Virus record (IMG/VR): IMGVR_UViG_2728369187_000003 | DNA length: 27,316 nucleotides | Strand: one strand, 5' to 3' | Origin: a virus | Lineage: Duplodnaviria; Heunggongvirae; Uroviricota; Caudoviricetes | Shown: positions 1 to 27,316 of the stretch, piece by piece | Position numbering within the stretch: position 1 is the first letter of the stretch | Layout of the letters: each line of letters begins with the position of its first letter | Position numbers and translations under genes: made by a program | The notes under the pieces: generated by a model | Seen by the model: only the letters and a program-made list of their open reading frames with translations | Databases searched by the model: none | Told to the model about the DNA's origin: nothing

Positions 1-1026
1 TTACTTGGAATATTTTCTTGGAATATTTTCAGGTAACGGGACATCAAGTGTTGGTGAAACTTTAACCTTCCTGTCATAGATTAGCACTTGCCCTTCGGTT
101 TTGTGACCAGAGAAAAGTTGCTTATCCCGGCTGCTTCCTTCATAGTCTGAAATTCCTTTCGCCTTCAGATCATGAAAGGTGAAGTCGGTTAAAATACCTG
201 AAATTTTTCCAGCACGATTTCTTGCATCTACCCACATTTCGTTAAAGCCTTTGTACATATATCGGTTGCCGTATTGATTGCTGATCACATAGGCAGATTT
301 TGGTAACTGTTTTGCTTTTTCGATCGCTGCCTGTAATCGTGGGCTCCATGCTTTTATCTGTTTTTTTCCGGTTTTCCCTTGCTGGATGAATATCCCGTCG
401 TTTCCAATCTGTTCCCATTTCAGCGATAACACATCGGAAACCCTCGCTGCACACAGATAGGCAATTTCCATTGCGATAAAAACAGGAAGAGGTGCAACGC
501 TTAATACTGCCTGGTATTCTTTGTCGGTTACATATCGTTCGCGGTTTTTGGCCTTGAATTTACTTACACCTGCACATGGGTTAGCCTTCACGTACCCTCG
601 CTCATACCCCCAACTGTAAACACGGGACATACTGCTTTTTTCATGGTTGGCTTGCGTTTTACTCTGCTCCCCTCTTTTGTCCATGTATCGACGGATGTGT
701 TCTGGTTTTATGGAATCCGCTGGTACCTTACCGAATACGGCAAGCAACTTTTTTTGATGTTGCAGATAATCTTTTTGTGTTCTTGGACTAAGGTCACTGT
801 AATAGGCGCTGGCGAGGAATTTTTCCCACAAGCGACCGAATGTCATTGCACGATCGCGATTATTTACAGTTTCCTCATACTTTTTCCATAAAGCAGCTAA
901 ACCATCCTTGATGGCGGTTAGTGTGACAGATTCTCTGGATGTTGGTTTCCATACATAACTATATTTATTTGGGTATACATTTGGAGGTAATTTTTCGTGT
1001 TCAGGATTTTTCCTTCGTCTTCCCAT
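1..1026 (-). CDS. int: Phage integrase, tyrosine recombinase (lambda Int-like)
   Basis: 341-aa ORF; N-terminus MGRRRKNPEHEKLPPN closely resembles the lambda Int N-terminus as I recall it; start ATG overlaps the stop of the upstream small ORF (ATGA); stop codon sits at window positions 1-3, so attL would lie just outside the window. Confidence 0.9.
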   Translation of the reverse strand: MGRRRKNPEHEKLPPNVYPNKYSYVWKPTSRESVTLTAIKDGLAALWKKYEETVNNRDRAMTFGRLWEKFLASAYYSDLSPRTQKDYLQHQKKLLAVFGKVPADSIKPEHIRRYMDKRGEQSKTQANHEKSSMSRVYSWGYERGYVKANPCAGVSKFKAKNRERYVTDKEYQAVLSVAPLPVFIAMEIAYLCAARVSDVLSLKWEQIGNDGIFIQQGKTGKKQIKAWSPRLQAAIEKAKQLPKSAYVISNQYGNRYMYKGFNEMWVDARNRAGKISGILTDFTFHDLKAKGISDYEGSSRDKQLFSGHKTEGQVLIYDRKVKVSPTLDVPLPENIPRKYSK

Positions 1027-1229
1027 CAGATCGCACCAAAATTCGGCTCTACCTCGCGTGGTGGTAAAGTTTTATTGCAGGTAAATAGATCCCGGCTGAC
1101 AATCGGTTTGCCACTACGATTGGTATAGAACGGAAGCCCGTTTTCCATTAGCCATTTTCGCTGGTGGCTTGCATATTTGCAGCCCGTTAATATTAGCAAT
1201 TCATCTTCGGTTAAAAATAAGCTGCTCAT
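1026..1229 (-). CDS. Putative excisionase-like small protein immediately upstream of int (DUF4224-like)
   Basis: 67-aa ORF translationally coupled to int (TGATG overlap); size and position typical of Xis; sequence MSSLFLTEDELLILTGCKYASHQRKWLMENGLPFY resembles small integrase-associated proteins, from memory only. Confidence 0.5.
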   Translation of the reverse strand: MSSLFLTEDELLILTGCKYASHQRKWLMENGLPFYTNRSGKPIVSRDLFTCNKTLPPREVEPNFGAI

Positions 1230-1287
1230 AGCTATATCTCATAACCGCCGCTAACTATATACGGTTAGCGGCAATTAGGGTTGAACA

Positions 1288-3729
1288 TTAAAAATCAGCC
1301 TGACTCGGGATCAGTTTTTGCCAGATAGCTGAAACGTATTTTGCCTGGTAACGAGCGTCATCAAGTGCATTATGGCGCTCACCTTCGAATGGGATAGCAG
1401 TTCTGGCATCGAAGTCTATGGCTTTCCCCAGCTCAACGATTGTGCGTACATCGCGATCGTTGCAGTAGCGCCACGGGCAGGGGATACCCTGTCGTTCGTA
1501 TGAACGGCGTAAAATCACGTTGTCGAAGTTGGCCCCATTACCCCAGACCTGAACAAAAAATTCACCGGAGTTTTCGTCGATAAATTCCCGCAATTGCAGT
1601 AGTGCATCATCTAACGGGATTTCATCGGTCATAATGGCAGACTGCGCTTCACGTGATTGCTTTAGCCACCATTTAATGACGTCACGATCAATGACTCCGC
1701 CAGCAGTATCCAGATCGATGGTCTTGCTAAATTCCGGTCCCATATCTCCGGTTTGTGGATCGAAAAATATTGCGCCTATTGAGATAATCGGGGCATCGGG
1801 ATTTTTTCCCATGGTTTCAAGGTCGATCATCAGATGAATCCCCGCTCTGCTGGTGGATGTGAGCTTATGATGACCATTCACCTTAATTAAGGGATCTGTC
1901 GCCTCGCCAGTTTTATTATCGCTGGCGTGATGCTGATTGCCGCCAGGGTTCTCCTTGTGTGGATGTTCAGCGCCTTCCATTTCCTCCGGATCATTTTCCT
2001 GAACTTCAACCTGATTCTCTTCATCGAATGTTTCCTGGTATGTTGCGTCGCCCATCACCGCGCCACAATCAGGGCAGTTGCCGCCACCGCTCTGACCGCA
2101 GGCGGTGCAGACTTTTTCCGGTTCCTGTTGCGCTACTGGTTCGGATTGTTTCGTTTCTGGCTCGTTTTGTAACGCATTTGGGCTGTTTTGTTCCGCTTTT
2201 TGGTCGTTCCGTTCCGATTCATGCTGGTTCTGGTTCACAGAATCGCGAGTCTGGATCCCCTTGACCCATTTCGGATCATTAGGGTCGCTAATCCCCTCAA
2301 CAAATTCACCACGCGATACAGCAAGTAACTTATCGGCGTCAGGCTGGCTGATATTGGCTGCCTGCATAATTTTGTTTACTTCGTCAGCGGTGACTTTTAC
2401 TTGGTTAGCGGAACTCACCTGCGACTGAGCATCCAGCGACTGCGCGTTCTGGCCATGTTCAGTTGTATCCGGTTCCATTGTTTCAGTTGTTGCCTGTTCA
2501 CCTGCCATTGCGTCAGATGGTTGTGGTTTTTCTTCTTCTGTTTCACGCTCAGTAACCACCTCGCGGTTAATTTCTTCCAGGATATCTTTTTCCGGCGTAT
2601 GCCGGGCAGCTGTGAGAGTTTCCTTGCTGGGGTTCTCGTGATCAGTTTCCGTCAAATAGGCGTTGATATACCCCTGAAGGCGTCCCGGGTAGTGATAAAA
2701 TTCAGAGTGTGCGCTTCGGATAAGTGCAAAAATAGCGGCGCGGGAATAGTCCAGAATACCCGGGGTTGCACGAAGTGCTGCGGACCATTCTTTGAACGGA
2801 CTTTCTTTGTTCAGGACTACTTCTTTTGCGCGACGATAAACGCTGCCCGGAATTTCATAAATATTAAAATCCATCGGAAGTGTGGCTGCTGCAATCTCCA
2901 CATCCAGTGTGTCGAGGGTGTGTACTAAATTCGGATTGCGATCGGTTTTGTTCCCACCGCCAGCATTAGCACCGGAAGCCGTGCGGGTGATGCGTGAAAC
3001 ACGATTTCCTTTCATCCACTCTTTTGTCAGCAGACCCCGATCAGTGTAGTCAGCGTCCAGGTATGCTTCGAAAAAAGCAGTTATTAGTCCCAGGTCTGAA
3101 TTACCAGGATTAGGGAAAACTTTGTCAGTGTCACGAACCAGTTTGTGGAGGTCGCGAATCTCCAGCGAGTCGAGCAGACTGGTTTTATGCGAAATAGCCA
3201 GGGCAGTAACAGCCGGTAGTTCTTCAGCCCGTGCAATGTGTAATGCCTGGAGTTCGTCGCGTGAAACGTGCGTTACTGGTTTTTCGCTGCCGTGTTGAGC
3301 AAGCCAACGAATGGGCAGTTCCTGACCGGAGACAGGCAGAAGCATGCTCTCCTCAATCTCAGTCATGTCTTCGCCGTTGATGTTGGTATTGTCAGTGCTG
3401 GCTGGTTTGTCCTGAACAGAGGGGGAAGGGCCGATAAATGTCATTGTGATGCCATCTTTCCCGCCTTTTTCATAGCGGTTGCAGAATTCAGTATCAAACA
3501 CGCCTTCTGGCGGAAGGTCGTCAACAACGGGCAAATTGACGCGGACGGGTTTTTTAAAGTCGTCTTCATCATAATCGTTGTCATCCATTGCGGTAATGCA
3601 GCGGGAGATTGCAACAGATAATTTTTTTGCTGTAGTCCAGTAAAAACCACCTTTAATTCCTAGGCGTTTTCTTACTTTGTCATTTTTTGCTTCGCAATAT
3701 AGTGCAAATTCTTCTTTATCAGTGCTCAT
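1288..3729 (-). CDS. Large early protein with C-terminal DEDDh (DnaQ-like) 3'-5' exonuclease domain
   Basis: 813-aa ORF; C-terminal region carries Exo I-like DLETMG, Exo II-like GNGANFDNVIL and Exo III-like HNALDDARY motifs; N-terminal half is acidic low-complexity with a CTACGQSGGGNCPDCG zinc-ribbon-like motif; GAGG ribosome-binding site 9 nt upstream of ATG. Confidence 0.7.
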   Translation of the reverse strand: MSTDKEEFALYCEAKNDKVRKRLGIKGGFYWTTAKKLSVAISRCITAMDDNDYDEDDFKKPVRVNLPVVDDLPPEGVFDTEFCNRYEKGGKDGITMTFIGPSPSVQDKPASTDNTNINGEDMTEIEESMLLPVSGQELPIRWLAQHGSEKPVTHVSRDELQALHIARAEELPAVTALAISHKTSLLDSLEIRDLHKLVRDTDKVFPNPGNSDLGLITAFFEAYLDADYTDRGLLTKEWMKGNRVSRITRTASGANAGGGNKTDRNPNLVHTLDTLDVEIAAATLPMDFNIYEIPGSVYRRAKEVVLNKESPFKEWSAALRATPGILDYSRAAIFALIRSAHSEFYHYPGRLQGYINAYLTETDHENPSKETLTAARHTPEKDILEEINREVVTERETEEEKPQPSDAMAGEQATTETMEPDTTEHGQNAQSLDAQSQVSSANQVKVTADEVNKIMQAANISQPDADKLLAVSRGEFVEGISDPNDPKWVKGIQTRDSVNQNQHESERNDQKAEQNSPNALQNEPETKQSEPVAQQEPEKVCTACGQSGGGNCPDCGAVMGDATYQETFDEENQVEVQENDPEEMEGAEHPHKENPGGNQHHASDNKTGEATDPLIKVNGHHKLTSTSRAGIHLMIDLETMGKNPDAPIISIGAIFFDPQTGDMGPEFSKTIDLDTAGGVIDRDVIKWWLKQSREAQSAIMTDEIPLDDALLQLREFIDENSGEFFVQVWGNGANFDNVILRRSYERQGIPCPWRYCNDRDVRTIVELGKAIDFDARTAIPFEGERHNALDDARYQAKYVSAIWQKLIPSQADF

Positions 3730-3822
3730 TATTGGTAAACCTCATCACAGATTTAAGGGTGAACAAATCTCTGCCATTGCTGACATATAAGAATGAAACT
3801 GGATATTTATTACGGTGCTGTT

Positions 3823-4014
3823 TTAAAATCCTGCCGGGATTTCGTTATTATCCTGGTGAATAACTTTATCGACCGGATAACAGTTGCCTGGAATTTTCTG
3901 TTCGGTTGCTGCTGCCATACATTCCTGCATTGTTCTGTGAACACTGACTGCAATATCAACTGGCTCTCCGGAAACAAGAAAAACCGTCAGAATAAGTGCA
4001 AATACTGGATTCAT
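3823..4014 (-). CDS. ydfD: YdfD-like small protein with N-terminal hydrophobic segment (63 aa)
   Basis: Internal Met of the 81-aa track ORF gives MNPVFALILTVFLVSGEPVDIAVSVHRTMQECMAAATEQKIPGNCYPVDKVIHQDNNEIPAGF; its ATG overlaps the dicB stop (ATGA), indicating translational coupling; matches my recollection of Qin YdfD. Confidence 0.6.
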   Translation of the reverse strand: MNPVFALILTVFLVSGEPVDIAVSVHRTMQECMAAATEQKIPGNCYPVDKVIHQDNNEIPAGF

Positions 4015-4199
4015 TGTGCACATCCTTTTGGCATCAGACGTAAACGGGCCAGCATTGAAACAATGCATACTTTATTTAATAACTCCCGTTCGTGTTTTCT
4101 TTTGTTAATGGCATCTTCAGTAAATACAGGATTACTGATAGTGACACCAATTTCAAAACAACCTTCAGACGTATTAACGTTTGGTAATAACNNNNNNNN
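4011..4199 (-). CDS. dicB: Cell division inhibitor DicB (5' end falls inside the N-run)
   Basis: Minus-strand translation of 4011-4191 reads (T)LLPNVNTSEGCFEIGVTISNPVFTEDAINKRKHERELLNKVCIVSMLARLRLMPKGCAQ*, matching E. coli DicB from memory; the first two to three codons lie in the N-run, so the start coordinate is inferred from the 62-aa length. Confidence 0.75.
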   Translation of the reverse strand, partial: XXXLLPNVNTSEGCFEIGVTISNPVFTEDAINKRKHERELLNKVCIVSMLARLRLMPKGCAQ

Positions 4200-4305
4200 N
4201 NNNNNNNNNNNNNNNNNNNNNNNNNNNNNNNNNNNNNNNNNNNNNNNNNNNNNNNNNNNNNNNNNNNNNNNNNNNNNNNNNNNNNNNNNNNNNNNNNNNN
4301 NNNNN
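4192..4305. other. Run of 114 N (assembly gap or masked sequence)
   Basis: Directly visible; covers the dicB start and the position where a dicF-like small RNA would be expected. Confidence 1.
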
Positions 4306-4585
4306 CCGGTGTCCTCAACGGTGAAGGAATAACCCCGCCATACTTACCGCCGCGCCATTTCGCGGAGTGCCACAACCGGAAGCGCACGGTCGACGATAAT
4401 TTAACGACAGGCTATCTATGAACCAGCTACCTCGCCGTGCGCTTTCGCGTTATGGTCTGACTTTTCAGGGAAATATCCTTTCAGTAAACTGTCAGTGCCG
4501 GATGCTCACCCGTGTCCGGCGCACGCACTCCACCTCACCCGTGGAGAACTCCTTAATTACCAACCTTAGCTTCGTTGGTTAGCTA

Positions 4586-4804
4586 TTAACGCGGGTATGT
4601 AATCATTCTGGCAATGCTTAATGCCGCTGCTTTTTCCAGCCTGGTGATATCCTGCTCCAGAGCGGACAGATTTTCAGCCTGCTTAGCCCTGGCTTCATTG
4701 GCCCATTTCAGATCCTGCGCTGCATTAATTTTCTGGCGCATCCACTCATAAAGTTCATCATCGGTATAGTCTGGCGCGATGATGACGGGTTCTCGTTTCT
4801 GCAT
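4586..4804 (-). CDS. ydfC: YdfC-like protein (72 aa)
   Basis: 72-aa ORF MQKREPVIIAPDYTDDELYEWMRQKINAAQ...; position between ydfB and dicB and length fit Qin ydfC as I recall it. Confidence 0.55.
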   Translation of the reverse strand: MQKREPVIIAPDYTDDELYEWMRQKINAAQDLKWANEARAKQAENLSALEQDITRLEKAAALSIARMITYPR

Positions 4805-4833
4805 ACTGATTCCTCGCGGTGCTGCTTCGCTTA

Positions 4834-4962
4834 TCAGCCGTTAGATTTTGCCGAGCTGGAAAGCGCCTGTTTAAACTCACTGAAGCTGAGAGCTTCTTCG
4901 CCTTCGGCAAGGCCTTCGAAGTATTCTTCGTAAGCCTTTTTCATGATTGTGTCGAAATCCAT
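4834..4962 (-). CDS. ydfB: YdfB-like small protein (42 aa), absent from the ORF track
   Basis: Minus-strand ORF MDFDTIMKKAYEEYFEGLAEGEEALSFSEFKQALSSSAKSNG*; ATG lies 1 nt after the ydfA stop; fits the ydfA-ydfB-ydfC order. Confidence 0.5.
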   Translation of the reverse strand: MDFDTIMKKAYEEYFEGLAEGEEALSFSEFKQALSSSAKSNG

Positions 4963-4963
4963 A

Positions 4964-5119
4964 TCACTCACCTGAGTTTCTTTCCAGCCAGCGACGGGCA
5001 CCATTTTCGGTTTTAAACGTTTTGCTTTTGGTATACGTCATCGCGGTGAATGTGCCGTCCTGGTTGGGAAACACGCCGTACACCAGAGATTCGTTGTTGC
5101 CAAGATCGATAGTATCCAT
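4964..5119 (-). CDS. ydfA: YdfA-like DUF1391-type small protein (51 aa)
   Basis: Internal Met of the 78-aa track ORF, preceded by GAGG 4 nt upstream, gives MDTIDLGNNESLVYGVFPNQDGTFTAMTYTKSKTFKTENGARRWLERNSGE; first gene after the PL-like promoter. Confidence 0.6.
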   Translation of the reverse strand: MDTIDLGNNESLVYGVFPNQDGTFTAMTYTKSKTFKTENGARRWLERNSGE

Positions 5120-5298
5120 GTTGACCTCATTTCCCCTTAACGCCGGGGTAGCGGAACAAAAACCTGCTGCATAGTTATTAAAGTTGAACCCTGCCGTCAT
5201 GTTCTTACGCCTCGGGCTGGCTACTTAACCCCTGACCACTGCCTGGTAACTCGAAGTATTGCCCTGCATTCTGTGGGGTGGGGTGAGGGAATGAATGA

Positions 5299-5347
5299 AG
5301 TTTAGAAAAATGAACTTTTCAGGTCAATGTTTTTTTATCAAAACATT
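5299..5347 (-). promoter_or_regulatory. PL-like leftward early promoter with overlapping palindromic operator
   Basis: On the minus strand TTGACC-N17-TAAACT; the palindrome AATGTTTT-N6-AAAACATT (plus 5326-5347) overlaps the -35 element; the same operator core recurs in the cI-cro intergenic region. Confidence 0.45.
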
Positions 5348-5411
5348 TTAAGCAGGCAGCTGTTAAGCCATCACCACGATGGCATACAGTTAATCAAATA
5401 GATGAGGTTGG

Positions 5412-6050
5412 TTAAATATCTTGTTGAATTTTAAAGCATACGCCCAATATGCAAGATAGATCATCCAGCATAATTGAAGGGTAGCGAGGATTCGTGGGGA
5501 CTAAAAGAATATCCGGCCCTTCTATCTCCAGTTTACGAATGACAGGTGTTGTGGTCCCTTTGGGTAAGGCAAGGACAATATTTCCTGGTTGTACGGTTCG
5601 ATCGGGATCAACAAAAACTGTTGAACCATTTGGGATGGAAACTCCCCCACCAGATGTTGACATACTGTCACTCTCTAGAACAACTGCAAAGGTATTGGCC
5701 GGGATTTCTCCGACAAGCTGCACACAAGAGGTTATTGAGGAATTTTTCATATAATCACTCCAGCTTGCTGCCTGCTGAAGTGATAGTAGCGGAACCGTTT
5801 TTATCGGCGGTAAAGATAGATCAAGCGAATCACCTGTATTTAACTCTCCTCCATTAAGAAGCCAATTTTCGTTTACTTTCAATATCTTTGCCAGTGAACT
5901 TATGTAACGCGAGGACGGCGCTCCTCCACCGTTCATCCATTGACTTACGGAGCCTTTTGATGCGCCAGTGGCATTGACAAGGTCTTTGCCTTTCAGGTTT
6001 AGCGCATGCATACGTTGGGTTATGCGTTCAGATATTGTTTGCTTGCTCAT
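5412..6050 (-). CDS. CI-like prophage repressor (N-terminal HTH, C-terminal S24 LexA-like autopeptidase)
   Basis: 212-aa ORF; N-terminal HTH region; C-terminal SDSM...IRKL...LVPTNPRYPSI parallels lambda CI GDSM...FKKL...LQPLNPQYPMI; no ribosome-binding site upstream of the ATG, which overlaps an operator (leaderless, PRM-like). Confidence 0.9.
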   Translation of the reverse strand: MSKQTISERITQRMHALNLKGKDLVNATGASKGSVSQWMNGGGAPSSRYISSLAKILKVNENWLLNGGELNTGDSLDLSLPPIKTVPLLSLQQAASWSDYMKNSSITSCVQLVGEIPANTFAVVLESDSMSTSGGGVSIPNGSTVFVDPDRTVQPGNIVLALPKGTTTPVIRKLEIEGPDILLVPTNPRYPSIMLDDLSCILGVCFKIQQDI

Positions 6051-6113
6051 GTTTTGATTTTAAAACACAGATGGTTTTGTTTCTTGACTTTCTTTGGTTT
6101 TGATTATTAAACT
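6049..6113. promoter_or_regulatory. OR-like operator cluster and PR-like rightward promoter
   Basis: ATGTTTT-N6-AAAACA palindrome at 6049-6067 overlapping the cI start; further GTTTT/AAAAC inverted motifs at 6062-6079 and 6097-6112; TTGACT (6084-6089)-N18-TAAACT (6108-6113) ahead of cro. Confidence 0.5.
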
Positions 6114-6141
6114 TTTGGCGTTCAGTTTTATGGAGCGACTT

Positions 6142-6372
6142 ATGAAAAAATCAGAAGTATTAGGCTATTTTGGCGGAGTTGTTAAAACAGCCGCAGCTCT
6201 AGGAACGTCAAAAACCACAGTCAGCATGTGGGGGGAAGAGGTTCCGTGGAAATGGGCGTTGCTAATTCAGGCAGTCACTGCCGGGGCGCTCAAATATGAG
6301 TTACACATACCGACGGTTGTCATTCCCGGTTCTGATCATAATCCGCCTTCTAACCAAGGGGGGGATTCATGA
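6142..6372 (+). CDS. Cro-like small HTH regulator
   Basis: 76 aa from the ATG at 6142, with GGAG 6 nt upstream; divergent from cI; helix-turn-helix-like segment VVKTAAALGTSKTTVSMW. Confidence 0.7.
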   Translation: MKKSEVLGYFGGVVKTAAALGTSKTTVSMWGEEVPWKWALLIQAVTAGALKYELHIPTVVIPGSDHNPPSNQGGDS

Positions 6373-6794
6373 AAATCAAGCATGAACACATCCGCATGGC
6401 GATGAATGCCTGGGCGCGTCCTGATGGCGAAAAAGTTCCAGCAGCTGGAATAACCCAGGCTTATTTTGAGTTGGGTATGACGTTTCCTGAACTGTATGAC
6501 GACAGCCATCCGGAAGCCCTGGCTCGCAATACCCAGAAAATTTTCCGCTGGGTAGAGAAAGACACCCCTGATGCAGTTGAAAAAATTCAGGCGTTGTTAC
6601 CAGCGATCGAAAAGGCAATGCCACCTTTGCTGGTGGCCAGAATGCGCAGCCACAGTTCAGCTTATTTTCGGGAGCTGGTGGAGACGCGGGAGCGATTGGT
6701 GAGAGACGCTGATGATTTTGTCGCAGTGGCAATCGCCGGTTTCAATCAGATGAACCGTGGTGGCCCGGCAGGAAATGCTGTGGCAGTACATTGA
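6369..6794 (+). CDS. YdaT-family-like protein in the cII position (function unknown)
   Basis: 141-aa ORF whose ATG overlaps the cro stop (ATGA); begins MKIKHEHI, which I recall for YdaT-like proteins that follow Cro-like YdaS; not verified. Confidence 0.45.
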   Translation: MKIKHEHIRMAMNAWARPDGEKVPAAGITQAYFELGMTFPELYDDSHPEALARNTQKIFRWVEKDTPDAVEKIQALLPAIEKAMPPLLVARMRSHSSAYFRELVETRERLVRDADDFVAVAIAGFNQMNRGGPAGNAVAVH

Positions 6795-6865
6795 CTGACA
6801 ATAGCCATATCGAATCGCTTCCGGCAACTCGTGAGTAAAAAGATTCGGTATCAGAAGAGGTGAGT

Positions 6866-7936
6866 ATGGCTAACGCTTGGCTCAGATTATGGCATGACAT
6901 GCCAAATGACCCTAAGTGGCGAACAATTGCCAGGGTGTCAGGGCAGCCAATTGCAACAGTGATGGCAGTGTATATCCACCTCCTGGTGAGCGCGTCACGA
7001 AATGTCACGCGAGGTCACATTGATGTCACGACAGAAGATTTGGCAAGTGCGCTCGACGTGACAGAAGAGGTAATTGATTCAATTTTGCAGACGATGCAGG
7101 GGCGGGTACTTGATGGTGATTTAATCACTGGATGGGAAAAACGCCAGGTTCTTAAAGAGGACAACGGCAATATTTCGCAAACCGCAAAATCTCCTGCAGA
7201 GCGCAAGAGGGCGCAGCGAGAGAGGGAAAGAAAGCGGGAACAAAATGGCGATTGTCACGGCGCGTCACGAAATGTCACGCACATGTCACGACGAGTCACG
7301 ACAGATAAAGATACAGATAAAGATACAGATCAAGAAGATCAAAACACTATGGTCCATGGCGTAAAAAACGCCACGAACCAGGCAGGGGATGTTCAGACCG
7401 TCAATCTTGGTCAGCCAGCAGGCACGACACCGGAAGCCGATTCAGCGTATGCGCTGAAAGCCGATTCGGGCGCTGTGCAGCAGGTGATGACCGCAAGGCC
7501 GGAGCAATCACACCAACTGCAGCAGCCTGAAGCCGATTCCGCCATTCAGCGGGAAGCCGATCGGGTAGTCCCGGAAAACACCGGGCAGCCTGTGGGACGA
7601 GTGGATTATCCGGATGTGTTCGAACAGGTCTGGCGGGAATACCCGTTGCGTGCTGGGGCAAACCCGAAGAAATCCGCTTTCAGTGCTTGGAAGGCCAGAT
7701 TACGCGAGGGGGTGTCACCAGAGGCCATGCTGGATGGCGTGAGGCGTTACGCAAGATACCTTGCGGCTACCGGGAAAACGGGAACGGAATTTGTTCAGCG
7801 AGCAACGACGTTTTTTGGACCGGACCGGAATTTTGAAAACCCCTGGCTGCTCCCGGTAAGCGGCACGAACAACCAGCGTTGTGTGAATCATATTTCTGAA
7901 CCGGATACCGAAATTCCACCGGGCTTCAGGGGGTAA
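6866..7936 (+). CDS. Replication initiator (O-like) with origin iterons inside the coding sequence
   Basis: 356 aa from the ATG at 6866 (GAGG 5 nt upstream); occupies the O position after cro and the cII-like gene; two internal GTCACG iteron arrays and an AT-rich tandem repeat lie inside it. Confidence 0.65.
   Translation: MANAWLRLWHDMPNDPKWRTIARVSGQPIATVMAVYIHLLVSASRNVTRGHIDVTTEDLASALDVTEEVIDSILQTMQGRVLDGDLITGWEKRQVLKEDNGNISQTAKSPAERKRAQRERERKREQNGDCHGASRNVTHMSRRVTTDKDTDKDTDQEDQNTMVHGVKNATNQAGDVQTVNLGQPAGTTPEADSAYALKADSGAVQQVMTARPEQSHQLQQPEADSAIQREADRVVPENTGQPVGRVDYPDVFEQVWREYPLRAGANPKKSAFSAWKARLREGVSPEAMLDGVRRYARYLAATGKTGTEFVQRATTFFGPDRNFENPWLLPVSGTNNQRCVNHISEPDTEIPPGFRG
6991..7030. repeat. 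Iteron array 1: four GTCAC(G/A) repeats at roughly 10-bp spacing
   Basis: GTCACG at 6994, 7004 and 7025, GTCACA at 7014; the first 21 nt are identical to the start of array 2. Confidence 0.7.
7251..7330. repeat. Iteron array 2 (five GTCACG repeats) followed by an AT-rich tandem repeat; candidate origin of replication
   Basis: GTCACG at 7254, 7264, 7274, 7285 and 7295, then gataaagataca repeated about 2.5 times at 7302-7330; the architecture parallels ori-lambda inside gene O. Confidence 0.65.
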
Positions 7937-7976
7937 GTGTTGATTTCTGGTCATGAGGTAATTTTCAGGAGGACTT

Positions 7977-8399
7977 GTGGCAAAAGTTTTTACACAAGAA
8001 GAGCGAGAAAAAATTAAAGGGCAGGTTGTTGAACTCGTACGCCAGAGTGGGCGTGAGACGTTACGGCAACTGGAAGTCAAAACAGGTGCGACAAGATATC
8101 TGATGAGCGTTCTCGCAAGAGAGCTGGTTGCCAGCGGCGATGTATACAACTCTGGTTACGGGTTATTCCCGTCTGAACAGGCGCGTAAGGACTGGCAAAA
8201 TGCCCGTAAAAAGCTCTCAAGGGCAAAGCTGAAGAAACCATCTGCGGTTGATCCGGACCTTATCTGGTCATTACCTGACGGAGAAATACGTCGCTACGAC
8301 AGGCGTCAGAACATAATCTGTCGCGAGTGCCGGAAGAGTGAAGTTATGCAGCGCATATTGTCGTTTTATCAGGGGGATGTTCGGTATTTATTGAAGTGA
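7977..8399 (+). CDS. Hypothetical protein (140 aa) downstream of the replication initiator
   Basis: GTG start with AGGAGG 4 nt upstream; no recognisable helicase-loader features; last gene before the AT-rich island. Confidence 0.4.
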   Translation: MAKVFTQEEREKIKGQVVELVRQSGRETLRQLEVKTGATRYLMSVLARELVASGDVYNSGYGLFPSEQARKDWQNARKKLSRAKLKKPSAVDPDLIWSLPDGEIRRYDRRQNIICRECRKSEVMQRILSFYQGDVRYLLK

Positions 8400-8684
8400 C
8401 GAGATTAAAGTGCATTAGTTCAGATGCAAATTGACATTTTGTGGCACAGGGTAGAGCTAGCGTGGTTGTCCGCTTTGTGTCAAGAGAGGACGTTCATCCA
8501 TAACTAATTGCTGATCAATACTCAGCAGCATTATGCCCATGTCGCTTTTATTTCACTTTCACTAATGATTGATTTTGGTTCTAGTAGAAGACATAATATT
8601 AGAATATGTATTTGCGTAAGAAATAATTAGTTTCCAATGCATTGGTTTAGTAGAGTGTTTAATAACATCAAGAGGTAGTTTTGG

Positions 8685-9218
8685 ATGACAACCTGGGTGG
8701 AAGTTGTTGATACGGCTGTGAAGATTGGATTTGGTGGTATAATAACGCTGACAGGTACATTTATTATTTCAAAAATGAATCACAAACATGAATTTGATAA
8801 AGATAAAAGTCGTCGCTATTATGATTCATTAGAATCTGTAAGCACTCAAATTGAGGATATGACACATATATCCTTACGCTATTGGGCTTTGATAATTGAA
8901 TGGGTTAGAAATAAGGAACAAAAGGGATTGGATCTTACCAGAGAAAGGCAAGAGGAGTTAAATAAAACAAAATTAGATTTATTTGACAATTTTAAAAGCT
9001 TGACAGTTGCAGAGTCGAAGCTTTTGCTTTTAGGTTTAACTGACACATCAGTTGCTTTAAGAGACTACGGTGATTATTTAAAAGCAATGCGGAGAAATTA
9101 TTATGATGGCAAACCTGATATTAAGGAGTCAGATCTTGAAAATGTAAGGGTTACGTTACTTTACAAACGTAAAGTCCTGTTTGATTTTTTGTCTAGGGAT
9201 TATAAAAAAGGAATATAG
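8685..9218 (+). CDS. Hypothetical membrane-anchored protein (177 aa), island gene A
   Basis: AT-rich codon usage; one N-terminal hydrophobic segment (VKIGFGGIITLTGTFIISKM) followed by a charged, probably helical region; AGAGG upstream. Confidence 0.55.
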   Translation: MTTWVEVVDTAVKIGFGGIITLTGTFIISKMNHKHEFDKDKSRRYYDSLESVSTQIEDMTHISLRYWALIIEWVRNKEQKGLDLTRERQEELNKTKLDLFDNFKSLTVAESKLLLLGLTDTSVALRDYGDYLKAMRRNYYDGKPDIKESDLENVRVTLLYKRKVLFDFLSRDYKKGI

Positions 9219-9595
9219 AATCATAGGTTTTAAGTTAAGGGATGCTATTGACTTCCTTTTCAGCAACCTAGCTTCTAGTTATGATGATAATTATAAATCT
9301 GAAGCTTAGTTCATCATAGTCATATTGGATTAGTAATGATATTTACTCGATGCTTCTAAGTTGTAATGAAAATGCTTACTATACGCTCATTGAAAACCTC
9401 ATGCCTCTCCCTTGATCGCTTGTGGCTGGAACGGACAAAACCACATTTTATATTCATTTTTGCTAGTGGTTTAATATAGCACTATATGCTTTTTATTTTG
9501 CTATGATTGATGTCTTAAGAATTCTATGAACATCTAAAATAGGTGATTAACATAACATCGTTGTTTTATAACAAGTAGAATAAGGAGTCAGTTTT

Positions 9596-10519
9596 ATGCC
9601 ATCACTAGATACTATAGTTTTAAACCTCCTAAGAGGGGCTGTTCCTGAGAATGCTGATGAACTTTGTCAGACCTGGAAGAGCTATAAACACACGGTCGAA
9701 CTTGCAGAGGATGCCCTAGGATCAACAATGAATGCAACTAGTAGGCGCATCGAGTTTGACTCTAAAACTATCGATTTCTTTTGGTTATTTGGGTTTAGTA
9801 CATGGTTTACGATTGAGACATATGCTCCAGCCCTAGTAAAAGCATGCTTACTAGGTGTGACGTTAGAGTCGGCTTTAGAATCTGATGAAGAACGTGGCCA
9901 ATTTGAACTAAATTATAAACAGCATTTGTATATTTCAAAGTCTTTGCTAAGCGTTGCGAATACGGCTGATATTACATGGCCTCAAGATATTCCTTTTCCA
10001 ACAGATGCGCGAGATAGTTTGAATAATATTCAAGAACAGGCTGTTTTTGATCTAGTAGCATTAGCATTGTCTTTTTCTATACTTCATGAGTATAAACATG
10101 TTCAAGCACGAGCCGAAGAAAAAAAACATGAAAATCCCCAAGAGAAGGATGAAGAAGAGTTAGCCTGTGACTCTTGGGCTCGTGAATATATAACTAAGGG
10201 CGTCGGAGTCTATGCTAAAAAAGCTGGGCATACCTATGAAGAGGTCATGCAAAAACGAGCAATGGGGATAACACTTGCCGCCTTTACTATACACGCTTTA
10301 ACATCAGATATCGATAAATGGGGTGGTGAAGAGTATCCATCTATAGCAGTAAGGATTCAAACAATGATAGGGGGGTACAACCTTTCAGATTCATCGCCCT
10401 TCTGGTGTTTTACAGCTTGTCTTCTCATCGCGGTGATGAGACAGGAAAACCGTAAGCTTGATTATAAAGCTACAACATATAAAGAGTTTGTTACTAGGCT
10501 CCTTTCGGAATTACACTAA
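9596..10519 (+). CDS. HExxH zinc-metallopeptidase-like protein (307 aa), island gene B
   Basis: TAAGGAG ribosome-binding site 8 nt upstream; HEYKH motif at residues 164-168 within FSILHEYKHVQ; a hairpin terminator follows. Confidence 0.6.
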   Translation: MPSLDTIVLNLLRGAVPENADELCQTWKSYKHTVELAEDALGSTMNATSRRIEFDSKTIDFFWLFGFSTWFTIETYAPALVKACLLGVTLESALESDEERGQFELNYKQHLYISKSLLSVANTADITWPQDIPFPTDARDSLNNIQEQAVFDLVALALSFSILHEYKHVQARAEEKKHENPQEKDEEELACDSWAREYITKGVGVYAKKAGHTYEEVMQKRAMGITLAAFTIHALTSDIDKWGGEEYPSIAVRIQTMIGGYNLSDSSPFWCFTACLLIAVMRQENRKLDYKATTYKEFVTRLLSELH

Positions 10520-10535
10520 ATAATTTTGACATAAT

Positions 10536-10572
10536 AATAGACAGATTAGAATGATATCTGTCTATTATTTGC
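10536..10572 (+). terminator. Hairpin terminator after island gene B
   Basis: Perfect 11-bp inverted repeat AATAGACAGAT / ATCTGTCTATT with a 9-nt loop, followed by a T-rich tail (ATTATTT). Confidence 0.5.
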
Positions 10573-10980
10573 ATTAGTCGTGACTTGATCTGACACATGG
10601 CTTTGAAAGATTAAGAGTTACTGGTATTGATATGGGGCCGAAGTGTTATACAATACAAGAGGTAATTCTCATATTCCATACTAACAATCCTATCATCAAA
10701 CACAACGCCGGTTACTTAAGGTGGCTGAGGAACTCAGCAACGTATCCGAAGCCAGCAAAGCCATGGTCCTTTCGCAGTAAGTTGCGTAAATAAGGTGTTT
10801 TTATCCCTTGAAGCATTCTACAAAGCCAGCTCCTCGCTCAAACAGACGTGCCTGTTCACCAATCTGCCCGCTTGGTATCAAGGGACGCCAGTAACGCGAT
10901 ACAGGCGATACAGGGTGAATTCCTTCCTTAACTGCCCTCACATCATCTTTAATAATAGTTTACCCTGATATAACGGATGA

Positions 10981-12360
10981 TCAGAAGTCCATCAGGTCAT
11001 CGAATTTCTGAGGTGGCTCTTGTTTTCGAACACTATCTCCCTGATGAATCTCCGTCTCACTTGTTTGGTATTTTACACCAGTAATTTTATGATAAGTCAT
11101 ACTGTTGGTTTTCAACAGTAGTGCATCATTTTTGTCATGCGAGGATGAAAATGAACCCATATGTCTCGGTTTTATTTGTTCCTCAACTATTAACTGAATT
11201 TCCGGAACAAAAGCATACTGGTCATCTTCGATGTGTTCATACATCTCAACATTATATCGGCGAGATTTATCTGCGGCATGCCTGACGCCGGAAGACTTAT
11301 TAAACAGAACGACATTATATCCTATCTCAGCATCCTCACCGTTGGCATCTACCTGGGTAGATTTAAAGCTGACACCATCAAGCTTAAATTTATTTCGGTC
11401 ACCTAGGTAATCGGCAACCACTTGGGTGATGAGGTAATCACTGTCCTGCCTTTTTCCAAAAGTAGGAAGCGTCAACTTACGGGAAAGCGTACTGAAAAAA
11501 ATCGCGCGCTCACTGGTTTTGCGAGTCTGAGGATCAAATTTACTACCTGAGCCGAAACTAATCGAGTCAAGGGCAGAAATGTCCAGCACTTTTAGCTCGC
11601 GTAACGGTACAAAACAGGCCGTTACTACAATACTGCCGACGGGCGGCCTTACTTCAGCAATTGCCAAATTCACTGAGGTTGCACCGTAAAATACTGAAAT
11701 CCCCTGTGCGTTCATACGGCCCGACCGAGCCAAAGTTGATGGGGGAGGTCCAAAATTTTTCTCGGGCTGCTCCAAGGCTTGCTTTACTTCCTCTTGGTCC
11801 TCAAAGACCCTTGCACGAAAAAGATGAACCTCATCAGTCAGAGTTTTTATCGGTGAATTACTGTCTCTGTTTTTTAGTTTATCGATATCACTGAAAAGTG
11901 AATCCAGGAAATCATTAACTTCACGGTTAAAATATCGTGTTTCTTTCATAAGGGAGTCAGTGGCTTTACTCCAGGTATGCGCAAGCTCTCCGCTATAGTG
12001 ATTTATGTGCCGATAAACAAACCCATCATTATACCGGATGTAGTCATAATCGTTATGCGGATTATATTCATCACAAAGAAATTCATAAATATCTTCAGCT
12101 ACGTCCCATTCGACGCCCAGTTCTCCGCAGATGACATCCTGCGCGCTATCACCGCGCCCGGAATCATAGATATCCTCATACATATCATAGTAGTACTCAA
12201 AAACCTCATTCATCATCTTGAGAATATATTTGAGGTGGATGTTTTTACGCTTCCTTTTGCAGTAAGAGCAAATCCGAACATTATTTCCGGTTTTTATTAT
12301 ATGCTGCATGACATATTTATCGTTCACGCATTTATGACAAATATACTTATCTTTCCACAT
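10981..12360 (-). CDS. Zinc-ribbon plus RES-like domain protein (459 aa), island gene C
   Basis: N-terminal CHKC...CSYC zinc-ribbon-like motif; central SGRMNAQGISVFYGATSVNLAIAEV fits the R-x9-Y-x10-E spacing I recall for RES-domain NAD-targeting toxins; convergent with gene B. Confidence 0.55.
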   Translation of the reverse strand: MWKDKYICHKCVNDKYVMQHIIKTGNNVRICSYCKRKRKNIHLKYILKMMNEVFEYYYDMYEDIYDSGRGDSAQDVICGELGVEWDVAEDIYEFLCDEYNPHNDYDYIRYNDGFVYRHINHYSGELAHTWSKATDSLMKETRYFNREVNDFLDSLFSDIDKLKNRDSNSPIKTLTDEVHLFRARVFEDQEEVKQALEQPEKNFGPPPSTLARSGRMNAQGISVFYGATSVNLAIAEVRPPVGSIVVTACFVPLRELKVLDISALDSISFGSGSKFDPQTRKTSERAIFFSTLSRKLTLPTFGKRQDSDYLITQVVADYLGDRNKFKLDGVSFKSTQVDANGEDAEIGYNVVLFNKSSGVRHAADKSRRYNVEMYEHIEDDQYAFVPEIQLIVEEQIKPRHMGSFSSSHDKNDALLLKTNSMTYHKITGVKYQTSETEIHQGDSVRKQEPPQKFDDLMDF

Positions 12361-12427
12361 TTTTTACCCACTCATCATCAGCTGATACAAGGTCACTTTC
12401 CTGCAATTTTATAATTAAATCAAGCAT
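12347..12427 (-). CDS. Candidate 26-aa upstream ORF overlapping the start of island gene C
   Basis: GGAGGGGG ribosome-binding site 8 nt upstream of the ATG; MLDLIIKLQESDLVSADDEWVKNVER*; its stop overlaps the gene C ATG. Confidence 0.3.
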   Translation of the reverse strand: MLDLIIKLQESDLVSADDEWVKNVER

Positions 12428-12706
12428 AAAAACCCCCTCCTCACCTCAATGCTTTCAGTGTAAAAATAATTAGTAATACGCTGTACTGGTAATAATTATG
12501 AACTTCCTCTTCTCGCTCAAAGCGGACTAGAAAGTTAGCTTGCGTCGGACTTGGCGTATTTAAAGAAGTGCTGGTGGTGACTGGTTGTTGTGTTCCATTT
12601 CTACAGAACAAAATCACAGAAACTATACCCAATAGTTGTATTGAATCACTGACGAGACAGCCTCATATTTATCAGGACTGGTGTACGTCCAATACAGGAG
12701 GTTGTG

Positions 12707-12796
12707 GTGCTGGTTCTCAAATGTGCGCTGGCTATTGCTGCTGTAATGGCAATTTATTGCCTTGCTGTTGTTCTTATGGATCGCCTTTCTGATTGA
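12707..12796 (+). CDS. Candidate 29-aa hydrophobic peptide
   Basis: AGGAGG 5 nt upstream of a GTG start; MLVLKCALAIAAVMAIYCLAVVLMDRLSD*; a single predicted transmembrane helix with charged ends. Confidence 0.35.
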   Translation: MLVLKCALAIAAVMAIYCLAVVLMDRLSD

Positions 12797-12897
12797 TTTT
12801 ATATTGGCGAGGTGACGTGAGTTAAGTAGAATTGCTGCGGGTGCTTGAGGCTATCTGCCTCAGGCATGAACACCAAAGGCAGATAGAGAAAAGCCCC

Positions 12898-14773
12898 AGT
12901 TAACATTACGCGTCCTGCAAGACGCTTAACATTAATCTGAGGCCAATTTCATGCTAGACACATGTAGGTTAGCCTCTTACGTGCCGAAAGGCAAGGAGAA
13001 GCAGGCTAGTGTTAACACCAAGCTGTAATGTCCCCTTTGAACCATTCTAAAATGTCCCCAGACAATTCTCTGGGGGATTTTTCATGATCAAAGAGACTGT
13101 TACGATGAGTCATAAGGAACTCCACCGACTTCAGATTATTCAGGAGTCAATTAATCGACATATTACTCAGGAACAAGCTGCGGCACGCATTGGCATTTCT
13201 ATTCGGCAGGTTAAACGTCTGGTGCAACGGTATAGAAATGAAGGGCCTTCTGGTCTGGTTTCCCACCGACGTGGAAAGCGTCCTAATAATTCCTTTTCTA
13301 CTGAATTCAGAGCAACAGTAATTTCACTCCTCAAAGGCCGTTACGCTGATTTTGGACCTACGTTTGCGTGCGAAAAATTGCGCGAGATACACGGTTTATC
13401 TTTATCCGTTGAAACTCTCAGAAAGTGGATGATAGAAGAGGGGTTATGGCGTGAACGCCGTCGTAAAATTGCCCGTATATATCAACGCCGCATGCGACGA
13501 CCATCTTACGGTGAACTGATCCAGATTGATGGCTCACCTCATGACTGGTTTGAAAATCGAGGCCCCAGATGTACACTGATCGTTTTCATTGATGATGCCA
13601 CCAGTGCGTTGATGGCGTTGCGTTTTGTGCCTGCTGAAACAACCCGGGCTTACATGGAAACCCTCCGGGGTTACCTTAATGATCATGGCGTACCGCTCGC
13701 TCTCTACTCTGATAGACACAGTATATTCAGGGTAAATAACCCAGAGCGGGAAGGTGAGCTGACCCAGTTCACTCGTGCGATAAAGACACTGGGCATCGAG
13801 CCAATCCATGCCAACAGCCCGCAGGCAAAAGGGCGGGTAGAGCGCGCCAATCAGACACTACAGGACAGGCTGGTCAAAGAAATGCGGCTTCAGAATATCA
13901 GTGATATTGAAACAGCAAATGCATGGTTGCCGACCTTTATTGAAGCCTATAACAACCGGTTCGCTACGTCGCCTCGTACTACTGATAATGCTCATCTTGA
14001 TGAGCACCATTCTGAAGAGGAACTGGGTTATATCTTCAGCCTACAGGCGAAGCGCGTTCTGTCTAAAAATCTCACTTTCCAGTACAAAAGCAGTGCGTTT
14101 CAGGTACGCAGTGAGGGCCGGGGATATCGACTTAGGCATTCGGTTGTTACTGTATGCGAGAACTTTGACGGTGAAATTAACGTTCTGTATGACGGGAAAG
14201 CGCTGGGCTGGGAAAAGTATGTTGATGGCCCGGAGCCTATACCACTGGATGATGAAAAGAGTGTCCATGAACGAGTGGATAATGCCCGTATTGATTTACG
14301 CTCAAAATACTATGTTAAACCTAAAGCTGACCATCCCTGGCTTACGCGCCGAACGCAAAGTCATCAGCAAGTTAAGCCCCCGAAGTTACCTAAAAAGAAG
14401 CCTGATCCCGATAAAAAAGATTGAAACCAAGATCGATTCGGTTGAGTGCATATCCATTCATAGGGTAGATTCTTAAGTCGCGTTTCTGGTGTTCATTTTC
14501 GGGTGGTTTGTTACTTGTTTTACCGGGGATATGCCAGAAACGCGCTGAGTCAGTCTGGGCGGTGCGCGTAATGAGGCGTTATGGTAAATAGCCTATGCTA
14601 ATGTCCGCTAAGAGCAAGAAGCGGAAGTTGGCAGTTTTGTGGACTGTCCCCACAAAAGTGACTACAGAAATAGTTGCAATTCATAATTGATCATGGGTTG
14701 TCAGTTAAACTCGTGGCGATTTAAATAGACTAATTGGGAGTGCGTCCATTACTTATATCTTGTAATGTTAACT
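12898..14773 (+). mobile_element. Insertion sequence carrying a DDE transposase (ends uncertain)
   Basis: The transposase gene is flanked by a 12-bp inverted match, AGTTAACATTAC at 12898-12909 and its reverse complement at 14762-14773; hairpin-forming inverted repeats sit inside both arms; no direct repeats found. Confidence 0.4.
13084..14424 (+). CDS. DDE transposase with N-terminal HTH (IS481/ISNCY-like, family not resolved)
   Basis: 446-aa ORF; N-terminal HTH-like region (ITQEQAAARIGISIRQVKRLV), central integrase-core-like region (IQIDGSPHDW...LIVFIDDATS...) and a basic C-terminal tail. Confidence 0.75.
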   Translation: MIKETVTMSHKELHRLQIIQESINRHITQEQAAARIGISIRQVKRLVQRYRNEGPSGLVSHRRGKRPNNSFSTEFRATVISLLKGRYADFGPTFACEKLREIHGLSLSVETLRKWMIEEGLWRERRRKIARIYQRRMRRPSYGELIQIDGSPHDWFENRGPRCTLIVFIDDATSALMALRFVPAETTRAYMETLRGYLNDHGVPLALYSDRHSIFRVNNPEREGELTQFTRAIKTLGIEPIHANSPQAKGRVERANQTLQDRLVKEMRLQNISDIETANAWLPTFIEAYNNRFATSPRTTDNAHLDEHHSEEELGYIFSLQAKRVLSKNLTFQYKSSAFQVRSEGRGYRLRHSVVTVCENFDGEINVLYDGKALGWEKYVDGPEPIPLDDEKSVHERVDNARIDLRSKYYVKPKADHPWLTRRTQSHQQVKPPKLPKKKPDPDKKD

Positions 14774-14820
14774 ATCAGAAATGATACAAAGATAATATGT
14801 CTTTAAAGAAAAGGCTGATG

Positions 14821-14846
14821 GCGAAAAGTGGCCCGATGAGGGCCAC
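14821..14846 (-). terminator. Rho-independent terminator downstream of flxA
   Basis: GTGGCCC-GATGA-GGGCCAC hairpin followed on the minus strand by TTTTCGCC. Confidence 0.55.
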
Positions 14847-14860
14847 AATACGGCTGTCAC

Positions 14861-15193
14861 TTAGACGTAAATATCAATGGTGCCAGCGGTATTTGTATCG
14901 TCTTTTTTCTCTTCTTTTTTATCAGGCTGAACTGTCGCGTCTTCATTCTTTTTCTCTGCCTGCTGCCTTAACAACTGCTCCAGTTGAGCCCAGAGGCTTT
15001 CAATTTGCTTCTGTACCAATGCAGCCATTTCTTTTTTCTGCTGTGTCGTCATCCCCTCTTCCGATGAGATTTTCACAAGCTTTTCAGTCAGCACCTGAAT
15101 TTGTCTTGTGATTTTGGCTATTTCTGATGTTCCTTCCGGGGCGGAGTTGTTTGAAATAACGGTTGAGGTATTTCCCTGAATTGTGACAGACAT
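14861..15193 (-). CDS. flxA: FlxA-like protein (110 aa)
   Basis: 110-aa ORF; AAGGAG ribosome-binding site; preceded by a near-consensus sigma-28 promoter; matches the Qin flxA position and length from memory. Confidence 0.7.
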   Translation of the reverse strand: MSVTIQGNTSTVISNNSAPEGTSEIAKITRQIQVLTEKLVKISSEEGMTTQQKKEMAALVQKQIESLWAQLEQLLRQQAEKKNEDATVQPDKKEEKKDDTNTAGTIDIYV

Positions 15194-15216
15194 AGATTTC
15201 TCCTTTTAAAAAAGCA

Positions 15217-15243
15217 CTATCGGCATGCACAAAAAAATCTTTA
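15217..15243 (-). promoter_or_regulatory. Sigma-28 (FliA) type promoter for flxA
   Basis: Minus strand reads TAAAGATT-N-GCCGATAG with a 15-nt spacer between TAAA and GCCGATA, against the consensus TAAA-N15-GCCGATAA. Confidence 0.6.
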
Positions 15244-15395
15244 ATCGTATTTCTTGTGTCATTAATTGTTTGATGTTCAGATTGTTTTCCTCGCGGGCTG
15301 GCGCGCCTCAGAAAGTAAAGCTTGTTGACAGGGGTAAACGTTCGGCAATAATTTTCTGCCGCATGCGGGTGTTGCATAAAACGTGTTACGTTCCT

Positions 15396-15701
15396 TTATC
15401 GACAGGTCAGGTCACCGCTCACCCGCCGACGAGAAAGCAACACTGACATGCTAAAGCAAAAAATAGATGAATAAGTTGAGTTGTGCATATGTAGCCTGAC
15501 CGTCACAAAGTATATGGTGTCTGTACCAGTAAGATGATGGCCGGACTCTTTAAAAACGAGCTGACCTGCACAATACAGGATGGACTTAGCAATGGCTGCT
15601 CCTGGCAGAAAGCGGACAGTGATCACCGTTCTTACGACTACTTTCTGACTTCCTTCGTGACTTGCCCTAAGCATGTTGTAGTGCGATACTTGTAATGACA
15701 T
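15396..15701 (-). CDS. YdfV-like hypothetical ORF (101 aa)
   Basis: Length and position between relB and flxA match the K-12 ydfV annotation as I recall it; no other support. Confidence 0.3.
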   Translation of the reverse strand: MSLQVSHYNMLRASHEGSQKVVVRTVITVRFLPGAAIAKSILYCAGQLVFKESGHHLTGTDTIYFVTVRLHMHNSTYSSIFCFSMSVLLSRRRVSGDLTCR

Positions 15702-15714
15702 TTGTAATTACAAG
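15662..15714 (+). promoter_or_regulatory. relBE promoter and operator
   Basis: TTGCCC-N17-GATACT followed by the palindromic CTTGTAATGACATTTGTAATTACAAG, overlapping the -10 element and just upstream of the relB ribosome-binding site. Confidence 0.6.
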
Positions 15715-15725
15715 AGGTGTAAGAC

Positions 15726-15965
15726 ATGGGTAGCATTAACCTGCGTATTGACGATGAACTTAAAGCGCGTTCTTACGCCGCGCTTGAAAAAATGGGTGTA
15801 ACTCCTTCTGAAGCGCTTCGTCTCATGCTCGAGTATATCGCTGACAATGAACGCTTGCCGTTCAAACAGACACTCCTGAGTGATGAAGATGCTGAACTTG
15901 TGGAGATAGTGAAAGAACGGCTTCGTAATCCTAAGCCAGTACGTGTGACGCTGGATGAACTCTGA
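15726..15965 (+). CDS. relB: RelB antitoxin
   Basis: 79 aa MGSINLRIDDELKARSYAALEKMGVTPSEALRLMLEYIADNERLPFKQ..., near-identical to E. coli RelB from memory; stop overlaps the relE start. Confidence 0.95.
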   Translation: MGSINLRIDDELKARSYAALEKMGVTPSEALRLMLEYIADNERLPFKQTLLSDEDAELVEIVKERLRNPKPVRVTLDEL

Positions 15966-16252
15966 TGGCGTATTTTCTGGATTTTGACGAGCGGGCACTA
16001 AAGGAATGGCGAAAGCTGGGCTCGACGGTACGTGAACAGTTGAAAAAGAAGCTGGTTGAAGTACTTGAGTCACCCCGGATTGAAGCAAACAAGCTCCGTG
16101 GTATGCCTGATTGTTACAAGATTAAGCTCCGGTCTTCAGGCTATCGCCTTGTATACCAGGTTATAGACGAGAAAGTTGTCGTTTTCGTGATTTCTGTTGG
16201 GAAAAGAGAACGCTCGGAAGTATATAGCGAGGCGGTCAAACGCATTCTCTGA
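15965..16252 (+). CDS. relE: RelE mRNA interferase toxin
   Basis: 95 aa MAYFLDFDERALKEWRKLGSTVREQLKKKLVEVLESPRIEANKLRGMPDCYKIKLRSSGYRLVYQVIDEKVVVFVISVGKRE..., matching RelE from memory. Confidence 0.95.
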   Translation: MAYFLDFDERALKEWRKLGSTVREQLKKKLVEVLESPRIEANKLRGMPDCYKIKLRSSGYRLVYQVIDEKVVVFVISVGKRERSEVYSEAVKRIL

Positions 16253-16323
16253 ACCAAAGCATGACATCTCTGTTTCGCACCGAAGGTGACACTTCTGCTT
16301 TGCGTTGACAGGAGAAGCAGGCT

Positions 16324-16473
16324 ATGAAGCAGCAAAAGGCGATGTTAATCGCCCTGATCGTCATCTGTTNNNNNNNNNNNNNNNNNNNNNNNNNNNNNNN
16401 NNNNNNNNNNNNNNNNNNNNNNNNNNNNNNNNNNNNNNNNNNNNNNNNNNNNNNNNNNNNNNNNNNNNNNNNN
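16324..16473 (+). CDS. hokD: Hok-family toxin (hokD/relF-like), interrupted by an N-run
   Basis: Begins MKQQKAMLIALIVIC, the Hok N-terminus, then runs into the N-run; the true 3' end is not visible and the 66-aa track ORF is an artifact of the gap. Confidence 0.7.
16370..16473. other. Run of 104 N (assembly gap or masked sequence)
   Basis: Directly visible; lies inside the hok-like gene. Confidence 1.
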
Positions 16474-16585
16474 GCGTTTGAAGTTCTGGACGGTGCCGGA
16501 ATAGAATCAAAAATACTTAAGTAGCGCGCAGGGATAAGAGGGATGGTCCCTTAAAGGGGAGAGCTAATTATCCGGAAGGATTCTG

Positions 16586-16837
16586 ATGATGAACATCGAA
16601 GAACTGCGTAAAATTTTTTGTGAAGATGGCCTCTATGCTGTGTGCGTTGAAAATGGAAATCTTGTTAGTCATTACCGCATTATGTGTTTGCGAAAGAATG
16701 GGGCTGCGTTAATTAATTTTGTGGATGGTCGAGTGACAGACAGATTTATCTTGCGCGAAGGTGAGTTTGTCACTTCATTACAGGCACTGAAAGAGATCGG
16801 AATAAAAGCAGGCTTTTCAGCTTTTGCAGAAGAATAA
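16586..16837 (+). CDS. rem: Rem-like protein (83 aa)
   Basis: 83-aa ORF downstream of hokD, matching the Qin rem position and length from memory; GGAAGGA upstream. Confidence 0.55.
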   Translation: MMNIEELRKIFCEDGLYAVCVENGNLVSHYRIMCLRKNGAALINFVDGRVTDRFILREGEFVTSLQALKEIGIKAGFSAFAEE

Positions 16838-16903
16838 ACTCATCTACAATCTTGCGCGGGGCTGAACTCCCGCTGAGTAACACCGTGCCACCGGAGAAAA
16901 CCG

Positions 16904-17182
16904 ATGGCACGCAACGTAAAATATTACAATTCTGATAATTCGCCCGTTCTTGCCTGCACGCACGAGCGGTATTCTCACGCATTCAAGTCTGAATGGTTCC
17001 AACACCCTCCATGCACTGAAGAGCAGGCTGAATGGATAATTCAGTGTTACCGCAGGCGCGGATACGAGGTTAAGAAAGCCCTTAGTCTCGACTACCGTCA
17101 CTGGATAATCTCAGTCAGATTGCCTTACTCCGAACGCCCACCACGTGCGTCCCGCACTTTCCAGCAACGGATCTGGAGGTAA
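16904..17182 (+). CDS. Hypothetical protein (92 aa)
   Basis: ORF with a GGAG upstream; its stop lies inside the ydfU ribosome-binding site; unknown function. Confidence 0.4.
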   Translation: MARNVKYYNSDNSPVLACTHERYSHAFKSEWFQHPPCTEEQAEWIIQCYRRRGYEVKKALSLDYRHWIISVRLPYSERPPRASRTFQQRIWR

Positions 17183-17183
17183 C

Positions 17184-18233
17184 GTGCGGGTATTACTTAG
17201 ACCTGTTCTGGTGCCTGAGCTTGGGCTGGTGGTCCTTAAGCCGGGCCGTGAATCCATACAGATATTTCATAATCCTCGAGTGCTGGTGGAACCGGAACCA
17301 AAAAGCATGCGTAATCTGCCATCCGGAGTCGTTCCTGCCGTTGGCCAGCCGCTGGCGGAAGACAAAACATTGCTGCCGTTTTTTAGTAACGAACGGGTGA
17401 TTCGTGCTGCTGGCGGCGTTGGCTCATTGTCTGACTGGCTATTACGTCATGTTACATCCTGCCAGTGGCCTAATGGCGATTACCATCACACTGAAACAGT
17501 CATTCACCGTTATGGTACCGGCGCAATGGTGTTGTGTTGGCACTGCGACAACCAACTGCGTGACCAGACATCGGAATCACTGGAGCTGCTTGCTCAACAA
17601 AATCTGACAGCATGGGTGATTGACGTCATCCGTCACGCAATAAGCGGTACGCAGGAGCGGGAATTATCTTTGGCTGAATTATCCTGGTGGGCGGTCTGCA
17701 ATCAGGTGGTGGATGCACTACCTGAGGCTGTATCGCGTCGTTCGCTGGGATTACCAGCGGAAAAAATCTGCTCGGTGTACCGCGAAAGCGACATCGTACC
17801 GGGAGAGCAGACCGCCACCAGCATATTGAAACAACGCACAAAAAATCTTGCACCGTTGCCTTACGCCCACCAGCAACAAAAACTACCACAGGAAAAGATG
17901 GTGGTAAGCATCACCGTTGATCCAGAGTCTCCGGAATCTTTCATGAAGCTGCCTAAACGTCGCCGCTGGGTTAAGGAGAAATACACACGTTGGGTTAAGA
18001 CACAGCCGTGTGCTTGCTGCGGTATGCCAGCCGACGATCCGCATCATCTGATTGGTCACGGGCAGGGCGGAATGGGAACAAAAGCACATGATCTCTTTGT
18101 GTTGCCTTTGTGCAGAAAGCATCACAACGAGCTGCATACGGATACAGTGGCATTTGAAGAGAAGTATGGCTCCCAACTGGAGCTGATATTTCGTTTTATC
18201 GATCGCGCGCTGGCAATTGGCGTACTGGCGTAA
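17184..18233 (+). CDS. ydfU: YdfU-like DUF968 protein with C-terminal Cys/His cluster
   Basis: GTG start with GGAGG 4 nt upstream gives 349 aa starting MRVLLRPVLVPELG; C-terminal CACCGMPADDPHHLIGHGQGG...CRKHHNELH resembles a zinc-binding or HNH-like motif. Confidence 0.65.
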   Translation: MRVLLRPVLVPELGLVVLKPGRESIQIFHNPRVLVEPEPKSMRNLPSGVVPAVGQPLAEDKTLLPFFSNERVIRAAGGVGSLSDWLLRHVTSCQWPNGDYHHTETVIHRYGTGAMVLCWHCDNQLRDQTSESLELLAQQNLTAWVIDVIRHAISGTQERELSLAELSWWAVCNQVVDALPEAVSRRSLGLPAEKICSVYRESDIVPGEQTATSILKQRTKNLAPLPYAHQQQKLPQEKMVVSITVDPESPESFMKLPKRRRWVKEKYTRWVKTQPCACCGMPADDPHHLIGHGQGGMGTKAHDLFVLPLCRKHHNELHTDTVAFEEKYGSQLELIFRFIDRALAIGVLA

Positions 18234-18246
18234 GTGGAGAACGAGC

Positions 18247-18999
18247 ATGAACCTTGAAGCCTTACCAAAATATTACTCCCCAAAATCTCCAAAATTGAGC
18301 GATGACGCTCCAGCGACAGGCACCGGTTGTTTAACAATTACGGATGTAATGGCAGCGCAGGGGATGGTGCAGTCGAAAGCACCACTTGGGTTGGCCTTAT
18401 TTCTGGCAAAAGTTGGTGTTCAGGACCCTCAGTTTGCGATTGAAGGCCTGCTAAATTACGCGATGGCACTGGATAACCCGACATTGAACAAATTGAGTGA
18501 AGAAATCCGGTTACAGATTATTCCTTACCTCGTGAGTTTTGCCTTTGCTGATTACTCCAGGTCTGCGGCAAGTAAGGCTCGCTGTGAGCATTGTTCAGGT
18601 ACGGGATTTTATAATGTATTGCGCGAAGTGGTGAAACACTACAGACGCGGGGAATCTGTAATCAAGGAAGAATGGGTGAAGGAACTATGTCAGCATTGCC
18701 ATGGTAAGGGCGAAGCCAGCACAGCGTGCAGAGGGTGTAAGGGTAAAGGGATTGTTCTGGATGAAAAAAGAACCCGGTTTCATGGCGTACCGGTATATAA
18801 GATTTGTGGGCGTTGTAATGGAAACCGGTTTAGTCGTTTACCGACCACGCTGGCACGACGTCATGTCCAGAAGCTGGTACCAGACCTGACCGATTATCAG
18901 TGGTATAAGGGGTATGCGGACGTCATTGGTAAACTGGTAACAAAGTGCTGGCAGGAAGAAGCATACGCGGAAGCGCAATTGAGGAAGGTGACGAGATAA
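18247..18999 (+). CDS. Late-gene antiterminator Q-like protein (250 aa)
   Basis: ATG at 18247 with GGAG 7 nt upstream; Cys-rich zinc-finger-like region (CEHCSGTG...CQHCHGKG...CRGCKGKG...CGRCNG); immediately upstream of a late promoter and terminator. Confidence 0.7.
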   Translation: MNLEALPKYYSPKSPKLSDDAPATGTGCLTITDVMAAQGMVQSKAPLGLALFLAKVGVQDPQFAIEGLLNYAMALDNPTLNKLSEEIRLQIIPYLVSFAFADYSRSAASKARCEHCSGTGFYNVLREVVKHYRRGESVIKEEWVKELCQHCHGKGEASTACRGCKGKGIVLDEKRTRFHGVPVYKICGRCNGNRFSRLPTTLARRHVQKLVPDLTDYQWYKGYADVIGKLVTKCWQEEAYAEAQLRKVTR

Positions 19000-19030
19000 A
19001 TGATTTTTGCTGAAGATGGCGACATGATGT

Positions 19031-19059
19031 TTGCATTTTTCAAAAAATATGGATAAAAT
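19031..19059 (+). promoter_or_regulatory. PR'-like late promoter
   Basis: TTGCAT-N17-TAAAAT directly downstream of the Q-like gene. Confidence 0.5.
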
Positions 19060-19104
19060 TTTTTCAACGATGGGCTTTGTATACCCGACTTTAAGAAAAA
19101 GTAG

Positions 19105-19130
19105 AAAACCCGCTGATGAGCGGGTTTTGT
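19105..19130 (+). terminator. tR'-like rho-independent terminator
   Basis: ACCCGCT-GATG-AGCGGGT hairpin followed by TTTTGT, about 50 nt downstream of the late promoter. Confidence 0.65.
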
Positions 19131-19420
19131 GCTTTAAATGGGGCAATGGTAATGATGAATCTCATCCCGGGACTCATGTCTGTTAACTTATTATTTAGCT
19201 GGTGACTTGGTTATTTGCCTGATGTTTAAAATGTTTTCTTCCAGTACAATGTCCCTAAACACAATGAGTCTGCTTATTATATTATTAGCAGAGCTATTAC
19301 GGCCAAAGTACAGCATAAGCTTTTAAAGCCAATCAACCAGTCATCAAGACAGACGGGGTTATTCATAAAAACTCTCCATGTGTGATCCGATGGGGCCTGA
19401 AATTAAAGCTTTAATATAGC

Positions 19421-19633
19421 TCATGAAAGGTAAACATTGGCAGCTGAAGGGCCACGCAGACCATTTATCCGGCAAAATTCCACGCGTAATCCGGTGGTAA
19501 TTTCTTCTGCATCGCGGAGATTGAGCGCTGAAACATGAAGCTGGACATCGATACGACCATCGGATGGGGTGATAAGACCCTTGCCGCTTTTGCCGTCAAA
19601 GGTTTTGACAATTCCTGTCATTTTACGGGACAA
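19421..19633 (-). CDS. cspF: Cold-shock-domain protein, CspF/CspH-like
   Basis: 70 aa [36 protein letters not shown]...; CspF-type paralog by recollection. Confidence 0.8.
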
Positions 19634-19933
19634 AAAAATTCCTTAATACTGATAACTTGGCGCACTATACACACGTTCCTGAAGAAAGCTATAGTTTTTT
19701 GATGGGGTTGAAGATGGCTGGATGTCTAAAATAAACATTGCTTCATATGTTCAACTATGCGTTAATGATTGCGTCGGTTTGAAGAACAGACGATATACGA
19801 AGTAGTTTACTAAAGCAGTTCTCATTTCAGGTGTTATTCACTTATTCCTTCTTTGAGTCTCTCCAATTAAGTACGAAGTCGTTTCTGTTATGCAAACCAT
19901 TTATGCCGAAAGGCTCAAGTTAAGGAATGTAGA

Positions 19934-20149
19934 ATGTCAAATAAAATGACTGGTTTAGTAAAATGGTTTAACGCTGATAAAGGTTTCGGCTTTATTTCTC
20001 CTGTTGATGGTAGTAAAGATGTGTTTGTGCATTTTTCTGCGATTCAGAATGATAATTATCGAACCTTATTTGAAGGTCAAAAGGTTACCTTCTCTATAGA
20101 GAGTGGTGCTAAAGGTCCTGCAGCAGCAAATGTCATCATTACTGATTAA
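19934..20149 (+). CDS. cspB: Cold-shock protein, CspB-like
   Basis: 71 aa [67 protein letters not shown]... Confidence 0.85.
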
Positions 20150-20430
20150 AATTCATCGCTCGTCTGTATACGATAACGAAGAAGGCTGATGCCTGAGTAG
20201 AGATACGGACAGAGTAGTGAATATTGGATCTCTTTAATAAAAAGTAAGGAGGTCCAATACATGAAACAATGGCCAGCATATTTGGCAAAATCTTAATCAG
20301 GAAAAGTATGCTAACCATTGTGGTGAAGTGCAGGTTTGCTGCATGAATAGTTTCACAGCAGAAGCTAACTGCTGGCATCGCAAAACAAAGTGCGTAAGTG
20401 GATGACTCCCACAAAAAGCACCACAATCTC

Positions 20431-20455
20431 AAACCCGCTCAGGCGGGTTTTTTAT
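20431..20455. terminator. Bidirectional rho-independent terminator between convergent genes
   Basis: AAACCCGC-TCAG-GCGGGTTT hairpin followed by TTTTTATT on the plus strand. Confidence 0.6.
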
Positions 20456-20512
20456 TATCTGCTTTAAATATATTATTAAAATATAAAAAATACTTGTTAC
20501 TAATAAAATCAA

Positions 20513-20683
20513 TCAGGCTACAGCTTTAAGATTTGTCTGGAATACTTTGTTGCAATGAGGGCAGATCAAAAGGGCACCTTTTTGTACTCTTGAAAAACTG
20601 TGTTCTGACTCTTGGGTGCAGTTTGGGCAGGAACATTTAACGAGATAATTACGGCGTGATTTTGAGTCTTTACGTTCTGACAT
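20513..20683 (-). CDS. Small zinc-ribbon protein (56 aa), YnfU-like
   Basis: Internal Met of the 73-aa track ORF, with AGGA upstream, gives MSERKDSKSRRNYLVKCSCPNCTQESEHSFSRVQKGALLICPHCNKVFQTNLKAVA with two CxxC pairs. Confidence 0.5.
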   Translation of the reverse strand: MSERKDSKSRRNYLVKCSCPNCTQESEHSFSRVQKGALLICPHCNKVFQTNLKAVA

Positions 20684-20902
20684 AGGCTTTTCCTGTATAA
20701 ATGGCCGTATACAGTACACTAAATATGAAAACATTTCTCGTATTATTATTTTATATATGACTTTCTTTCAAAATAATTACCCACATTTTTAATGTGTATG
20801 TTTTTTTAGCGCCGTTGAGAACAACGTGTGCTGTCAAAACTACCCCGTAGACTCCGATCTTTTCAAACATATTGCACCATCCGTGTACATCGGGGTGAGG
20901 AT

Positions 20903-21118
20903 ATGAAATCAATGGATAAGTTAACAACAGGTGTTGCCTATGGCACATCGGCGGGTAATGCTGGTTTCTGGGCATTGCAGTTACTCGATAAAGTAACTCC
21001 GTCACAGTGGGCTGCAATCGGTGTGCTGGGTAGCCTGGTTTTTGGCCTGCTGACGTATCTGACAAATCTTTATTTCAAGATTAAAGAAGACAGGCGTAAG
21101 GCTGCGAGAGGAGAATAA
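20903..21118 (+). CDS. Class II holin (pinholin, S21-like) with dual-start motif
   Basis: 71 aa [71 protein letters not shown]; two in-frame ATGs three codons apart; resembles the phage 21 holin from memory. Confidence 0.8.
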
Positions 21119-21122
21119 TCCA

Positions 21123-21350
21123 ATGACTCAAGACTATGAACTGGTTGTGAAAGGAGTCCGTAATTTTGAGAATAAAGTTACGGTAACTGTAGCCTTACAG
21201 GACAAAGAACGCTTTGACGGTGAAATTTTTGGCCTGGATGTCGCCATGGACCGTGTTGAAGGAGCTGCGCTGGAGTTTTACGAGGCAGCAGCCAGAATGA
21301 GCGTCCGGCAAGTCTTCCTGGAAGTAGCAGAAAATTGTCAGAAAAGTTGA
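21123..21350 (+). CDS. Hypothetical protein (75 aa) between holin and endolysin
   Basis: ORF with GGAG upstream; unknown function. Confidence 0.45.
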   Translation: MTQDYELVVKGVRNFENKVTVTVALQDKERFDGEIFGLDVAMDRVEGAALEFYEAAARMSVRQVFLEVAENCQKS

Positions 21351-21428
21351 GTCTTATCTGCAGCATCAGTACTCCTTTAAGATTGAAAATCCTGCCAATA
21401 AGCACGAGCGTCCTCATCATAAATATCT

Positions 21429-22456
<1,028 letters not shown>

Positions 22457-22818
22457 GGTAATATTAAATCGGAACATTTACATCGCGGAATGTAAAATTT
22501 AAATAAAAAGGACTCTTCCATGAGCCAAAATTCCTGAAATCTTAAGGGTAAGATAAAAGGTCTTAATCAGAATGACACGTTTTATTAATAAATAAAGCTA
22601 TTCTTTCATTGCTGTGTTTTTCTTTACAAAAGTAATCCTTGCTATGGGTGGTTAATCATGCGTTAATGGTGTTCTGGTTTGTTACAAATTTATCTGAAGC
22701 AGTCATTGTTATAATTTTATTATTTGTACCTCTTGAGATTTCCTTGTTGGTTTTTCTCTCTGATATTTTTTTTCGGACCATTCTGCCCAAGGGCTAATTT
22801 CTTCAAAAGGTAATAATT

Positions 22819-23031
22819 ATGTCTAACAAAATGACTGGTTTAGTGAAATGGTTTAACCCTGAAAAAGGTTTTGGTTTCATCACGCCGAAAGATGGCAGCA
22901 AAGATGTGTTTGTCCATTTCTCAGCAATTCAGAGCAACGATTTCAAAACATTAACTGAGAATCAGGAAGTTGAATTTGGTATTGAGAACGGACCTAAAGG
23001 TCCTGCCGCTGTTCATGTAGTGGCGCTTTGA
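22819..23031 (+). CDS. cspI: Cold-shock protein, CspI-like
   Basis: 70 aa [70 protein letters not shown]. Confidence 0.85.
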
Positions 23032-23119
23032 GGTAGACAATATTACAAACCATATTCACTTTAGATGCCCGTGTTGTCATGGTTCCCAGTATAGAACATC
23101 ATCTTTTGATGTTTCTGAC

Positions 23120-23230
23120 ATGAATCCTTTCGGGGCAAAATGTATCTTTTGTAAATCAATGATGATTACATTTGATAATATTTCACAATACTTAAATGCC
23201 AGCCGTCTGTCGTTGGATTTAAAAAAGTGA
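23120..23230 (+). CDS. Small ORF (36 aa from ATG) forming part of a longer zinc-ribbon reading frame
   Basis: MNPFGAKCIFCKSMMITFDNISQYLNASRLSLDLKK*; the same frame is open upstream to 23033 and encodes RCPCCHG, but with no canonical start codon; a terminator follows. Confidence 0.3.
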   Translation: MNPFGAKCIFCKSMMITFDNISQYLNASRLSLDLKK

Positions 23231-23235
23231 AAATG

Positions 23236-23258
23236 AAGGCTCCTTCGGGAGCTTTTTT
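23236..23258 (+). terminator. Rho-independent terminator
   Basis: GCTCC-TTCG-GGAGC hairpin followed by TTTTTT. Confidence 0.55.
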
Positions 23259-23302
23259 GCTTGGTGTCTATTCGATGGATACTCACATACTACGGTAACA
23301 TC

Positions 23303-23533
23303 ATGAAAAAAATCATAGTTTTTTTTAACTCTGAACCAGCAGTGGTAGTGCCAGCGATGACTGGAGTTAACACCATCATGCGTGAATATCCAAATGGCGA
23401 AAAAACACACCTTACTGTAATGGCCGCAGGGTTTCCATCTCTGACCGGAGATCATAAAGTCATTTATGTAGCCGCGGATCGACATGTTACTTCAGAAGAA
23501 ATTCTGGAAGCAGCAATAAGGCTCTTGAGTTGA
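23303..23533 (+). CDS. Hypothetical protein (76 aa)
   Basis: Internal ATG of the 90-aa track ORF gives MKKIIVFFNSEPAVVVPAMTGVN...; unknown function. Confidence 0.35.
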   Translation: MKKIIVFFNSEPAVVVPAMTGVNTIMREYPNGEKTHLTVMAAGFPSLTGDHKVIYVAADRHVTSEEILEAAIRLLS

Positions 23534-23704
23534 TTTGATGCTATTGCATTGATAATTCAGGAAAATTCTCTTTGTCTGTTTGTGTAAAATTTAGACTATC
23601 GTATGTTGATTATTGCGATGTTTCATCTTATCTTTTACACGTTTGCACCATATAATCGACTTACTGTGTAACTGGAAAGTCATAACAGACTAAAAGAGGA
23701 AATG

Positions 23705-23878
23705 ATGAATATTGAAAACTTAAAAACAAAAGCAGAAGCAGATATTTCTGAATATATAACAAAAAAAATTATTGAACTTAAGAAAAAGACCGGGAAAGAA
23801 GTTACCAGTATTCAGTTTACCGCACGGGAAAAAATGACGGGTCTTGAAAGCTATGATGTCAAGATTAATTTAATCTGA
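23705..23878 (+). CDS. gnsB: GnsA/GnsB-family small protein (57 aa), absent from the ORF track
   Basis: MNIENLKTKAEADISEYITKKIIELKKKTGKEVTSIQFTAREKMTGLESYDVKINLI*; AAGAGGA upstream; resembles GnsB from memory. Confidence 0.6.
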   Translation: MNIENLKTKAEADISEYITKKIIELKKKTGKEVTSIQFTAREKMTGLESYDVKINLI

Positions 23879-24029
23879 TGTATTCAATAATAAAATTTAT
23901 CCATAAACCTCGTTTTTACGGGGTTTTGTTATATTTGAATGGTTCCGAATATCTAAATCACAATTGTTGATGGTTTTTATTAAACCAATGCAGTCCGGCT
24001 CAGGAGTGAGAGAAGCCGGACGTTATGGT

Positions 24030-24440
24030 TTAGCGTGGTAAGATCTGTGTAGTTTTCTGGATGCTTTCAGTAAATAGTAATGAATTATCAAAGGTATAGT
24101 AATATCTTTTTTGTTCGTGGATATTTGTAACCCACCGAAAAACTCCTGCTTTAGCAAGGTTTCTTCTGTATTCCTGAAATGTGATCTCTCTGGATTTCAG
24201 CTTATTAGAGGTCGTTTCTATAAGATGCCTATCCTTTGAAAATTTGACAGACACAATGTTTTTTAGGCCCTTTAATAACACTGTATTATCATTTTTTAAT
24301 ACAATATGAACATTCTCTGTGGCTAAATAGTAAATGTAATGTGAGACATTGTGACGTTTTAGCTCAGAATAAAACCATTGATAGTTTAAATCGTTTCGAA
24401 CTTTATCAAATATTTGTTTAAAAATGACTACCTGATCCAT
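24030..24440 (-). CDS. ydfO: YdfO-like DUF1398 protein (136 aa)
   Basis: Start at the internal Met with GGAAGG 7 nt upstream gives a 136-aa protein [24 protein letters not shown]... Confidence 0.55.
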
Positions 24441-24497
24441 AGATAAACCTTCCATGTGATATGAGGGGGCGTAGTCTGCACGATTATCTAAATTGCT

Positions 24498-24731
24498 TCA
24501 ATCTGGTCTGACCTGTTTTCTGAGCAATTCAGTAATGTCACTCTTTTCTTTGTTTGCTTCAGAAGAAACTCTTTTTTCTGAGCACAGTCTCCGGCGGCAG
24601 GCTTCAATGACCCAGGCTGAGAAATTCCCGGACCCTTTTTGCTCAAGAGCGATGTTAATTTGTTCAATCATTTGGTTAGGAAAGCGGATGTTGCGGGTTG
24701 TTGTTCTGCGGGTTCTGTTCTTCGTTGACAT
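24498..24731 (-). CDS. Small basic protein (77 aa), possible ribbon-helix-helix DNA binder, YnfO-like
   Basis: 77-aa ORF, Arg-rich N-terminus then IRFPNQMIEQINIALEQKGSGNFSAWVIEACRRRL; no clear ribosome-binding site. Confidence 0.4.
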   Translation of the reverse strand: MSTKNRTRRTTTRNIRFPNQMIEQINIALEQKGSGNFSAWVIEACRRRLCSEKRVSSEANKEKSDITELLRKQVRPD

Positions 24732-24930
24732 GAGGTTGCCCCGTATTCAGTGTTGCTGATTTGTATTGTCTGAAGTTGTTTTTACGTTAAGTTGATGCAG
24801 ATCAATTAATACGATACCTGCGTCATAATTGATTATTTGACGTGGTTTGATGGCGTAGATGCACGTTGTGACATGTAGATGATAATTATTATCATTTTGC
24901 GGGTCCTTTCCGGCGATCCGACAGGTTACG

Positions 24931-24942
24931 GGGCGGCGACCT
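24931..24942. other. cosN cohesive-end site (GGGCGGCGACCT), with cosB-like sequence downstream to about 25110
   Basis: Exact lambda cohesive-end 12-mer followed by lambda-like sequence running up to the nu1 start. Confidence 0.85.
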
Positions 24943-25119
24943 CGCGGGTTTTTGCTATTTATGAAAATTTTCCGGTTTAAGGTGTTTCCGTTCTTCTTCG
25001 TCGTAACTTAATGTTTTTATTTAAAATACCCCCTGAAAAGAAAGGAAACGACAGGTGCTGAAAACGAGCTTTTGGGCCTTTGTCGTTTCCTTTCTCTGTT
25101 TTTGGCCGTGGAATGAACA

Positions 25120-25683
25120 ATGGAAGTCAACAAAAAGCAGCTGGCTGACATTTTCGGTGCGAGTATCCGTACCATTCAGAACTGGCAGGAACAGGGAATG
25201 CCCGTTCTGCGAGGCGGTGGCAAGGGTAATGAGGTGCTTTATGACTCTGCCGCCGTCATAAAATGGTATGCCGAAAGGGATGCTGAAATTGAGAACGAAA
25301 AGCTGNNNNNNNNNNNNNNNNNNNNNNNNNNNNNNNNNNNNNNNNNNNNNNNNNNNNNNNNNNNNNNNNNNNNNNNNNNNNNNNNNNNNNNNNNNNNNNN
25401 NNNNNNNNNNNNNNNNNNNNNNNNNNNNNNACTGAAGAATGCCAGAGACTCCGCTGAAGTGGTGGAAACCGCATTCTGTACTTTCGTGTTGTCGCGGATC
25501 GCAGGTGAAATTGCCAGTATTCTCGACGGGATCCCCCTGTCGGTGCAGCGGCGTTTTCCGGAACTGGAAAACCGACATGTTGATTTCCTGAAACGGGATA
25601 TCATCAAAGCCATGAACAAAGCAGCCGCGCTGGATGAACTGATACCGGGGTTGCTGAGTGAATATATCGAACAGTCAGGTTAA
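25120..25683 (+). CDS. nu1: Terminase small subunit Nu1 (internal N-run)
   Basis: MEVNKKQLADIFGASIRTIQNWQEQGMPVLRGGGKGNEVLYDSAAVIKWYAERDAEIENEKL ... LKNARDSAEVVETAFCTFVLSRIAGEIASILDG...EYIEQSG, matching lambda Nu1 from memory; the middle is masked. Confidence 0.9.
   Translation: MEVNKKQLADIFGASIRTIQNWQEQGMPVLRGGGKGNEVLYDSAAVIKWYAERDAEIENEKLXXXXXXXXXXXXXXXXXXXXXXXXXXXXXXXXXXXXXXXXXXLKNARDSAEVVETAFCTFVLSRIAGEIASILDGIPLSVQRRFPELENRHVDFLKRDIIKAMNKAAALDELIPGLLSEYIEQSG
25306..25430. other. Run of 125 N (assembly gap or masked sequence)
   Basis: Directly visible; lies inside nu1. Confidence 1.
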
Positions 25684-27316
25684 CAGGCTACGGCATTTTG
25701 TCCGCGCCGGGCTTCGCTCACTGTTCAGGCCGGAGCCACAGACCGCCGTTGAATGGGCGGATGCTAATTACTATCTCCCGAAAGAATCCGCATACCAGGA
25801 AGGGCGCTGGGAAACACTGCCCTTTCAGCGGGCCATCATGAATGCGATGGGCAGCGACTACATCCGTGAGGTGAATGTGGTGAAGTCTGCCCGTGTCGGT
25901 TATTCCAAAATGCTGCTGGGTGTTTATGCCTACTTCATAGAGCATAAGCAGCGCAACACCCTTATCTGGTTGCCGACGGATGGTGATGCCGAGAACTTTA
26001 TGAAAACCCACGTTGAGCCGACCATCCGCGATATTCCGTCGCTGCTGGCGCTGGCCCCGTGGTATGGCAAAAAGCACCGGGATAACACGCTCACCATGAA
26101 GCGTTTCACCAATGGGCGTGGTTTCTGGTGCCTGGGCGGTAAAGCGGCAAAAAACTACCGTGAAAAGTCGGTGGATGTGGCGGGTTATGATGAACTTGCT
26201 GCCTTTGATGAGGATATTGAACAGGAAGGCTCTCCGACGTTCCTGGGTGACAAACGTATTGAAGGCTCGGTCTGGCCAAAGTCCATCCGTGGCTCCACGC
26301 CCAAAGTGAGAGGCACCTGTCAGATTGAGCGTGCAGCCAGTGAATCCCCGCATTTTATGCGTTTTCATGTTGCCTGCCCGCACTGCGGGGAGGAACAGTA
26401 CCTTAAATTTGGCGACAAAGAGACGCCGTTTGGCCTCAAATGGACGCCGGATGATCCCTCCAGCGTGTTTTATCTCTGCGAGCATAATGCCTGCGTCATC
26501 CGCCAGCAGGAGCTGGACTTTACTGATGCCCGTTATATCTGCGAAAAGACCGGGATCTGGACCCGTGATGGCATTCTCTGGTTTTCGTCATCCGGTGAAG
26601 AGATTGAGCCGCCGGACAGCGTGACCTTTCACATCTGGACGGCGTACAGCCCGTTCACCACCTGGGTGCAGATTGTCAAAGACTGGATGAAAACGAAAGG
26701 GGATACGGGAAAACGTAAAACCTTCGTGAACACCACGCTCGGTGAGACATGGGAAGCGAAAATCGGTGAACGTCCGGATGCTGAAGTGATGGCAGAGCGG
26801 AAAGAGCATTATTCAGCGCCCGTTCCTGACCGTGTGGCTTACCTGACTGCCGGTATCGACTCCCAGCTGGATCGCTACGAAATGCGCGTATGGGGATGGG
26901 GGCCGGGTGAGGAAAGCTGGCTGATTGACCGGCAGATTATTATGGGCCGCCACGATGATGAACAGACGCTGCTGCGTGTGGATGAGGCCATCAATAAAAC
27001 CTATATCCGCCGGAATGGTGCAGAAATGTCGGTATCCCGTATCTGCTGGGATACTGGCGGGATTGACCCGACCATTGTGTATGAACGCTCGAAAAAGCAT
27101 GGGCTGTTCCGGGTGATCCCCATTAAAGGGGCATCCGTCTACGGAAAGCCGGTGGCCAGCATGCCACGTAAGCGAAACAAAAACGGGGTTTACCTTACCG
27201 AAATTGGTACGGATACCGCGAAAGAGCAGATTTATAACCGCTTCACACTGACGCCGGAAGGGGATGAACCGCTTCCCGGTGCCGTTCACTTCCCGAATAA
27301 CCCGGATATTTTTGAT
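25658..27316 (+). CDS. A: Terminase large subunit gpA, N-terminal 553 codons (truncated by window end)
   Basis: GTG start overlapping the nu1 3' end; translation NISNSQVNRLRHFVRAGLRSLFRPEPQTAVEWADANYYLPKESAYQEGRWETLPFQRAIMNAMGSDYIREVNVVKSARVGYSKMLLG... matches lambda gpA from memory; not in the ORF track because no stop is reached before the window ends. Confidence 0.9.
   Translation, partial: MNISNSQVNRLRHFVRAGLRSLFRPEPQTAVEWADANYYLPKESAYQEGRWETLPFQRAIMNAMGSDYIREVNVVKSARVGYSKMLLGVYAYFIEHKQRNTLIWLPTDGDAENFMKTHVEPTIRDIPSLLALAPWYGKKHRDNTLTMKRFTNGRGFWCLGGKAAKNYREKSVDVAGYDELAAFDEDIEQEGSPTFLGDKRIEGSVWPKSIRGSTPKVRGTCQIERAASESPHFMRFHVACPHCGEEQYLKFGDKETPFGLKWTPDDPSSVFYLCEHNACVIRQQELDFTDARYICEKTGIWTRDGILWFSSSGEEIEPPDSVTFHIWTAYSPFTTWVQIVKDWMKTKGDTGKRKTFVNTTLGETWEAKIGERPDAEVMAERKEHYSAPVPDRVAYLTAGIDSQLDRYEMRVWGWGPGEESWLIDRQIIMGRHDDEQTLLRVDEAINKTYIRRNGAEMSVSRICWDTGGIDPTIVYERSKKHGLFRVIPIKGASVYGKPVASMPRKRNKNGVYLTEIGTDTAKEQIYNRFTLTPEGDEPLPGAVHFPNNPDIFD

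Follow-up and report, generated by a model that had tools for sequence, protein, structure and literature searches.

The region 6990-7380 of an integrated lambdoid prophage is probably the replication origin of that prophage, located inside the gene of its own initiator; judged from sequence comparison, the probability of this reading is about three in four. Two arrays of short direct repeats (iterons) lie within the initiator gene. They are conserved at the level of the DNA, change their core word in concert and are associated with the N-terminal domain (N-domain) of the initiator, and a conserved AT-rich tract follows the second of them. From this layout we infer that the initiator would bind here, that the DNA would be unwound and a helicase recruited, and that replication would start at this place.

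The window, meaning the whole stretch of 27,316 nucleotides that was analysed, is the early region of the prophage. Its minus strand carries genes for an integrase (1-1026), an ExoVIII-like protein (1288-3729) and an S24/HTH repressor (cI; 5412-6050). These are followed by a P22-Cro-like gene (6094-6372), a YdaT/CII-like gene (6369-6794), the initiator or “replisome organizer” gene on the plus strand (6866-7936; 356 aa from the ATG at 6866, with an alternative GTG start at 6860), a DUF977/Ren-like gene (7977-8399) and, past accessory genes, the gene of the antiterminator Q (18217-18999). Of those ORFs of the window that were scanned, none was recognised as a phage helicase or loader gene, and an Rfam search of 5000-9000 gave no match.

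The identification of this gene as a replication initiator, made originally from the letters and their translation, is borne out by an end-to-end match to PHROG 3729 “replication initiation protein” (E 1e-257) and by a predicted winged-helix N-domain that resembles DnaD-NTD. The two halves of the ORF have separate matches to other PHROGs of the initiator, replisome-organizer and DnaD-like kinds, with the replisome-organizer families at 4e-6 and 2e-4, and close relatives are named “phage replisome organizer” by NCBI. A Pfam search of the ORF returned no significant match: PF09681 (Phage_rep_org_N) stays below its gathering threshold with 12.8 bits against a cut-off of 23.3 bits (E 0.12), and this weak alignment is nearly full-length, with residues 5-122 aligned to profile positions 1-118 of 121. 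The C-domain has a weak DnaD/DnaT-like similarity. PF17948 (DnaT-like C-terminal domain), which is carried by some homologs, does not match the protein of the window, and the NCBIfam DnaT profile aligns with the last 24 residues only, at 18 bits against a cut-off of 201.

AlphaFold modelling with 72 homologs gave a confident N-domain at aa 1-98 (6866-7159), made up of three helices, a loop at residues 46-55, a helix-turn-helix at residues 56-77 and a beta wing. It is followed by a basic helix at aa 110-130 (7193-7255), a disordered linker at aa 137-241, with pLDDT < 50 from residue 137, and a small variable C-domain at aa 245-320. The predicted fold of the N-domain is that of a winged helix, with similarity to DnaD-NTD and to the winged-helix domains of plasmid and ORC initiators.

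Iteron arrays and AT-rich tract of the prophage

The word GTCACG occurs 18 times in the window when both strands are counted, a number that was reached in 0 of 100 shuffles (8.3 +/- 2.5). Nine of the 18 copies fall within the 307 bp from 6994 to 7300, where about 0.09 would be expected, which corresponds to a Poisson P of about 1e-15, or about 1e-13 when corrected for the placement of the window. Array 1 (6994-7030, plus strand; codons 43-55) consists of four direct units, namely GTCACG at 6994, 7004 and 7025 and GTCACA, with one mismatch, at 7014, so that the units are spaced by 10, 10 and 11 bp. In the AlphaFold model these codons fall within the folded winged-helix domain, where they encode the end of a helix and the surface loop that precedes the helix-turn-helix. 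Array 2 (7254-7300, plus strand; codons 130-145, gene nt 389-435) is made of five perfect direct GTCACG units at 7254, 7264, 7274, 7285 and 7295, with spacings of 10, 10, 11 and 10 bp, and it lies at the start of the predicted disordered linker, the beginning of which is encoded by array 2 and the AT-rich tract together (codons 130-157). Between the arrays, which are 260 bp apart in this gene, a single inverted core (7057-7062, minus strand; CGTGAC on the plus strand) encodes D-V-T at the turn of the helix-turn-helix.

The units and their spacing of roughly 10 bp had been noticed in the original prediction, and the count given here, four and five units at 10-11 bp, agrees with it. The same prediction held that the first 21 nt of both arrays are identical. 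The identity itself is exact, as the 21-nt stretch GCGCGTCACGAAATGTCACGC at 6990-7010 (plus strand) recurs without a change at 7260-7280; in array 2, however, this stretch begins at the second unit and not at the first. Such an identity suggests a recent sequence exchange or homogenisation between the arrays.

The iterons produce a promoter-like match on the minus strand (7278-7251), which was rejected as evidence for an operator or promoter role, since the scan gave a total of 3 such matches against 2.0 +/- 1.2 by chance.

Directly 3' of array 2 lies an AT-rich and purine-rich tract (7301-7345, plus strand) that encodes DKDTDKDTDQED. It is composed of the 12-nt repeat ACAGATAAAGAT in 2.9 copies at 7301-7335 (95% matches, Tandem Repeats Finder), close to the 2.5 copies that had first been estimated, and the low GC content extends to about 7345. 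The repeat stretch (gene nt 436-470) is the GC minimum of the gene with 30% GC and an AT skew of +0.57, the coding strand being A-rich. An AT-rich region beside the iterons had been predicted; in addition to being present here, the tract is kept beside array 2 in relatives. We propose 7301-7345 as a candidate DNA-unwinding element.

An imperfect palindrome with 13-nt arms and a 5-nt loop (7350-7380) is found 50 nt past the last iteron, and in lambda, too, a palindrome follows the AT-rich region. Whether it belongs to the origin is uncertain; it may be a part of it. The shape of this palindrome is not conserved across the family. A CCCCC..GGGGG mini-palindrome is present at a similar offset in 13 of 65 loci, all of one subfamily, and a conserved palindrome after the AT-rich tract was rejected as a general feature, because hairpins of at least 8 bp are not enriched there (12/65 against 20/187 control windows). 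An origin can do without such a palindrome, as it can without DnaA boxes.

Conservation and concerted change in homologous loci

The N-domain defines a family of 1044 proteins at E < 1e-5, which are spread over prophages of Gamma- and Betaproteobacteria and some Alphaproteobacteria. For the comparison of the arrays, 281 loci from genomes, viral contigs and phage records were reduced to 71 representatives at 90% nucleotide identity; in the scan of viral contigs the first queries gave near-identical copies only, and divergent queries widened the sample. Both arrays are present in 65 of the 71 representatives and occupy the same positions of the gene, about nt 129-160 and nt 387-430, with the units of array 1 at nt 129, 139, 149 and 160. 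This architecture is seen in prophages of E. coli, Pseudomonas, Aeromonas, Bordetella, Stenotrophomonas, Ralstonia and others, and the comparison of homologs that had been suggested as a check thus came out in favour of the original prediction, with arrays that are conserved among distant relatives and change together. Six representatives are without clear arrays: four of these keep the AT-rich tract together with one or two vestigial units, and two have a different architecture.

The AT-rich tract is conserved along with the arrays. In 59 of the 65 loci the lowest-GC window of 36 nt in the gene starts between -10 and +30 nt from the end of array 2; the mean GC content of these windows is 0.30 against 0.54 for the whole gene, and their purine content on the coding strand is 0.74. 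The motif CAGATAAAGATA or CAGATACAGATA in the tract is common to all iteron classes. Among near-identical E. coli copies, substitutions are found mostly in the spacers, and the 12-mer varies from about 1.5 to 3.5 copies. In seven representatives the loop encoded by array 1 is longer by seven codons, and these 21 nt equal two iteron units with the reading frame kept. A conserved helical phasing between the two arrays was considered and rejected, as the distance between them varies (about 233, 260 and 271 bp).

The arrays follow the N-domain, and they are linked to the replication-initiator domain in every genomic context that was examined. An instructive case is Shigella phage 75/02 Stx, in which the C-domain of the window (82% nucleotide identity) is joined to an unrelated N-domain and no such arrays are present.

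In all 65 representatives with arrays, the core class of array 1 is also that of array 2: 39 loci belong to the class GTCAC, 7 to GTAAC and 19 to GAACG, with no off-diagonal case and with six loci that have neither array. The inverted core is present in 33 of the 39 GTCAC-class representatives and is rare in the other classes. Ralstonia phage Firinga (38% amino-acid identity) uses a fourth word, GCAACG(C), at nt 130, 140, 151 and 161 and again at nt 401, 411, 421 and 431, after which comes a purine-rich run. When the core words are aligned, ACG(C) is common to them and the three preceding bases differ. Each locus concentrates its own core in the two array zones, with 249 and 260 occurrences against 45 in the remaining 36.7 kb of gene sequence, and the distance from core to core is 10 bp in 253 cases and 11 bp in 70, other distances being rare.

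The meaning of the classes needs some caution. As GTCAC and GTAAC cores are mixed inside some arrays (loci L025 and L027), the difference of one base between them may be tolerated, and a switch between these two words is perhaps not a true change of specificity. The classes are also not simple clades, a possibility that was rejected on the basis of identity outside the array-encoded residues, which is 0.67-0.70 within and 0.64-0.66 between classes. Because 10 of 72 nearest neighbours belong to another iteron class (array-encoded residues again left out), the classes are interleaved, and they should not be counted as independent samples. Gene conversion from one array to the other could have contributed to the concerted change of the core, a possibility to which the 21-nt identity in the prophage points, and the long-term retention of converted arrays would still need selection.

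Selection on the DNA and alternative explanations

A simple explanation of the repeats would be that they are a mere consequence of a repeated peptide (SRNVT and the like) or of an internal gene duplication, with no function at the level of the DNA. The protein does contain both peptide repeats that had been reported for it, ASRNVT twice and the stretch DKDTDKDTD, and no variation is seen in the family at the residues that array 1 encodes. Against this explanation, the period of 10-11 bp is not a multiple of three and the iteron cores occupy all three reading frames; moreover, around one and the same set of DNA cores the 39 loci of the GTCAC class have 39 array-2 peptides, all different. The codons of array 1 are frozen at synonymous positions, with ACG for T48 in 33/34 loci, GGT for G50 in 34/34, CAC for H51 in 33/33 and TCA for S44 in 33/34, whereas the adjacent invariant residues R49, A60 and L63 are encoded by 4-6 codons each. 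Codon entropy amounts to 0.23 bits in the cores and 1.54 bits at the neighbours (P 2e-6). This synonymous-site test is partly circular, as the loci were chosen by a DNA motif at two positions, and these values are reported for unforced positions only. The analysis was repeated with loci picked by protein sequence alone, and there the VT dipeptides are encoded by GTC-ACG (inverted GTG-AC) in the GTCAC class and by GTA-ACG (inverted GTT-AC) in the GTAAC class, the class-specific Val codon being the same in both arrays. Since synonymous core codons are frozen, their neighbours are free and the cores occur in all three frames, selection acts on the DNA, and the repeated peptides are its by-products. 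The latter agrees with the earlier suggestion that the peptide repeats result from a duplication of the DNA, and on these sequence grounds the explanation from the peptide, or from gene duplication without a function of the DNA, can be regarded as effectively refuted already.

If the DNA is what is conserved, the arrays could still be something other than an origin. They might be binding sites of the initiator that serve control, by roadblock autoregulation, titration or handcuffing, with replication starting elsewhere in the phage. The presence of two separate arrays, one of them in the coding region of a folded domain and away from the AT-rich tract, is in keeping with such a role, and additional sites for the initiator have a negative control function in Vibrio chromosome II and iteron plasmids (PMC3401445). 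In 59 of 65 loci, however, array 2 abuts a conserved and strand-asymmetric AT-rich tract of the kind that marks an unwinding element; no other iteron-like or multi-copy tandem array was found in the 27-kb window outside the repeats of this gene, and the position of the layout in the gene matches that of ori-lambda. A purely regulatory role is for these reasons unlikely, and a control role for array 1 alone would be compatible with the region being the origin.

Direct repeats of TGTCA at a spacing of 11 bp resemble the pho box and other sites of the winged-helix regulators of the OmpR/PhoB type. The TGTCA core and the one-turn spacing could therefore suggest that the arrays are bound by a conserved host factor, such as a PhoB-type response regulator or DnaA, rather than by the phage initiator. 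Yet the core word differs (GTCAC, GTAAC, GAACG, GCAAC) among hosts that share conserved PhoB and DnaA, the arrays track the phage N-domain and are absent once this domain is replaced, and no DnaA box with up to one mismatch is found in 6800-7500, nor are such boxes enriched in the window. Recognition by a host factor is therefore very improbable. Still less is to be said for a centromere-like partition site, or for a packaging or recombination site. The parC site of plasmid R1 has two sets of five 11-bp repeats, to which two sets of 4-5 direct repeats with one-turn spacing bear a resemblance. The element, however, is a lambdoid prophage that integrates and has its integrase gene at 1-1026, the neighbours of the arrays are cI, cro, the cII/YdaT-like gene and DUF977 with no gene for a partition ATPase or adaptor nearby, and the tie of the arrays to the replication-initiator domain in all contexts would be hard to reconcile with any of these functions.

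Proposed mechanism and comparison with known systems

For a replication origin at 6990-7380, the following mechanism is proposed. The winged-helix N-domain would bind the direct iterons, with a core of TGTCACG and one core per helical turn, in a head-to-tail fashion along one face of the DNA, much like the head-to-tail oligomers that winged-helix proteins form on direct repeats. Once assembled at array 2, perhaps bridged to array 1 or wrapped together with it, this complex would melt the AT-rich tract next to it (7301-7345), and the variable C-domain would bring in the replicative helicase. Because a phage helicase or loader gene was not detected among the ORFs scanned, the helicase in this prophage is proposed to be host DnaB-DnaC. 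Neither the C-domain nor the downstream gene is constant in the family. The downstream gene encodes DnaB in Firinga and in cyanophage Cy-LDV1; in an Aeromonas phage its product is annotated as replicative helicase, in Pseudomonas phages it is a 609-aa protein, and no such gene was detected in the window. This variation fits an origin-recognition module that has been joined to interchangeable helicase-recruitment modules.

A more speculative extension concerns the loop encoded by array 1 (aa 44-55). The recognition helix of the helix-turn-helix is invariant across iteron classes, and within the DNA-binding domain only this loop and the nearby basic helix differ systematically between them. As array 1 encodes a surface loop, any change of the iteron word rewrites that loop. 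It is conceivable, if improbable, that the loop contributes to the recognition of the iterons, in which case the binding site and the reading head would be the same DNA. Origin and initiator specificity would then switch together in a hard-wired manner, and co-resident prophages would fall into groups of replication incompatibility.

The initiator gene occurs in E. coli LF82 and in phages Tritos and Evi, and 2535 of 5426 complete E. coli genomes carry it; in these, RefSeq gives its product the label “hypothetical protein”. A literature search, which was thin on subscription journals, found neither origin mapping or binding data for any member of the family nor a description of this origin, and an older description is possible. 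The present results provide a candidate cis element of a very common prophage replication module. With at least four iteron classes, the core word may determine the specificity of replication, or the incompatibility of co-resident prophages. The gene also offers a clean case of a constraint on DNA that freezes synonymous codons and shapes the protein, including invariant residues of a folded domain. This implies that the SRNVTRGH motif and the low-complexity DKDKD linkers should be seen as translated origin DNA rather than as motifs of protein function.

The principle of an origin within the initiator gene is textbook knowledge from lambda. In ori-lambda, four iterons at nt 349-433 of the O gene are followed by a 39-bp region of high AT content, all inside O; the iterons are 18-bp sites of hyphenated dyad symmetry, each of which is bound by two initiator molecules, and O proteins with in-frame deletions in the AT-rich part still complement, whereas one with a deletion of iteron 4 does not (PMC6022878). 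The parallel with ori-lambda that had been drawn in the original prediction holds well, as the iterons of array 2 in the prophage lie at nt 389-435 and the AT-rich repeats at nt 436-470 of the gene. The prophage would have its origin within the initiator gene, as lambda does, and in both systems iterons are followed on the 3' side by an AT stretch of about 40 bp that is A-rich on the coding strand. In lambda the iterons encode a linker; in the prophage this is so for array 2 and the AT-rich tract, whereas array 1 encodes a part of the folded winged-helix domain. Lambda and the prophage also share the gene order of cI, cro, a cII-like gene, the initiator and a Ren-like gene, and in both the N-domain would carry origin specificity and the C-domain would be exchangeable. 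By contrast, the present protein has no detectable homology to O (hhalign probability of the family profile 0.1%, no match to Pfam Phage_rep_O), its cores are direct repeats of 6-7 bp with a period of 10-11 bp instead of 18-bp dyads, a second array is found 260 bp further upstream, in DNA that codes for the DNA-binding domain, and no P-like loader gene was detected among the ORFs scanned.

Phage SPP1 provides a similar case, with oriL at 35801-36151 inside gene 38 (35578-36348). Its G38P, a replisome organizer of the Phage_rep_org_N type, binds an origin in its own gene, and NCBI gives the name “phage replisome organizer” to the present family; homology between the two was considered and rejected (hhalign probability 0.1%). 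Two discrete binding regions, oriL and oriR, are known in SPP1 according to a passage of PMC5615212 that cites Missich et al. 1997. The second site of SPP1 is far off in the genome, whereas here it is 260 bp away in the same gene, and SPP1 encodes its own loader and helicase, which this prophage does not. Iteron plasmids (RepA, pi, TrfA) differ as well, with iterons of about 17-22 bp and DnaA boxes, as opposed to a core of 6-7 bp with a period of 10-11 bp and an origin that would lie inside a coding sequence without DnaA boxes. Compared with these systems, what is new is the very common family, a putative bipartite origin, one array of which falls within the DNA that encodes the DNA-binding domain, and an unusually clear dual-coding constraint.

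Residues and loop lengths in the initiator family

Besides the loop that is encoded by the array itself, the strongest differences between iteron classes fall on residues of the basic helix that follows the winged-helix domain (residues 100-125 of the window protein in the family alignment). K114, R115 and Q117 of the window protein are replaced by V, R, Y or by A, K, W in other iteron classes, and the GAACG class carries a 9-residue deletion in this region of the alignment. The recognition helix of the helix-turn-helix and the wing are invariant across the iteron classes.

The length of the loop in the winged-helix domain varies with array 1. In an E. albertii locus (L005 3001-4053), array 1 has grown from four to six units through a 21-nt insertion, which adds seven residues (TCHGVSL) to this loop; roughly 28 viral contigs, including L235, L242 and L276, share this expansion. 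Among the 71 representatives of the family, the loop is longer by seven codons in seven and by 15 codons in three.

Occurrence in E. coli and genomic surroundings

The window gene (6866-7936) is matched in 2535 of the 5426 complete E. coli genomes in RefSeq, with up to four copies per genome, and at least 80% of its length is covered in 1647 of those 2535 genomes. The copy in strain LF82 is 99.7% identical. In RefSeq the gene is labelled as a "hypothetical protein" in E. coli, and many of the NCBI protein entries are marked as "partial", which suggests that genome assemblies are frequently broken within the initiator gene.

Downstream, an accessory or defence island occupies positions 8685-14424 of the window, between the replication module and the antiterminator gene Q. 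It comprises an unannotated ORF of 177 aa (8685-9218), a Lit-like Peptidase_U49 protein (9596-10519; Pfam 3.7e-7, PADLOC Lit 1.3e-18), a minus-strand gene for a RES-domain protein whose N-terminal domain is of the HEPN/RES kind (10981-12360) and an IS481-like transposase (13084-14424). The window is interrupted three times by runs of N, i.e. masked sequence (4192-4305, 16370-16473 and 25306-25430), and ORFs reported across these runs are artefacts.

Palindromes and mosaic relatives

Just beyond the AT-rich tract, 50 nt past the last iteron, the window contains an imperfect palindrome with 13-nt arms and a 5-nt loop (7350-7380). Across the initiator family, this position shows no enrichment of generic hairpins. 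A CCCCC..GGGGG mini-palindrome is found 44-85 nt past array 2 in 13 of the 65 loci with clear arrays, and elsewhere in the genes it occurs twice in 49.6 kb.

In two loci from Serratia and Pantoea genomes (L040 3001-4191 and L041 3001-4305), the same N-domain has been joined to a segment that, judged by eye, resembles the GIY-YIG type (YVYYV...GISRNPWAR). Both are devoid of the usual arrays and of the AT-rich linker. CTACGTA repeats cluster at about nt 326-371 of both genes, and in L041 also at 657-691; they may represent a fifth iteron type or merely the coding of YVY.

The converse arrangement is seen in Shigella phage 75/02 Stx (L285 1894-2982), where an unrelated N-domain is joined to the C-terminal domain of the window protein and the fusion gene is followed by a DnaC-like gene. 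Its linker holds (GAACAG)n, a purine-rich repeat translated as QEQEQE, and then a palindrome resembling that at 7350-7380 of the window. Together with the domain fusion, this repeat and palindrome suggest that the mosaic joint is located at the AT-rich or linker region.

What the first reader, a model, noticed from the sequence alone, without database searches (positions are those of the whole stretch)
8400..12830. AT-rich cargo island inside the prophage: candidate undescribed defence or abortive-infection locus
Between the replication module and the IS element the sequence becomes visibly AT-rich compared with the flanking prophage. It carries genes with no counterpart in the lambdoid core that I recognise: a membrane-anchored 177-aa protein, a 307-aa protein with a HExxH metallopeptidase motif, and a convergent 459-aa protein with a zinc ribbon and a RES-like R/Y/E core, plus two small ORFs with strong ribosome-binding sites. 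Prophage early regions are known hotspots for defence cargo, and both a protease and a NAD-targeting domain are typical abortive-infection effectors. The gene combination is an inference from motifs only.
Basis: partly seen in the sequence, partly recalled or inferred. Interest (0 to 1): 0.85.

Follow-up and report, generated by a model that had tools for sequence, protein, structure and literature searches.

The report
Prophage defence island: aRES, Lit, unknown gene
The AT-rich stretch is a real anti-phage cargo island in a variable slot of an E. coli lambdoid prophage, but it is two separately mobile cassettes, and its main gene is identical to the already published NAD+-depleting defence protein aRES.

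Summary
Window 8492-12504 is the lowest-GC 4-kb stretch of the window (GC 0.384, against 0.49 and 0.465 in the flanks).

- **The 459-aa RES protein (10981-12360, minus strand)** is residue-for-residue the E. coli UC5 aRES protein. Osterman et al. (bioRxiv, January 2026) showed that aRES is a standalone anti-phage NAD+ phosphorylase. It makes ADPR-1''-phosphate and nicotinamide and causes growth arrest.
- **The 307-aa HExxH protein** belongs to the Lit / peptidase U49 family. It is about 20% identical to e14 Lit and is already named as Lit family by NCBI's PGAP annotation pipeline and detected by PADLOC.
- **The 177-aa protein** belongs to an uncharacterised single-domain family with no Pfam model. 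It has an N-terminal hydrophobic helix followed by a four-helix bundle.

The island is not one system. It is two cassettes: 177-aa gene plus Lit (8485-10643) and aRES (10746-12528). Each occurs without the other in other mobile elements. They sit in a slot between the DUF977 gene and hok/sok, and the flanks of that slot match in 2281 of 5426 complete E. coli genomes, where examples carry other cargo.

What remains new is small: the untested Lit subfamily and the 177-aa gene that travels with it in enterobacteria.

The parts
8492..12504 (.). Island proper: DNA specific to this variant of the prophage slot between the DUF977 gene and the sok/hokD locus.
   Evidence: Flanks shared with prophages that carry other cargo end at 8491-8494 and resume at 12501-12509. 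GC is 0.384, the lowest 4-kb stretch of the window.
8485..10643 (+). Cassette A: the 177-aa gene, a 377-bp spacer and the Lit-family gene, mobile as one unit among enterobacterial elements.
   Evidence: It is 83.7% nucleotide-identical over 2.19 kb to a Klebsiella AlpA/DUF927 island, spacer included. The same gene pair is in an Enterobacter P2-like prophage and a Citrobacter lambdoid prophage.
8685..9218 (+). 177-aa protein of an uncharacterised family: an N-terminal hydrophobic helix (residues about 10-28, a possible membrane anchor) followed by a four-helix bundle.
   Evidence: - No Pfam, NCBIfam or PHROG match.
- AlphaFold2 model with mean pLDDT 90, all helical.
- No significant match to solved structures.
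- 1068 clusters of relatives, almost all 170-195 aa, with no domain fusions.
9219..9595 (+). Non-coding spacer between the 177-aa gene and the Lit gene, with a promoter-like site at 9552-9581.
   Evidence: A promoter-like site is found by the scan. There is no Rfam family. Folding is no better than shuffled sequence, z = -0.42. The spacer is conserved with indels in Klebsiella.
9596..10519 (+). Lit-family (peptidase U49) zinc metalloprotease, from a divergent 307-aa subfamily.
   Evidence: - PF10463: 30.5 bits against a cut-off of 23.9.
- PADLOC Lit model: E = 1.3e-18 over the full length.
- NCBIfam PRK09672: 184.7 bits, below the equivalog cut-off of 274.
- hhalign against K-12 Lit: probability 96.3%.
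10085..10099 (+). HEYKH, the HExxH zinc-binding catalytic motif (H164, E165, H168).
   Evidence: The motif is invariant across the subfamily and aligns with the HEISH motif of K-12 Lit.
10746..12528 (-). Cassette B: the aRES gene with about 165 bp upstream and 235 bp downstream, mobile as one unit.
   Evidence: It is 97% nucleotide-identical to a cassette between the tail-fibre-assembly and tail-sheath genes of P2-like prophages, and to one at the end of an e14-like element.
10981..12360 (-). aRES: a standalone antiphage RES-domain NAD+ phosphorylase, identical to the validated E. coli UC5 protein.
   Evidence: Residues 1-399 are identical to the sequence in Table S4 of Osterman et al. The first 399 nt of their genome-integration insert equal window 10981-11379 exactly, so the whole protein is covered.
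12259..12339 (-). N-terminal zinc ribbon of aRES (C8, C11, C31, C34).
   Evidence: All four cysteines are invariant in 25 aRES homologues.
11920..12276 (-). HEPN/RES N-terminal domain 1 of aRES (residues 29-147), the presumed sensor or regulatory domain.
   Evidence: PF18870 matches at E = 4.3e-4 and 21.1 bits, below the gathering score of 27.4. Many homologues carry PF18870 in the precomputed annotation.
11278..11742 (-). RES catalytic domain of aRES (residues 207-361).
   Evidence: PF08808 matches at E = 5.2e-14 and 53 bits. Family-invariant residues in or near this domain include R182, R184, Y225, E236 and S262.
12347..12427 (-). Candidate 26-codon upstream ORF (MLDLIIKLQESDLVSADDEWVKNVER) with a GAGGAGG Shine-Dalgarno sequence. 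It overlaps the aRES start codon. Its status is uncertain.
   Evidence: Found. In relatives at 93-98% identity the ATG is kept, but the stop moves (19 or 21 codons) and the Shine-Dalgarno sequence weakens. It is not annotated in RefSeq.

Best explanation
The island is a mosaic of independently mobile anti-phage genes. They sit in a variable cargo slot of a Rac/Qin-type lambdoid prophage, between the DUF977 replication-region gene and the sok/hokD locus.

**Cassette B: aRES.** This is a single 459-aa protein made of a zinc ribbon, a HEPN/RES-NTD1 domain and a RES domain. Experiments on the identical protein, published by others, show that on phage infection it phosphorolyses NAD+ to nicotinamide and ADPR-1''-phosphate. 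This depletes NAD+ and arrests growth (abortive infection). The product cannot be recycled by the phage NARP1 pathway. How it senses infection is not known; a sensing role for the N-terminal domains is inferred.

**Cassette A: a Lit-family protease and a 177-aa protein.**
- By homology to e14 Lit, the Lit-family zinc metalloprotease most likely stays latent until a late phage protein appears, then cleaves a translation factor and shuts down protein synthesis. In e14 Lit the target is EF-Tu, cut between Gly59 and Ile60 once the T4 capsid Gol peptide has bound it. For this subfamily both the target and the trigger are inferred, not shown.
- The 177-aa helical protein has no known function. It is most likely a separate accessory or exclusion gene that is linked to Lit only in a recent enterobacterial cassette.

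The three genes probably act in parallel as layered abortive-infection defences that benefit the prophage and its host.
For: **aRES**
- The window protein is identical to the validated protein: 399 aa by protein sequence and 399 nt of the 3' end by DNA.
- The family definition (RES plus PF18870, 300-600 aa, standalone) is.
- The Pfam domains are present.

**The cassettes move independently**
- aRES occurs alone at 97% nucleotide identity in P2-like and e14-like prophages.
- The 177-aa + Lit pair occurs without aRES in three other genera and element types.
- The full island is in 4 of 5426 genomes, while the flanks match in 2281.
- The same slot holds NUDIX + HAD genes, or a 269-aa hypothetical protein, in other strains.

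**Lit family**
- Sequence models, the profile comparison with K-12 Lit and the conserved catalytic motif all agree.
- The predicted structure best matches zinc metalloproteases.
- The mechanism of e14 Lit is taken from PMC3014915.

**The 177-aa gene is not an obligate Lit partner**
- None of 79 species-level loci that encode a homologue has a Lit gene within 8 kb.
- Their neighbouring genes are heterogeneous.
- Lit homologues at 67% and 53% identity have no 177-aa gene next to them.
- The Salmonella 177-aa gene (82% identical) is followed by an unrelated 181-aa gene.
Against: - No experiment exists for this Lit subfamily. It is only about 20% identical to e14 Lit and scores below NCBI's equivalog cut-off, so EF-Tu as the target and a capsid peptide as the trigger are extrapolations.
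- The 177-aa + Lit pair keeps its order and a spacing of about 380-405 bp in four different mobile elements. That fits a functional pair as well as it fits simple linkage.
- The defence role of the 177-aa gene rests on context alone. In Psychrobacter it sits in a conserved chromosomal neighbourhood, which is not typical of defence cargo.
- aRES was tested from inducible constructs, not from this prophage context. Its expression and role in the lysogen are not shown.
Confidence: 0.78

Rival explanations
1. The 177-aa protein and the Lit-family protease form a two-gene system in enterobacteria. For example, a membrane-anchored helical sensor or inhibitor could hold the protease latent or recruit it.
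For: - The pair recurs with the same order, orientation and spacing of about 380-405 bp in four kinds of element: an E. coli lambdoid prophage, a Klebsiella AlpA/DUF927 island, an Enterobacter P2-like prophage and a Citrobacter lambdoid prophage. Lit identity across these is 79-100%.
- The spacer between the two genes is also conserved at the nucleotide level.
Against: - The two genes are 377 bp apart, and a promoter-like site lies in front of Lit, so they do not look like a tight operon.
- Lit homologues at 67% identity (P2-like prophage) and 53% identity (P. aeruginosa conjugative element) lack the 177-aa gene.
- None of 79 species-level loci with a 177-aa homologue carries Lit within 8 kb.
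- The Salmonella homologue is followed by an unrelated gene.
- e14 Lit is known to act alone.
Confidence: 0.17
2. All three genes form one integrated defence system, with the protease and the NADase acting in one pathway.
For: The genes are physically adjacent in an island with clear boundaries. The same arrangement is found in four E. coli genomes and one viral contig.
Against: - Each cassette occurs without the other in many other contexts.
- The Lit and aRES genes are convergent, with a junction of about 100 bp of unrelated DNA between the cassettes.
- aRES alone is sufficient for defence.
Confidence: 0.03
3. The genes are not defence genes here. The RES protein would be an addiction toxin that stabilises the prophage, and the other two would be inert passengers.
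For: RES domains are classically toxins of RES-Xre toxin-antitoxin pairs. A hok/sok addiction module lies next door at 12839-13005.
Against: - No Xre/DUF2384 antitoxin gene is adjacent.
- The identical protein is tolerated in uninfected cells and protects against several phages.
- All family-invariant residues of Lit and of the 177-aa protein are intact.
Confidence: 0.02

Closest known systems
aRES (antiphage RES-domain protein), Osterman et al., bioRxiv 10.64898/2026.01.28.702374
   Same: The window ORF 10981-12360 is the same protein as the E. coli UC5 aRES that was tested experimentally. It has the same domain set (RES plus HEPN/RES-NTD1, with an N-terminal zinc ribbon), it is standalone, and it sits among other defence genes.
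   Different: The protein does not differ at all. Only the native context is added here: a lambdoid prophage cargo slot, and a mobile 1.8-kb cassette that is also found in P2-like and e14-like prophages.
Lit, the cell-death peptidase of cryptic prophage e14 (peptidase family U49)
   Same: Full-length homology, a conserved HExxH motif plus downstream acidic residues, similar length (307 against 297 aa), a prophage location, and single-gene architecture in more distant relatives.
   Different: It is only about 20% identical and scores below the NCBIfam equivalog cut-off (184.7 against 274 bits). It belongs to a distinct 307-aa subfamily that is widespread in alpha- and gammaproteobacteria. Its trigger and substrate are untested. 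In enterobacteria it travels with a 177-aa gene that e14 lacks; YmfE, next to e14 lit, is unrelated.
RES-Xre (MbcT/MbcA, NatT/NatR) type II toxin-antitoxin systems
   Same: The same catalytic domain and the same chemistry, NAD+ phosphorolysis.
   Different: There is no adjacent Xre/DUF2384 antitoxin. The protein is much longer, with a zinc ribbon and the NTD1 domain. It is activated by phage infection rather than by loss of an antitoxin.
Defence hotspots of temperate phages and satellites (P2 and P4 hotspots, Rousset et al. 2022, PMC9122126; NAR 2026, PMC13586616)
   Same: Conserved flanks with interchangeable cargo. The same aRES cassette occupies the slot between the tail-fibre-assembly and tail-sheath genes in P2-like prophages.
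   Different: The slot here is in a Rac/Qin-type lambdoid prophage, between the DUF977 gene and hokD. It was not one of the hotspots treated in those papers, as far as the text searches show.

Membership tests
aRES | RES catalytic domain (Pfam PF08808) | tested here: met
   E = 5.2e-14, 53 bits against a cut-off of 23.2, residues 207-361.
aRES | HEPN/RES N-terminal domain 1 (PF18870) | tested here: inconclusive
   The single-sequence hmmscan gives E = 4.3e-4 and 21.1 bits, below the gathering score of 27.4. Homologues at 40-70% identity carry PF18870 in the precomputed annotation. The authors used profile-profile HHsearch, which was not reproduced here.
aRES | Length of 300-600 aa and standalone, with no operonic partner or antitoxin | tested here: met
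   The protein is 459 aa. Its only neighbours are the convergent Lit gene and the conserved flank. The mobile cassette 10746-12528 holds no other annotated gene. Caveat: a possible 19-26-codon upstream ORF.
aRES | Sequence identity to an experimentally validated member | tested here: met
   Identical to E. coli UC5 aRES over residues 1-399 by protein sequence and over the last 133 codons by DNA.
aRES | Phage-triggered conversion of NAD+ to ADPR-1''-phosphate plus nicotinamide, with growth arrest | not testable with these tools
   Reported for the identical protein and in the paper's abstract. Not measured here.
RES-Xre toxin-antitoxin | An adjacent, co-oriented Xre/DUF2384 antitoxin gene | tested here: not met
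   There is no such ORF next to 10981-12360 in the window or in the RefSeq annotation of four genomes.
Lit / peptidase U49 | Match to the family model above the curated threshold | tested here: met
   PF10463 scores 30.5 bits against a cut-off of 23.9. The PADLOC Lit model matches at E = 1.3e-18 over residues 15-306.
Lit / peptidase U49 | Equivalence to e14 Lit (NCBIfam equivalog PRK09672) | tested here: not met
   184.7 bits against a cut-off of 274. Pairwise identity to K-12 Lit is about 20%, E = 4e-7. hhalign probability is 96.3%. It is a homologue, not an equivalog.
Lit / peptidase U49 | HExxH zinc site conserved and aligned with that of e14 Lit | tested here: met
   H164, E165 and H168, together with E187, E188 and D192, are invariant in the alignment that includes K-12 Lit.
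Lit / peptidase U49 | Zinc-metalloprotease fold | tested here: inconclusive
Lit / peptidase U49 | Cleavage of EF-Tu at Gly59-Ile60, activated by a phage capsid (Gol) peptide | not testable with these tools
   Known for e14 Lit only (PMC3014915).
Prophage cargo or defence hotspot | Conserved flanks with interchangeable cargo across related prophages | tested here: met
   The flanks match in 2281 of 5426 E. coli genomes, and this cargo is in 4. Alternative cargo is shown. The junctions were mapped.
Known defence families, for the 177-aa protein | Significant match to any PADLOC, Pfam, NCBIfam or PHROG model | tested here: not met
   The only hit is a weak one to the PADLOC '2TM effector' model (E = 0.0043, 14.6 bits). 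There is nothing in Pfam, NCBIfam or PHROGs.

The most novel reading that the evidence does not exclude
The 177-aa helical protein could be a new component of phage exclusion. Its family is uniform in size, has no Pfam model and comprises about 1000 sequence clusters. It could be a standalone membrane-associated exclusion or abortive-infection gene, or it could be a regulator or sensor that partners with the Lit-family protease in the enterobacterial cassette. A partnership would make this a two-component variant of the classical single-gene Lit system.
Probability: 0.22. Interest if true: 0.5.

Novelty: already known. Interest (0 to 1): 0.3.

Why it matters
The headline claim, an undescribed defence locus, does not stand. 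The NAD-targeting gene is the published aRES protein, and the protease is an annotated Lit-family member.

The analysis still adds useful context.
- It shows the native setting of the founding aRES gene: a 1.8-kb cassette that moves between lambdoid, P2-like and e14-like prophages.
- It identifies a variable cargo slot between the DUF977 gene and hokD whose flanks match in about 40% of complete E. coli genomes. That slot could be mined for further cargo.
- It flags a Lit subfamily, widespread in proteobacteria and never tested, whose trigger and substrate may differ from those of e14 Lit.
- It flags an uncharacterised 177-aa gene that travels with this Lit subfamily in enterobacteria.

Tried and rejected
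- **Lit as an obligate partner of the 177-aa protein.** I scanned one genome per species for homologues of the 177-aa protein (79 loci) and searched 8 kb on each side with Lit, RES and 177-aa profiles. No locus had Lit or RES nearby.
- **A conserved neighbour of the 177-aa gene.** Clustering the neighbouring ORFs gave only genus-level synteny in Psychrobacter. Pfam and PADLOC scans of 124 immediate neighbours gave a heterogeneous mix and no recurrent partner.
- **YmfE.** This is the gene next to lit in e14. It is unrelated to the 177-aa protein.
- **The Salmonella 181-aa gene.** It lies downstream of the Salmonella 177-aa homologue and is not a truncated Lit.
- **Fold of the 177-aa protein.** A structure search against solved structures gave only generic four-helix bundles, with no match at E <= 0.001. 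The AlphaFold database library was unavailable.
- **Domain fusions of the 177-aa family.** A profile search of 1.84 billion proteins found none that would hint at function.
- **A solved Lit structure.** None exists in the Protein Data Bank.
- **RNA elements in the island.** There was only a sub-threshold chance hit, psRNA2 at 24.8 bits against a gathering score of 65. The 377-bp spacer folds no better than shuffled sequence.
- **Viral contig scans.** All three proteins returned few loci, mostly near-identical, so they could not test conservation of the ORF upstream of aRES at depth.
- **Literature.** The P2/P4 hotspot papers and the DefensePredictor paper do not mention RES systems in their main text.

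Full report

Yes.
- GC drops from about 0.50-0.56 in the replication region (7000-8250) to 0.32-0.42 across 8500-11250, and again to 0.36-0.39 at 12000-12750.
- The island as mapped by comparative genomics (8492-12504) has GC 0.384, against 0.489 to the left and 0.465 to the right. It is the lowest-GC 4-kb stretch in the window.
- Third-position GC of the three genes is 0.28-0.41, against 0.47-0.53 in the neighbouring prophage genes.
- The HExxH motif (residues 164-168 of the 307-aa protein) and the four zinc-ribbon cysteines of the 459-aa protein are present.
- The membrane anchor of the 177-aa protein is plausible but marginal on hydropathy alone (1.56 over 19 residues).

**2. Where the window comes from**

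It is an E. coli Rac/Qin-type lambdoid prophage integrated beside tRNA-Ser and mtfA. Its annotated genes include an exonuclease, dicB, ydfABC, a repressor/Cro pair, YdaT, DUF977, hokD, DUF968, rusA and Q.
- The whole island is present in only 4 of 5426 complete E. coli genomes, at 99.8-100% identity.
- 2281 genomes match the query, and in the examples listed or examined the match is to the flanks only.
- In other strains the same slot holds NUDIX plus HAD hydrolase genes, or a 269-aa hypothetical gene on the opposite strand.
- Flank homology ends at 8491-8494 and resumes at 12501-12509.

This is therefore a variable cargo slot between the DUF977 gene and the sok/hokD locus. The sok RNA lies at 12839-13005.

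**3. The 459-aa RES protein is aRES**

Pfam finds a RES domain (E = 5e-14) and a weak HEPN/RES-NTD1 match. RefSeq calls the protein 'RES family NAD+ phosphorylase'. The zinc ribbon + NTD1 + RES architecture was described computationally by Anantharaman et al. in 2013.

A literature search then found Osterman et al. (bioRxiv, January 2026). They define aRES as standalone 300-600-aa proteins with both the RES and PF18870 domains.
- Three members, including one from E. coli UC5, protect E. coli against diverse phages, with growth arrest and NAD+ depletion.
- The products are nicotinamide and ADPR-1''-phosphate, which the phage NARP1 recycling pathway cannot use.
- Phages counter aRES with a Macro-domain phosphatase or with aRad1 inhibitor proteins.

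Their Table S4 gives the UC5 sequence. Its 399 listed residues are identical to the window protein. The first 399 nt of their genome-integration insert match window 10981-11379 exactly, so the whole 459-aa protein is covered. This component is therefore already known and experimentally validated.

**4. aRES is a separate mobile cassette**

Window 10746-12528 occurs at 97% nucleotide identity in other E. coli genomes.
- In P2-like prophages it sits between the tail-fibre-assembly and tail-sheath genes.
- It also sits at the end of an e14-like element.
- In both cases the rest of the island is absent.

The conserved unit starts about 165 bp upstream of the gene.

**5. The 307-aa protein is a divergent Lit-family protease**
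- It passes the Pfam peptidase U49 threshold.
- It matches the PADLOC Lit model over its full length.
- It matches NCBIfam PRK09672 at 184.7 bits, below the equivalog cut-off of 274.
- It is about 20% identical to e14 Lit, with HExxH and downstream acidic residues aligned. The profile comparison gives 96.3% probability.
- No Lit structure has been solved.
- The 307-aa subfamily is widespread in alpha- and gammaproteobacteria.

The known mechanism of e14 Lit is cleavage of EF-Tu at Gly59-Ile60, activated by the T4 capsid Gol peptide. It is the best model for this protein, but it is an inference here.

**6. The 177-aa protein is uncharacterised**
- No library matches it.
- The AlphaFold2 model (pLDDT 90) is one long N-terminal helix followed by a four-helix bundle.
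- The search of solved structures gives only generic helical bundles.
- The family has about 1068 clusters at 50% identity. Nearly all members are 170-195 aa, and none carries an extra domain.

**7. Is the 177-aa protein a Lit partner?**

Evidence for a partnership:
- The pair recurs with the same order and a spacing of about 380-405 bp in a Klebsiella AlpA/DUF927 island, an Enterobacter P2-like prophage and a Citrobacter lambdoid prophage.
- The E. coli and Klebsiella cassettes are 83.7% identical over 2.19 kb, spacer included.

Evidence against:
- Lit homologues at 67% identity (P2-like prophage, next to an Mrr nuclease gene) and at 53% identity (P. aeruginosa conjugative element, next to Gabija-like genes) have no 177-aa gene.
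- None of 79 species-level loci with a 177-aa homologue has Lit within 8 kb. Their neighbours are heterogeneous.
- The Salmonella homologue (82% identical) is followed by an unrelated gene.

I conclude that the pair is a recent enterobacterial cassette of two separable genes. A clade-specific functional link is not excluded (about 0.17).

**8. Overall reading**

The island is cassette A (8485-10643) plus cassette B (10746-12528), joined tail to tail in a variable cargo slot. It combines two abortive-infection effectors of known families with one unknown gene. No Rfam family or unusual RNA structure is present in the island.

**9. Verdict**

The claims that the locus is undescribed and that it is one locus are not supported. 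What remains new is limited to the untested Lit subfamily and the 177-aa gene.

Noticed in passing
window 13009-16309: A 3.3-kb insertion carries an IS1202-like ISEsa1 (ISNCY-family) transposase gene (13084-14424). It sits exactly at the hokD start codon and has a 15-nt duplication (12994-13008 = 16310-16324). The same sok/IS junction is present in 688 complete E. coli genomes, so the arrangement is old and widespread.
   Followed up: partly
window 12707-12796 (+): A 29-codon hydrophobic ORF (VLVLKCALAIAAVMAIYCLAVVLMDRLSD) lies behind an AGGAGG Shine-Dalgarno sequence, in the conserved flank just upstream of sok. Its composition resembles a type I toxin. It overlaps a Cys-rich 74-aa ORF (12568-12792). 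Neither ORF is annotated in RefSeq.
   Followed up: no
window 12347-12427 (-): A 26-codon upstream ORF with a strong Shine-Dalgarno sequence overlaps the aRES start codon. In relatives at 93-98% identity the ATG is kept, but the stop position changes (19 or 21 codons) and the Shine-Dalgarno sequence weakens. It may be a leader peptide or may be nothing.
   Followed up: partly
window 12509-12528: About 20 nt (CTTCTCGCTCAAAGCGGACT) are shared by two things: the end of the aRES cassette in P2-like prophages, and lambdoid flanks that lack the cassette. This could be a short recombination anchor or a chance extension of the alignment.
   Followed up: no
window 19773-20165 and 22673-23058 (+): Two full-length matches to the cspA thermoregulator 5'UTR (158.8 and 112.8 bits). 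They indicate two prophage-borne cold-shock-protein genes downstream of the island.
   Followed up: no
L014-L017 (Salmonella), 6001-7476: The Salmonella 177-aa homologue (82% identical) lies in an integrase-bearing island. In L014 and L015 that island is next to mtfA. The gene is followed, at the same spacing of about 400 bp, by an unrelated 181-aa gene with no Pfam match, as if the downstream position were exchangeable.
   Followed up: partly
L107-L110 (P. aeruginosa), 1-6968: A Lit homologue at 53% identity sits in a conjugative element directly after a Gabija-like gene pair (OLD-type ATPase/TOPRIM plus UvrD helicase) and before a T5orf172 gene. This looks like a defence cluster within a type IV secretion element.
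   Followed up: no
L098 2668-3974 and L099 2647-3456: Other strains carry different cargo in the same slot between the DUF977 gene and hokD: a NUDIX hydrolase plus HAD hydrolase pair, and a 269-aa hypothetical protein on the opposite strand.
   Followed up: no
window 10795-10968: A patch that looks more GC-rich than its surroundings lies downstream of the aRES stop, inside cassette B. It has overlapping ORFs of 46 and 57 aa on opposite strands and may be a gene remnant.
   Followed up: no

What the first reader, a model, noticed from the sequence alone, without database searches (positions are those of the whole stretch)
8685..9218. Membrane-anchored 177-aa protein as first gene of the island
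It has a single N-terminal hydrophobic segment followed by a charged, probably helical cytoplasmic region. Placed about 380 bp upstream of the HExxH gene on the same strand, it could be a sensor or membrane effector partner. Function cannot be assigned from sequence.
Basis: inference. Interest (0 to 1): 0.45.

Follow-up and report, generated by a model that had tools for sequence, protein, structure and literature searches.

The report
Stand-alone membrane protein beside Lit
The 177-aa gene is real and encodes a conserved membrane-anchored four-helix-bundle protein of unknown function. Elsewhere its family travels alone, often as a one-gene integron cassette, so it is probably a self-sufficient accessory (possibly anti-phage) gene rather than an obligatory partner of the neighbouring Lit protease.

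Summary
**Observation: confirmed.** The ORF 8685-9218 (+) exists and has a good ribosome-binding site. It is under strong purifying selection (dN/dS 0.05-0.10). It has one marginally hydrophobic N-terminal segment followed by an all-helical domain; AlphaFold gives pLDDT 89 and a four-helix bundle.

**Family.** It belongs to an unnamed family of about 1,070 clusters at 50% identity. Nearly all listed members are 170-197 aa with one match spanning the protein. No Pfam, NCBIfam, PHROG or PDB-sequence search gave a significant match.

**Interpretation: only partly supported.**
- A 2.16-kb A+Lit module (8485-10643) recurs in four different mobile-element contexts in E. coli, Klebsiella and Citrobacter.
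- None of the 79 loci from other species carries Lit or RES.
- None of 37 more distant Lit loci carries A.
- Salmonella and Aeromonas pair A with unrelated genes, and a Lit at 67% identity lacks A.

**New finding.** A is a one-gene integron cassette in many gammaproteobacteria. An attC site follows the stop codon in 20 of 77 loci, against 1 of 895 control ORFs. In Psychrobacter it is fixed between ampD and murJ.

**Best reading.** A is an autonomous inner-membrane protein (N terminus out, C terminus in) whose unusually conserved TM helix is functional. It has been recruited into enterobacterial anti-phage hotspots. An anti-phage role is plausible but unproven. Interest is moderate.

The parts
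8685..9218 (+). Gene A: 177-aa protein of an unnamed, conserved family (TM helix plus four-helix bundle)
   Evidence: ORF; homologues; dN/dS 0.05-0.10; AlphaFold2 pLDDT 89; no Pfam, PHROG, NCBIfam or PDB-sequence match.
8712..8768 (+). Codons 10-28: Gly/Thr-rich hydrophobic segment, the predicted N-out/C-in transmembrane helix. Together with the invariant D9, K13, G15 and G17 it is the most conserved stretch of the family.
   Evidence: Kyte-Doolittle maximum 1.56 and K+R 0.06 (N-flank) against 6.1 (C-flank). Invariant columns. D[TS]A[VI]KIGLG was picked as the most conserved peptide.
8787..9209 (+). Codons ~35-175: predicted cytoplasmic antiparallel four-helix bundle, continuous with the TM helix
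8670..8675 (+). Shine-Dalgarno-like AAGAGG, 9 nt upstream of the ATG
   Evidence: Read directly from the sequence.
8569..8597 (+). Candidate sigma-70 promoter (TTGATT-17-CATAAT) inside the upstream region shared with Klebsiella and Citrobacter
   Evidence: Consensus scan (a pattern match only). 8485-8684 is 81% identical to Klebsiella and aligned.
8485..10643 (+). Mobile two-gene module A + 378-bp spacer + Lit, found with the same end points in Klebsiella and Citrobacter elements
   Evidence: blastn gives 83.7% over 2,194 bp (L082, L112) and 81.7% over 2,192 bp (L183). Coding parts are 88-90% identical and non-coding parts 72-81%.
9596..10519 (+). Gene B: Lit-family (Peptidase_U49, HExxH) phage-exclusion protease homologue
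   Evidence: Pfam PF10463 at 3.7e-07; PADLOC Lit at 1.3e-18; NCBIfam PRK09672 at 2.2e-54 but below the equivalog cut-off.
10533..10569 (+). Perfect 14-bp hairpin followed by TTTG just after the Lit stop codon: a terminator-like end of the module. No comparable hairpin follows gene A.
   Evidence: Inverted-repeat search; conserved in Klebsiella and Citrobacter in the alignment.
10981..12360 (-). Gene C: 459-aa RES-domain protein with a HEPN/RES N-terminal domain. Part of the E. coli island but not of the A+Lit module.
   Evidence: Pfam RES at 5.2e-14. Absent next to A in Klebsiella, Citrobacter and Salmonella.
8468..12527 (.). Three-gene low-GC island (A, Lit, RES) inserted downstream of the DUF977 gene of a Qin/Rac-like prophage
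   Evidence: 99.1% identity over 4,078 bp to L176, which is a different context. GC is 0.33-0.41 against about 0.5 in the flanks. Only 4 of 5,426 complete E. coli genomes carry it. E. coli 042 holds other cargo at the same site.

Best explanation
**What it is.** Gene A encodes a small bitopic inner-membrane protein. A short acidic N-terminus faces outward. A Gly/Thr-rich transmembrane helix follows, with invariant Asp9, Lys13, Gly15 and Gly17. That helix runs without a break into a cytoplasmic four-helix bundle.

**How it is inherited.** A is a self-contained one-gene unit. Its relatives occur as single-gene integron cassettes in Vibrio-, Alteromonas-, Pseudomonas- and Xanthomonad-type chromosomal integrons, as a fixed chromosomal gene in Psychrobacter, and as cargo of prophages and satellite-like islands in Enterobacteriaceae. 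In enterobacteria it became physically linked to a Lit-type protease gene. The pair now moves as a 2.16-kb module between known anti-phage cargo hotspots.

**Shown.** The gene is real, the family exists, the fold prediction is confident, A is independent of Lit and RES, it has cassette status, and the A+Lit module is mobile.

**Inferred.**
- Topology.
- The TM helix is the working part rather than a mere anchor. It would work either by self-association in the membrane (small-xxx-small packing) or by docking onto a conserved host membrane protein, with the bundle acting as the regulatory or sensing part.
- The selective benefit on mobile elements is protection against phage (abortive infection or exclusion at the membrane), acting in parallel with Lit and RES rather than through them.
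For: **Real and constrained**
- (dN/dS 0.05-0.10).

**Fold and topology**
-.

**The TM segment is the most conserved part**
-. D9, K13 and G17 stay invariant down to 21% overall identity.

**Autonomy**
- Outside Psychrobacter almost every locus has a different upstream and downstream gene, with heterogeneous Pfam content.
- Neither Lit nor RES was found in any of the 79 loci from other species (Lit by phmmer and profile, RES by phmmer).

**Integron cassettes**
- Arrays of attC repeats flank the gene in L179, L010, L011, L012, L019 and L097.
- Canonical TAAC...GTTA hairpins start at or a few bases after the stop codon.
- 20 of 77 loci are positive, against 1 of 895 control ORFs.
- The same 90% cluster is shared by V. 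cholerae, V. parahaemolyticus and V. mimicus.

**Defence-type surroundings in enterics**
- Lit and RES in the window.
- PDC-S31 (DUF2971) in a Klebsiella AlpA/DUF927 island.
- An AbiGi-like neighbour in Aeromonas.
- A P2-like prophage that also carries AbiTii.
- A variable cargo site downstream of DUF977.

**Literature prior**
- About 10-18% of V. cholerae integron cassettes of unknown function protect against phage. Most are single genes, and some are membrane proteins (bioRxiv 10.1101/2024.07.02.601686; bioRxiv 10.64898/2026.03.17.712381).
Against: - No experiment bears on this family.
- PADLOC gives only a chance-level hit (CBASS '2TM effector', E = 0.004, 14.6 bits).
- Only 9 viral contigs in IMG/VR carry a relative, and the INPHARED phage records carry none.
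- In Psychrobacter the gene is a stable chromosomal gene between ampD and murJ in 13-14 species. That looks more like envelope physiology than a shuffled defence gene.
- Acinetobacter relatives sit next to uvrA.
- The hydrophobic segment is marginal (1.56) and contains a lysine, so membrane insertion itself is a prediction.
- The four-helix bundle is a generic fold and carries no mechanistic information.
- Repeated co-transfer with Lit could mean a functional tie that family-wide statistics cannot exclude.
Confidence: 0.55

Rival explanations
1. A and Lit form a genuine two-gene system in Enterobacteriaceae. A would tether, gate or sense for the Lit protease at the inner membrane, or add a membrane-damaging arm to Lit's EF-Tu cleavage. 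This is essentially the first reader's idea, restricted to this clade.
For: - The module has identical end points in four unrelated contexts, despite 16-18% nucleotide divergence and different flanking genes on both sides.
- The two genes share a strand, with A first.
- There is a clean terminator-like hairpin after Lit but none after A, so read-through is possible.
- Both genes are under purifying selection: A 0.10, Lit 0.36.
- From my own recollection of Kao & Snyder 1988, e14 Lit was originally described as membrane-associated. I did not check this here.
Against: - Each family lives without the other almost everywhere.
- The next Lit clade (67% identity, same length) lacks A.
- The next A clade (82% identity, Salmonella) lacks Lit, and homology breaks exactly at A's stop codon.
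- A 378-bp spacer containing a promoter-like site (9552-9581) separates the genes. The spacer is the least conserved part of the module's interior (75%).
- e14 Lit needs only Gol and EF-Tu in vitro (PMC3014915).
- Two genes 0.4 kb apart can co-transfer simply because they are close.
Confidence: 0.2
2. A is a cell-envelope or physiological membrane protein, for example linked to peptidoglycan recycling or membrane stress. It occasionally hitch-hikes on cassettes and mobile elements and has nothing to do with phage.
For: - Psychrobacter shows fixed synteny of ampD-like amidase, a 35-bp gap, A, then murJ in 13-14 species. By my recollection of the E. coli ampDE operon, which I did not check here, this is the slot that membrane protein AmpE fills in E. 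coli.
- Many loci in Acinetobacter, Acidobacteriota, Verrucomicrobiota and Bacteroidota have ordinary housekeeping neighbours.
- The structural neighbours are four-helix-bundle sensor domains.
Against: - Distribution is patchy. Only 4 of 5,426 complete E. coli genomes carry the A+Lit segment of the island.
- The gene shows integron-cassette mobility.
- It sits in low-GC cargo islands next to abortive-infection genes in enterics.
- No peptidoglycan-related neighbour was seen outside Psychrobacter.
Confidence: 0.17
3. A, Lit and RES together form one three-gene defence system.
For: The three genes move together as a 4.06-kb block at 99% identity between the prophage and island L176.
Against: - RES is on the opposite strand.
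- It is replaced by DUF2971 / PDC-S31 in Klebsiella and by other genes in Citrobacter.
- No RES was found by phmmer in any of the other 79 A loci.
- The 99% identity shows a very recent transfer, not long-term linkage.
Confidence: 0.05
4. The ORF is a chance reading frame or a decaying pseudogene in AT-rich DNA.
For: The island is AT-rich (GC 0.33), which favours long spurious ORFs.
Against: - More than 1,000 homologous clusters were found. Nearly all of the 150 listed are close to full length.
- dN/dS is 0.05-0.10.
- There is a good ribosome-binding site.
- The fold prediction is confident.
Confidence: 0.01

Closest known systems
Single-gene integron cassettes, including the anti-phage cassettes of Vibrio sedentary chromosomal integrons (Darracq et al., bioRxiv 10.1101/2024.07.02.601686; also 10.64898/2026.03.17.712381)
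   Same: - Relatives of A are one-ORF cassettes bounded by attC sites within long arrays.
- They are small and lack an annotated domain.
- Some reported anti-phage cassettes are likewise small membrane proteins with no known domain, for example 'Brigantia'.
   Different: - The window copy has no attC site and no integron. It sits in a prophage island, probably with its own promoter.
- No family member is known to have been tested. I could not compare sequences with the published cassettes.
- In the cited study only about 10-18% of unknown cassettes were anti-phage.
Lit (e14) Gol-activated EF-Tu protease exclusion system
   Same: A is physically linked, on the same strand, to a Lit-family gene in a mobile module in E. 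coli, Klebsiella and Citrobacter.
   Different: - A is not homologous to Lit.
- Classical Lit acts with Gol and EF-Tu only (PMC3014915).
- A is absent from all more distant Lit loci.
Four-helix-bundle sensor domains of chemoreceptors and histidine kinases (Tar/Tsr, NarX/NarQ, TorS, PcaY)
   Same: - As in those receptors, the first bundle helix is continuous with a TM helix.
   Different: - Sequence identity is 4-13%, there is no Pfam match, and Foldseek E is at least 0.17.
- There is no second TM helix and no output domain.
- Charge bias places the bundle in the cytoplasm, not the periplasm.
- The up-down four-helix bundle is a generic fold; designed bundles score equally well.
Small membrane-anchored prophage exclusion or abortive-infection proteins and membrane effectors of defence systems (e.g. 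lactococcal Sie2009, lambda RexB, CBASS 2TM effectors). This is a functional analogy from my own knowledge.
   Same: - A is a small protein with an N-terminal TM helix.
- It is encoded as a moron-like gene, apparently with its own promoter, in a prophage cargo site next to abortive-infection genes.
   Different: - There is no sequence relationship. The only PADLOC hit, to a CBASS 2TM effector model, is at chance level (E = 0.004).
- A has one hydrophobic segment, not two or four.
- No cyclase or other sensor gene is adjacent.
AmpE (inner-membrane protein encoded downstream of ampD)
   Same: In Psychrobacter the A homologue lies directly downstream of ampD and upstream of murJ. By my recollection of the E. 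coli ampDE operon, this is the slot AmpE fills there.
   Different: - No sequence similarity was detected.
- From my own knowledge, AmpE is larger and polytopic.
- The synteny is confined to one genus.

Membership tests
Obligate partner of Lit (two-gene Lit-associated system) | Homologues of A co-occur with Lit-family genes across the family | tested here: not met
   No Lit was found in the 79 species-level A loci within +/-8 kb, by phmmer or by a Lit profile at E up to 10. Co-occurrence appears only in the enterobacterial clade with A at 91% identity or more.
Obligate partner of Lit (two-gene Lit-associated system) | Lit homologues carry an A-family gene upstream | tested here: not met
   Only 3 of 60 Lit loci have A, all with Lit at 83% identity or more. 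37 loci with at least 1 kb of upstream sequence lack it. Lit at 67% identity in a P2-like prophage lacks it.
Obligate partner of Lit (two-gene Lit-associated system) | Conserved gene order, strand and co-transfer within the clade | tested here: met
   The same 2.16-kb module occurs in four contexts.
RES-associated system (gene C) | Co-occurrence of A homologues with RES-domain genes | tested here: not met
   RES is next to A only in E. coli. It is absent in Klebsiella, Citrobacter, Salmonella and all other loci.
Integron gene cassette | An attC recombination site (R''-L''...L'-R' imperfect hairpin, TAAC...GTTA cores) directly 3' of the ORF | tested here: not met
   In the window itself no attC-like site follows the stop codon. 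For the family the feature is met: 20 of 77 loci against 1 of 895 control ORFs, and the hairpins are shown. The window copy is therefore a cassette-derived family member, not a cassette.
Integron gene cassette | Location inside an array of cassettes separated by related attC repeats | tested here: not met
   The window is a lambdoid prophage island. Relatives L179, L010, L011, L012, L019 and L097 lie inside arrays of 6-23 attC-type repeats.
CBASS-type 2TM membrane effector (PADLOC PDLC00699) | Significant match to the model, two TM helices, and an adjacent cyclase | tested here: not met
   E = 0.004, 14.6 bits, over 59 residues outside the TM region. There is one hydrophobic segment and no cyclase nearby.
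4HB_MCP / periplasmic four-helix-bundle sensor domain | Sequence-family match, a bundle flanked by two TM helices and exposed to the periplasm | tested here: not met
   No Pfam match even at E = 10 across 36 members. There is a single TM segment, and charge bias places the bundle in the cytoplasm. Only the fold is similar.
Any curated protein family (Pfam-A, NCBIfam, PHROGs, PDB sequences) | Score above the family threshold | tested here: not met
   One UniRef label, 'DUF4760', on relative P0020 was not reproduced by hmmscan at E up to 1.
Anti-phage defence gene | Protection against phage when expressed | not testable with these tools
   Only context is available: Lit, RES, PDC-S31, AbiGi-like and AbiTii neighbours.

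The most novel reading that the evidence does not exclude
The family is a new single-gene, membrane-acting anti-phage (abortive-infection or exclusion) protein. It is spread through integron cassettes and through prophage and satellite hotspots. The invariant Asp/Lys/Gly-rich TM helix would form or gate a membrane lesion, or block DNA entry, under control of the cytoplasmic four-helix bundle. In enterobacteria it would be stacked with Lit as a two-layer module.
Probability: 0.3. Interest if true: 0.6.

Novelty: new member of a known kind. Interest (0 to 1): 0.42.

Why it matters
**For this finding.** The work removes a tempting but largely wrong reading, that A is the sensor or effector partner of Lit. 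It replaces that reading with a testable one.

**For the family.** It defines an unnamed family of about 1,000 clusters with a confident fold and an unusually conserved TM helix. It also shows the family belongs to the integron cassette pool, where single-gene anti-phage functions have recently been found at appreciable frequency.

**Why it is a good test object.**
- It is 177 aa and a single gene.
- It has clear point-mutation targets: D9, K13, G15 and G17.
- It offers natural comparisons: A alone, Lit alone, and A+Lit.

**If it protects against phage,** it adds a compact membrane-acting defence gene and links integron cassettes to enterobacterial prophage and satellite hotspots.

**If it does not,** the ampD-A-murJ synteny in Psychrobacter points to an envelope role worth following.

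Tried and rejected
**Family and structure searches that gave nothing useful**
- Pfam, PHROGs, NCBIfam and PADLOC on A and on 36 relatives gave no usable hit.
- PDB sequence profile search: best E = 0.22.
- Foldseek against BFVD and PDB: nothing with E below 0.1.
- The AlphaFold database libraries were not available.
- tblastn against INPHARED phages found no match.
- The 'DUF4760' label on one UniRef relative was not reproduced.

**Searches for a partner gene**
- Conserved neighbours were sought by clustering everything within 4 kb of A. Only Psychrobacter synteny emerged.
- Immediate up- and downstream genes are nearly all singletons.
- Large upstream genes in distant loci turned out to be unrelated housekeeping proteins such as UvrA, a GGDEF-EAL protein and xanthine dehydrogenase.

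**The A-Lit spacer and the window**
- The 378-bp spacer has no Rfam match, no conserved small ORF and no convincing terminator.
- No attC remnant was found in the window.

**Methods and literature**
- My first attC pattern (strict RYYYAAC / GTTRRRY) was too strict and missed real sites. It was replaced by TAAC/GTTA cores with a complementarity score and a control set.
- A literature search by accession (WP_021575734) found nothing.
- The published lists of anti-phage cassettes could not be compared by sequence.

**Rejected readings**
- Chance ORF.
- Three-gene A-Lit-RES system.
- Periplasmic sensor half-receptor, because the charge bias points the other way.
Full report
**1. Setting**

The window is a Qin/Rac-type lambdoid prophage of E. 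coli. It carries:
- an integrase (4-1026, minus strand) and an exonuclease;
- a cI-like repressor (5415-6050, minus strand);
- a replication region and a DUF977 / Ren-like gene (7977-8399);
- further along, flxA, relBE, DUF968, Q, lysozyme and a DUF2514 lysis-type gene.

GC content drops from about 0.5 to 0.33-0.41 between 8.4 and 12.9 kb. That low-GC stretch holds three genes:
- A (8685-9218, plus strand);
- a Lit / Peptidase_U49 homologue (9596-10519, plus strand);
- a 459-aa RES-domain protein (10981-12360, minus strand).

Only 4 of 5,426 complete E. coli genomes carry the A+Lit segment of the island. About 940 share the backbone up to roughly 8494. E. coli 042 has unrelated cargo at the same place. 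The site downstream of DUF977 is therefore a cargo hotspot.

**2.

- The ORF is as described, with an AAGAGG site 9 nt upstream of the ATG.
- It has 68 homologous 90%-identity clusters by single-sequence search.
- It has 1,068 50%-identity clusters by profile search. Nearly all of the 150 listed are 160-197 aa with a single match over the whole length; the rest are short fragments and one 276-aa protein.
- dN/dS is 0.10 (E. coli against Klebsiella) and 0.05 (against Salmonella). For Lit it is 0.36.
- The only hydrophobic segment is residues ~10-28. It is marginal (Kyte-Doolittle 1.56) and Gly/Thr-rich.
- Family-wide, the N-flank has almost no K/R (0.06) and the C-flank has 6.1. This predicts N-out/C-in.
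- AlphaFold2 (pLDDT 89) predicts one long helix, 4-80, running from the TM segment into an antiparallel four-helix bundle.
- No curated family matches.
- The N-terminal motif D-T-A-V-K-I-G-L-G is the most conserved part of the protein. D9, K13 and G17 are invariant even in an alignment reaching 21% identity. That is unusual for a simple membrane anchor.

**3. Is A a partner of Lit or RES?**

*Close range: yes.*
- The segment 8485-10643 (A, 378-bp spacer, Lit) is 84% identical to a Klebsiella michiganensis segment inside an AlpA/DUF927-primase (P4-satellite-like) island. The next gene there is DUF2971 / PDC-S31, not RES.
- The segment 8489-10643 is 82% identical to a Citrobacter segment in a different lambdoid prophage.
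- The whole 8468-12527 island is 99% identical to a segment in a non-prophage island, L176.
- Coding parts are better conserved (88-90%) than the spacer and flanks (72-81%).
- A perfect 14-bp hairpin follows Lit, and nothing comparable follows A.

*Longer range: the link disappears.*
- Lit and RES were searched for in the ORFs of all 79 species-level A loci (+/-8 kb), using single-sequence phmmer for both and a profile for Lit. They were found only in the window and its E. coli copies.
- Of 60 Lit loci from viral and metagenome contigs, only the three enterobacterial ones (Lit at 83% identity or more) have A. 37 others with at least 1 kb of upstream sequence do not.
- Many of those others sit in a different conserved block: [~308 aa][~475 aa][Lit][167 aa].
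- A Lit at 67% identity lies in a P2-like prophage beside an Mrr_cat gene, without A.
- Salmonella A (82% identical) is followed, after about 400 bp, by an unrelated 181-aa gene. DNA homology to the window ends at A's stop codon.
- Aeromonas A (62% identical) is followed by an AbiGi-like gene.
- e14 Lit is known to need only the Gol peptide and EF-Tu (PMC3014915).

It is not supported for RES.

**4. What the family is genetically**

Outside Psychrobacter, nearly every locus has different neighbours on both sides. Their domain content is heterogeneous. Much of this variability is explained by integron cassettes.

- In L179 the gene (5001-5534) lies between VCR-like 128-nt repeats at 4863-4986 and 5531-5656, inside an array with TA cassettes.
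- L010 (Alteromonas), L011, L012 and L019 (Pseudomonas) and L097 (Vibrio) show the same pattern. Their arrays hold 6-23 attC-type repeats.
- The sequences after the stop codon fold, on the bottom strand, into canonical R''-L''/L'-R' hairpins with TAAC...GTTA cores. The TAAC often overlaps the TAA stop.
- With a simple score, 20 of 77 testable loci are positive, against 1 of 895 control ORFs. Several weaker ones (L004, L011, L017, L018, L180, L181) also look real.
- One 90%-identity cluster is shared by V. cholerae, V. parahaemolyticus and V. mimicus, as expected for a circulating cassette.

Cassettes are normally self-sufficient one-gene units, so A very probably works on its own. The nearest relatives of the enterobacterial clade (58-62% identity: Kangiella, Photobacterium, Neptunomonas, Alteromonas and the P0019 cassette-array locus L179) have attC-like sites at the stop codon. 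A Vibrio relative (L097) has one about 25 nt downstream. This suggests the enterobacterial gene was recruited from the cassette pool, acquired about 200 bp of conserved upstream DNA with a promoter-like site (8569-8597), and became linked to Lit.

In Psychrobacter the gene is instead fixed between an ampD-like amidase (35-bp gap) and murJ in 13-14 species.

**5. Mechanism**

*Shown or strongly predicted:* a small membrane-anchored protein with a cytoplasmic four-helix bundle, and an invariant polar/glycine signature in the TM helix.

*Inferred:*
- The TM helix is the active element. It would work by self-association through small-residue packing, or by docking on a conserved host membrane protein.
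- The bundle regulates it.
- On mobile elements the benefit is most likely anti-phage.

The anti-phage inference rests on two things. First, the enterobacterial copies sit in cargo sites of prophages and a satellite-like island, next to Lit, RES, PDC-S31, AbiGi-like and AbiTii genes. Second, 10-18% of unknown Vibrio cassettes tested were anti-phage, mostly as single genes.

Against it:
- there is no PADLOC match;
- the gene is rare on phage genomes;
- the synteny in Psychrobacter and the uvrA neighbourhood in Acinetobacter look core-like.

I put about 0.75 on 'autonomous membrane protein, not an obligate Lit/RES partner', and about 0.3-0.35 on 'anti-phage'.

**6. Comparison and novelty**

A is not a member of any named family. 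It resembles, in kind, the small single-gene accessory membrane proteins found in integron cassettes and prophage hotspots. It is therefore best called a new member of a known kind, whose function is still to be shown. Interest is moderate. It is a clean, cheap experimental target, but one of many uncharacterised cassette families.

Noticed in passing
L014, L021, L027 and others (Psychrobacter loci), gene at about 8001-8520 of each locus: In 13-14 Psychrobacter species the A homologue is fixed between an ampD-like Amidase_2 gene (35-bp gap, same strand) and murJ. By my recollection, ampE lies downstream of ampD in E. coli. This hints at an envelope-related role.
   Followed up: partly
L100, L101, L115, L128-L132, L137, L156 and others (metagenome and viral loci with Lit at 50-56% identity): Distant 307-aa Lit homologues lie in a conserved same-strand block: [~308 aa][~475 aa][Lit]. 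A downstream 167-aa protein with an N-terminus of the MPVYFIGE...IKIGVAKNI type is present in 28 loci. The two upstream genes form a cluster spanning 23 loci. This may be an unrecognised multi-gene Lit context.
   Followed up: no
window 12839-16369: A sok antisense RNA lies at 12839-13005 (Rfam 112.8 bits). Homology to E. coli KV7 stops at 13008, the start of hokD. An HTH+rve transposase ORF (13084-14424), flxA (14864-15193, minus strand), relB (15726-15962) and a RelE/ParE-like toxin (15965-16249) follow. The hokD start sequence then reappears at 16310-16369. This looks like an IS-associated rearrangement of the Qin-type relBE-hokD region.
   Followed up: partly
window 8400-8494 and L182 (E. 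coli 042) 5001-9000: The site immediately downstream of the DUF977 gene is a variable cargo site. About 940 E. coli genomes share the backbone up to roughly 8494. E. coli 042 then carries unrelated hypothetical genes, an AlpA fragment and a short integrase gene.
   Followed up: partly
L185-L187 (P2-like prophage fragments) and L096: A Lit homologue at 67% identity sits beside an Mrr_cat nuclease gene between P2 tail genes, without A. Another P2-like prophage carries AbiTii at a similar place, and a 50%-identical A homologue near its lysis and head genes.
   Followed up: no
L008 7462-9359 (Oleispira MAG): There are two copies of the A homologue (7462-7995 and 8826-9359), each next to a 208-aa ORF. 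This could be a tandem duplication of a cassette pair or an assembly repeat.
   Followed up: no
window 10981-12360 (minus strand): The RES protein is unusually long (459 aa). It has an N-terminal Cys-rich stretch (CHKC...CSYC) and a weak HEPN/RES-NTD1 match. No adjacent Xre-type antitoxin gene was seen.
   Followed up: no
L082 2467-5721 (Klebsiella island): Two genes (814 aa and 214 aa) directly upstream of the A+Lit module have no Pfam or PADLOC match. They are conserved in all eight Klebsiella-type loci shown, next to a Phd-like antitoxin. They are possibly further uncharacterised cargo of the satellite-like island.
   Followed up: partly

Follow-up and report, generated by a model that had tools for sequence, protein, structure and literature searches.

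The 27,316-nt viral sequence analysed here (the window) carries at 9596-10519, on the + strand, a gene for a 307-residue protein that sequence comparisons support as a zinc metalloprotease of the Lit (peptidase U49) family. By analogy with Lit of prophage e14, we propose, with a probability of about 0.7, that this Lit-like protein is a cytoplasmic zinc protease that works as a single-gene, phage-triggered abortive-infection (phage-exclusion) system. Lit is a textbook case of abortive infection, known from one protein (e14 Lit) and one trigger (T4 Gol). e14 Lit, an HExxH zinc protease, is at first latent: once gp23, the major capsid protein of T4, has bound domains II and III of EF-Tu through its Gol region, Lit cuts EF-Tu at Gly59-Ile60, and this cleavage halts all translation late in T4 infection (PMC3014915; PMC9712102). 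The gene described here represents another branch of this small family, one that is more widespread; its product can be modelled with confidence and it sits in a compact, easily cloned cassette. Work on this branch would reveal if cleavage of EF-Tu and sensing of a capsid protein are family-wide properties or a peculiarity of e14 Lit.

The reading frame opens with an ATG at 9596 and its stop codon ends at 10519, so that the coordinates and the length given by the first-pass annotation of this DNA stand. The strong ribosome-binding site also noted there can be read directly from the DNA as AAGGAG at 9582-9587 (+), 8 nt before the ATG; it is kept in the copy of the gene found in Enterobacter and degenerate in the Citrobacter copy (both described below). 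The 11-nt sequence TAAGGAGTCAG is found twice, in direct orientation and without mismatch: at 9122-9132, within the coding sequence of an upstream gene for a 177-residue protein, and at 9581-9591, in the region of this ribosome-binding site; the repetition is probably due to chance. A perfect inverted repeat of 14 bp, its arms separated by a loop of 9 nt, begins 14 nt beyond the stop codon (10533-10546/10556-10569, +). The predicted hairpin has a dG of -16.7 kcal/mol and a z-score of -3.9 against shuffled sequences; the cassettes of Enterobacter and Citrobacter both retain its 3' arm. The gene had been credited with a terminator of its own: the hairpin is certainly present, but a scan for consensus terminators did not call it. 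Because its stem is AT-rich, its loop is 9 nt long and its U-rich tail is short, a terminator role for the Lit-like gene is plausible on sequence grounds and falls short of proof. Since the hairpin also faces a convergent gene, such a terminator might be bidirectional.

Three independent profiles place the protein in the Lit family, which agrees with the Lit-like reading first proposed. Pfam Peptidase_U49 (PF10463) matched residues 96-237 with 30.5 bits (gathering cutoff 23.9), the PADLOC Lit model matched residues 15-306 (E = 1.3e-18; profile positions 18-285 of 290) and NCBIfam NF007238, "phage exclusion protein Lit", matched residues 7-305 (E = 2e-54; profile positions 11-302 of 309). Moreover, the protein is identical to RefSeq WP_021575733.1, named 'phage exclusion protein Lit family protein'. 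Family membership had thus already been recognised by RefSeq and PADLOC, and as annotation it is routine. The NF007238 score of 184.7 bits nevertheless lies below the equivalog cutoff of 274, which explains why the PGAP name goes no further than 'Lit family protein'. When aligned by BLASTP with Lit of E. coli K-12, the protein was colinear over 270 residues (spanning residues 48-306) with 20% identity (E = 4e-7), and its HEYKH motif fell on HEISH at residues 160-164 of K-12 Lit, close to residue 160 as the first-pass annotation had put it. Given this identity and the sub-equivalog score, the protein is, as judged from its sequence, not an orthologue of e14 Lit, so that EF-Tu cleavage and a Gol-type trigger would be extrapolations in its case.

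A word-indexed search returned 159 relatives in Alpha-, Beta- and Gammaproteobacteria, most of them 307 residues long and 50-59% identical; PF10463 was precomputed on all of the 120 homologues listed among these 159. An exhaustive search of 1.84 billion proteins gave 383 representatives at 50% identity, indicating that the family is small yet diverse. In the literature we found no experimental test of any member of this branch, and for Bradyrhizobium, a genus that harbours the clade, the one paper that names a U49 peptidase gives annotation and expression data only.

We next examined conservation in an alignment of 121 relatives with identities down to 22%. P17, E18, H164, E165, H168, E188, C191, D192, R221 and R253 were invariant in this set. 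HEYKH, the HExxH zinc-binding and catalytic motif (H164-E165-Y-K-H168; codons at 10085-10099, +), is present in one copy at residues 164-168, as first described; it is found in the translation, which includes ALALSFSILHEYKHVQ. It is followed, most commonly 15 residues further on, by E-x-x-[CASG]-[DN], a combination that recurs in 234 of 234 full-length relatives. The corresponding segment here, E187-E188-L-A-C191-D192 (codons at 10154-10171, +), lies on the helix that follows the HExxH helix, and by analogy with gluzincins E188 is a candidate third zinc ligand. Taken by itself, a single HExxH carries little weight as evidence: the composition of this protein leads one to expect about 0.02 of them, and the long open frames of the window hold one in about 10,000 residues. 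Together with the profile matches, its invariance among all full-length relatives takes the motif far beyond chance. Homology to a non-catalytic family, or a HExxH that varied among homologues, had been named as the observations that would overturn the Lit-like reading; the Lit/U49 family is catalytic and the motif is invariant.

The gene evolves under purifying selection (dN/dS of 0.27-0.35 against the Enterobacter and Citrobacter copies). An AlphaFold2 model, a prediction that the first-pass annotation had called for, was of high confidence (pLDDT 97.1) and contains a zincin core nearest to the M48/M56 proteases; the predicted structure thus has a zincin/gluzincin fold. HEYKH lies inside a predicted helix (145-178), and E187-D192 inside another (184-200). 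Likeness to the M48/M56 gluzincins (BepA, ZMPSTE24, the BlaR1 sensor protease) does not extend to sequence, in which no similarity was detectable even by profile search, and residues 1-120 and 240-307 are, unlike these proteases, specific to the Lit family. No member of the family has a solved structure: in sequence searches of the PDB neither the protein alone nor a profile of 121 sequences found a match even at E <= 10, and Foldseek found no significant one among predicted structures of viral proteins. The Kyte-Doolittle maximum of 1.47 indicates that the protein is not an integral membrane protein. All together, intact and invariant motifs are best explained by a protein that is predicted to be catalytically competent.

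A prophage-borne protein with these motifs might instead be a regulatory protease of the ImmA/IrrE type that cleaves a repressor for induction. Indeed, the spacing HExxH...E-x-x-[AC]-[DN] resembles that of ImmA/IrrE-type metalloproteases. However, of the peptidase families that the first-pass annotation had named for a profile search, U49/Lit was matched, as described above, and Peptidase_M78/ImmA gave no Pfam match even at E <= 1. Neither the window nor 72 related loci contain an adjacent HTH repressor partner, the gene lies in a cargo slot outside the immunity region, and Lit-like genes are also carried by plasmids and by defence islands that are not part of a phage. Such a role is thus highly unlikely, mainly because both the M78 match and the HTH partner are lacking.

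How the Lit-like protein would act can be outlined by analogy with e14 Lit. The protease would be made constitutively and kept latent. Once a sensitive phage infects the cell, one of its abundant late proteins, most plausibly that of the major capsid, would create a substrate complex; the protease would then cut an essential translation factor, most plausibly within the switch-I loop of EF-Tu, translation would stop, and the infected cell would die or stall ahead of phage release. Latency, phage trigger, EF-Tu substrate and exclusion phenotype are all transferred here from e14 Lit. This logic is the best supported one in view of the intact active site, the conserved non-catalytic residues, the carriage by a prophage and the defence context.

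Substrate or trigger could nevertheless differ, given the ~20% identity to the only characterised member of the family and the score below the equivalog cutoff. With the same fold and the same role in defence, the protease could cut a substrate other than EF-Tu, or be activated by a trigger that is not a capsid peptide of the T4 type. In favour of another specificity, e14 Lit stands apart from all 269 relatives retrieved, none of which is more than ~28% identical to it, and the clade of the Lit-like protein is commonest in Alphaproteobacteria. Moreover, the Lit-like gene evolves faster than its 177-residue neighbour (dN/dS of 0.3 vs 0.12), which would be expected of a protein in contact with phage products. 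On the other hand, many residues are common to the aligned set and e14 Lit: the HExxH, E187/E188/D192/A195, K220-R221-A222, W128-P129, P133, P135, P248 and R253, and P17, E18 and R221 are likewise common to the clade and e14 Lit. The non-catalytic residues among them (P17, E18, W128-P129, P133, P135, R221, P248 and R253), invariant or nearly so across the family, fit a conserved universal substrate such as EF-Tu, and no positive evidence points to any alternative substrate. We therefore regard a different specificity as a real possibility, though the less probable case, and retain the e14-type mechanism as the preferred reading.

The genomic setting of the gene is that of an E. coli prophage. 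Positions 8400-12700 (4.3 kb) are 100% identical to E. coli strain KV7, and most of the window to the left of 13008 is ~99% or better identical to this strain. The Lit-like gene lies inside a Qin/Rac-like lambdoid prophage inserted at tRNA-Ser beside mtfA, in a slot between DUF977, a gene of the replication region, and sok/hokD. The flanks of this slot (8400-8684 and 12361-12838 in the window) enclose a variable content: of the E. coli genomes that match the flanks alone, some have in the same place a HAD hydrolase and a NUDIX hydrolase, or hypothetical proteins. The 4.3-kb query was matched in some part, flanks or RES gene (see below), by 1,704 E. coli genomes, and the Lit-like allele is rare, being present in 4 of 5,426 complete E. 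coli genomes. The best explanation is that the gene is accessory cargo (a 'moron') of an E. coli lambdoid prophage.

The convergent gene on the 3' side (10981-12360, - strand) encodes a 459-residue RES-domain protein, annotated in RefSeq as 'RES family NAD+ phosphorylase'. Its HEPN/RES N-terminal domain match remained below threshold (21.1 bits, cutoff 27.4), and no antitoxin-like gene adjoins it. The first-pass annotation had mentioned an adjoining putative NAD-targeting effector as part of the context of the Lit-like gene; the RES-family neighbour is indeed there, but the functional link that this implied is unsupported. Other E. coli genomes have the RES gene and lack the Lit cassette (~97% identity, among the matches listed), and the gene is absent beside the closest Lit-like relatives, which are in other genera. 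A functional link between the two was thus rejected.

In contrast to the RES gene, the gene immediately upstream moves together with the Lit-like gene. It encodes a 177-residue helical-bundle protein (8685-9218, +), found as a constant companion in Enterobacteriaceae only, and is separated from the Lit-like gene by an AT-rich spacer of 377 bp (9219-9595, +). To delimit the mobile unit, we compared the window by blastn with three elements from other genera: a P2-like prophage of Enterobacter, a lambdoid prophage of Citrobacter and an AlpA/DUF927 element of Klebsiella. Similarity to each of them began at 8485-8489; it ended at 10643 in Citrobacter and Klebsiella and at 10847 in Enterobacter. A cassette of 2.16 kb (8485-10643), consisting of an upstream region, the 177-residue gene, the spacer, the Lit-like gene and the hairpin, therefore shares its left border across four unrelated mobile elements, those of E. 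coli, Enterobacter, Citrobacter and Klebsiella. This cassette is a new detail of the present analysis. The borders carry no terminal direct or inverted repeats, and a transposon-like cassette was rejected on this ground. The Enterobacter copy of the Lit-like gene, which follows Ogr/Delta in its P2-like prophage, is 88% identical, and the Citrobacter copy 79%; in these two copies and in that of Klebsiella, the 177-residue gene is found ~400 bp upstream of the Lit-like gene. A promoter-like site (TTGATT and CATAAT 17 nt apart, 8569-8597, +), recognised by its match to the consensus at 9 of 12 positions, lies in an upstream block conserved across the three aligned cassettes, and weak promoter-like sites occur in the spacer region at 9257-9285 and 9552-9581. 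The spacer can be aligned among cassettes and is less conserved than either gene; it contains no significant hairpin and no terminator (folding z-scores from -1.0 to +1.4).

The 177-residue protein belongs to no known family. Its predicted structure (pLDDT 90) comprises a long hydrophobic N-terminal helix and three further helices, and matches generic four-helix bundles only. YmfE, the membrane-protein neighbour of e14 lit, was considered as its counterpart and shows no similarity to it. The two genes could form a two-gene system on one transcript unit, in which the 177-residue protein would be a membrane-anchored sensor, a regulator, an inhibitor or an effector activated by the protease. Consistent with this, both genes lie in one 2.16-kb unit whose left border is constant, both are under purifying selection (dN/dS of 0.10-0.14 for the 177-residue gene), and the sole strong hairpin comes after the protease gene, the spacer being free of any. 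The nearest homologues outside the cassette also precede other defence-like genes, with different genes following at a similar distance: in Aeromonas (L100, 4836-5570) a 244-residue AbiGi-like protein (Pfam, 27.2 bits, cutoff 22.4) and in Salmonella (L096-L098, 4931-5476) a 181-residue protein that appears PD-(D/E)xK-like by eye only.

However, the family of the 177-residue protein is wider than the pairing. It forms 68 clusters across Gammaproteobacteria, and at ~60 other loci it is followed by 43 unrelated downstream genes and never by a Lit-like one; the pairing is confined to 177-residue proteins at least ~88% identical. Conversely, the 177-residue gene is absent from all 72 loci of the Lit-like clade, from the surroundings of a 67%-identical relative that is solitary in a P2-like prophage next to an Mrr-type restriction gene, and from the neighbourhoods of plasmid-borne Lit-family genes and of e14 lit. 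The spacer of 377 bp is also long for an operon. Across the phylogenetic range of the two families, co-occurrence is thus seen in the Enterobacteriaceae cassettes only. Since the pairing ends outside this group, we regard the two genes as a lineage-specific unit whose members are mobilised together; and because neither gene accompanies the other beyond it, the protease is probably autonomous. A joint system of the two proteins accordingly appears doubtful, and a single-gene protease is the reading that we prefer. We give a similarly low chance to a broader set of departures from the e14 scheme: a so far unrecognised two-component Abi module in which the 177-residue protein, anchored by its N terminus, would gate or localise the protease or be cleaved by it, a 177-residue protein that would serve as a reusable upstream partner of interchangeable defence enzymes (the Lit-like protease, the AbiGi-like protein and a possible nuclease), or a Lit with another trigger or substrate. 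If true, either the two-component or the other-trigger reading would extend the 30-year-old Lit paradigm past T4 and e14.

The 72 genome loci of the clade revealed no universal neighbour or common partner gene. In about one third of them, a co-directional block lies directly upstream of the Lit-like gene. Its order is a protein of 184-345 residues, a 308-residue PD-T7-5-like protein and, as the last gene of the block, a 470-residue PD-T7-1 (PADLOC, E = 3e-85), then the Lit-like gene and downstream genes; these encode a T5orf172/GIY-YIG protein and a 172-residue protein, or at some loci SIR2 (PDC-S65). The arrangement spans many genera of Alpha-, Beta- and Gammaproteobacteria (L007-L032, L039 and L048-L059; ~2500-8000 in each locus), and looks like a mobile multi-gene defence islet. 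The PD-T7-1-like block, present upstream in 33 of the 72 loci, was rejected as an obligate partner: it is absent from the window, and PD-T7-1 has its own PADLOC model. Other neighbours in the clade loci include AbiEii, the SIR2 protein (PDC-S65), the T5orf172/GIY-YIG protein and a STAND-like NTPase. The carriers of the relatives are mobile elements, namely P2-like and lambdoid prophages, a P4-like element and plasmids; Lit-family genes ~30% identical to the one studied here are solitary on conjugative plasmids. This consistent setting in mobile elements and defence islands supports a stand-alone role in defence.

Compared with known systems, the Lit-like protein is closest in kind to e14 Lit (E. 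coli K-12 b1139; MEROPS U49; PF10463). Both are single-domain, prophage-borne proteins of ~300 residues, with the HExxH at nearly the same place (160-164 in e14 Lit, 164-168 here) and with the downstream EE..x.D..A motif, KRA, WP..P.P, P248 and R253 in common. Unlike e14 Lit, the Lit-like protein belongs to a separate and better-populated branch, its gene occupies a lambdoid cargo slot, and its 177-residue neighbour is without a counterpart at e14. The Lit-family proteins of Klebsiella, Citrobacter and Salmonella conjugative plasmids (such as WP_023316418.1) resemble it in family, length and RefSeq-style name, and their genes, though solitary, lie beside other defence-like genes; they differ in being plasmid-borne, and with an identity of only ~30% they form a third branch. 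Farther away, CapRel-SJ46 and PifA are capsid-sensing abortive-infection systems (PMC9712102). The likeness to them would be one of principle, a single protein, encoded by a prophage or plasmid, that responds to a major capsid protein by shutting translation down; there is no homology, and proteolysis contrasts with tRNA pyrophosphorylation.

Other features of the window deserve mention. Next to the cargo slot, the sok antitoxin RNA was found at 12839-13008 (Rfam, 112.8 bits). Right after it, at 13009-16324, comes an insert of 3,301 bp that is absent in KV7. A 15-bp direct duplication, AGGAGAAGCAGGCTA, flanks the insert, which lies just before the start codon of hokD and carries a 446-residue transposase with an HTH and an integrase core (13084-14424) as well as several small ORFs; the insert probably uncouples hokD from its leader. 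Runs of N are present at 4192-4305, 16370-16473 and 25306-25430, the second of which masks most of hokD; the Lit-like gene is untouched by them. Finally, the Rfam cspA thermoregulator is matched over its full length twice on the + strand, at 19773-20165 (158.8 bits) and at 22673-23058 (112.8 bits), which implies two prophage-borne cold-shock-protein genes with 5' leaders.

Follow-up and report, generated by a model that had tools for sequence, protein, structure and literature searches.

The closest described relatives of the protein considered here are the aRES proteins, named in January 2026 by Osterman et al. (bioRxiv 10.64898/2026.01.28.702374; statements on this preprint refer to its available sections), in whose survey aRES occurs in about 4% of genomes. 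An aRES was defined there as a stand-alone protein of 300–600 aa in which a RES domain and PF18870 are both present, with PF18870 detected by an hhsearch probability >80% on a multiple sequence alignment. (The RES accession is printed as PF00808 in the preprint Methods, probably a typing error; the true RES accession is PF08808.) The domain arrangement itself had been catalogued earlier: NTD1-RES fusions, some with a further N-terminal zinc ribbon, are listed by Anantharaman et al. 2013 (PMC3710099, Table 2), and such fusions of an N-terminal domain to a toxin resemble the architectures of abortive-infection proteins. No later papers on aRES were found in a literature search, and the survey of P2/P4 hotspots by Rousset et al. 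2022 makes no reference to RES proteins.

The experiments described by Osterman et al. (bioRxiv 10.64898/2026.01.28.702374) concern “aRES from E. coli UC5” (IMG gene 2729545185). This protein shields E. coli MG1655 from diverse phages, with growth arrest. It can be expressed alone in MG1655, where NAD+ drops only after infection, and infection with T7 leads to NAD+ depletion in aRES cells. The product, ADP-ribose-1''-phosphate (ADPR-1P), accumulates in infected cells and also predominates among the products formed from NAD+ supplied to a lysate of infected aRES cells; the lysate remains active after three washes on a 3-kDa filter. Point mutations in the active site abolish defence, according to the text of the preprint. 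Several phage counter-measures were also described. aRES is resistant to the phage NAD+-rebuilding pathway NARP1 and sensitive to NARP2; NARP1 is rescued by the phosphatase Adpp, and NARP1-AP, which combines NARP1 with a Macro-domain ADPR-1P phosphatase, overcomes aRES. The small phage proteins aRad1 block the aRES active site by inserting a loop and a tryptophan. Neither a trigger, nor the zinc ribbon, nor the C-terminal part of the protein is mentioned in the available preprint text.

The DNA that we analysed (the window, 27,316 nucleotides) encodes a protein that, as judged from its sequence, is the very UC5 aRES studied in those experiments; the finding of this protein is thus not new. Residues 1–399 are identical to UC5 aRES (399/399 of those listed in Table S4 of the preprint), and the cloning primers 660 F and 659 R match exactly at 12327–12360 (minus strand) and 10981–11008 (plus strand), that is, at both ends of the ORF, while identity over residues 400–450 is indirect, through the 3' primer and the single full-length ORF. 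Over the 399 listed residues and the primer-matched ends, no difference between the window protein and UC5 aRES was detectable, and the two share the same architecture and stand-alone status. The UC5 gene is included in Table S2 and the same sequence in Table S4, showing that UC5 aRES passed the authors' own filter. The window protein likewise contains the RES domain (PF08808), its length of 459 aa lies within the 300–600 aa range, and it stands alone: this holds across 90 dereplicated loci, the cassette that carries the gene moves by itself, and the small ORFs that flank it are without domain matches. The window gene is also 100% identical at the DNA level to gene KJB12_RS09155 of E. coli KV7 (protein WP_021575732.1).

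The ORF begins with ATG and ends with a TGA stop at 10981–10983, according to the ORF listing and translation. The initial annotation had given its position and its length of 459 aa as we find them; the strand, which it had left out, is the minus strand. A promoter scan around the cassette gave nothing above shuffled expectation, and a terminator scan found none on the minus strand beyond the end of the gene. Neither NCBIfam, nor PADLOC-DB v2.0.0 (2023), nor PHROGs contains a model matching the protein, and the gene is therefore not yet flagged in these resources as defence. The features of the gene and of its surroundings are collected in Table 1.

Table 1. Features of the aRES gene, its protein and the surrounding prophage DNA (positions in the window).
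Feature	Position	Strand	Basis
aRES gene, stand-alone antiphage RES-domain NAD+ phosphorylase	10981..12360	−	ORF listing and translation; UC5 match
Predicted zinc ribbon, residues 1–40 (C8-x2-C11 ... C31-x2-C34)	12241..12360	−	Cysteine conservation; pLDDT 80–94
HEPN/RES-NTD1 module, residues ~41–165, helical with short strands, putative winged-helix-like core	11866..12240	−	
RES catalytic domain, ADP-ribosyltransferase fold, residues ~166–361	11278..11865	−	
Codons R182-A183-R184, strand beta-1	11809..11817	−	R182 and R184 invariant in A1; R182A/R184A in preprint
Codons R215 to E236, including RES-motif Arg R215, Y225 and E236	11653..11718	−	Invariant in A1; mutants in Table S4
Codon S334, “S” of the R-E-S motif	11359..11361	−	At least 90% conserved, inside invariant F332-x-S-x-Q336; S334A in Table S4
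C-terminal extension, residues 362–459	10984..11277	−	AlphaFold2 secondary structure and pLDDT; family alignment
Residues 451–459, including the aromatic end ...LMDF	10984..11010	−	
Mobile single-gene cassette: aRES with flanks of 235 nt (3') and about 167 nt (5')	10746..12527	.	blastn breakpoints against L002, L089, L090, L092, L095
177-aa hypothetical protein, just upstream of Lit	8685..9218	+	Hydrophobic N-terminal stretch VKIGFGGIITLTGTFIIS, by eye
Lit-family phage-exclusion gene	9596..10519	+	PADLOC Lit E = 1.3e-18, nearly full length; Pfam Peptidase_U49, 30.5 bits
IS1202-like ISEsa1 transposase ORF	13084..14424	+	
RelB (79 aa) and RelE (95 aa), 1-nt overlap	15726..16252	+	Pfam RelB E = 1e-32; ParE_toxin E = 2e-13
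ORF corresponding by position to the KV7 integrase gene (frameshifted in KV7)	1..1026	−	
Replication initiator	6860..7936		
Ren-like DUF977 gene	7977..8399		

A search of a collection of 5.8 billion proteins returned 759 homologues. Among the best 120 of these, most are full-length, with about 450–480 aa, and they come from Proteobacteria, Bacteroidetes and Actinobacteria; a genome scan gave 382 species-representative matches, including other phyla and one archaeal MAG. An alignment of 34 family members, reaching down to 30% identity (A1), was used to assess conservation. Residues invariant in all 34 include C31, C34, R182, R184, G214-R215-M-N217, Y225-G226 and E236, together with Y309, Q313, D328-G329, F332, Q336 and N349; conservation reaches at least 90% at C8, C11 and S334. 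Mean column identity falls from 0.60 in the RES domain to 0.37 in residues 362–430 and 0.27 in the tail.

The initial annotation had proposed a RES-like, NAD-targeting core, to be checked by a profile search and by fold comparison, and both point the same way. The Pfam RES profile matches residues 207–361 with E = 5.2e-14 (53 bits, relative to a cut-off of 23.2), and the domain is matched in 34 of the 34 members of A1. An AlphaFold2 model built on A1 (mean pLDDT 81.4, pTM 0.70) has the P. putida Res toxin as its best PDB match in Foldseek, with a probability of 0.99. Searches of PDB chains by sequence, with either the family profile or the RES region alone, found no RES toxin, and the link to the RES toxin structures is therefore made by fold comparison only. 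The peptide quoted in the initial annotation, SGRMNAQGISVFYGATSVNLAIAEV, is found at residues 213–237. It had been read as an Arg, a Tyr and a Glu at the R-x9-Y-x10-E spacing of RES domains. R215, Y225 and E236 are so spaced and are the right residues, but the spacing given for RES domains is off by one, since the corresponding MbcT residues R47, Y58 and E69 follow an x10/x10 pattern (PMC6436930).

The functional positions described for MbcT are R27, Y28, R47, Y58, E69 and S126 (PMC6436930). From the order of the motifs and that description, R184, R215, Y225, E236 and S334 of aRES would correspond to MbcT R27, R47, Y58, E69 and S126, respectively; R184 is thus probably the counterpart of R27, the “region 1” arginine of ADP-ribosyltransferases (ARTs). 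The same residues were chosen for mutagenesis in the preprint, in which plasmid Table S4 lists R182A, R184A, R215A, Y225A, E236A and S334A. The NAD-level assay and the R/Y/E alanine mutants that the initial annotation had suggested therefore already exist for UC5 aRES (bioRxiv 10.64898/2026.01.28.702374): NAD+ loss was reported, as predicted, and R215A, Y225A and E236A are among the listed mutants of an active site in which mutation abolishes defence. With a Pfam match of this strength, catalytic residues that are invariant down to 30% identity, and the NAD+ data for UC5, the proposed core is well founded; the Pfam match and the 759 homologues lie far outside what chance would give.

The N-terminal part of the protein consists of two modules. 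The pairs CHKC (C8, C11) and CSYC (C31, C34), which had been said to resemble zinc-ribbon modules of HEPN and RES proteins, are present as described, and all four cysteines are invariant in a second alignment (A2), consistent with putative zinc binding by C8, C11, C31 and C34. For the module that follows, a single-sequence hmmscan was used: PF18870 (HEPN/RES-NTD1) matched residues 29–147 with E = 4.3e-4 and 21.1 bits, which is below the Pfam cut-off of 27.4. However, 27 of the 34 members of A1 match this profile at E ≤ 1e-3, with a best value of 2e-10, so that the assignment holds at the level of the family despite the sub-threshold score of the window sequence. Since no HEPN family was found among the Pfam matches and the catalytic domain that follows NTD1 is RES, the protein does not belong with the HEPN ribonuclease fusions that share NTD1. 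In structure comparison, the N-terminal part of the predicted model matched winged-helix domains, a weak hint that the NTD1 module may be winged-helix-like. The zinc ribbon and NTD1 are presumed to form the sensor or regulatory part of the protein.

Taken as a whole, we consider it very probable that aRES is a prophage-borne, single-protein defence of the abortive-infection type that acts through phosphorolysis of NAD+. In an uninfected cell, aRES would be present yet inactive. Upon phage infection, the RES domain would phosphorolyse NAD+ at the nicotinamide-ribose bond, yielding nicotinamide and ADP-ribose-1''-phosphate; the NAD+ pool would collapse, growth would stop and the phage would fail to multiply. 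Because the product is phosphorylated, it cannot be recycled by NARP1, the common phage pathway for rebuilding NAD+. The zinc ribbon and the winged-helix-like NTD1 would act as a sensor or autoinhibitory module that takes the place of the antitoxin in RES-Xre pairs. What activates aRES is probably a macromolecule, or a stable change in aRES itself, rather than a free small metabolite: the survival of lysate activity through 3-kDa washing suggests that the active state is independent of any free small metabolite, although the result is compatible with a tightly bound small ligand, and the available section describes no assay of lysates from uninfected aRES cells.

The C-terminal extension, to which the initial annotation had drawn attention, can be aligned throughout the family but is its least conserved part, with L414 conserved in at least 90% of sequences. 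AlphaFold2 predicts three long β-strands (residues 369–378, 381–390 and 414–425) and a disordered linker (397–408), followed by a tail that ends in ...DDLMDF. Among 109 full-length homologues, 56 end in an aromatic residue, whereas composition would lead one to expect about 11. DF, the ending of the window protein, is the most frequent (27 times), followed by PF (10) and EF (5). The aromatic end may be a plug that occupies the NAD+ pocket in cis, or a docking motif. A cis plug is an attractive idea because the C-terminus of MbcA (PMC6436930) and the loop and tryptophan of aRad1 both fill RES active sites; it is a lead only.

These observations also bear on how aRES is switched on, and an alternative that concerns activation alone does without N-terminal sensing altogether. 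Here, host shut-off by the phage would remove a labile host factor, or the C-terminal plug would be displaced or cleaved. The enrichment of aromatic ends and the mode of action of the known RES inhibitors are in keeping with such a scheme, and defence against diverse phages fits a general cue. The last residues of the tail, however, have pLDDT <50 and are not confidently placed by AlphaFold2, and about half of the homologues lack an aromatic end; we regard this alternative as unlikely. A further form of N-terminal sensing, in which the zinc ribbon and NTD1 directly bind a phage nucleic acid or protein and the C-terminal extension with its aromatic end serves as a built-in “antitoxin” in the NAD+ pocket until the sensor is engaged, is rather more doubtful still. 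If it were true, aRES would represent a RES-Xre system collapsed into one chain.

A canonical RES-Xre (COG5654-COG5642) pair would require a partner, and the neighbourhood of aRES was searched for one. We collected 113 loci, which form 90 groups at 85% identity, and the clustering took in every ORF of 60 aa or longer up to 4 kb away. A given neighbour family occurred in at most 10 of the 90 groups, and the recurring ones were phage structural genes; this clustering would overlook RNA antitoxins and protein antitoxins of fewer than 60 aa. In the window, no Xre-type or other HTH gene adjoins aRES, and Pfam matched none of the small ORFs on its flanks. The window protein does have the RES fold with the R/Y/E/S active-site residues, but an Xre-like (COG5642/DUF2384) antitoxin gene is neither adjacent in the window nor conserved in the 90 loci, and, unlike a small single-domain toxin, the protein is extended by about 165 residues at the N-terminus and about 100 at the C-terminus. 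The lack of a partner gene in the window and in the 90 groups argues that aRES is not one half of a RES-Xre pair, in agreement with the reading of the initial annotation, which had noted the missing Xre gene.

It is conceivable that aRES is nevertheless an orphan type II toxin of the RES-Xre kind, concerned with persistence or with plasmid or prophage maintenance, whose antitoxin lies elsewhere or is a small unannotated gene. Its catalytic domain does share its fold with the toxins MbcT, NatT, ParT and Res, and RelBE and hok-type toxin-antitoxin (TA) loci lie within the same prophage. Apart from the lack of any partner noted above, such a toxin would have to be reconciled with a 1.8-kb cassette that moves alone, with a chain of 459 aa and two extra modules, compared with the 144–250-aa chains of the solved RES toxins, and with a gene that, as reported for UC5, could be expressed by itself in MG1655 without toxicity, NAD+ falling only post-infection (bioRxiv 10.64898/2026.01.28.702374). 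Together, these points make an orphan toxin highly improbable. Equally hard to credit is a ParT-like ADP-ribosyltransferase that modifies a specific protein or nucleic acid of phage or host and uses NAD+ as a side effect, since ADPR-1P accumulates and is the major lysate product, NAD+ is depleted in bulk, the cancellation of defence by an ADPR-1P-specific phosphatase plus NARP1 ties the phenotype to the NAD+ pool, and defence is reported to be bypassed once NARP2 or NARP1-AP restores NAD+ (bioRxiv 10.64898/2026.01.28.702374).

The gene that encodes this presumed NAD+-depleting defence is flanked by a Lit-family gene on the opposite strand on one side, and by a hok-type leader and an IS element on the other. 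The Lit gene is convergent with aRES and lies 461 nt from its 3' end; the KV7 copy is annotated in RefSeq as “phage exclusion protein Lit family protein”. Two single-gene defences of the abortive-infection type, Lit and aRES, thus sit side by side in the accessory region of this prophage. The 177-aa protein encoded next to Lit falls into no Pfam or PHROG family, and its one PADLOC match, to a “2TM effector”, is weak (E = 0.004). Its gene accompanies Lit and aRES in prophages of the KV7 type and could be another, third gene with an accessory or defence role. The relBE pair is an ordinary Qin-type relBE locus. In Rahnella (L003 6443..7903, GCA_047394085.1), a 486-aa FRG-domain protein is encoded 84 nt downstream of the aRES homologue on the same strand, a pairing seen only in the Rahnella lineage. 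Frg is another clade of the ART superfamily that serves prokaryotic immunity (PMC9503650).

The window belongs to a lambdoid prophage. In addition to the integrase, replication and Ren-like genes (Table 1), it contains a RecE-like exonuclease and a CI-like repressor, and further rightward DUF968, a homologue of a lysozyme gene and other late-region sequence; aRES follows the replication genes, within the accessory region. The window as a whole is mosaic. KV7 is 100% identical over 2 kb, but the window is not KV7 DNA: the similarity stops at 13008, where hokD starts in KV7, while Qin-like prophages of other strains share 12627..17200, including flxA, ydfV, relBE and the IS transposase. In the window, hokD seems to have been displaced or interrupted by the IS. 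The full arrangement was absent from the 5426 complete E. coli genomes searched.

The aRES gene itself is rare, being present in 12 of these 5426 genomes. In four of the 12 copies (H1–H4), the setting is that of the window, and the other eight share the cassette only. This 1.78-kb segment is about 97% identical in E. coli loci in which the surrounding prophage is different, and copies at 93–95% identity are found in other viral contigs and in Rouxiella. In the one of these eight that was inspected (L002), the cassette occupies an end of a different prophage, where it follows pinE and genes for tail-fibre assembly, beside paoD. The presence of the same cassette inside differing prophages indicates that aRES moves as a single-gene cassette. 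Family members were also found on 28 IMG/VR viral contigs. A homologue with 41% identity in Aeromonas caviae (L007 5001..6392, GCA_033902385.1) is carried by a P2-like prophage, in the interval bounded by gpA/umuDC and ogr/portal. We take this interval to be the one in which P2 carries its tin/old accessory genes.

The name, phenotype, reaction product and phage counter-measures of aRES were already established. The present analysis contributes the possible winged-helix-like N-terminal module, the enriched aromatic residue at the C-terminus, and the 1.8-kb cassette that travels between prophages and is here found beside Lit. It thereby places an experimentally tested gene in its natural setting, in which it is rare, mobile between unrelated prophages and adjacent to Lit. 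It also shows that a reader with nothing but the sequence could foresee both the biochemistry and the key residues of a defence protein, as experiments later confirmed.

Several known systems resemble aRES in fold, architecture or action. One is the K. pneumoniae aRES homologue, which belongs to the same family, has the same architecture and, in the available sections of the preprint, is reported as protective. It is about 46% identical to the window protein over 389 aligned residues, which include the GRMNA, FYGA and EVRP motifs; the two are diverged orthologues that may differ in the spectrum of phages against which they act. The domain order, zinc ribbon, HEPN/RES-NTD1 and RES, is that described by Anantharaman et al. 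2013 (PMC3710099), whose work was a computational catalogue only and in which RES was then predicted to be an RNase.

Among the toxins with solved structures, MbcT of M. tuberculosis (Rv1989c, PDB 6FKG) is a single-domain protein with a chain of 183 residues, the active site of which is plugged by the C-terminus of its antitoxin MbcA (PMC6436930). In contrast, the window aRES has no antitoxin, carries the added zinc ribbon, NTD1 and C-terminal extension, and is switched on by phage infection; the similarity between the two is too low to be detected by phmmer or by the family profile. NatT of the P. aeruginosa NatRT system (PDB 8QNL, PMC11535050), Res of the P. putida Xre-RES system (PDB 9R35) and ParT (PDB 6D0H) each belong to a toxin-antitoxin system of two genes that has been connected with persistence or stasis. 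ParT is described in its PDB entry as a toxin that ADP-ribosylates Prs, which would be a different reaction from that of aRES.

At the level of the cell, aRES acts like DSR1, DSR2, type I Thoeris, Nezha and the further NAD+-depleting defences listed in the preprint, in which depletion of NAD+ during infection starves the phage and may leave the cell arrested or dead. The catalytic folds of these systems (SIR2, TIR and SEFIR) are unrelated to RES, and their product is ADPR rather than ADPR-1P. This difference in product explains why NARP1 overcomes those systems, but not aRES.

Follow-up and report, generated by a model that had tools for sequence, protein, structure and literature searches.

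Upstream of the RES-domain gene of an Escherichia coli lambdoid prophage lies a 26-codon open reading frame (ORF), which is probably (we put the probability at about 0.6) a young and unstable upstream ORF within a conserved non-coding leader of the anti-phage gene aRES, any effect of which would be exerted in cis and would be dispensable. The small ORF would most likely have arisen by a single CTG-to-ATG change inside this 64-nt, essentially non-coding leader, and a further A-to-G change in the lineage of the strain that carries the window (the whole 27,316-nucleotide stretch of DNA analysed) would have created a perfect GGAGG. Judging from its Shine-Dalgarno (SD) sequence and ATG only, the ORF is probably translated in the window strain if transcription starts further upstream. 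Its ribosomes would then cross the SD sequence and AUG of aRES and terminate 11 nt inside that gene. The only plausible effect of the ORF would be in cis, on the amount of aRES: upwards, if termination and reinitiation raised aRES translation, or downwards, if elongating ribosomes occluded the aRES start and lowered independent initiation. The peptide would have no function of its own, neither as an antitoxin nor as a regulator.

The downstream gene and its genomic contexts

The downstream gene (gene C; 10981..12360, minus strand) encodes a protein of 459 aa with a zinc ribbon, a HEPN/RES N-terminal domain 1 and a RES domain of the NAD+ phosphorylase type, and its ATG (12360..12358) closes a run of six adenines. 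The N-terminus of the protein, which begins MWKDKY, carries the CxxC...CxxC motif of the zinc ribbon. The RES domain is recognized by Pfam with an E-value of 5e-14; the match to PF18870 (HEPN/RES N-terminal domain 1) scores 21.1 bits, which is below the Pfam cut-off, and PF18870 is precomputed on many homologues. The combination of a RES domain with a HEPN-type N-terminus was described earlier (Anantharaman et al., 2013; PMC3710099), and stand-alone proteins of this architecture have been named aRES (Osterman et al., bioRxiv 10.64898/2026.01.28.702374), with 1,526 aRES loci given in Table S2 of that preprint. An aRES protein is defined by a length of 300-600 aa and by the presence of both RES and PF18870, for each of which the paper sets a threshold of >80% hhsearch probability. 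Gene C fits this definition as judged from its sequence, the decisive point being its identity to the aRES of E. coli UC5 (Table S4, Osterman et al.) at 399 of 399 positions over the first 399 aa compared. Moreover, the cloning primers for UC5 aRES match the window at 12327..12360 and at the 3′ end of gene C (10981). By these matches, gene C is identified as an already known gene, that of the published stand-alone anti-phage protein aRES. The identification came through the literature; gene C has no match in PADLOC (2023) or NCBIfam, and no homologues were found in the phage collection searched.

The aRES protein protects E. coli from phages by phosphorolytic conversion of NAD+ into ADPR-1''-phosphate, and it is stated to be without operonic association to other genes (10.64898/2026.01.28.702374). 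In the Tn7 construct, the coding region was amplified from ATGTGGAAAGATAAG, with a synthetic ribosome-binding site (RBS; aagaaggagatatacat) directly before it, and this coding region alone, chromosomally integrated in MG1655, gave defence (10.64898/2026.01.28.702374). As the synthetic RBS stands directly before ATGTGGAAAGATAAG, the small ORF is absent from this construct, which is the only published aRES construct known to lack it. Because the coding region alone defends from the same ATG, the small ORF is unneeded either as an antitoxin or for aRES function. The other two aRES genes tested were from Enterobacter chengduensis and Klebsiella pneumoniae (10.64898/2026.01.28.702374). The Enterobacter protein is ~75% identical to gene C, and its closest sampled relatives (L085 type, 74%) are without an upstream ATG. 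The K. pneumoniae protein begins MNEEKYICHRC, like the L007/L115 type, in which the identity of the leader is at background level.

Across the locus the window is 100% identical to E. coli strain KV7, and aRES is placed between a hok/sok locus and a convergent gene for a Lit-like protease. According to megablast breakpoints, the gene is part of a 1.6-kb cassette (about 10905..12528, minus strand) that recurs at 98% identity in other places in 8 other E. coli genomes. For instance, the cassette lies in a P2-like prophage, where it is flanked by tail sheath and tail fibre genes (L002), beside pao (L003), and in a lambdoid prophage beside hokD (L001), while more distant aRES relatives are carried on conjugative plasmids and integrative elements. 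No upstream gene or overlapping ORF is shared among 69 more distant aRES loci, and the convergent downstream genes of four loci (L084, L085, L091, and L100) are related neither to one another nor to the Lit-like gene of the window. By these comparisons, gene C stands alone in differing contexts, without a conserved operon partner.

Position and signals of the small ORF

The small ORF (MLDLIIKLQESDLVSADDEWVKNVER*; 12347..12427, minus strand) extends from an ATG at 12427..12425 to a TAA at 12349..12347. The first-pass annotation had described it as a 26-aa ORF with a strong RBS 8 nt before its ATG, and this description is borne out on the minus strand. The purine tract GAGGAGGGGG (12433..12442, minus strand) serves as its predicted SD site; GGAGGGGG at 12440..12433 is followed by TTTTT and then by the ATG, so that the GGAGG core has its end 8 nt upstream of this codon. 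The predicted pairing with the 16S 3′ end (-14.3 kcal/mol) is the strongest among the 20 start sites scored in the window. Two other statements about the junction had to be corrected. The stop of the small ORF was said to overlap the start codon of gene C; it is located 11 nt downstream of the A of the gene C ATG, inside gene C, and 14 nt (ATGTGGAAAGATAA) belong to both frames. The RBS of gene C was said to be weak; its pairing of -6.8 kcal/mol is typical of the long ORFs in the window, the other 18 of which range from -0.3 to -11.1 kcal/mol.

Taken alone, the small ORF and its signals are not beyond chance, because ORFs of at least 20 codons are frequent (111 in the 7 kb around it) and the arrangement GGAGG-N4-10-ATG has 3 occurrences in the window, where shuffles would lead one to expect 4.4 ± 2.3. 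The ORF is notable by its position and orientation only. Its peptide has an acidic net charge and no family match in NCBIfam, and the ORF is uncalled by annotation pipelines in all 8 of the annotated records examined. An ATG preceded by GGAGG at 8-nt spacing is found in the window lineage only, the SD pairing of other alleles ranging from -5.2 to -12.0 kcal/mol. Termination close to the downstream start is seen both in the window and in the variants, in which the stop lies 1-14 nt upstream of the aRES ATG.

Distribution of the small ORF among homologous loci

Upstream DNA was compared among 22 distinct homologous loci with 59-100% aRES identity, together with more distant loci. Only a single shallow clade, with protein identity of at least 86%, has the ATG of the small ORF; its carriers are the window and L101, L105, L116, L117, L002, L003, L112, L004, L110, and L084. 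At the same position, the sister lineages L088 and L005 have CTG, and L089, which is nested inside the ATG clade, has ATA together with an in-frame TAA. The deeper lineages have CTG, CCT, CAA, CAG, CCG, or CTC, or their frame is interrupted by an in-frame TGA (L085) or broken by 1-nt indels (L091, L092, and L100). Within the ATG clade the length also differs, from 26 codons in the window type to 21 (L110) and 18 (L004), and a 19-codon form produced by a TGG-to-TGA change at 12368 is the common E. coli allele. In Klebsiella variicola (L084), a 1-nt deletion fuses the small ORF in frame to aRES, and the product (P0002) is annotated as a protein of 481 aa.

The offset between the two frames is set in the window by the A6 run that ends in the aRES ATG (12360..12365, minus strand). 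The distance from the GGGT block of the leader to this ATG is 5 nt in the window, 6 nt in L004 (A7), and 4 nt in L084; because it varies by ±1 nt, the frame relation between the small ORF and aRES is itself not conserved. The first-pass annotation had proposed conservation in homologous loci as a check on the ORF and had named an unconserved frame as the first half of its refutation. This is what the comparison gave: the arrangement is limited to one clade by its ATG, and is disrupted by stops, indels, and shifts of offset. One recent gain with subsequent drift would account for this pattern, and the small ORF, as far as these alignments inform, is neither a conserved peptide nor a leader gene nor an antitoxin. 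Its being the remnant of a truncated upstream gene, or an N-terminal extension, was considered separately and is ruled out by the variation in frame, the stops, and the family-wide N-terminus of aRES; the predicted disorder of residues 1-23 in the natural fusion agrees with this.

The conserved leader

Directly upstream of the aRES ATG, a leader of 64 nt (12361..12424, minus strand) aligns across the whole enterobacterial clade, with the conserved blocks CTTGATTT, AATTGCAGGAAAGT, TATCAG, and GGGT. Its identity to the window is 0.55-0.69, compared with 0.38-0.58 at the third codon positions of aRES and 0.42-0.50 in unrelated upstream DNA, and pS is 0.44 in the leader vs. 0.64 in aRES. The pN/pS ratio is 0.67 in the frame of the small ORF and 0.55 and 1.25 in the other two frames, compared with 0.27 for aRES. 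These alignments point to a leader that is constrained at the nucleotide level without a frame-specific coding signature, and it looks like a non-coding leader or promoter. A leader profile searched with nhmmer matched only upstream of aRES, within the clade. The variability of the leader by codon position is 0.41, 0.30, and 0.44; the second positions are the least variable, a weak periodicity that is possibly a trace of coding.

The leader gives no sign of a conserved RNA element. RNAalifold predicts 0 conserved pairs from 13 sequences, the single-sequence fold is no better than that of shuffles (z = -0.01), no Rfam family matches 12340..12470, and no terminator is present on the minus strand between 12427 and 12360. 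An attenuation-type leader peptide was rejected on the absence of a terminator, of conserved pairs, and of an Rfam match in these searches. The block AATTGCAGGAAAGTNAC, considered as a repeated operator, has a single occurrence in the window.

Could the leader be a promoter, with the small ORF lying outside the transcript?

The leader may contain a weak candidate promoter and the 5′ untranslated region (UTR) of aRES. The first conserved block, TTGATT (12418..12423, minus strand), is a candidate -35 element, and GAAAGT (12395..12400, minus strand), which follows 17 nt after it, is a candidate weak -10 element. If a promoter were indeed placed here (12423..12395), the main transcript would begin past the ATG of the small ORF. 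In that case the ORF would be incidental and without effect, being either untranslated or translated without consequence, and the 64 nt would represent only a promoter and 5′ UTR. We regard this account as possible, although doubtful. It agrees with the fact that the homology of the deeper clade begins exactly at CTTGATTT, and with the spacing of TTGATT and GAAAGT, which are the two best-conserved blocks and stand 17 nt apart in almost every homologue, with a spacer that is variable in its first half. In L100 and L114, the first of these blocks reads TTGACA. The lack of both a frame-specific coding signal and an RNA structure, the chance-level frequency of GGAGG-N4-10-ATG in the window, and the average SD sequence of aRES itself are likewise what would be expected of an ORF without a role.

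On the other hand, GAAAGT makes a poor -10 element, and together the two motifs fall below the threshold of a consensus promoter scan. The homology of the shallow clade continues ~60-100 nt further upstream and includes the -10-like motifs TACACT and TATTTT, which would put the small ORF inside the transcript. The clustering of single-nucleotide polymorphisms (SNPs) in the SD sequence, described below, also counts against an inconsequential ORF. Canonical sigma-70 promoters were found neither on the minus strand inside the cassette nor at a shared position in L100, L085, and L093, and no LexA, sigma-54, sigma-32, sigma-E, or antisense-promoter motif could be fitted to the leader by eye.

Variation in the SD sequence and in the position of the stop

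Over 1901 nt, the window and KV7 differ from L116, L117, L101, and L105 at two positions only, 12439 (G/A) and 12433 (G/A), both of which are inside the purine tract GAGGAGGGGG. Among the 19-codon alleles, L002 and L003 differ at the position corresponding to 12440 of the window (80 nt before the aRES ATG) and at three sites in the gene. The predicted anti-SD pairing of the other alleles is -12.0, -8.0, -7.9, -6.3, and -5.2 kcal/mol, and a series of -7.9, -8.0, -12.0, and -14.3 kcal/mol can be arranged across alleles. The perfect GGAGG is a derived feature that only KV7 and the window share. This clustering of SNPs in the SD sequence is unlikely under uniform neutral mutation, and it is the sole hint that selection might tune the translation of the small ORF.

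A second pattern concerns the end of the ORF. Three independent premature stops, at codons 19, 20, and 22, all fall within 14 nt of the aRES start, and by our own count codons that are one substitution away from a stop are about as numerous early as late in the small ORF. The chance of three late stops is roughly 0.09, which is suggestive only. Taken with the SNPs in the SD sequence, the late stops could reflect selection for translation that reaches the aRES start, in which case the cis effect may be more important than a dispensable one.

It is on the stepwise SD series, the restriction of the SNPs to the SD sequence, and the stops adjoining the aRES start that a bolder proposal can be built, namely that the small ORF is a newborn cis-acting dosage control, under ongoing selection, of an NAD+-depleting abortive-infection effector. 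We consider this improbable. If it were true, strains would tune basal aRES by altering the number of ribosomes that the small ORF brings to the aRES start or keeps away from it.

Is aRES translation dependent on the small ORF?

According to the first-pass annotation, translation of gene C might depend on the small ORF. The geometry does permit coupling, with a strong SD sequence and ATG and a stop 11 nt past the aRES start; the dependence itself is unlikely, as the frame is unconserved and the SD sequence of aRES is ordinary. In its strict form, coupling would be obligatory: aRES would be translated mainly by ribosomes from the small ORF, as hok is by mok, and the ORF would be the main control of dosage. 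Such an arrangement would be in keeping with the 14-nt overlap and the strong SD sequence, with the observation that every truncated variant still stops within 14 nt upstream of the aRES ATG, and with the SD-strengthening substitutions having fallen in the lineage that has the overlapping arrangement. It is nevertheless very unlikely. L088, L005, L089, and all deeper relatives retain this leader and this aRES start without having the ATG. The SD sequence of aRES is as good as that of many genes and no structure is predicted to sequester its start (z = -0.01; no conserved pairs), so that aRES has an accessible RBS of its own; the gene is also functional from a heterologous RBS.

The possibility that the small ORF acts as a leader was also raised initially. 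All that may remain of it is a dispensable cis effect restricted to the lineage; a conserved leader function is contradicted by the unconserved frame and by the activity of aRES without the ORF.

Does the peptide act as an antitoxin or as an extension of aRES?

The idea that the acidic 26-aa peptide could be an antitoxin-like inhibitor or a regulator of the RES enzyme was suggested by its net charge and by its location ahead of a RES-domain gene, an order known from Xre-RES modules. This idea is rejected and stands close to refuted: the start, length, frame, and sequence of the ORF are all unconserved, the SD sequence of aRES is ordinary, and the peptide has neither an NCBIfam match nor the conserved HTH/Xre domain of such antitoxins. 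Furthermore, aRES was published as a stand-alone protein that is tolerated and active from its own ATG without the peptide, and thus without a partner, and the ORF-derived segment is predicted to be disordered in a natural fusion. In the AlphaFold2 model of this fusion (P0002), the ORF-derived residues 1-23 have a pLDDT of <50 and no secondary structure, which is weak evidence given that this segment is without alignment depth. The remainder of the protein folds with a mean pLDDT of 78 and a pTM of 0.70.

Finally, that the small ORF is an N-terminal extension of aRES reached by frameshifting or slippage on the A6 run can be dismissed, even though P0002 (K. variicola, 481 aa) is annotated as a fusion and the A-run varies in length (4, 5, or 6 nt between GGGT and ATG), as the N-terminus lies family-wide just before the CxxC zinc ribbon, the aRES frame has a TAA 2 codons before its ATG, the extension is modelled as disordered, stops interrupt the ORF in close relatives, and efficient slippage needs a longer run than A6.

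Implications and comparison with known systems

The preferred reading, a young upstream ORF in a conserved leader, makes the small ORF dispensable for the known function of aRES and gives it little weight for biology at large. The analysis links the window to an experimentally validated aRES defence gene, and it indicates that aRES travels as a 1.6-kb cassette together with a conserved 64-nt native leader that published constructs omit. The SD polymorphism is a possible natural expression variant, which would be relevant to the native regulation or the basal toxicity of aRES. In architecture (PF18870 and RES), stand-alone occurrence, and prophage or defence context, gene C is the same as the published aRES; that paper does not mention the upstream ORF or the native leader, and its Tn7 construct swaps both for a synthetic RBS (10.64898/2026.01.28.702374).

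Three known arrangements invite comparison. In the type I system hok/sok, a short upstream frame (mok) overlaps the start of a toxic gene (hok), a likeness that extends to the possibility of ribosome delivery. The conserved mok frame covers most of hok, and its control is exerted by the Sok antisense RNA and by mRNA folding. Unlike mok, the small ORF described here is unconserved, no RNA structure or antisense element was found with it, and aRES has an SD sequence of its own. The Xre-RES type II toxin-antitoxin modules are similar in that they, too, have a small gene ahead of, and co-oriented with, the gene for an NAD+-degrading protein with a RES domain. However, their antitoxins, in the description cited from Skjerning et al. 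(2019) in PMC9503650, are conserved helix-turn-helix proteins, and the antitoxin of NatR-NatT, a module of the Xre-RES type, is likewise a conserved helix-turn-helix protein (PMC11535050). In contrast, the aRES locus has an unconserved peptide of 26 aa without a domain match, and its RES protein is the long stand-alone form.

The third comparison is with regulatory leader peptides such as tnaC and ermCL, whose short ORFs sit, like the one described here, in the 5′ leader of the gene that they regulate. Peptides of the tnaC and ermCL type need conserved arrest motifs, or else terminator/antiterminator or RBS-sequestering hairpins; in the aRES leader, by contrast, neither an arrest motif nor a hairpin is present or conserved. 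Short lineage-specific upstream ORFs that overlap downstream starts are common. The upstream ORF of aRES is previously undescribed, yet it is an ordinary example of such a lineage-specific leader ORF.

The aRES cassette and its surroundings

The gene for aRES, the stand-alone anti-phage NAD+ phosphorylase of the RES-domain type, moves as a 1.6-kb single-gene cassette that includes its own upstream region of ~170 nt. The cassette spans positions 10905..12528 of the window, and corresponding copies occupy 6001..7624 and 6001..7615 in the loci of two further E. coli carriers (L002 and L003, respectively). One copy, 98% identical, is held by a P2-like prophage, where genes for the tail sheath and tail fibre flank it, and another adjoins paoABCD.

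Across 1901 nt, the sole SNPs between near-identical aRES alleles map to the purine tract upstream of the 26-codon ORF that overlaps the aRES start (window 12433 and 12439), and one of the four differences in total between L002 and L003 falls at an adjacent tract position (window 12440). These substitutions could tune expression or, alternatively, mark a mutational hot spot at this site. In the Kluyvera locus (L005, ~2875..2935), a unit of ~29 nt, ACAATGGAAnCAGAGAGGTGnGGAGGGAT, is tandemly duplicated; it is the counterpart of the segment with -10-like and SD-like elements upstream of the small-ORF position.

Many of the distant aRES homologues (L009-L082) carry a short acidic N-terminal extension ahead of the zinc-ribbon CxxC (e.g., MADDEDGERICH and MSDDDDQKRVCH), which is absent from the enterobacterial aRES clade. 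In two plasmid lineages, a gene lies downstream of and convergent with aRES (L085 4556..5566 and L098 2691..3284, both on the minus strand). Both encode N-terminal ribbon-helix-helix motifs (RelB/FitA-like), with sub-threshold Pfam scores, and the two genes are overall unrelated to one another.

The hok/sok region

Between the cassette and sok lies a stretch of ~300 nt (window ~12500..12800). Among 5,426 complete genomes of E. coli, ~1,700 contain this stretch, and it is without an annotated feature there. Two plus-strand ORFs lie inside it, a Cys-rich one of 74 codons (12568..12792) and a hydrophobic one of 30 codons (12704..12796; MVLVLKCALAIAAVMAIYCLAVVLMDRLSD). The antitoxin RNA sok gives a strong Rfam match (12839..13005, plus strand, 112.8 bits). 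Comparison with KV7, an E. coli strain identical to the window across the aRES locus, places the onset of divergence exactly at the hokD start codon (~13009). From this codon onward the window contains an insertion sequence (~13009..14424), whose transposase ORF (13084..14424) has HTH and rve_3 domains, so that the hokD copy of the window appears to be disrupted. Further along, relB/relE-like genes at 15726..15965 and 15965..16252 form a pair, and behind them, at ~16316, lies a second copy of a hok-leader-like sequence, which matches the KV7 hokD region.

Neighboring defense genes

Convergent with aRES is a plus-strand gene for a Lit-like protease (window 9596..10519; Peptidase_U49), which is recognized by the PADLOC Lit model (E = 1e-18) and scores 185 bits against NCBIfam Lit, under the cut-off of 274. 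Adjoining it on the plus strand, a gene for a 177-a.a. protein (8685..9218) has a faint match to a "2TM effector." Together, aRES, the Lit-like gene and the gene for the 177-a.a. protein make up a small defense islet of this lambdoid prophage.

Follow-up and report, generated by a model that had tools for sequence, protein, structure and literature searches.

The question raised by this locus is which of two overlapping reading frames immediately upstream of hokD encodes a protein, and whether that protein is a type I toxin. The DNA analyzed is a stretch of 27,316 nucleotides (hereafter, the window), a Qin-like lambdoid prophage of Escherichia coli. The initial annotation proposed a 29-aa hydrophobic peptide translated from a GTG behind an AGGAGG site, compared it with type I toxins or small membrane regulators, and regarded the longer, Cys-rich open reading frame (ORF) of the gene track as its frame shadow. 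The features on which the argument depends are listed below, with the basis of each.

9596-10519: Lit-type protease gene (PADLOC Lit, E=1.3e-18)
10981-12360, minus strand: 459-aa RES-domain protein with a weak HEPN/RES N-terminal domain
12568..12792, plus strand: 74-aa Cys-rich ORF, a frame shadow and not a gene (substitutions, interruptions, no Shine-Dalgarno site)
12641..12646, plus strand: -35-like hexamer TTGAAT of the small gene's own putative promoter (fixed 17-nt spacing, edge of homology)
12664..12669, plus strand: -10 hexamer CATATT (conservation in upstream segments)
12696..12701, plus strand: Shine-Dalgarno (SD) site AGGAGG (window sequence and conservation in relatives)
12707..12796, plus strand: 29-codon gene with GTG start and TGA stop, for a predicted single-pass membrane peptide (substitutions in relatives and published BL21 reads)
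12797..12812, plus strand: short conserved 3′ flank (TTGATTTTATATTGGC...), common to both downstream contexts
12804..12832, plus strand: hokD promoter TTGGCG-17-TAGAAT (present in 91/103 unique sequences)
12839..13005, plus strand: leader of the hokD mRNA; the other strand bears the Sok antisense gene (full-length match to Rfam RF01794 'sok', 112.8 bits)

The window sequence bore out the proposed layout. AGGAGG at 12696-12701 is separated by 5 nt (TTGTG) from the GTG at 12707, which opens 29 codons translated as MLVLKCALAIAAVMAIYCLAVVLMDRLSD and closed by TGA at 12794-12796. The ORF list gives a 30-aa version opened by an in-frame GTG at 12704. Because the codon at 12704 is GTC, GCC or ATC in most relatives, GTG 12707 was taken as the conserved start. 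The peptide consists of a 19-residue core (CALAIAAVMAIYCLAVVLM) with a mean Kyte-Doolittle hydropathy of 2.7 and of polar ends, Lys5 standing before the core and a DRLSD tail after it, in agreement with the single hydrophobic helix with charged ends that had been described. The window contains six copies of the hexamer AGGAGG, with 8.2 expected; the motif alone is not beyond chance, and it is the relatives and the published ribosome profiling that lift the frame above chance. In the relatives, the SD site reads GGAGG, GGGGG or GGAGA with the same spacing kept, and its diversity is 0.068 versus 0.25 in the adjoining spacer.

Two collections of related prophage loci were used. The first, gathered by searching for a degenerate pattern placed within the ORF, comprises 113 full-length segments, 93 of them unique, and the window; such a collection is biased for coding tests, and it served only for the counts of indels and stops and for promoter conservation. 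The second was gathered with a pattern in the leader, blind to the ORF (107 segments, 43 unique, plus the window), and is the basis of the substitution test. The ORF-anchored set contained no indel in the 29-codon frame, and the stop was kept in all but one sequence. In the leader-anchored set, the start was GTG in 44 of 44 unique sequences, never ATG, and the frame was intact in 43 of them. The relatives are all close (at least 80% identity, Escherichia and Shigella only), and over this limited divergence, with kinship not corrected for, 20 of the 42 substitution events in the small frame were synonymous (S=20/N=22; 48%), compared with 28% expected (binomial p=0.005). The replacements in this set were all conservative (V/I, A/V/T, M/V/L/I, D/E/N, R/H, S/T), and none created a stop. 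Counted in the same way, the Cys-rich frame in the overlap gave S=9/N=33 (21% synonymous versus 25% expected, p=0.76), and the third frame of the same DNA gave 12 synonymous events out of 42 and six stops.

Codon-position diversity within the 29-codon gene was 0.050, 0.036 and 0.129, the third position being about 3-fold higher. Residues K5, C6, Y17 and C18 are nearly invariant, K5T and C6Y having been observed once each, and several Ala positions swap with Val or Thr. The upstream sequence carries indels and frame changes and differs completely among the leader types described below. Gene-caller products in public assemblies use differing upstream frames as start, and all converge on the same 29 residues. 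Conservation of either frame, which had been named as a way to decide between them, thus gives a selection signal in the 29-codon frame and none in the Cys-rich one, and this pattern shows that the 29-codon frame is the coding one, a real conserved mini-gene. As a separate observation, rare variants in the short public contigs P0009 and P0161 have TGG in place of the TGA and extend the frame through the hokD -35 region as ...DRLSDWFHIGEVTVVK, and one viral locus has TGC at the stop.

Ribosome profiling, another of the checks suggested at the outset, was available from a published catalogue. The BL21(DE3) copy (VLVLKCTLAIVAVMAIYCLVIVLMDHLSD; NC_012971.2 1591437-1591524, minus strand) appears in Table S4 of Fesenko et al. 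2024 (PMC11188072) as cluster Escherichia_98807 of the Entero67K set of 67,297 clusters, with 13 retapamulin initiation-site reads, 38 footprint reads and a dN/dS of 0.46. Our own rough estimate of dN/dS, about 0.4, agrees with the published one. The authors of the catalogue caution that many such translation signals may be spurious (PMC11188072). In BL21(DE3) (locus L199, NC_012971.2 ~1591437-1591560), a deletion has placed a truncated DUF977 gene directly against the small gene's leader, and the CDS annotated for DUF977 extends some 40 nt into the small ORF, read in a different frame. The same deletion removed the gene's own promoter, and for this reason the BL21 reads say nothing on native expression. 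The SD-GTG site is used in cells; the reads from BL21 are few and come from a copy without the native promoter.

Inspection of the upstream segments suggests how the gene is transcribed. The hexamer CATATT was present in 39 of 39 unique upstream segments gathered blind to it (shifted by 1 nt through an indel in one), and it stands 37 nt before the GTG in 64 of 66 unique sequences. At 17 nt from this -10, 60 of the 66 carry TTGAAT, TTGAAG, TTGATT or TTGCTG, and the spacer between the hexamers occurs in 16 different versions of fixed length. Diversity is 0.0 in the -10, versus 0.235 in the spacer and 0.248 just after the -10. We interpret TTGAAT-17 nt-CATATT as the probable footprint of a working sigma-70 promoter. 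Because the -10 lies 37 nt before the GTG, transcription would start near 12676 and give a leader of about 30 nt.

The relatives comprise at least five leader types (A-E), the upstream sequences of which are unrelated, and their common homology starts at the TTGAAT-like hexamer. Downstream, the context with hokD and one with a convergent tehB-like gene have the 3′ flank in common as far as TGGC, some 16 nt beyond the stop, and then diverge. Since homology begins at the -35 and the 3′ conservation ends about 16 nt past the stop, the functional unit is estimated at about 170 bp (12641-12812).

Several observations were made on the sequences in front of this unit. An upstream block at about 12503-12637, found only with leader type A, is conserved in many prophages and has a sharp left edge, which in other strains is a 7-bp inverted repeat, GTCCGCT...AGCGGAC. 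It carries indels and is therefore not coding, and with a fold z=0.35 it is not structured. In leader types C and D (L123, L018, L068), a different small hydrophobic ORF, starting MSWPEVFTTVGIAMAVALVVYSI... in our translation, lies directly upstream of the promoter; if this ORF is a gene, these leader types would carry two tiny membrane-peptide genes in tandem.

Of 5426 complete E. coli genomes, 2649 contain the block at 12520-12835, with nearly every copy chromosomal. Among 40 sampled rows it was annotated in one, as the 29-aa 'hypothetical protein' WP_000960667.1 of strain ET826 (PGAP), and a few GenBank records name the peptide 'membrane protein'. When one genome per species was scanned, the gene turned up only in E. 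albertii, E. ruysiae and Shigella flexneri and in three contigs from metagenome-assembled genomes, which are probably Escherichia-derived; it was not found in the Qin region of K-12. The protein searches used a 68-aa gene-caller extension of the peptide, and the other searches used DNA patterns. HMMER against 1.84 billion representative proteins gave nine matches, all with at least 86% identity, and no family of Pfam, NCBIfam, PHROGs or PADLOC covers the peptide. In the literature searched by peptide string, accession and topic, we found no characterization, with the catalogue entry of PMC11188072 as the sole exception, and no description of the promoter, the context, the relation to hokD or the function. 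Escherichia_98807 and WP_000960667.1 belong to the same gene family as the small gene but are table or database entries only, with no name, promoter, context, hokD relation or function attached. What was already known is therefore a hypothetical protein and one catalogue line, and the general kind, small hydrophobic peptides on mobile elements, is a familiar one.

The nearest neighbor is hokD. Its -35 begins 8 nt past the stop codon of the small gene, and its mRNA leader begins 43 nt downstream of the small ORF. The alignment to RF01794 indicates that the model describes the hok mRNA leader and ends at the hok AUG, and the annotated hokD of other strains starts exactly where the model ends. 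In 159 of 181 loci, the distance from the small gene to this leader is constant. The other 22 have a convergent tehB-like gene with its terminator in place of hokD, the junction falling within the hokD -35, and many prophages have hokD with the small gene deleted down to its last seven codons. Because either occurs without the other, the small gene and hokD are separable neighbors and not one system. In other strains, DUF4145, QueH or unrelated genes stand in place of the Lit and RES cargo, so that the small gene and hokD may border a hotspot of cargo exchange.

In the window itself, an insert of 3,301 bp (13009-16309) stands between the hokD leader and the hokD coding sequence, whose ATG is at 16324; the insert is flanked by a perfect 15-nt direct repeat, AGGAGAAGCAGGCTA, at 12994-13008 and 16310-16324. 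The insert carries a transposase-like gene (13084-14424; HTH and rve_3), flxA, a ydfV-like region, relB (15726-15965) and relE (15965-16252). This is the relB-relE-hokD arrangement of K-12, here with an orphaned hok leader kept 3.3 kb away, beside which the Sok gene is presumably still in place. Most of the hokD coding sequence is hidden by a run of N (16370-16473). At two further places in the window the cspA thermoregulator RNA is matched over its full length (19773-20165, 158.8 bits; 22673-23058, 112.8 bits), which marks prophage copies of cold-shock genes.

The reading that we prefer, with a probability of roughly 0.55, is that the small gene is a self-contained prophage accessory gene encoding a dosage-limited single-pass inner-membrane peptide with no dedicated antisense RNA, a peptide whose topology, membrane action and role as an exclusion or defense factor or as a modulator we infer. 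In Escherichia prophages of the Qin/lambdoid type, the unit would be made of TTGAAT-17 nt-CATATT, a leader of about 30 nt, GGAGG, 5 nt, GTG and 29 codons. Low production is suggested by the modest promoter, by a start codon that is GTG throughout and never ATG, and by the small number of ribosome reads in BL21. The peptide would insert into the inner membrane with its N-terminus inside, as expected from the positive-inside rule, and its C-terminus outside. It may act within the membrane through a conserved helix face (K5, C6, Y17, C18); the near-invariance of these residues beside Ala positions that swap may indicate that a specific face of the helix, and not its overall hydrophobicity, is what matters. 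It would then be a dosage-limited accessory 'moron' peptide, placed beside hokD in a slot with defense cargo (Lit and the RES-domain protein). Judged from its form and from the neighbors Lit, RES and hokD, its role may be in exclusion, defense or the interplay of prophage and host membrane.

Two groups of known genes are comparable with an accessory gene of this kind. Like lambdoid morons and small membrane superinfection-exclusion factors, it is an extra gene between the replication and nin/Q modules with a promoter footprint of its own, its presence varies among similar prophages (there are loci with the gene deleted or with another neighbor), and it adjoins defense cargo (Lit, RES, hokD); unlike morons, it has no terminator that we could find between its stop and the hokD leader. 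Small membrane proteins of up to 50 aa are recognized by a conserved frame, an initiation site of their own and evidence of translation, all of which were found for the 29-codon gene. It resembles the enterobacterial inner-membrane proteins AcrZ, MgtS and CydX (at most 50 aa) in size, in the single transmembrane helix, in its own translation initiation region, in purifying selection and in detection by initiation-site ribosome profiling. These proteins differ in being encoded in the core genome and having known partner proteins, whereas the small gene is prophage cargo confined to Escherichia and Shigella, with no known partner.

The initial annotation had pointed to type I toxins, and we consider it unlikely that the small gene is the toxin of a canonical type I pair, in which a small antisense RNA from the opposite strand or from a divergent neighbor blocks translation and loss of the RNA kills or arrests the cell. 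The size, the hydrophobicity and the charged C-terminal end match such toxins, the prophage location is next to another type I system, hokD/Sok, and the start that is never ATG suggests dosage sensitivity. Type I toxins are hydrophobic peptides of less than 60 aa with a transmembrane helix, and the peptide, with 29 aa and a core hydropathy of 2.7, is of this form. Like those of E. coli (Hok/Gef, TisB, ZorO, ShoB, DinQ, Ibs, Ldr), it has about 30 aa with one hydrophobic helix and polar ends, and its gene is unannotated, lies on a mobile element and adjoins a bona fide hok/sok locus. Unlike them, it shares no sequence similarity with the group, and no antisense RNA gene was detectable at the small gene. 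The mRNAs of hok, tisB, zorO and shoB are known for long folded leaders (see also Fozo et al. 2010, PMC2887945). In contrast to such a leader, which hides the ribosome-binding site, the leader predicted here is short, about 30 nt, and the mRNA is not unusually structured (single-sequence fold z=-0.69) and has a weak consensus structure.

On the opposite strand, the only promoter-like site at the gene is TTAACT-18-TAAAAT, from 12825 to 12796, which could start an antisense RNA at about 12789. However, at the critical -11 position of this site, 29 of 66 unique sequences have A and 36 have G, and its -35 is lost in the loci of the tehB context. The minus strand has no conserved or stable structure: the consensus fold is -0.4 kcal/mol, that is, essentially no structure, and the single sequence folds worse than shuffles (z=+1.02). 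No Rfam family was found on the small-gene block at E<=1, and hokD/Sok is the sole antisense-RNA system in the vicinity. A search of the window for complementary sequence, as expected for an antisense RNA acting in trans, gave nothing beyond a 14-mer at the stop of a ydfK-like gene, which we took as chance. The conserved unit of about 170 bp has no room for a separate sRNA gene. The search of the opposite strand therefore yielded neither a conserved promoter nor a structured antisense RNA. The evidence points to the absence of a dedicated antisense RNA, although one made in cis from a weak or non-sigma-70 promoter could go unseen in a sequence comparison, and membership among the type I toxins, which that partner defines, is not demonstrated. 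The gene appears toxin-like in form and not part of a canonical type I toxin-antitoxin pair. The other description offered at the outset, a small membrane regulator, may still apply.

Three other candidates for regulation were set aside. An 8-nt direct repeat (GTGCTGGT; 12568 and 12707) was discounted for its shortness and because some relatives have it deleted. A divergent sRNA in the type-A block, read from a minus-strand GTGATT-16-TATAGT (-10 at 12627-12622; 79 of 103 unique sequences), was rejected: the block is absent in types B-E and its z is 0.35. A hairpin sequestering the SD with the coding region was predicted by alifold; it is weak, and its covariation is unconvincing.

Translated background is also improbable as an explanation, more so than a type I pair: the ORF would serve no selected function and would have stayed open only through the youth of a prophage block that recombines as a whole. 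The sequences are indeed closely related, the ribosome reads are low (13 at the initiation site, in a catalogue whose authors warn of spurious signals), and natural deletions of the gene exist. Against this, the synonymous excess is seen in the 29-codon frame only and is absent from the other two frames, the -10, SD and GTG are conserved amid variable flanks, and five unrelated upstream contexts keep the same unit.

Two more speculative forms of a toxin were considered, and we regard them as very unlikely: a second membrane toxin paired with hokD under a shared Sok, or a class of membrane toxin that has no antitoxin and is harmless only through low dosage. As to the former, in the absence of a terminator a transcript of the small gene would enter the hokD leader and carry the Sok target, so that Sok could be a shared brake on two toxins. 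Such a two-toxin cassette, if it is true, would be present in about half of E. coli genomes.

There is little to recommend the idea of the small gene as a hok paralogue in decay or as a piece of the hokD locus, mok-like or regulatory, that is conserved because of hokD and not for a product of its own. The constant 43-nt distance to the hokD leader in the 159 loci and the 8 nt between the stop and the hokD -35 would fit it, as would a loose likeness to Hok, seen by eye (K...TM...R-L-S/C-D/E). However, the block has no significant DNA similarity to the hokD locus, and the peptide, with or without its read-through residues, aligns with HokD no better than shuffles do (p=0.22-0.34); on these DNA and protein comparisons the idea was dropped. 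A search for HokD homologues returned only near-identical HokD proteins and hence no useful profile. The Pfam Hok/Gef family (PF01848) does not match the peptide, which thus falls outside Hok/Gef by family profile and by sequence similarity. The Rfam hok-leader model does not match the block: its only match is 12839-13005, and the hok-type leader with a Sok target and a mok coupling frame is missing from the small gene. The occurrence of the gene without hokD in 22 of the 181 loci, and of hokD without the gene, tells against a common locus, and the selection at the codon level argues for a protein product and against a hok relic. The two overlapping frames do resemble mok/hok, in that the longer starts upstream and ends near the stop of the shorter; unlike in mok/hok, the longer frame here is not conserved and is often broken, which leaves no mok-like coupling frame.

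Finally, next to no chance is left for the 74-aa Cys-rich ORF being the real gene and the 29-codon frame being incidental: this ORF is the longer one, is the one in the track and is open in 23 of 44 unique relatives, but stops or frameshifts interrupt it in the other 21, it shows no purifying selection, its N-terminal two thirds are sequence missing from leader types B-E, its GTG is directly abutted by AAAGAA and has no usable SD site, as had been stated, it has no match in Pfam, NCBIfam or PHROGs, and a collection of 15 billion proteins contains no identical one. The frame-specific substitution pattern refutes it, and the description of this ORF as a frame shadow held up.

As this case shows, the longer of two overlapping ORFs in a gene track may be nothing but a frame shadow. 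The gene that casts it here, present in about half of complete E. coli genomes, is almost never called by standard annotation. The small gene lies directly against the hokD promoter, in a slot that gathers defense and exclusion cargo, and deleting or cloning 'hokD' with its upstream sequence may unknowingly remove or add a second membrane peptide. If the peptide is not membrane-active, the unit of about 170 bp with its promoter, SD site and 29 codons would still be a clean, bounded test case for conserved bacterial microproteins. Should it be active in the membrane, or modulate a membrane protein of the host or of a phage, it would be a new component of prophage-encoded exclusion and defense.
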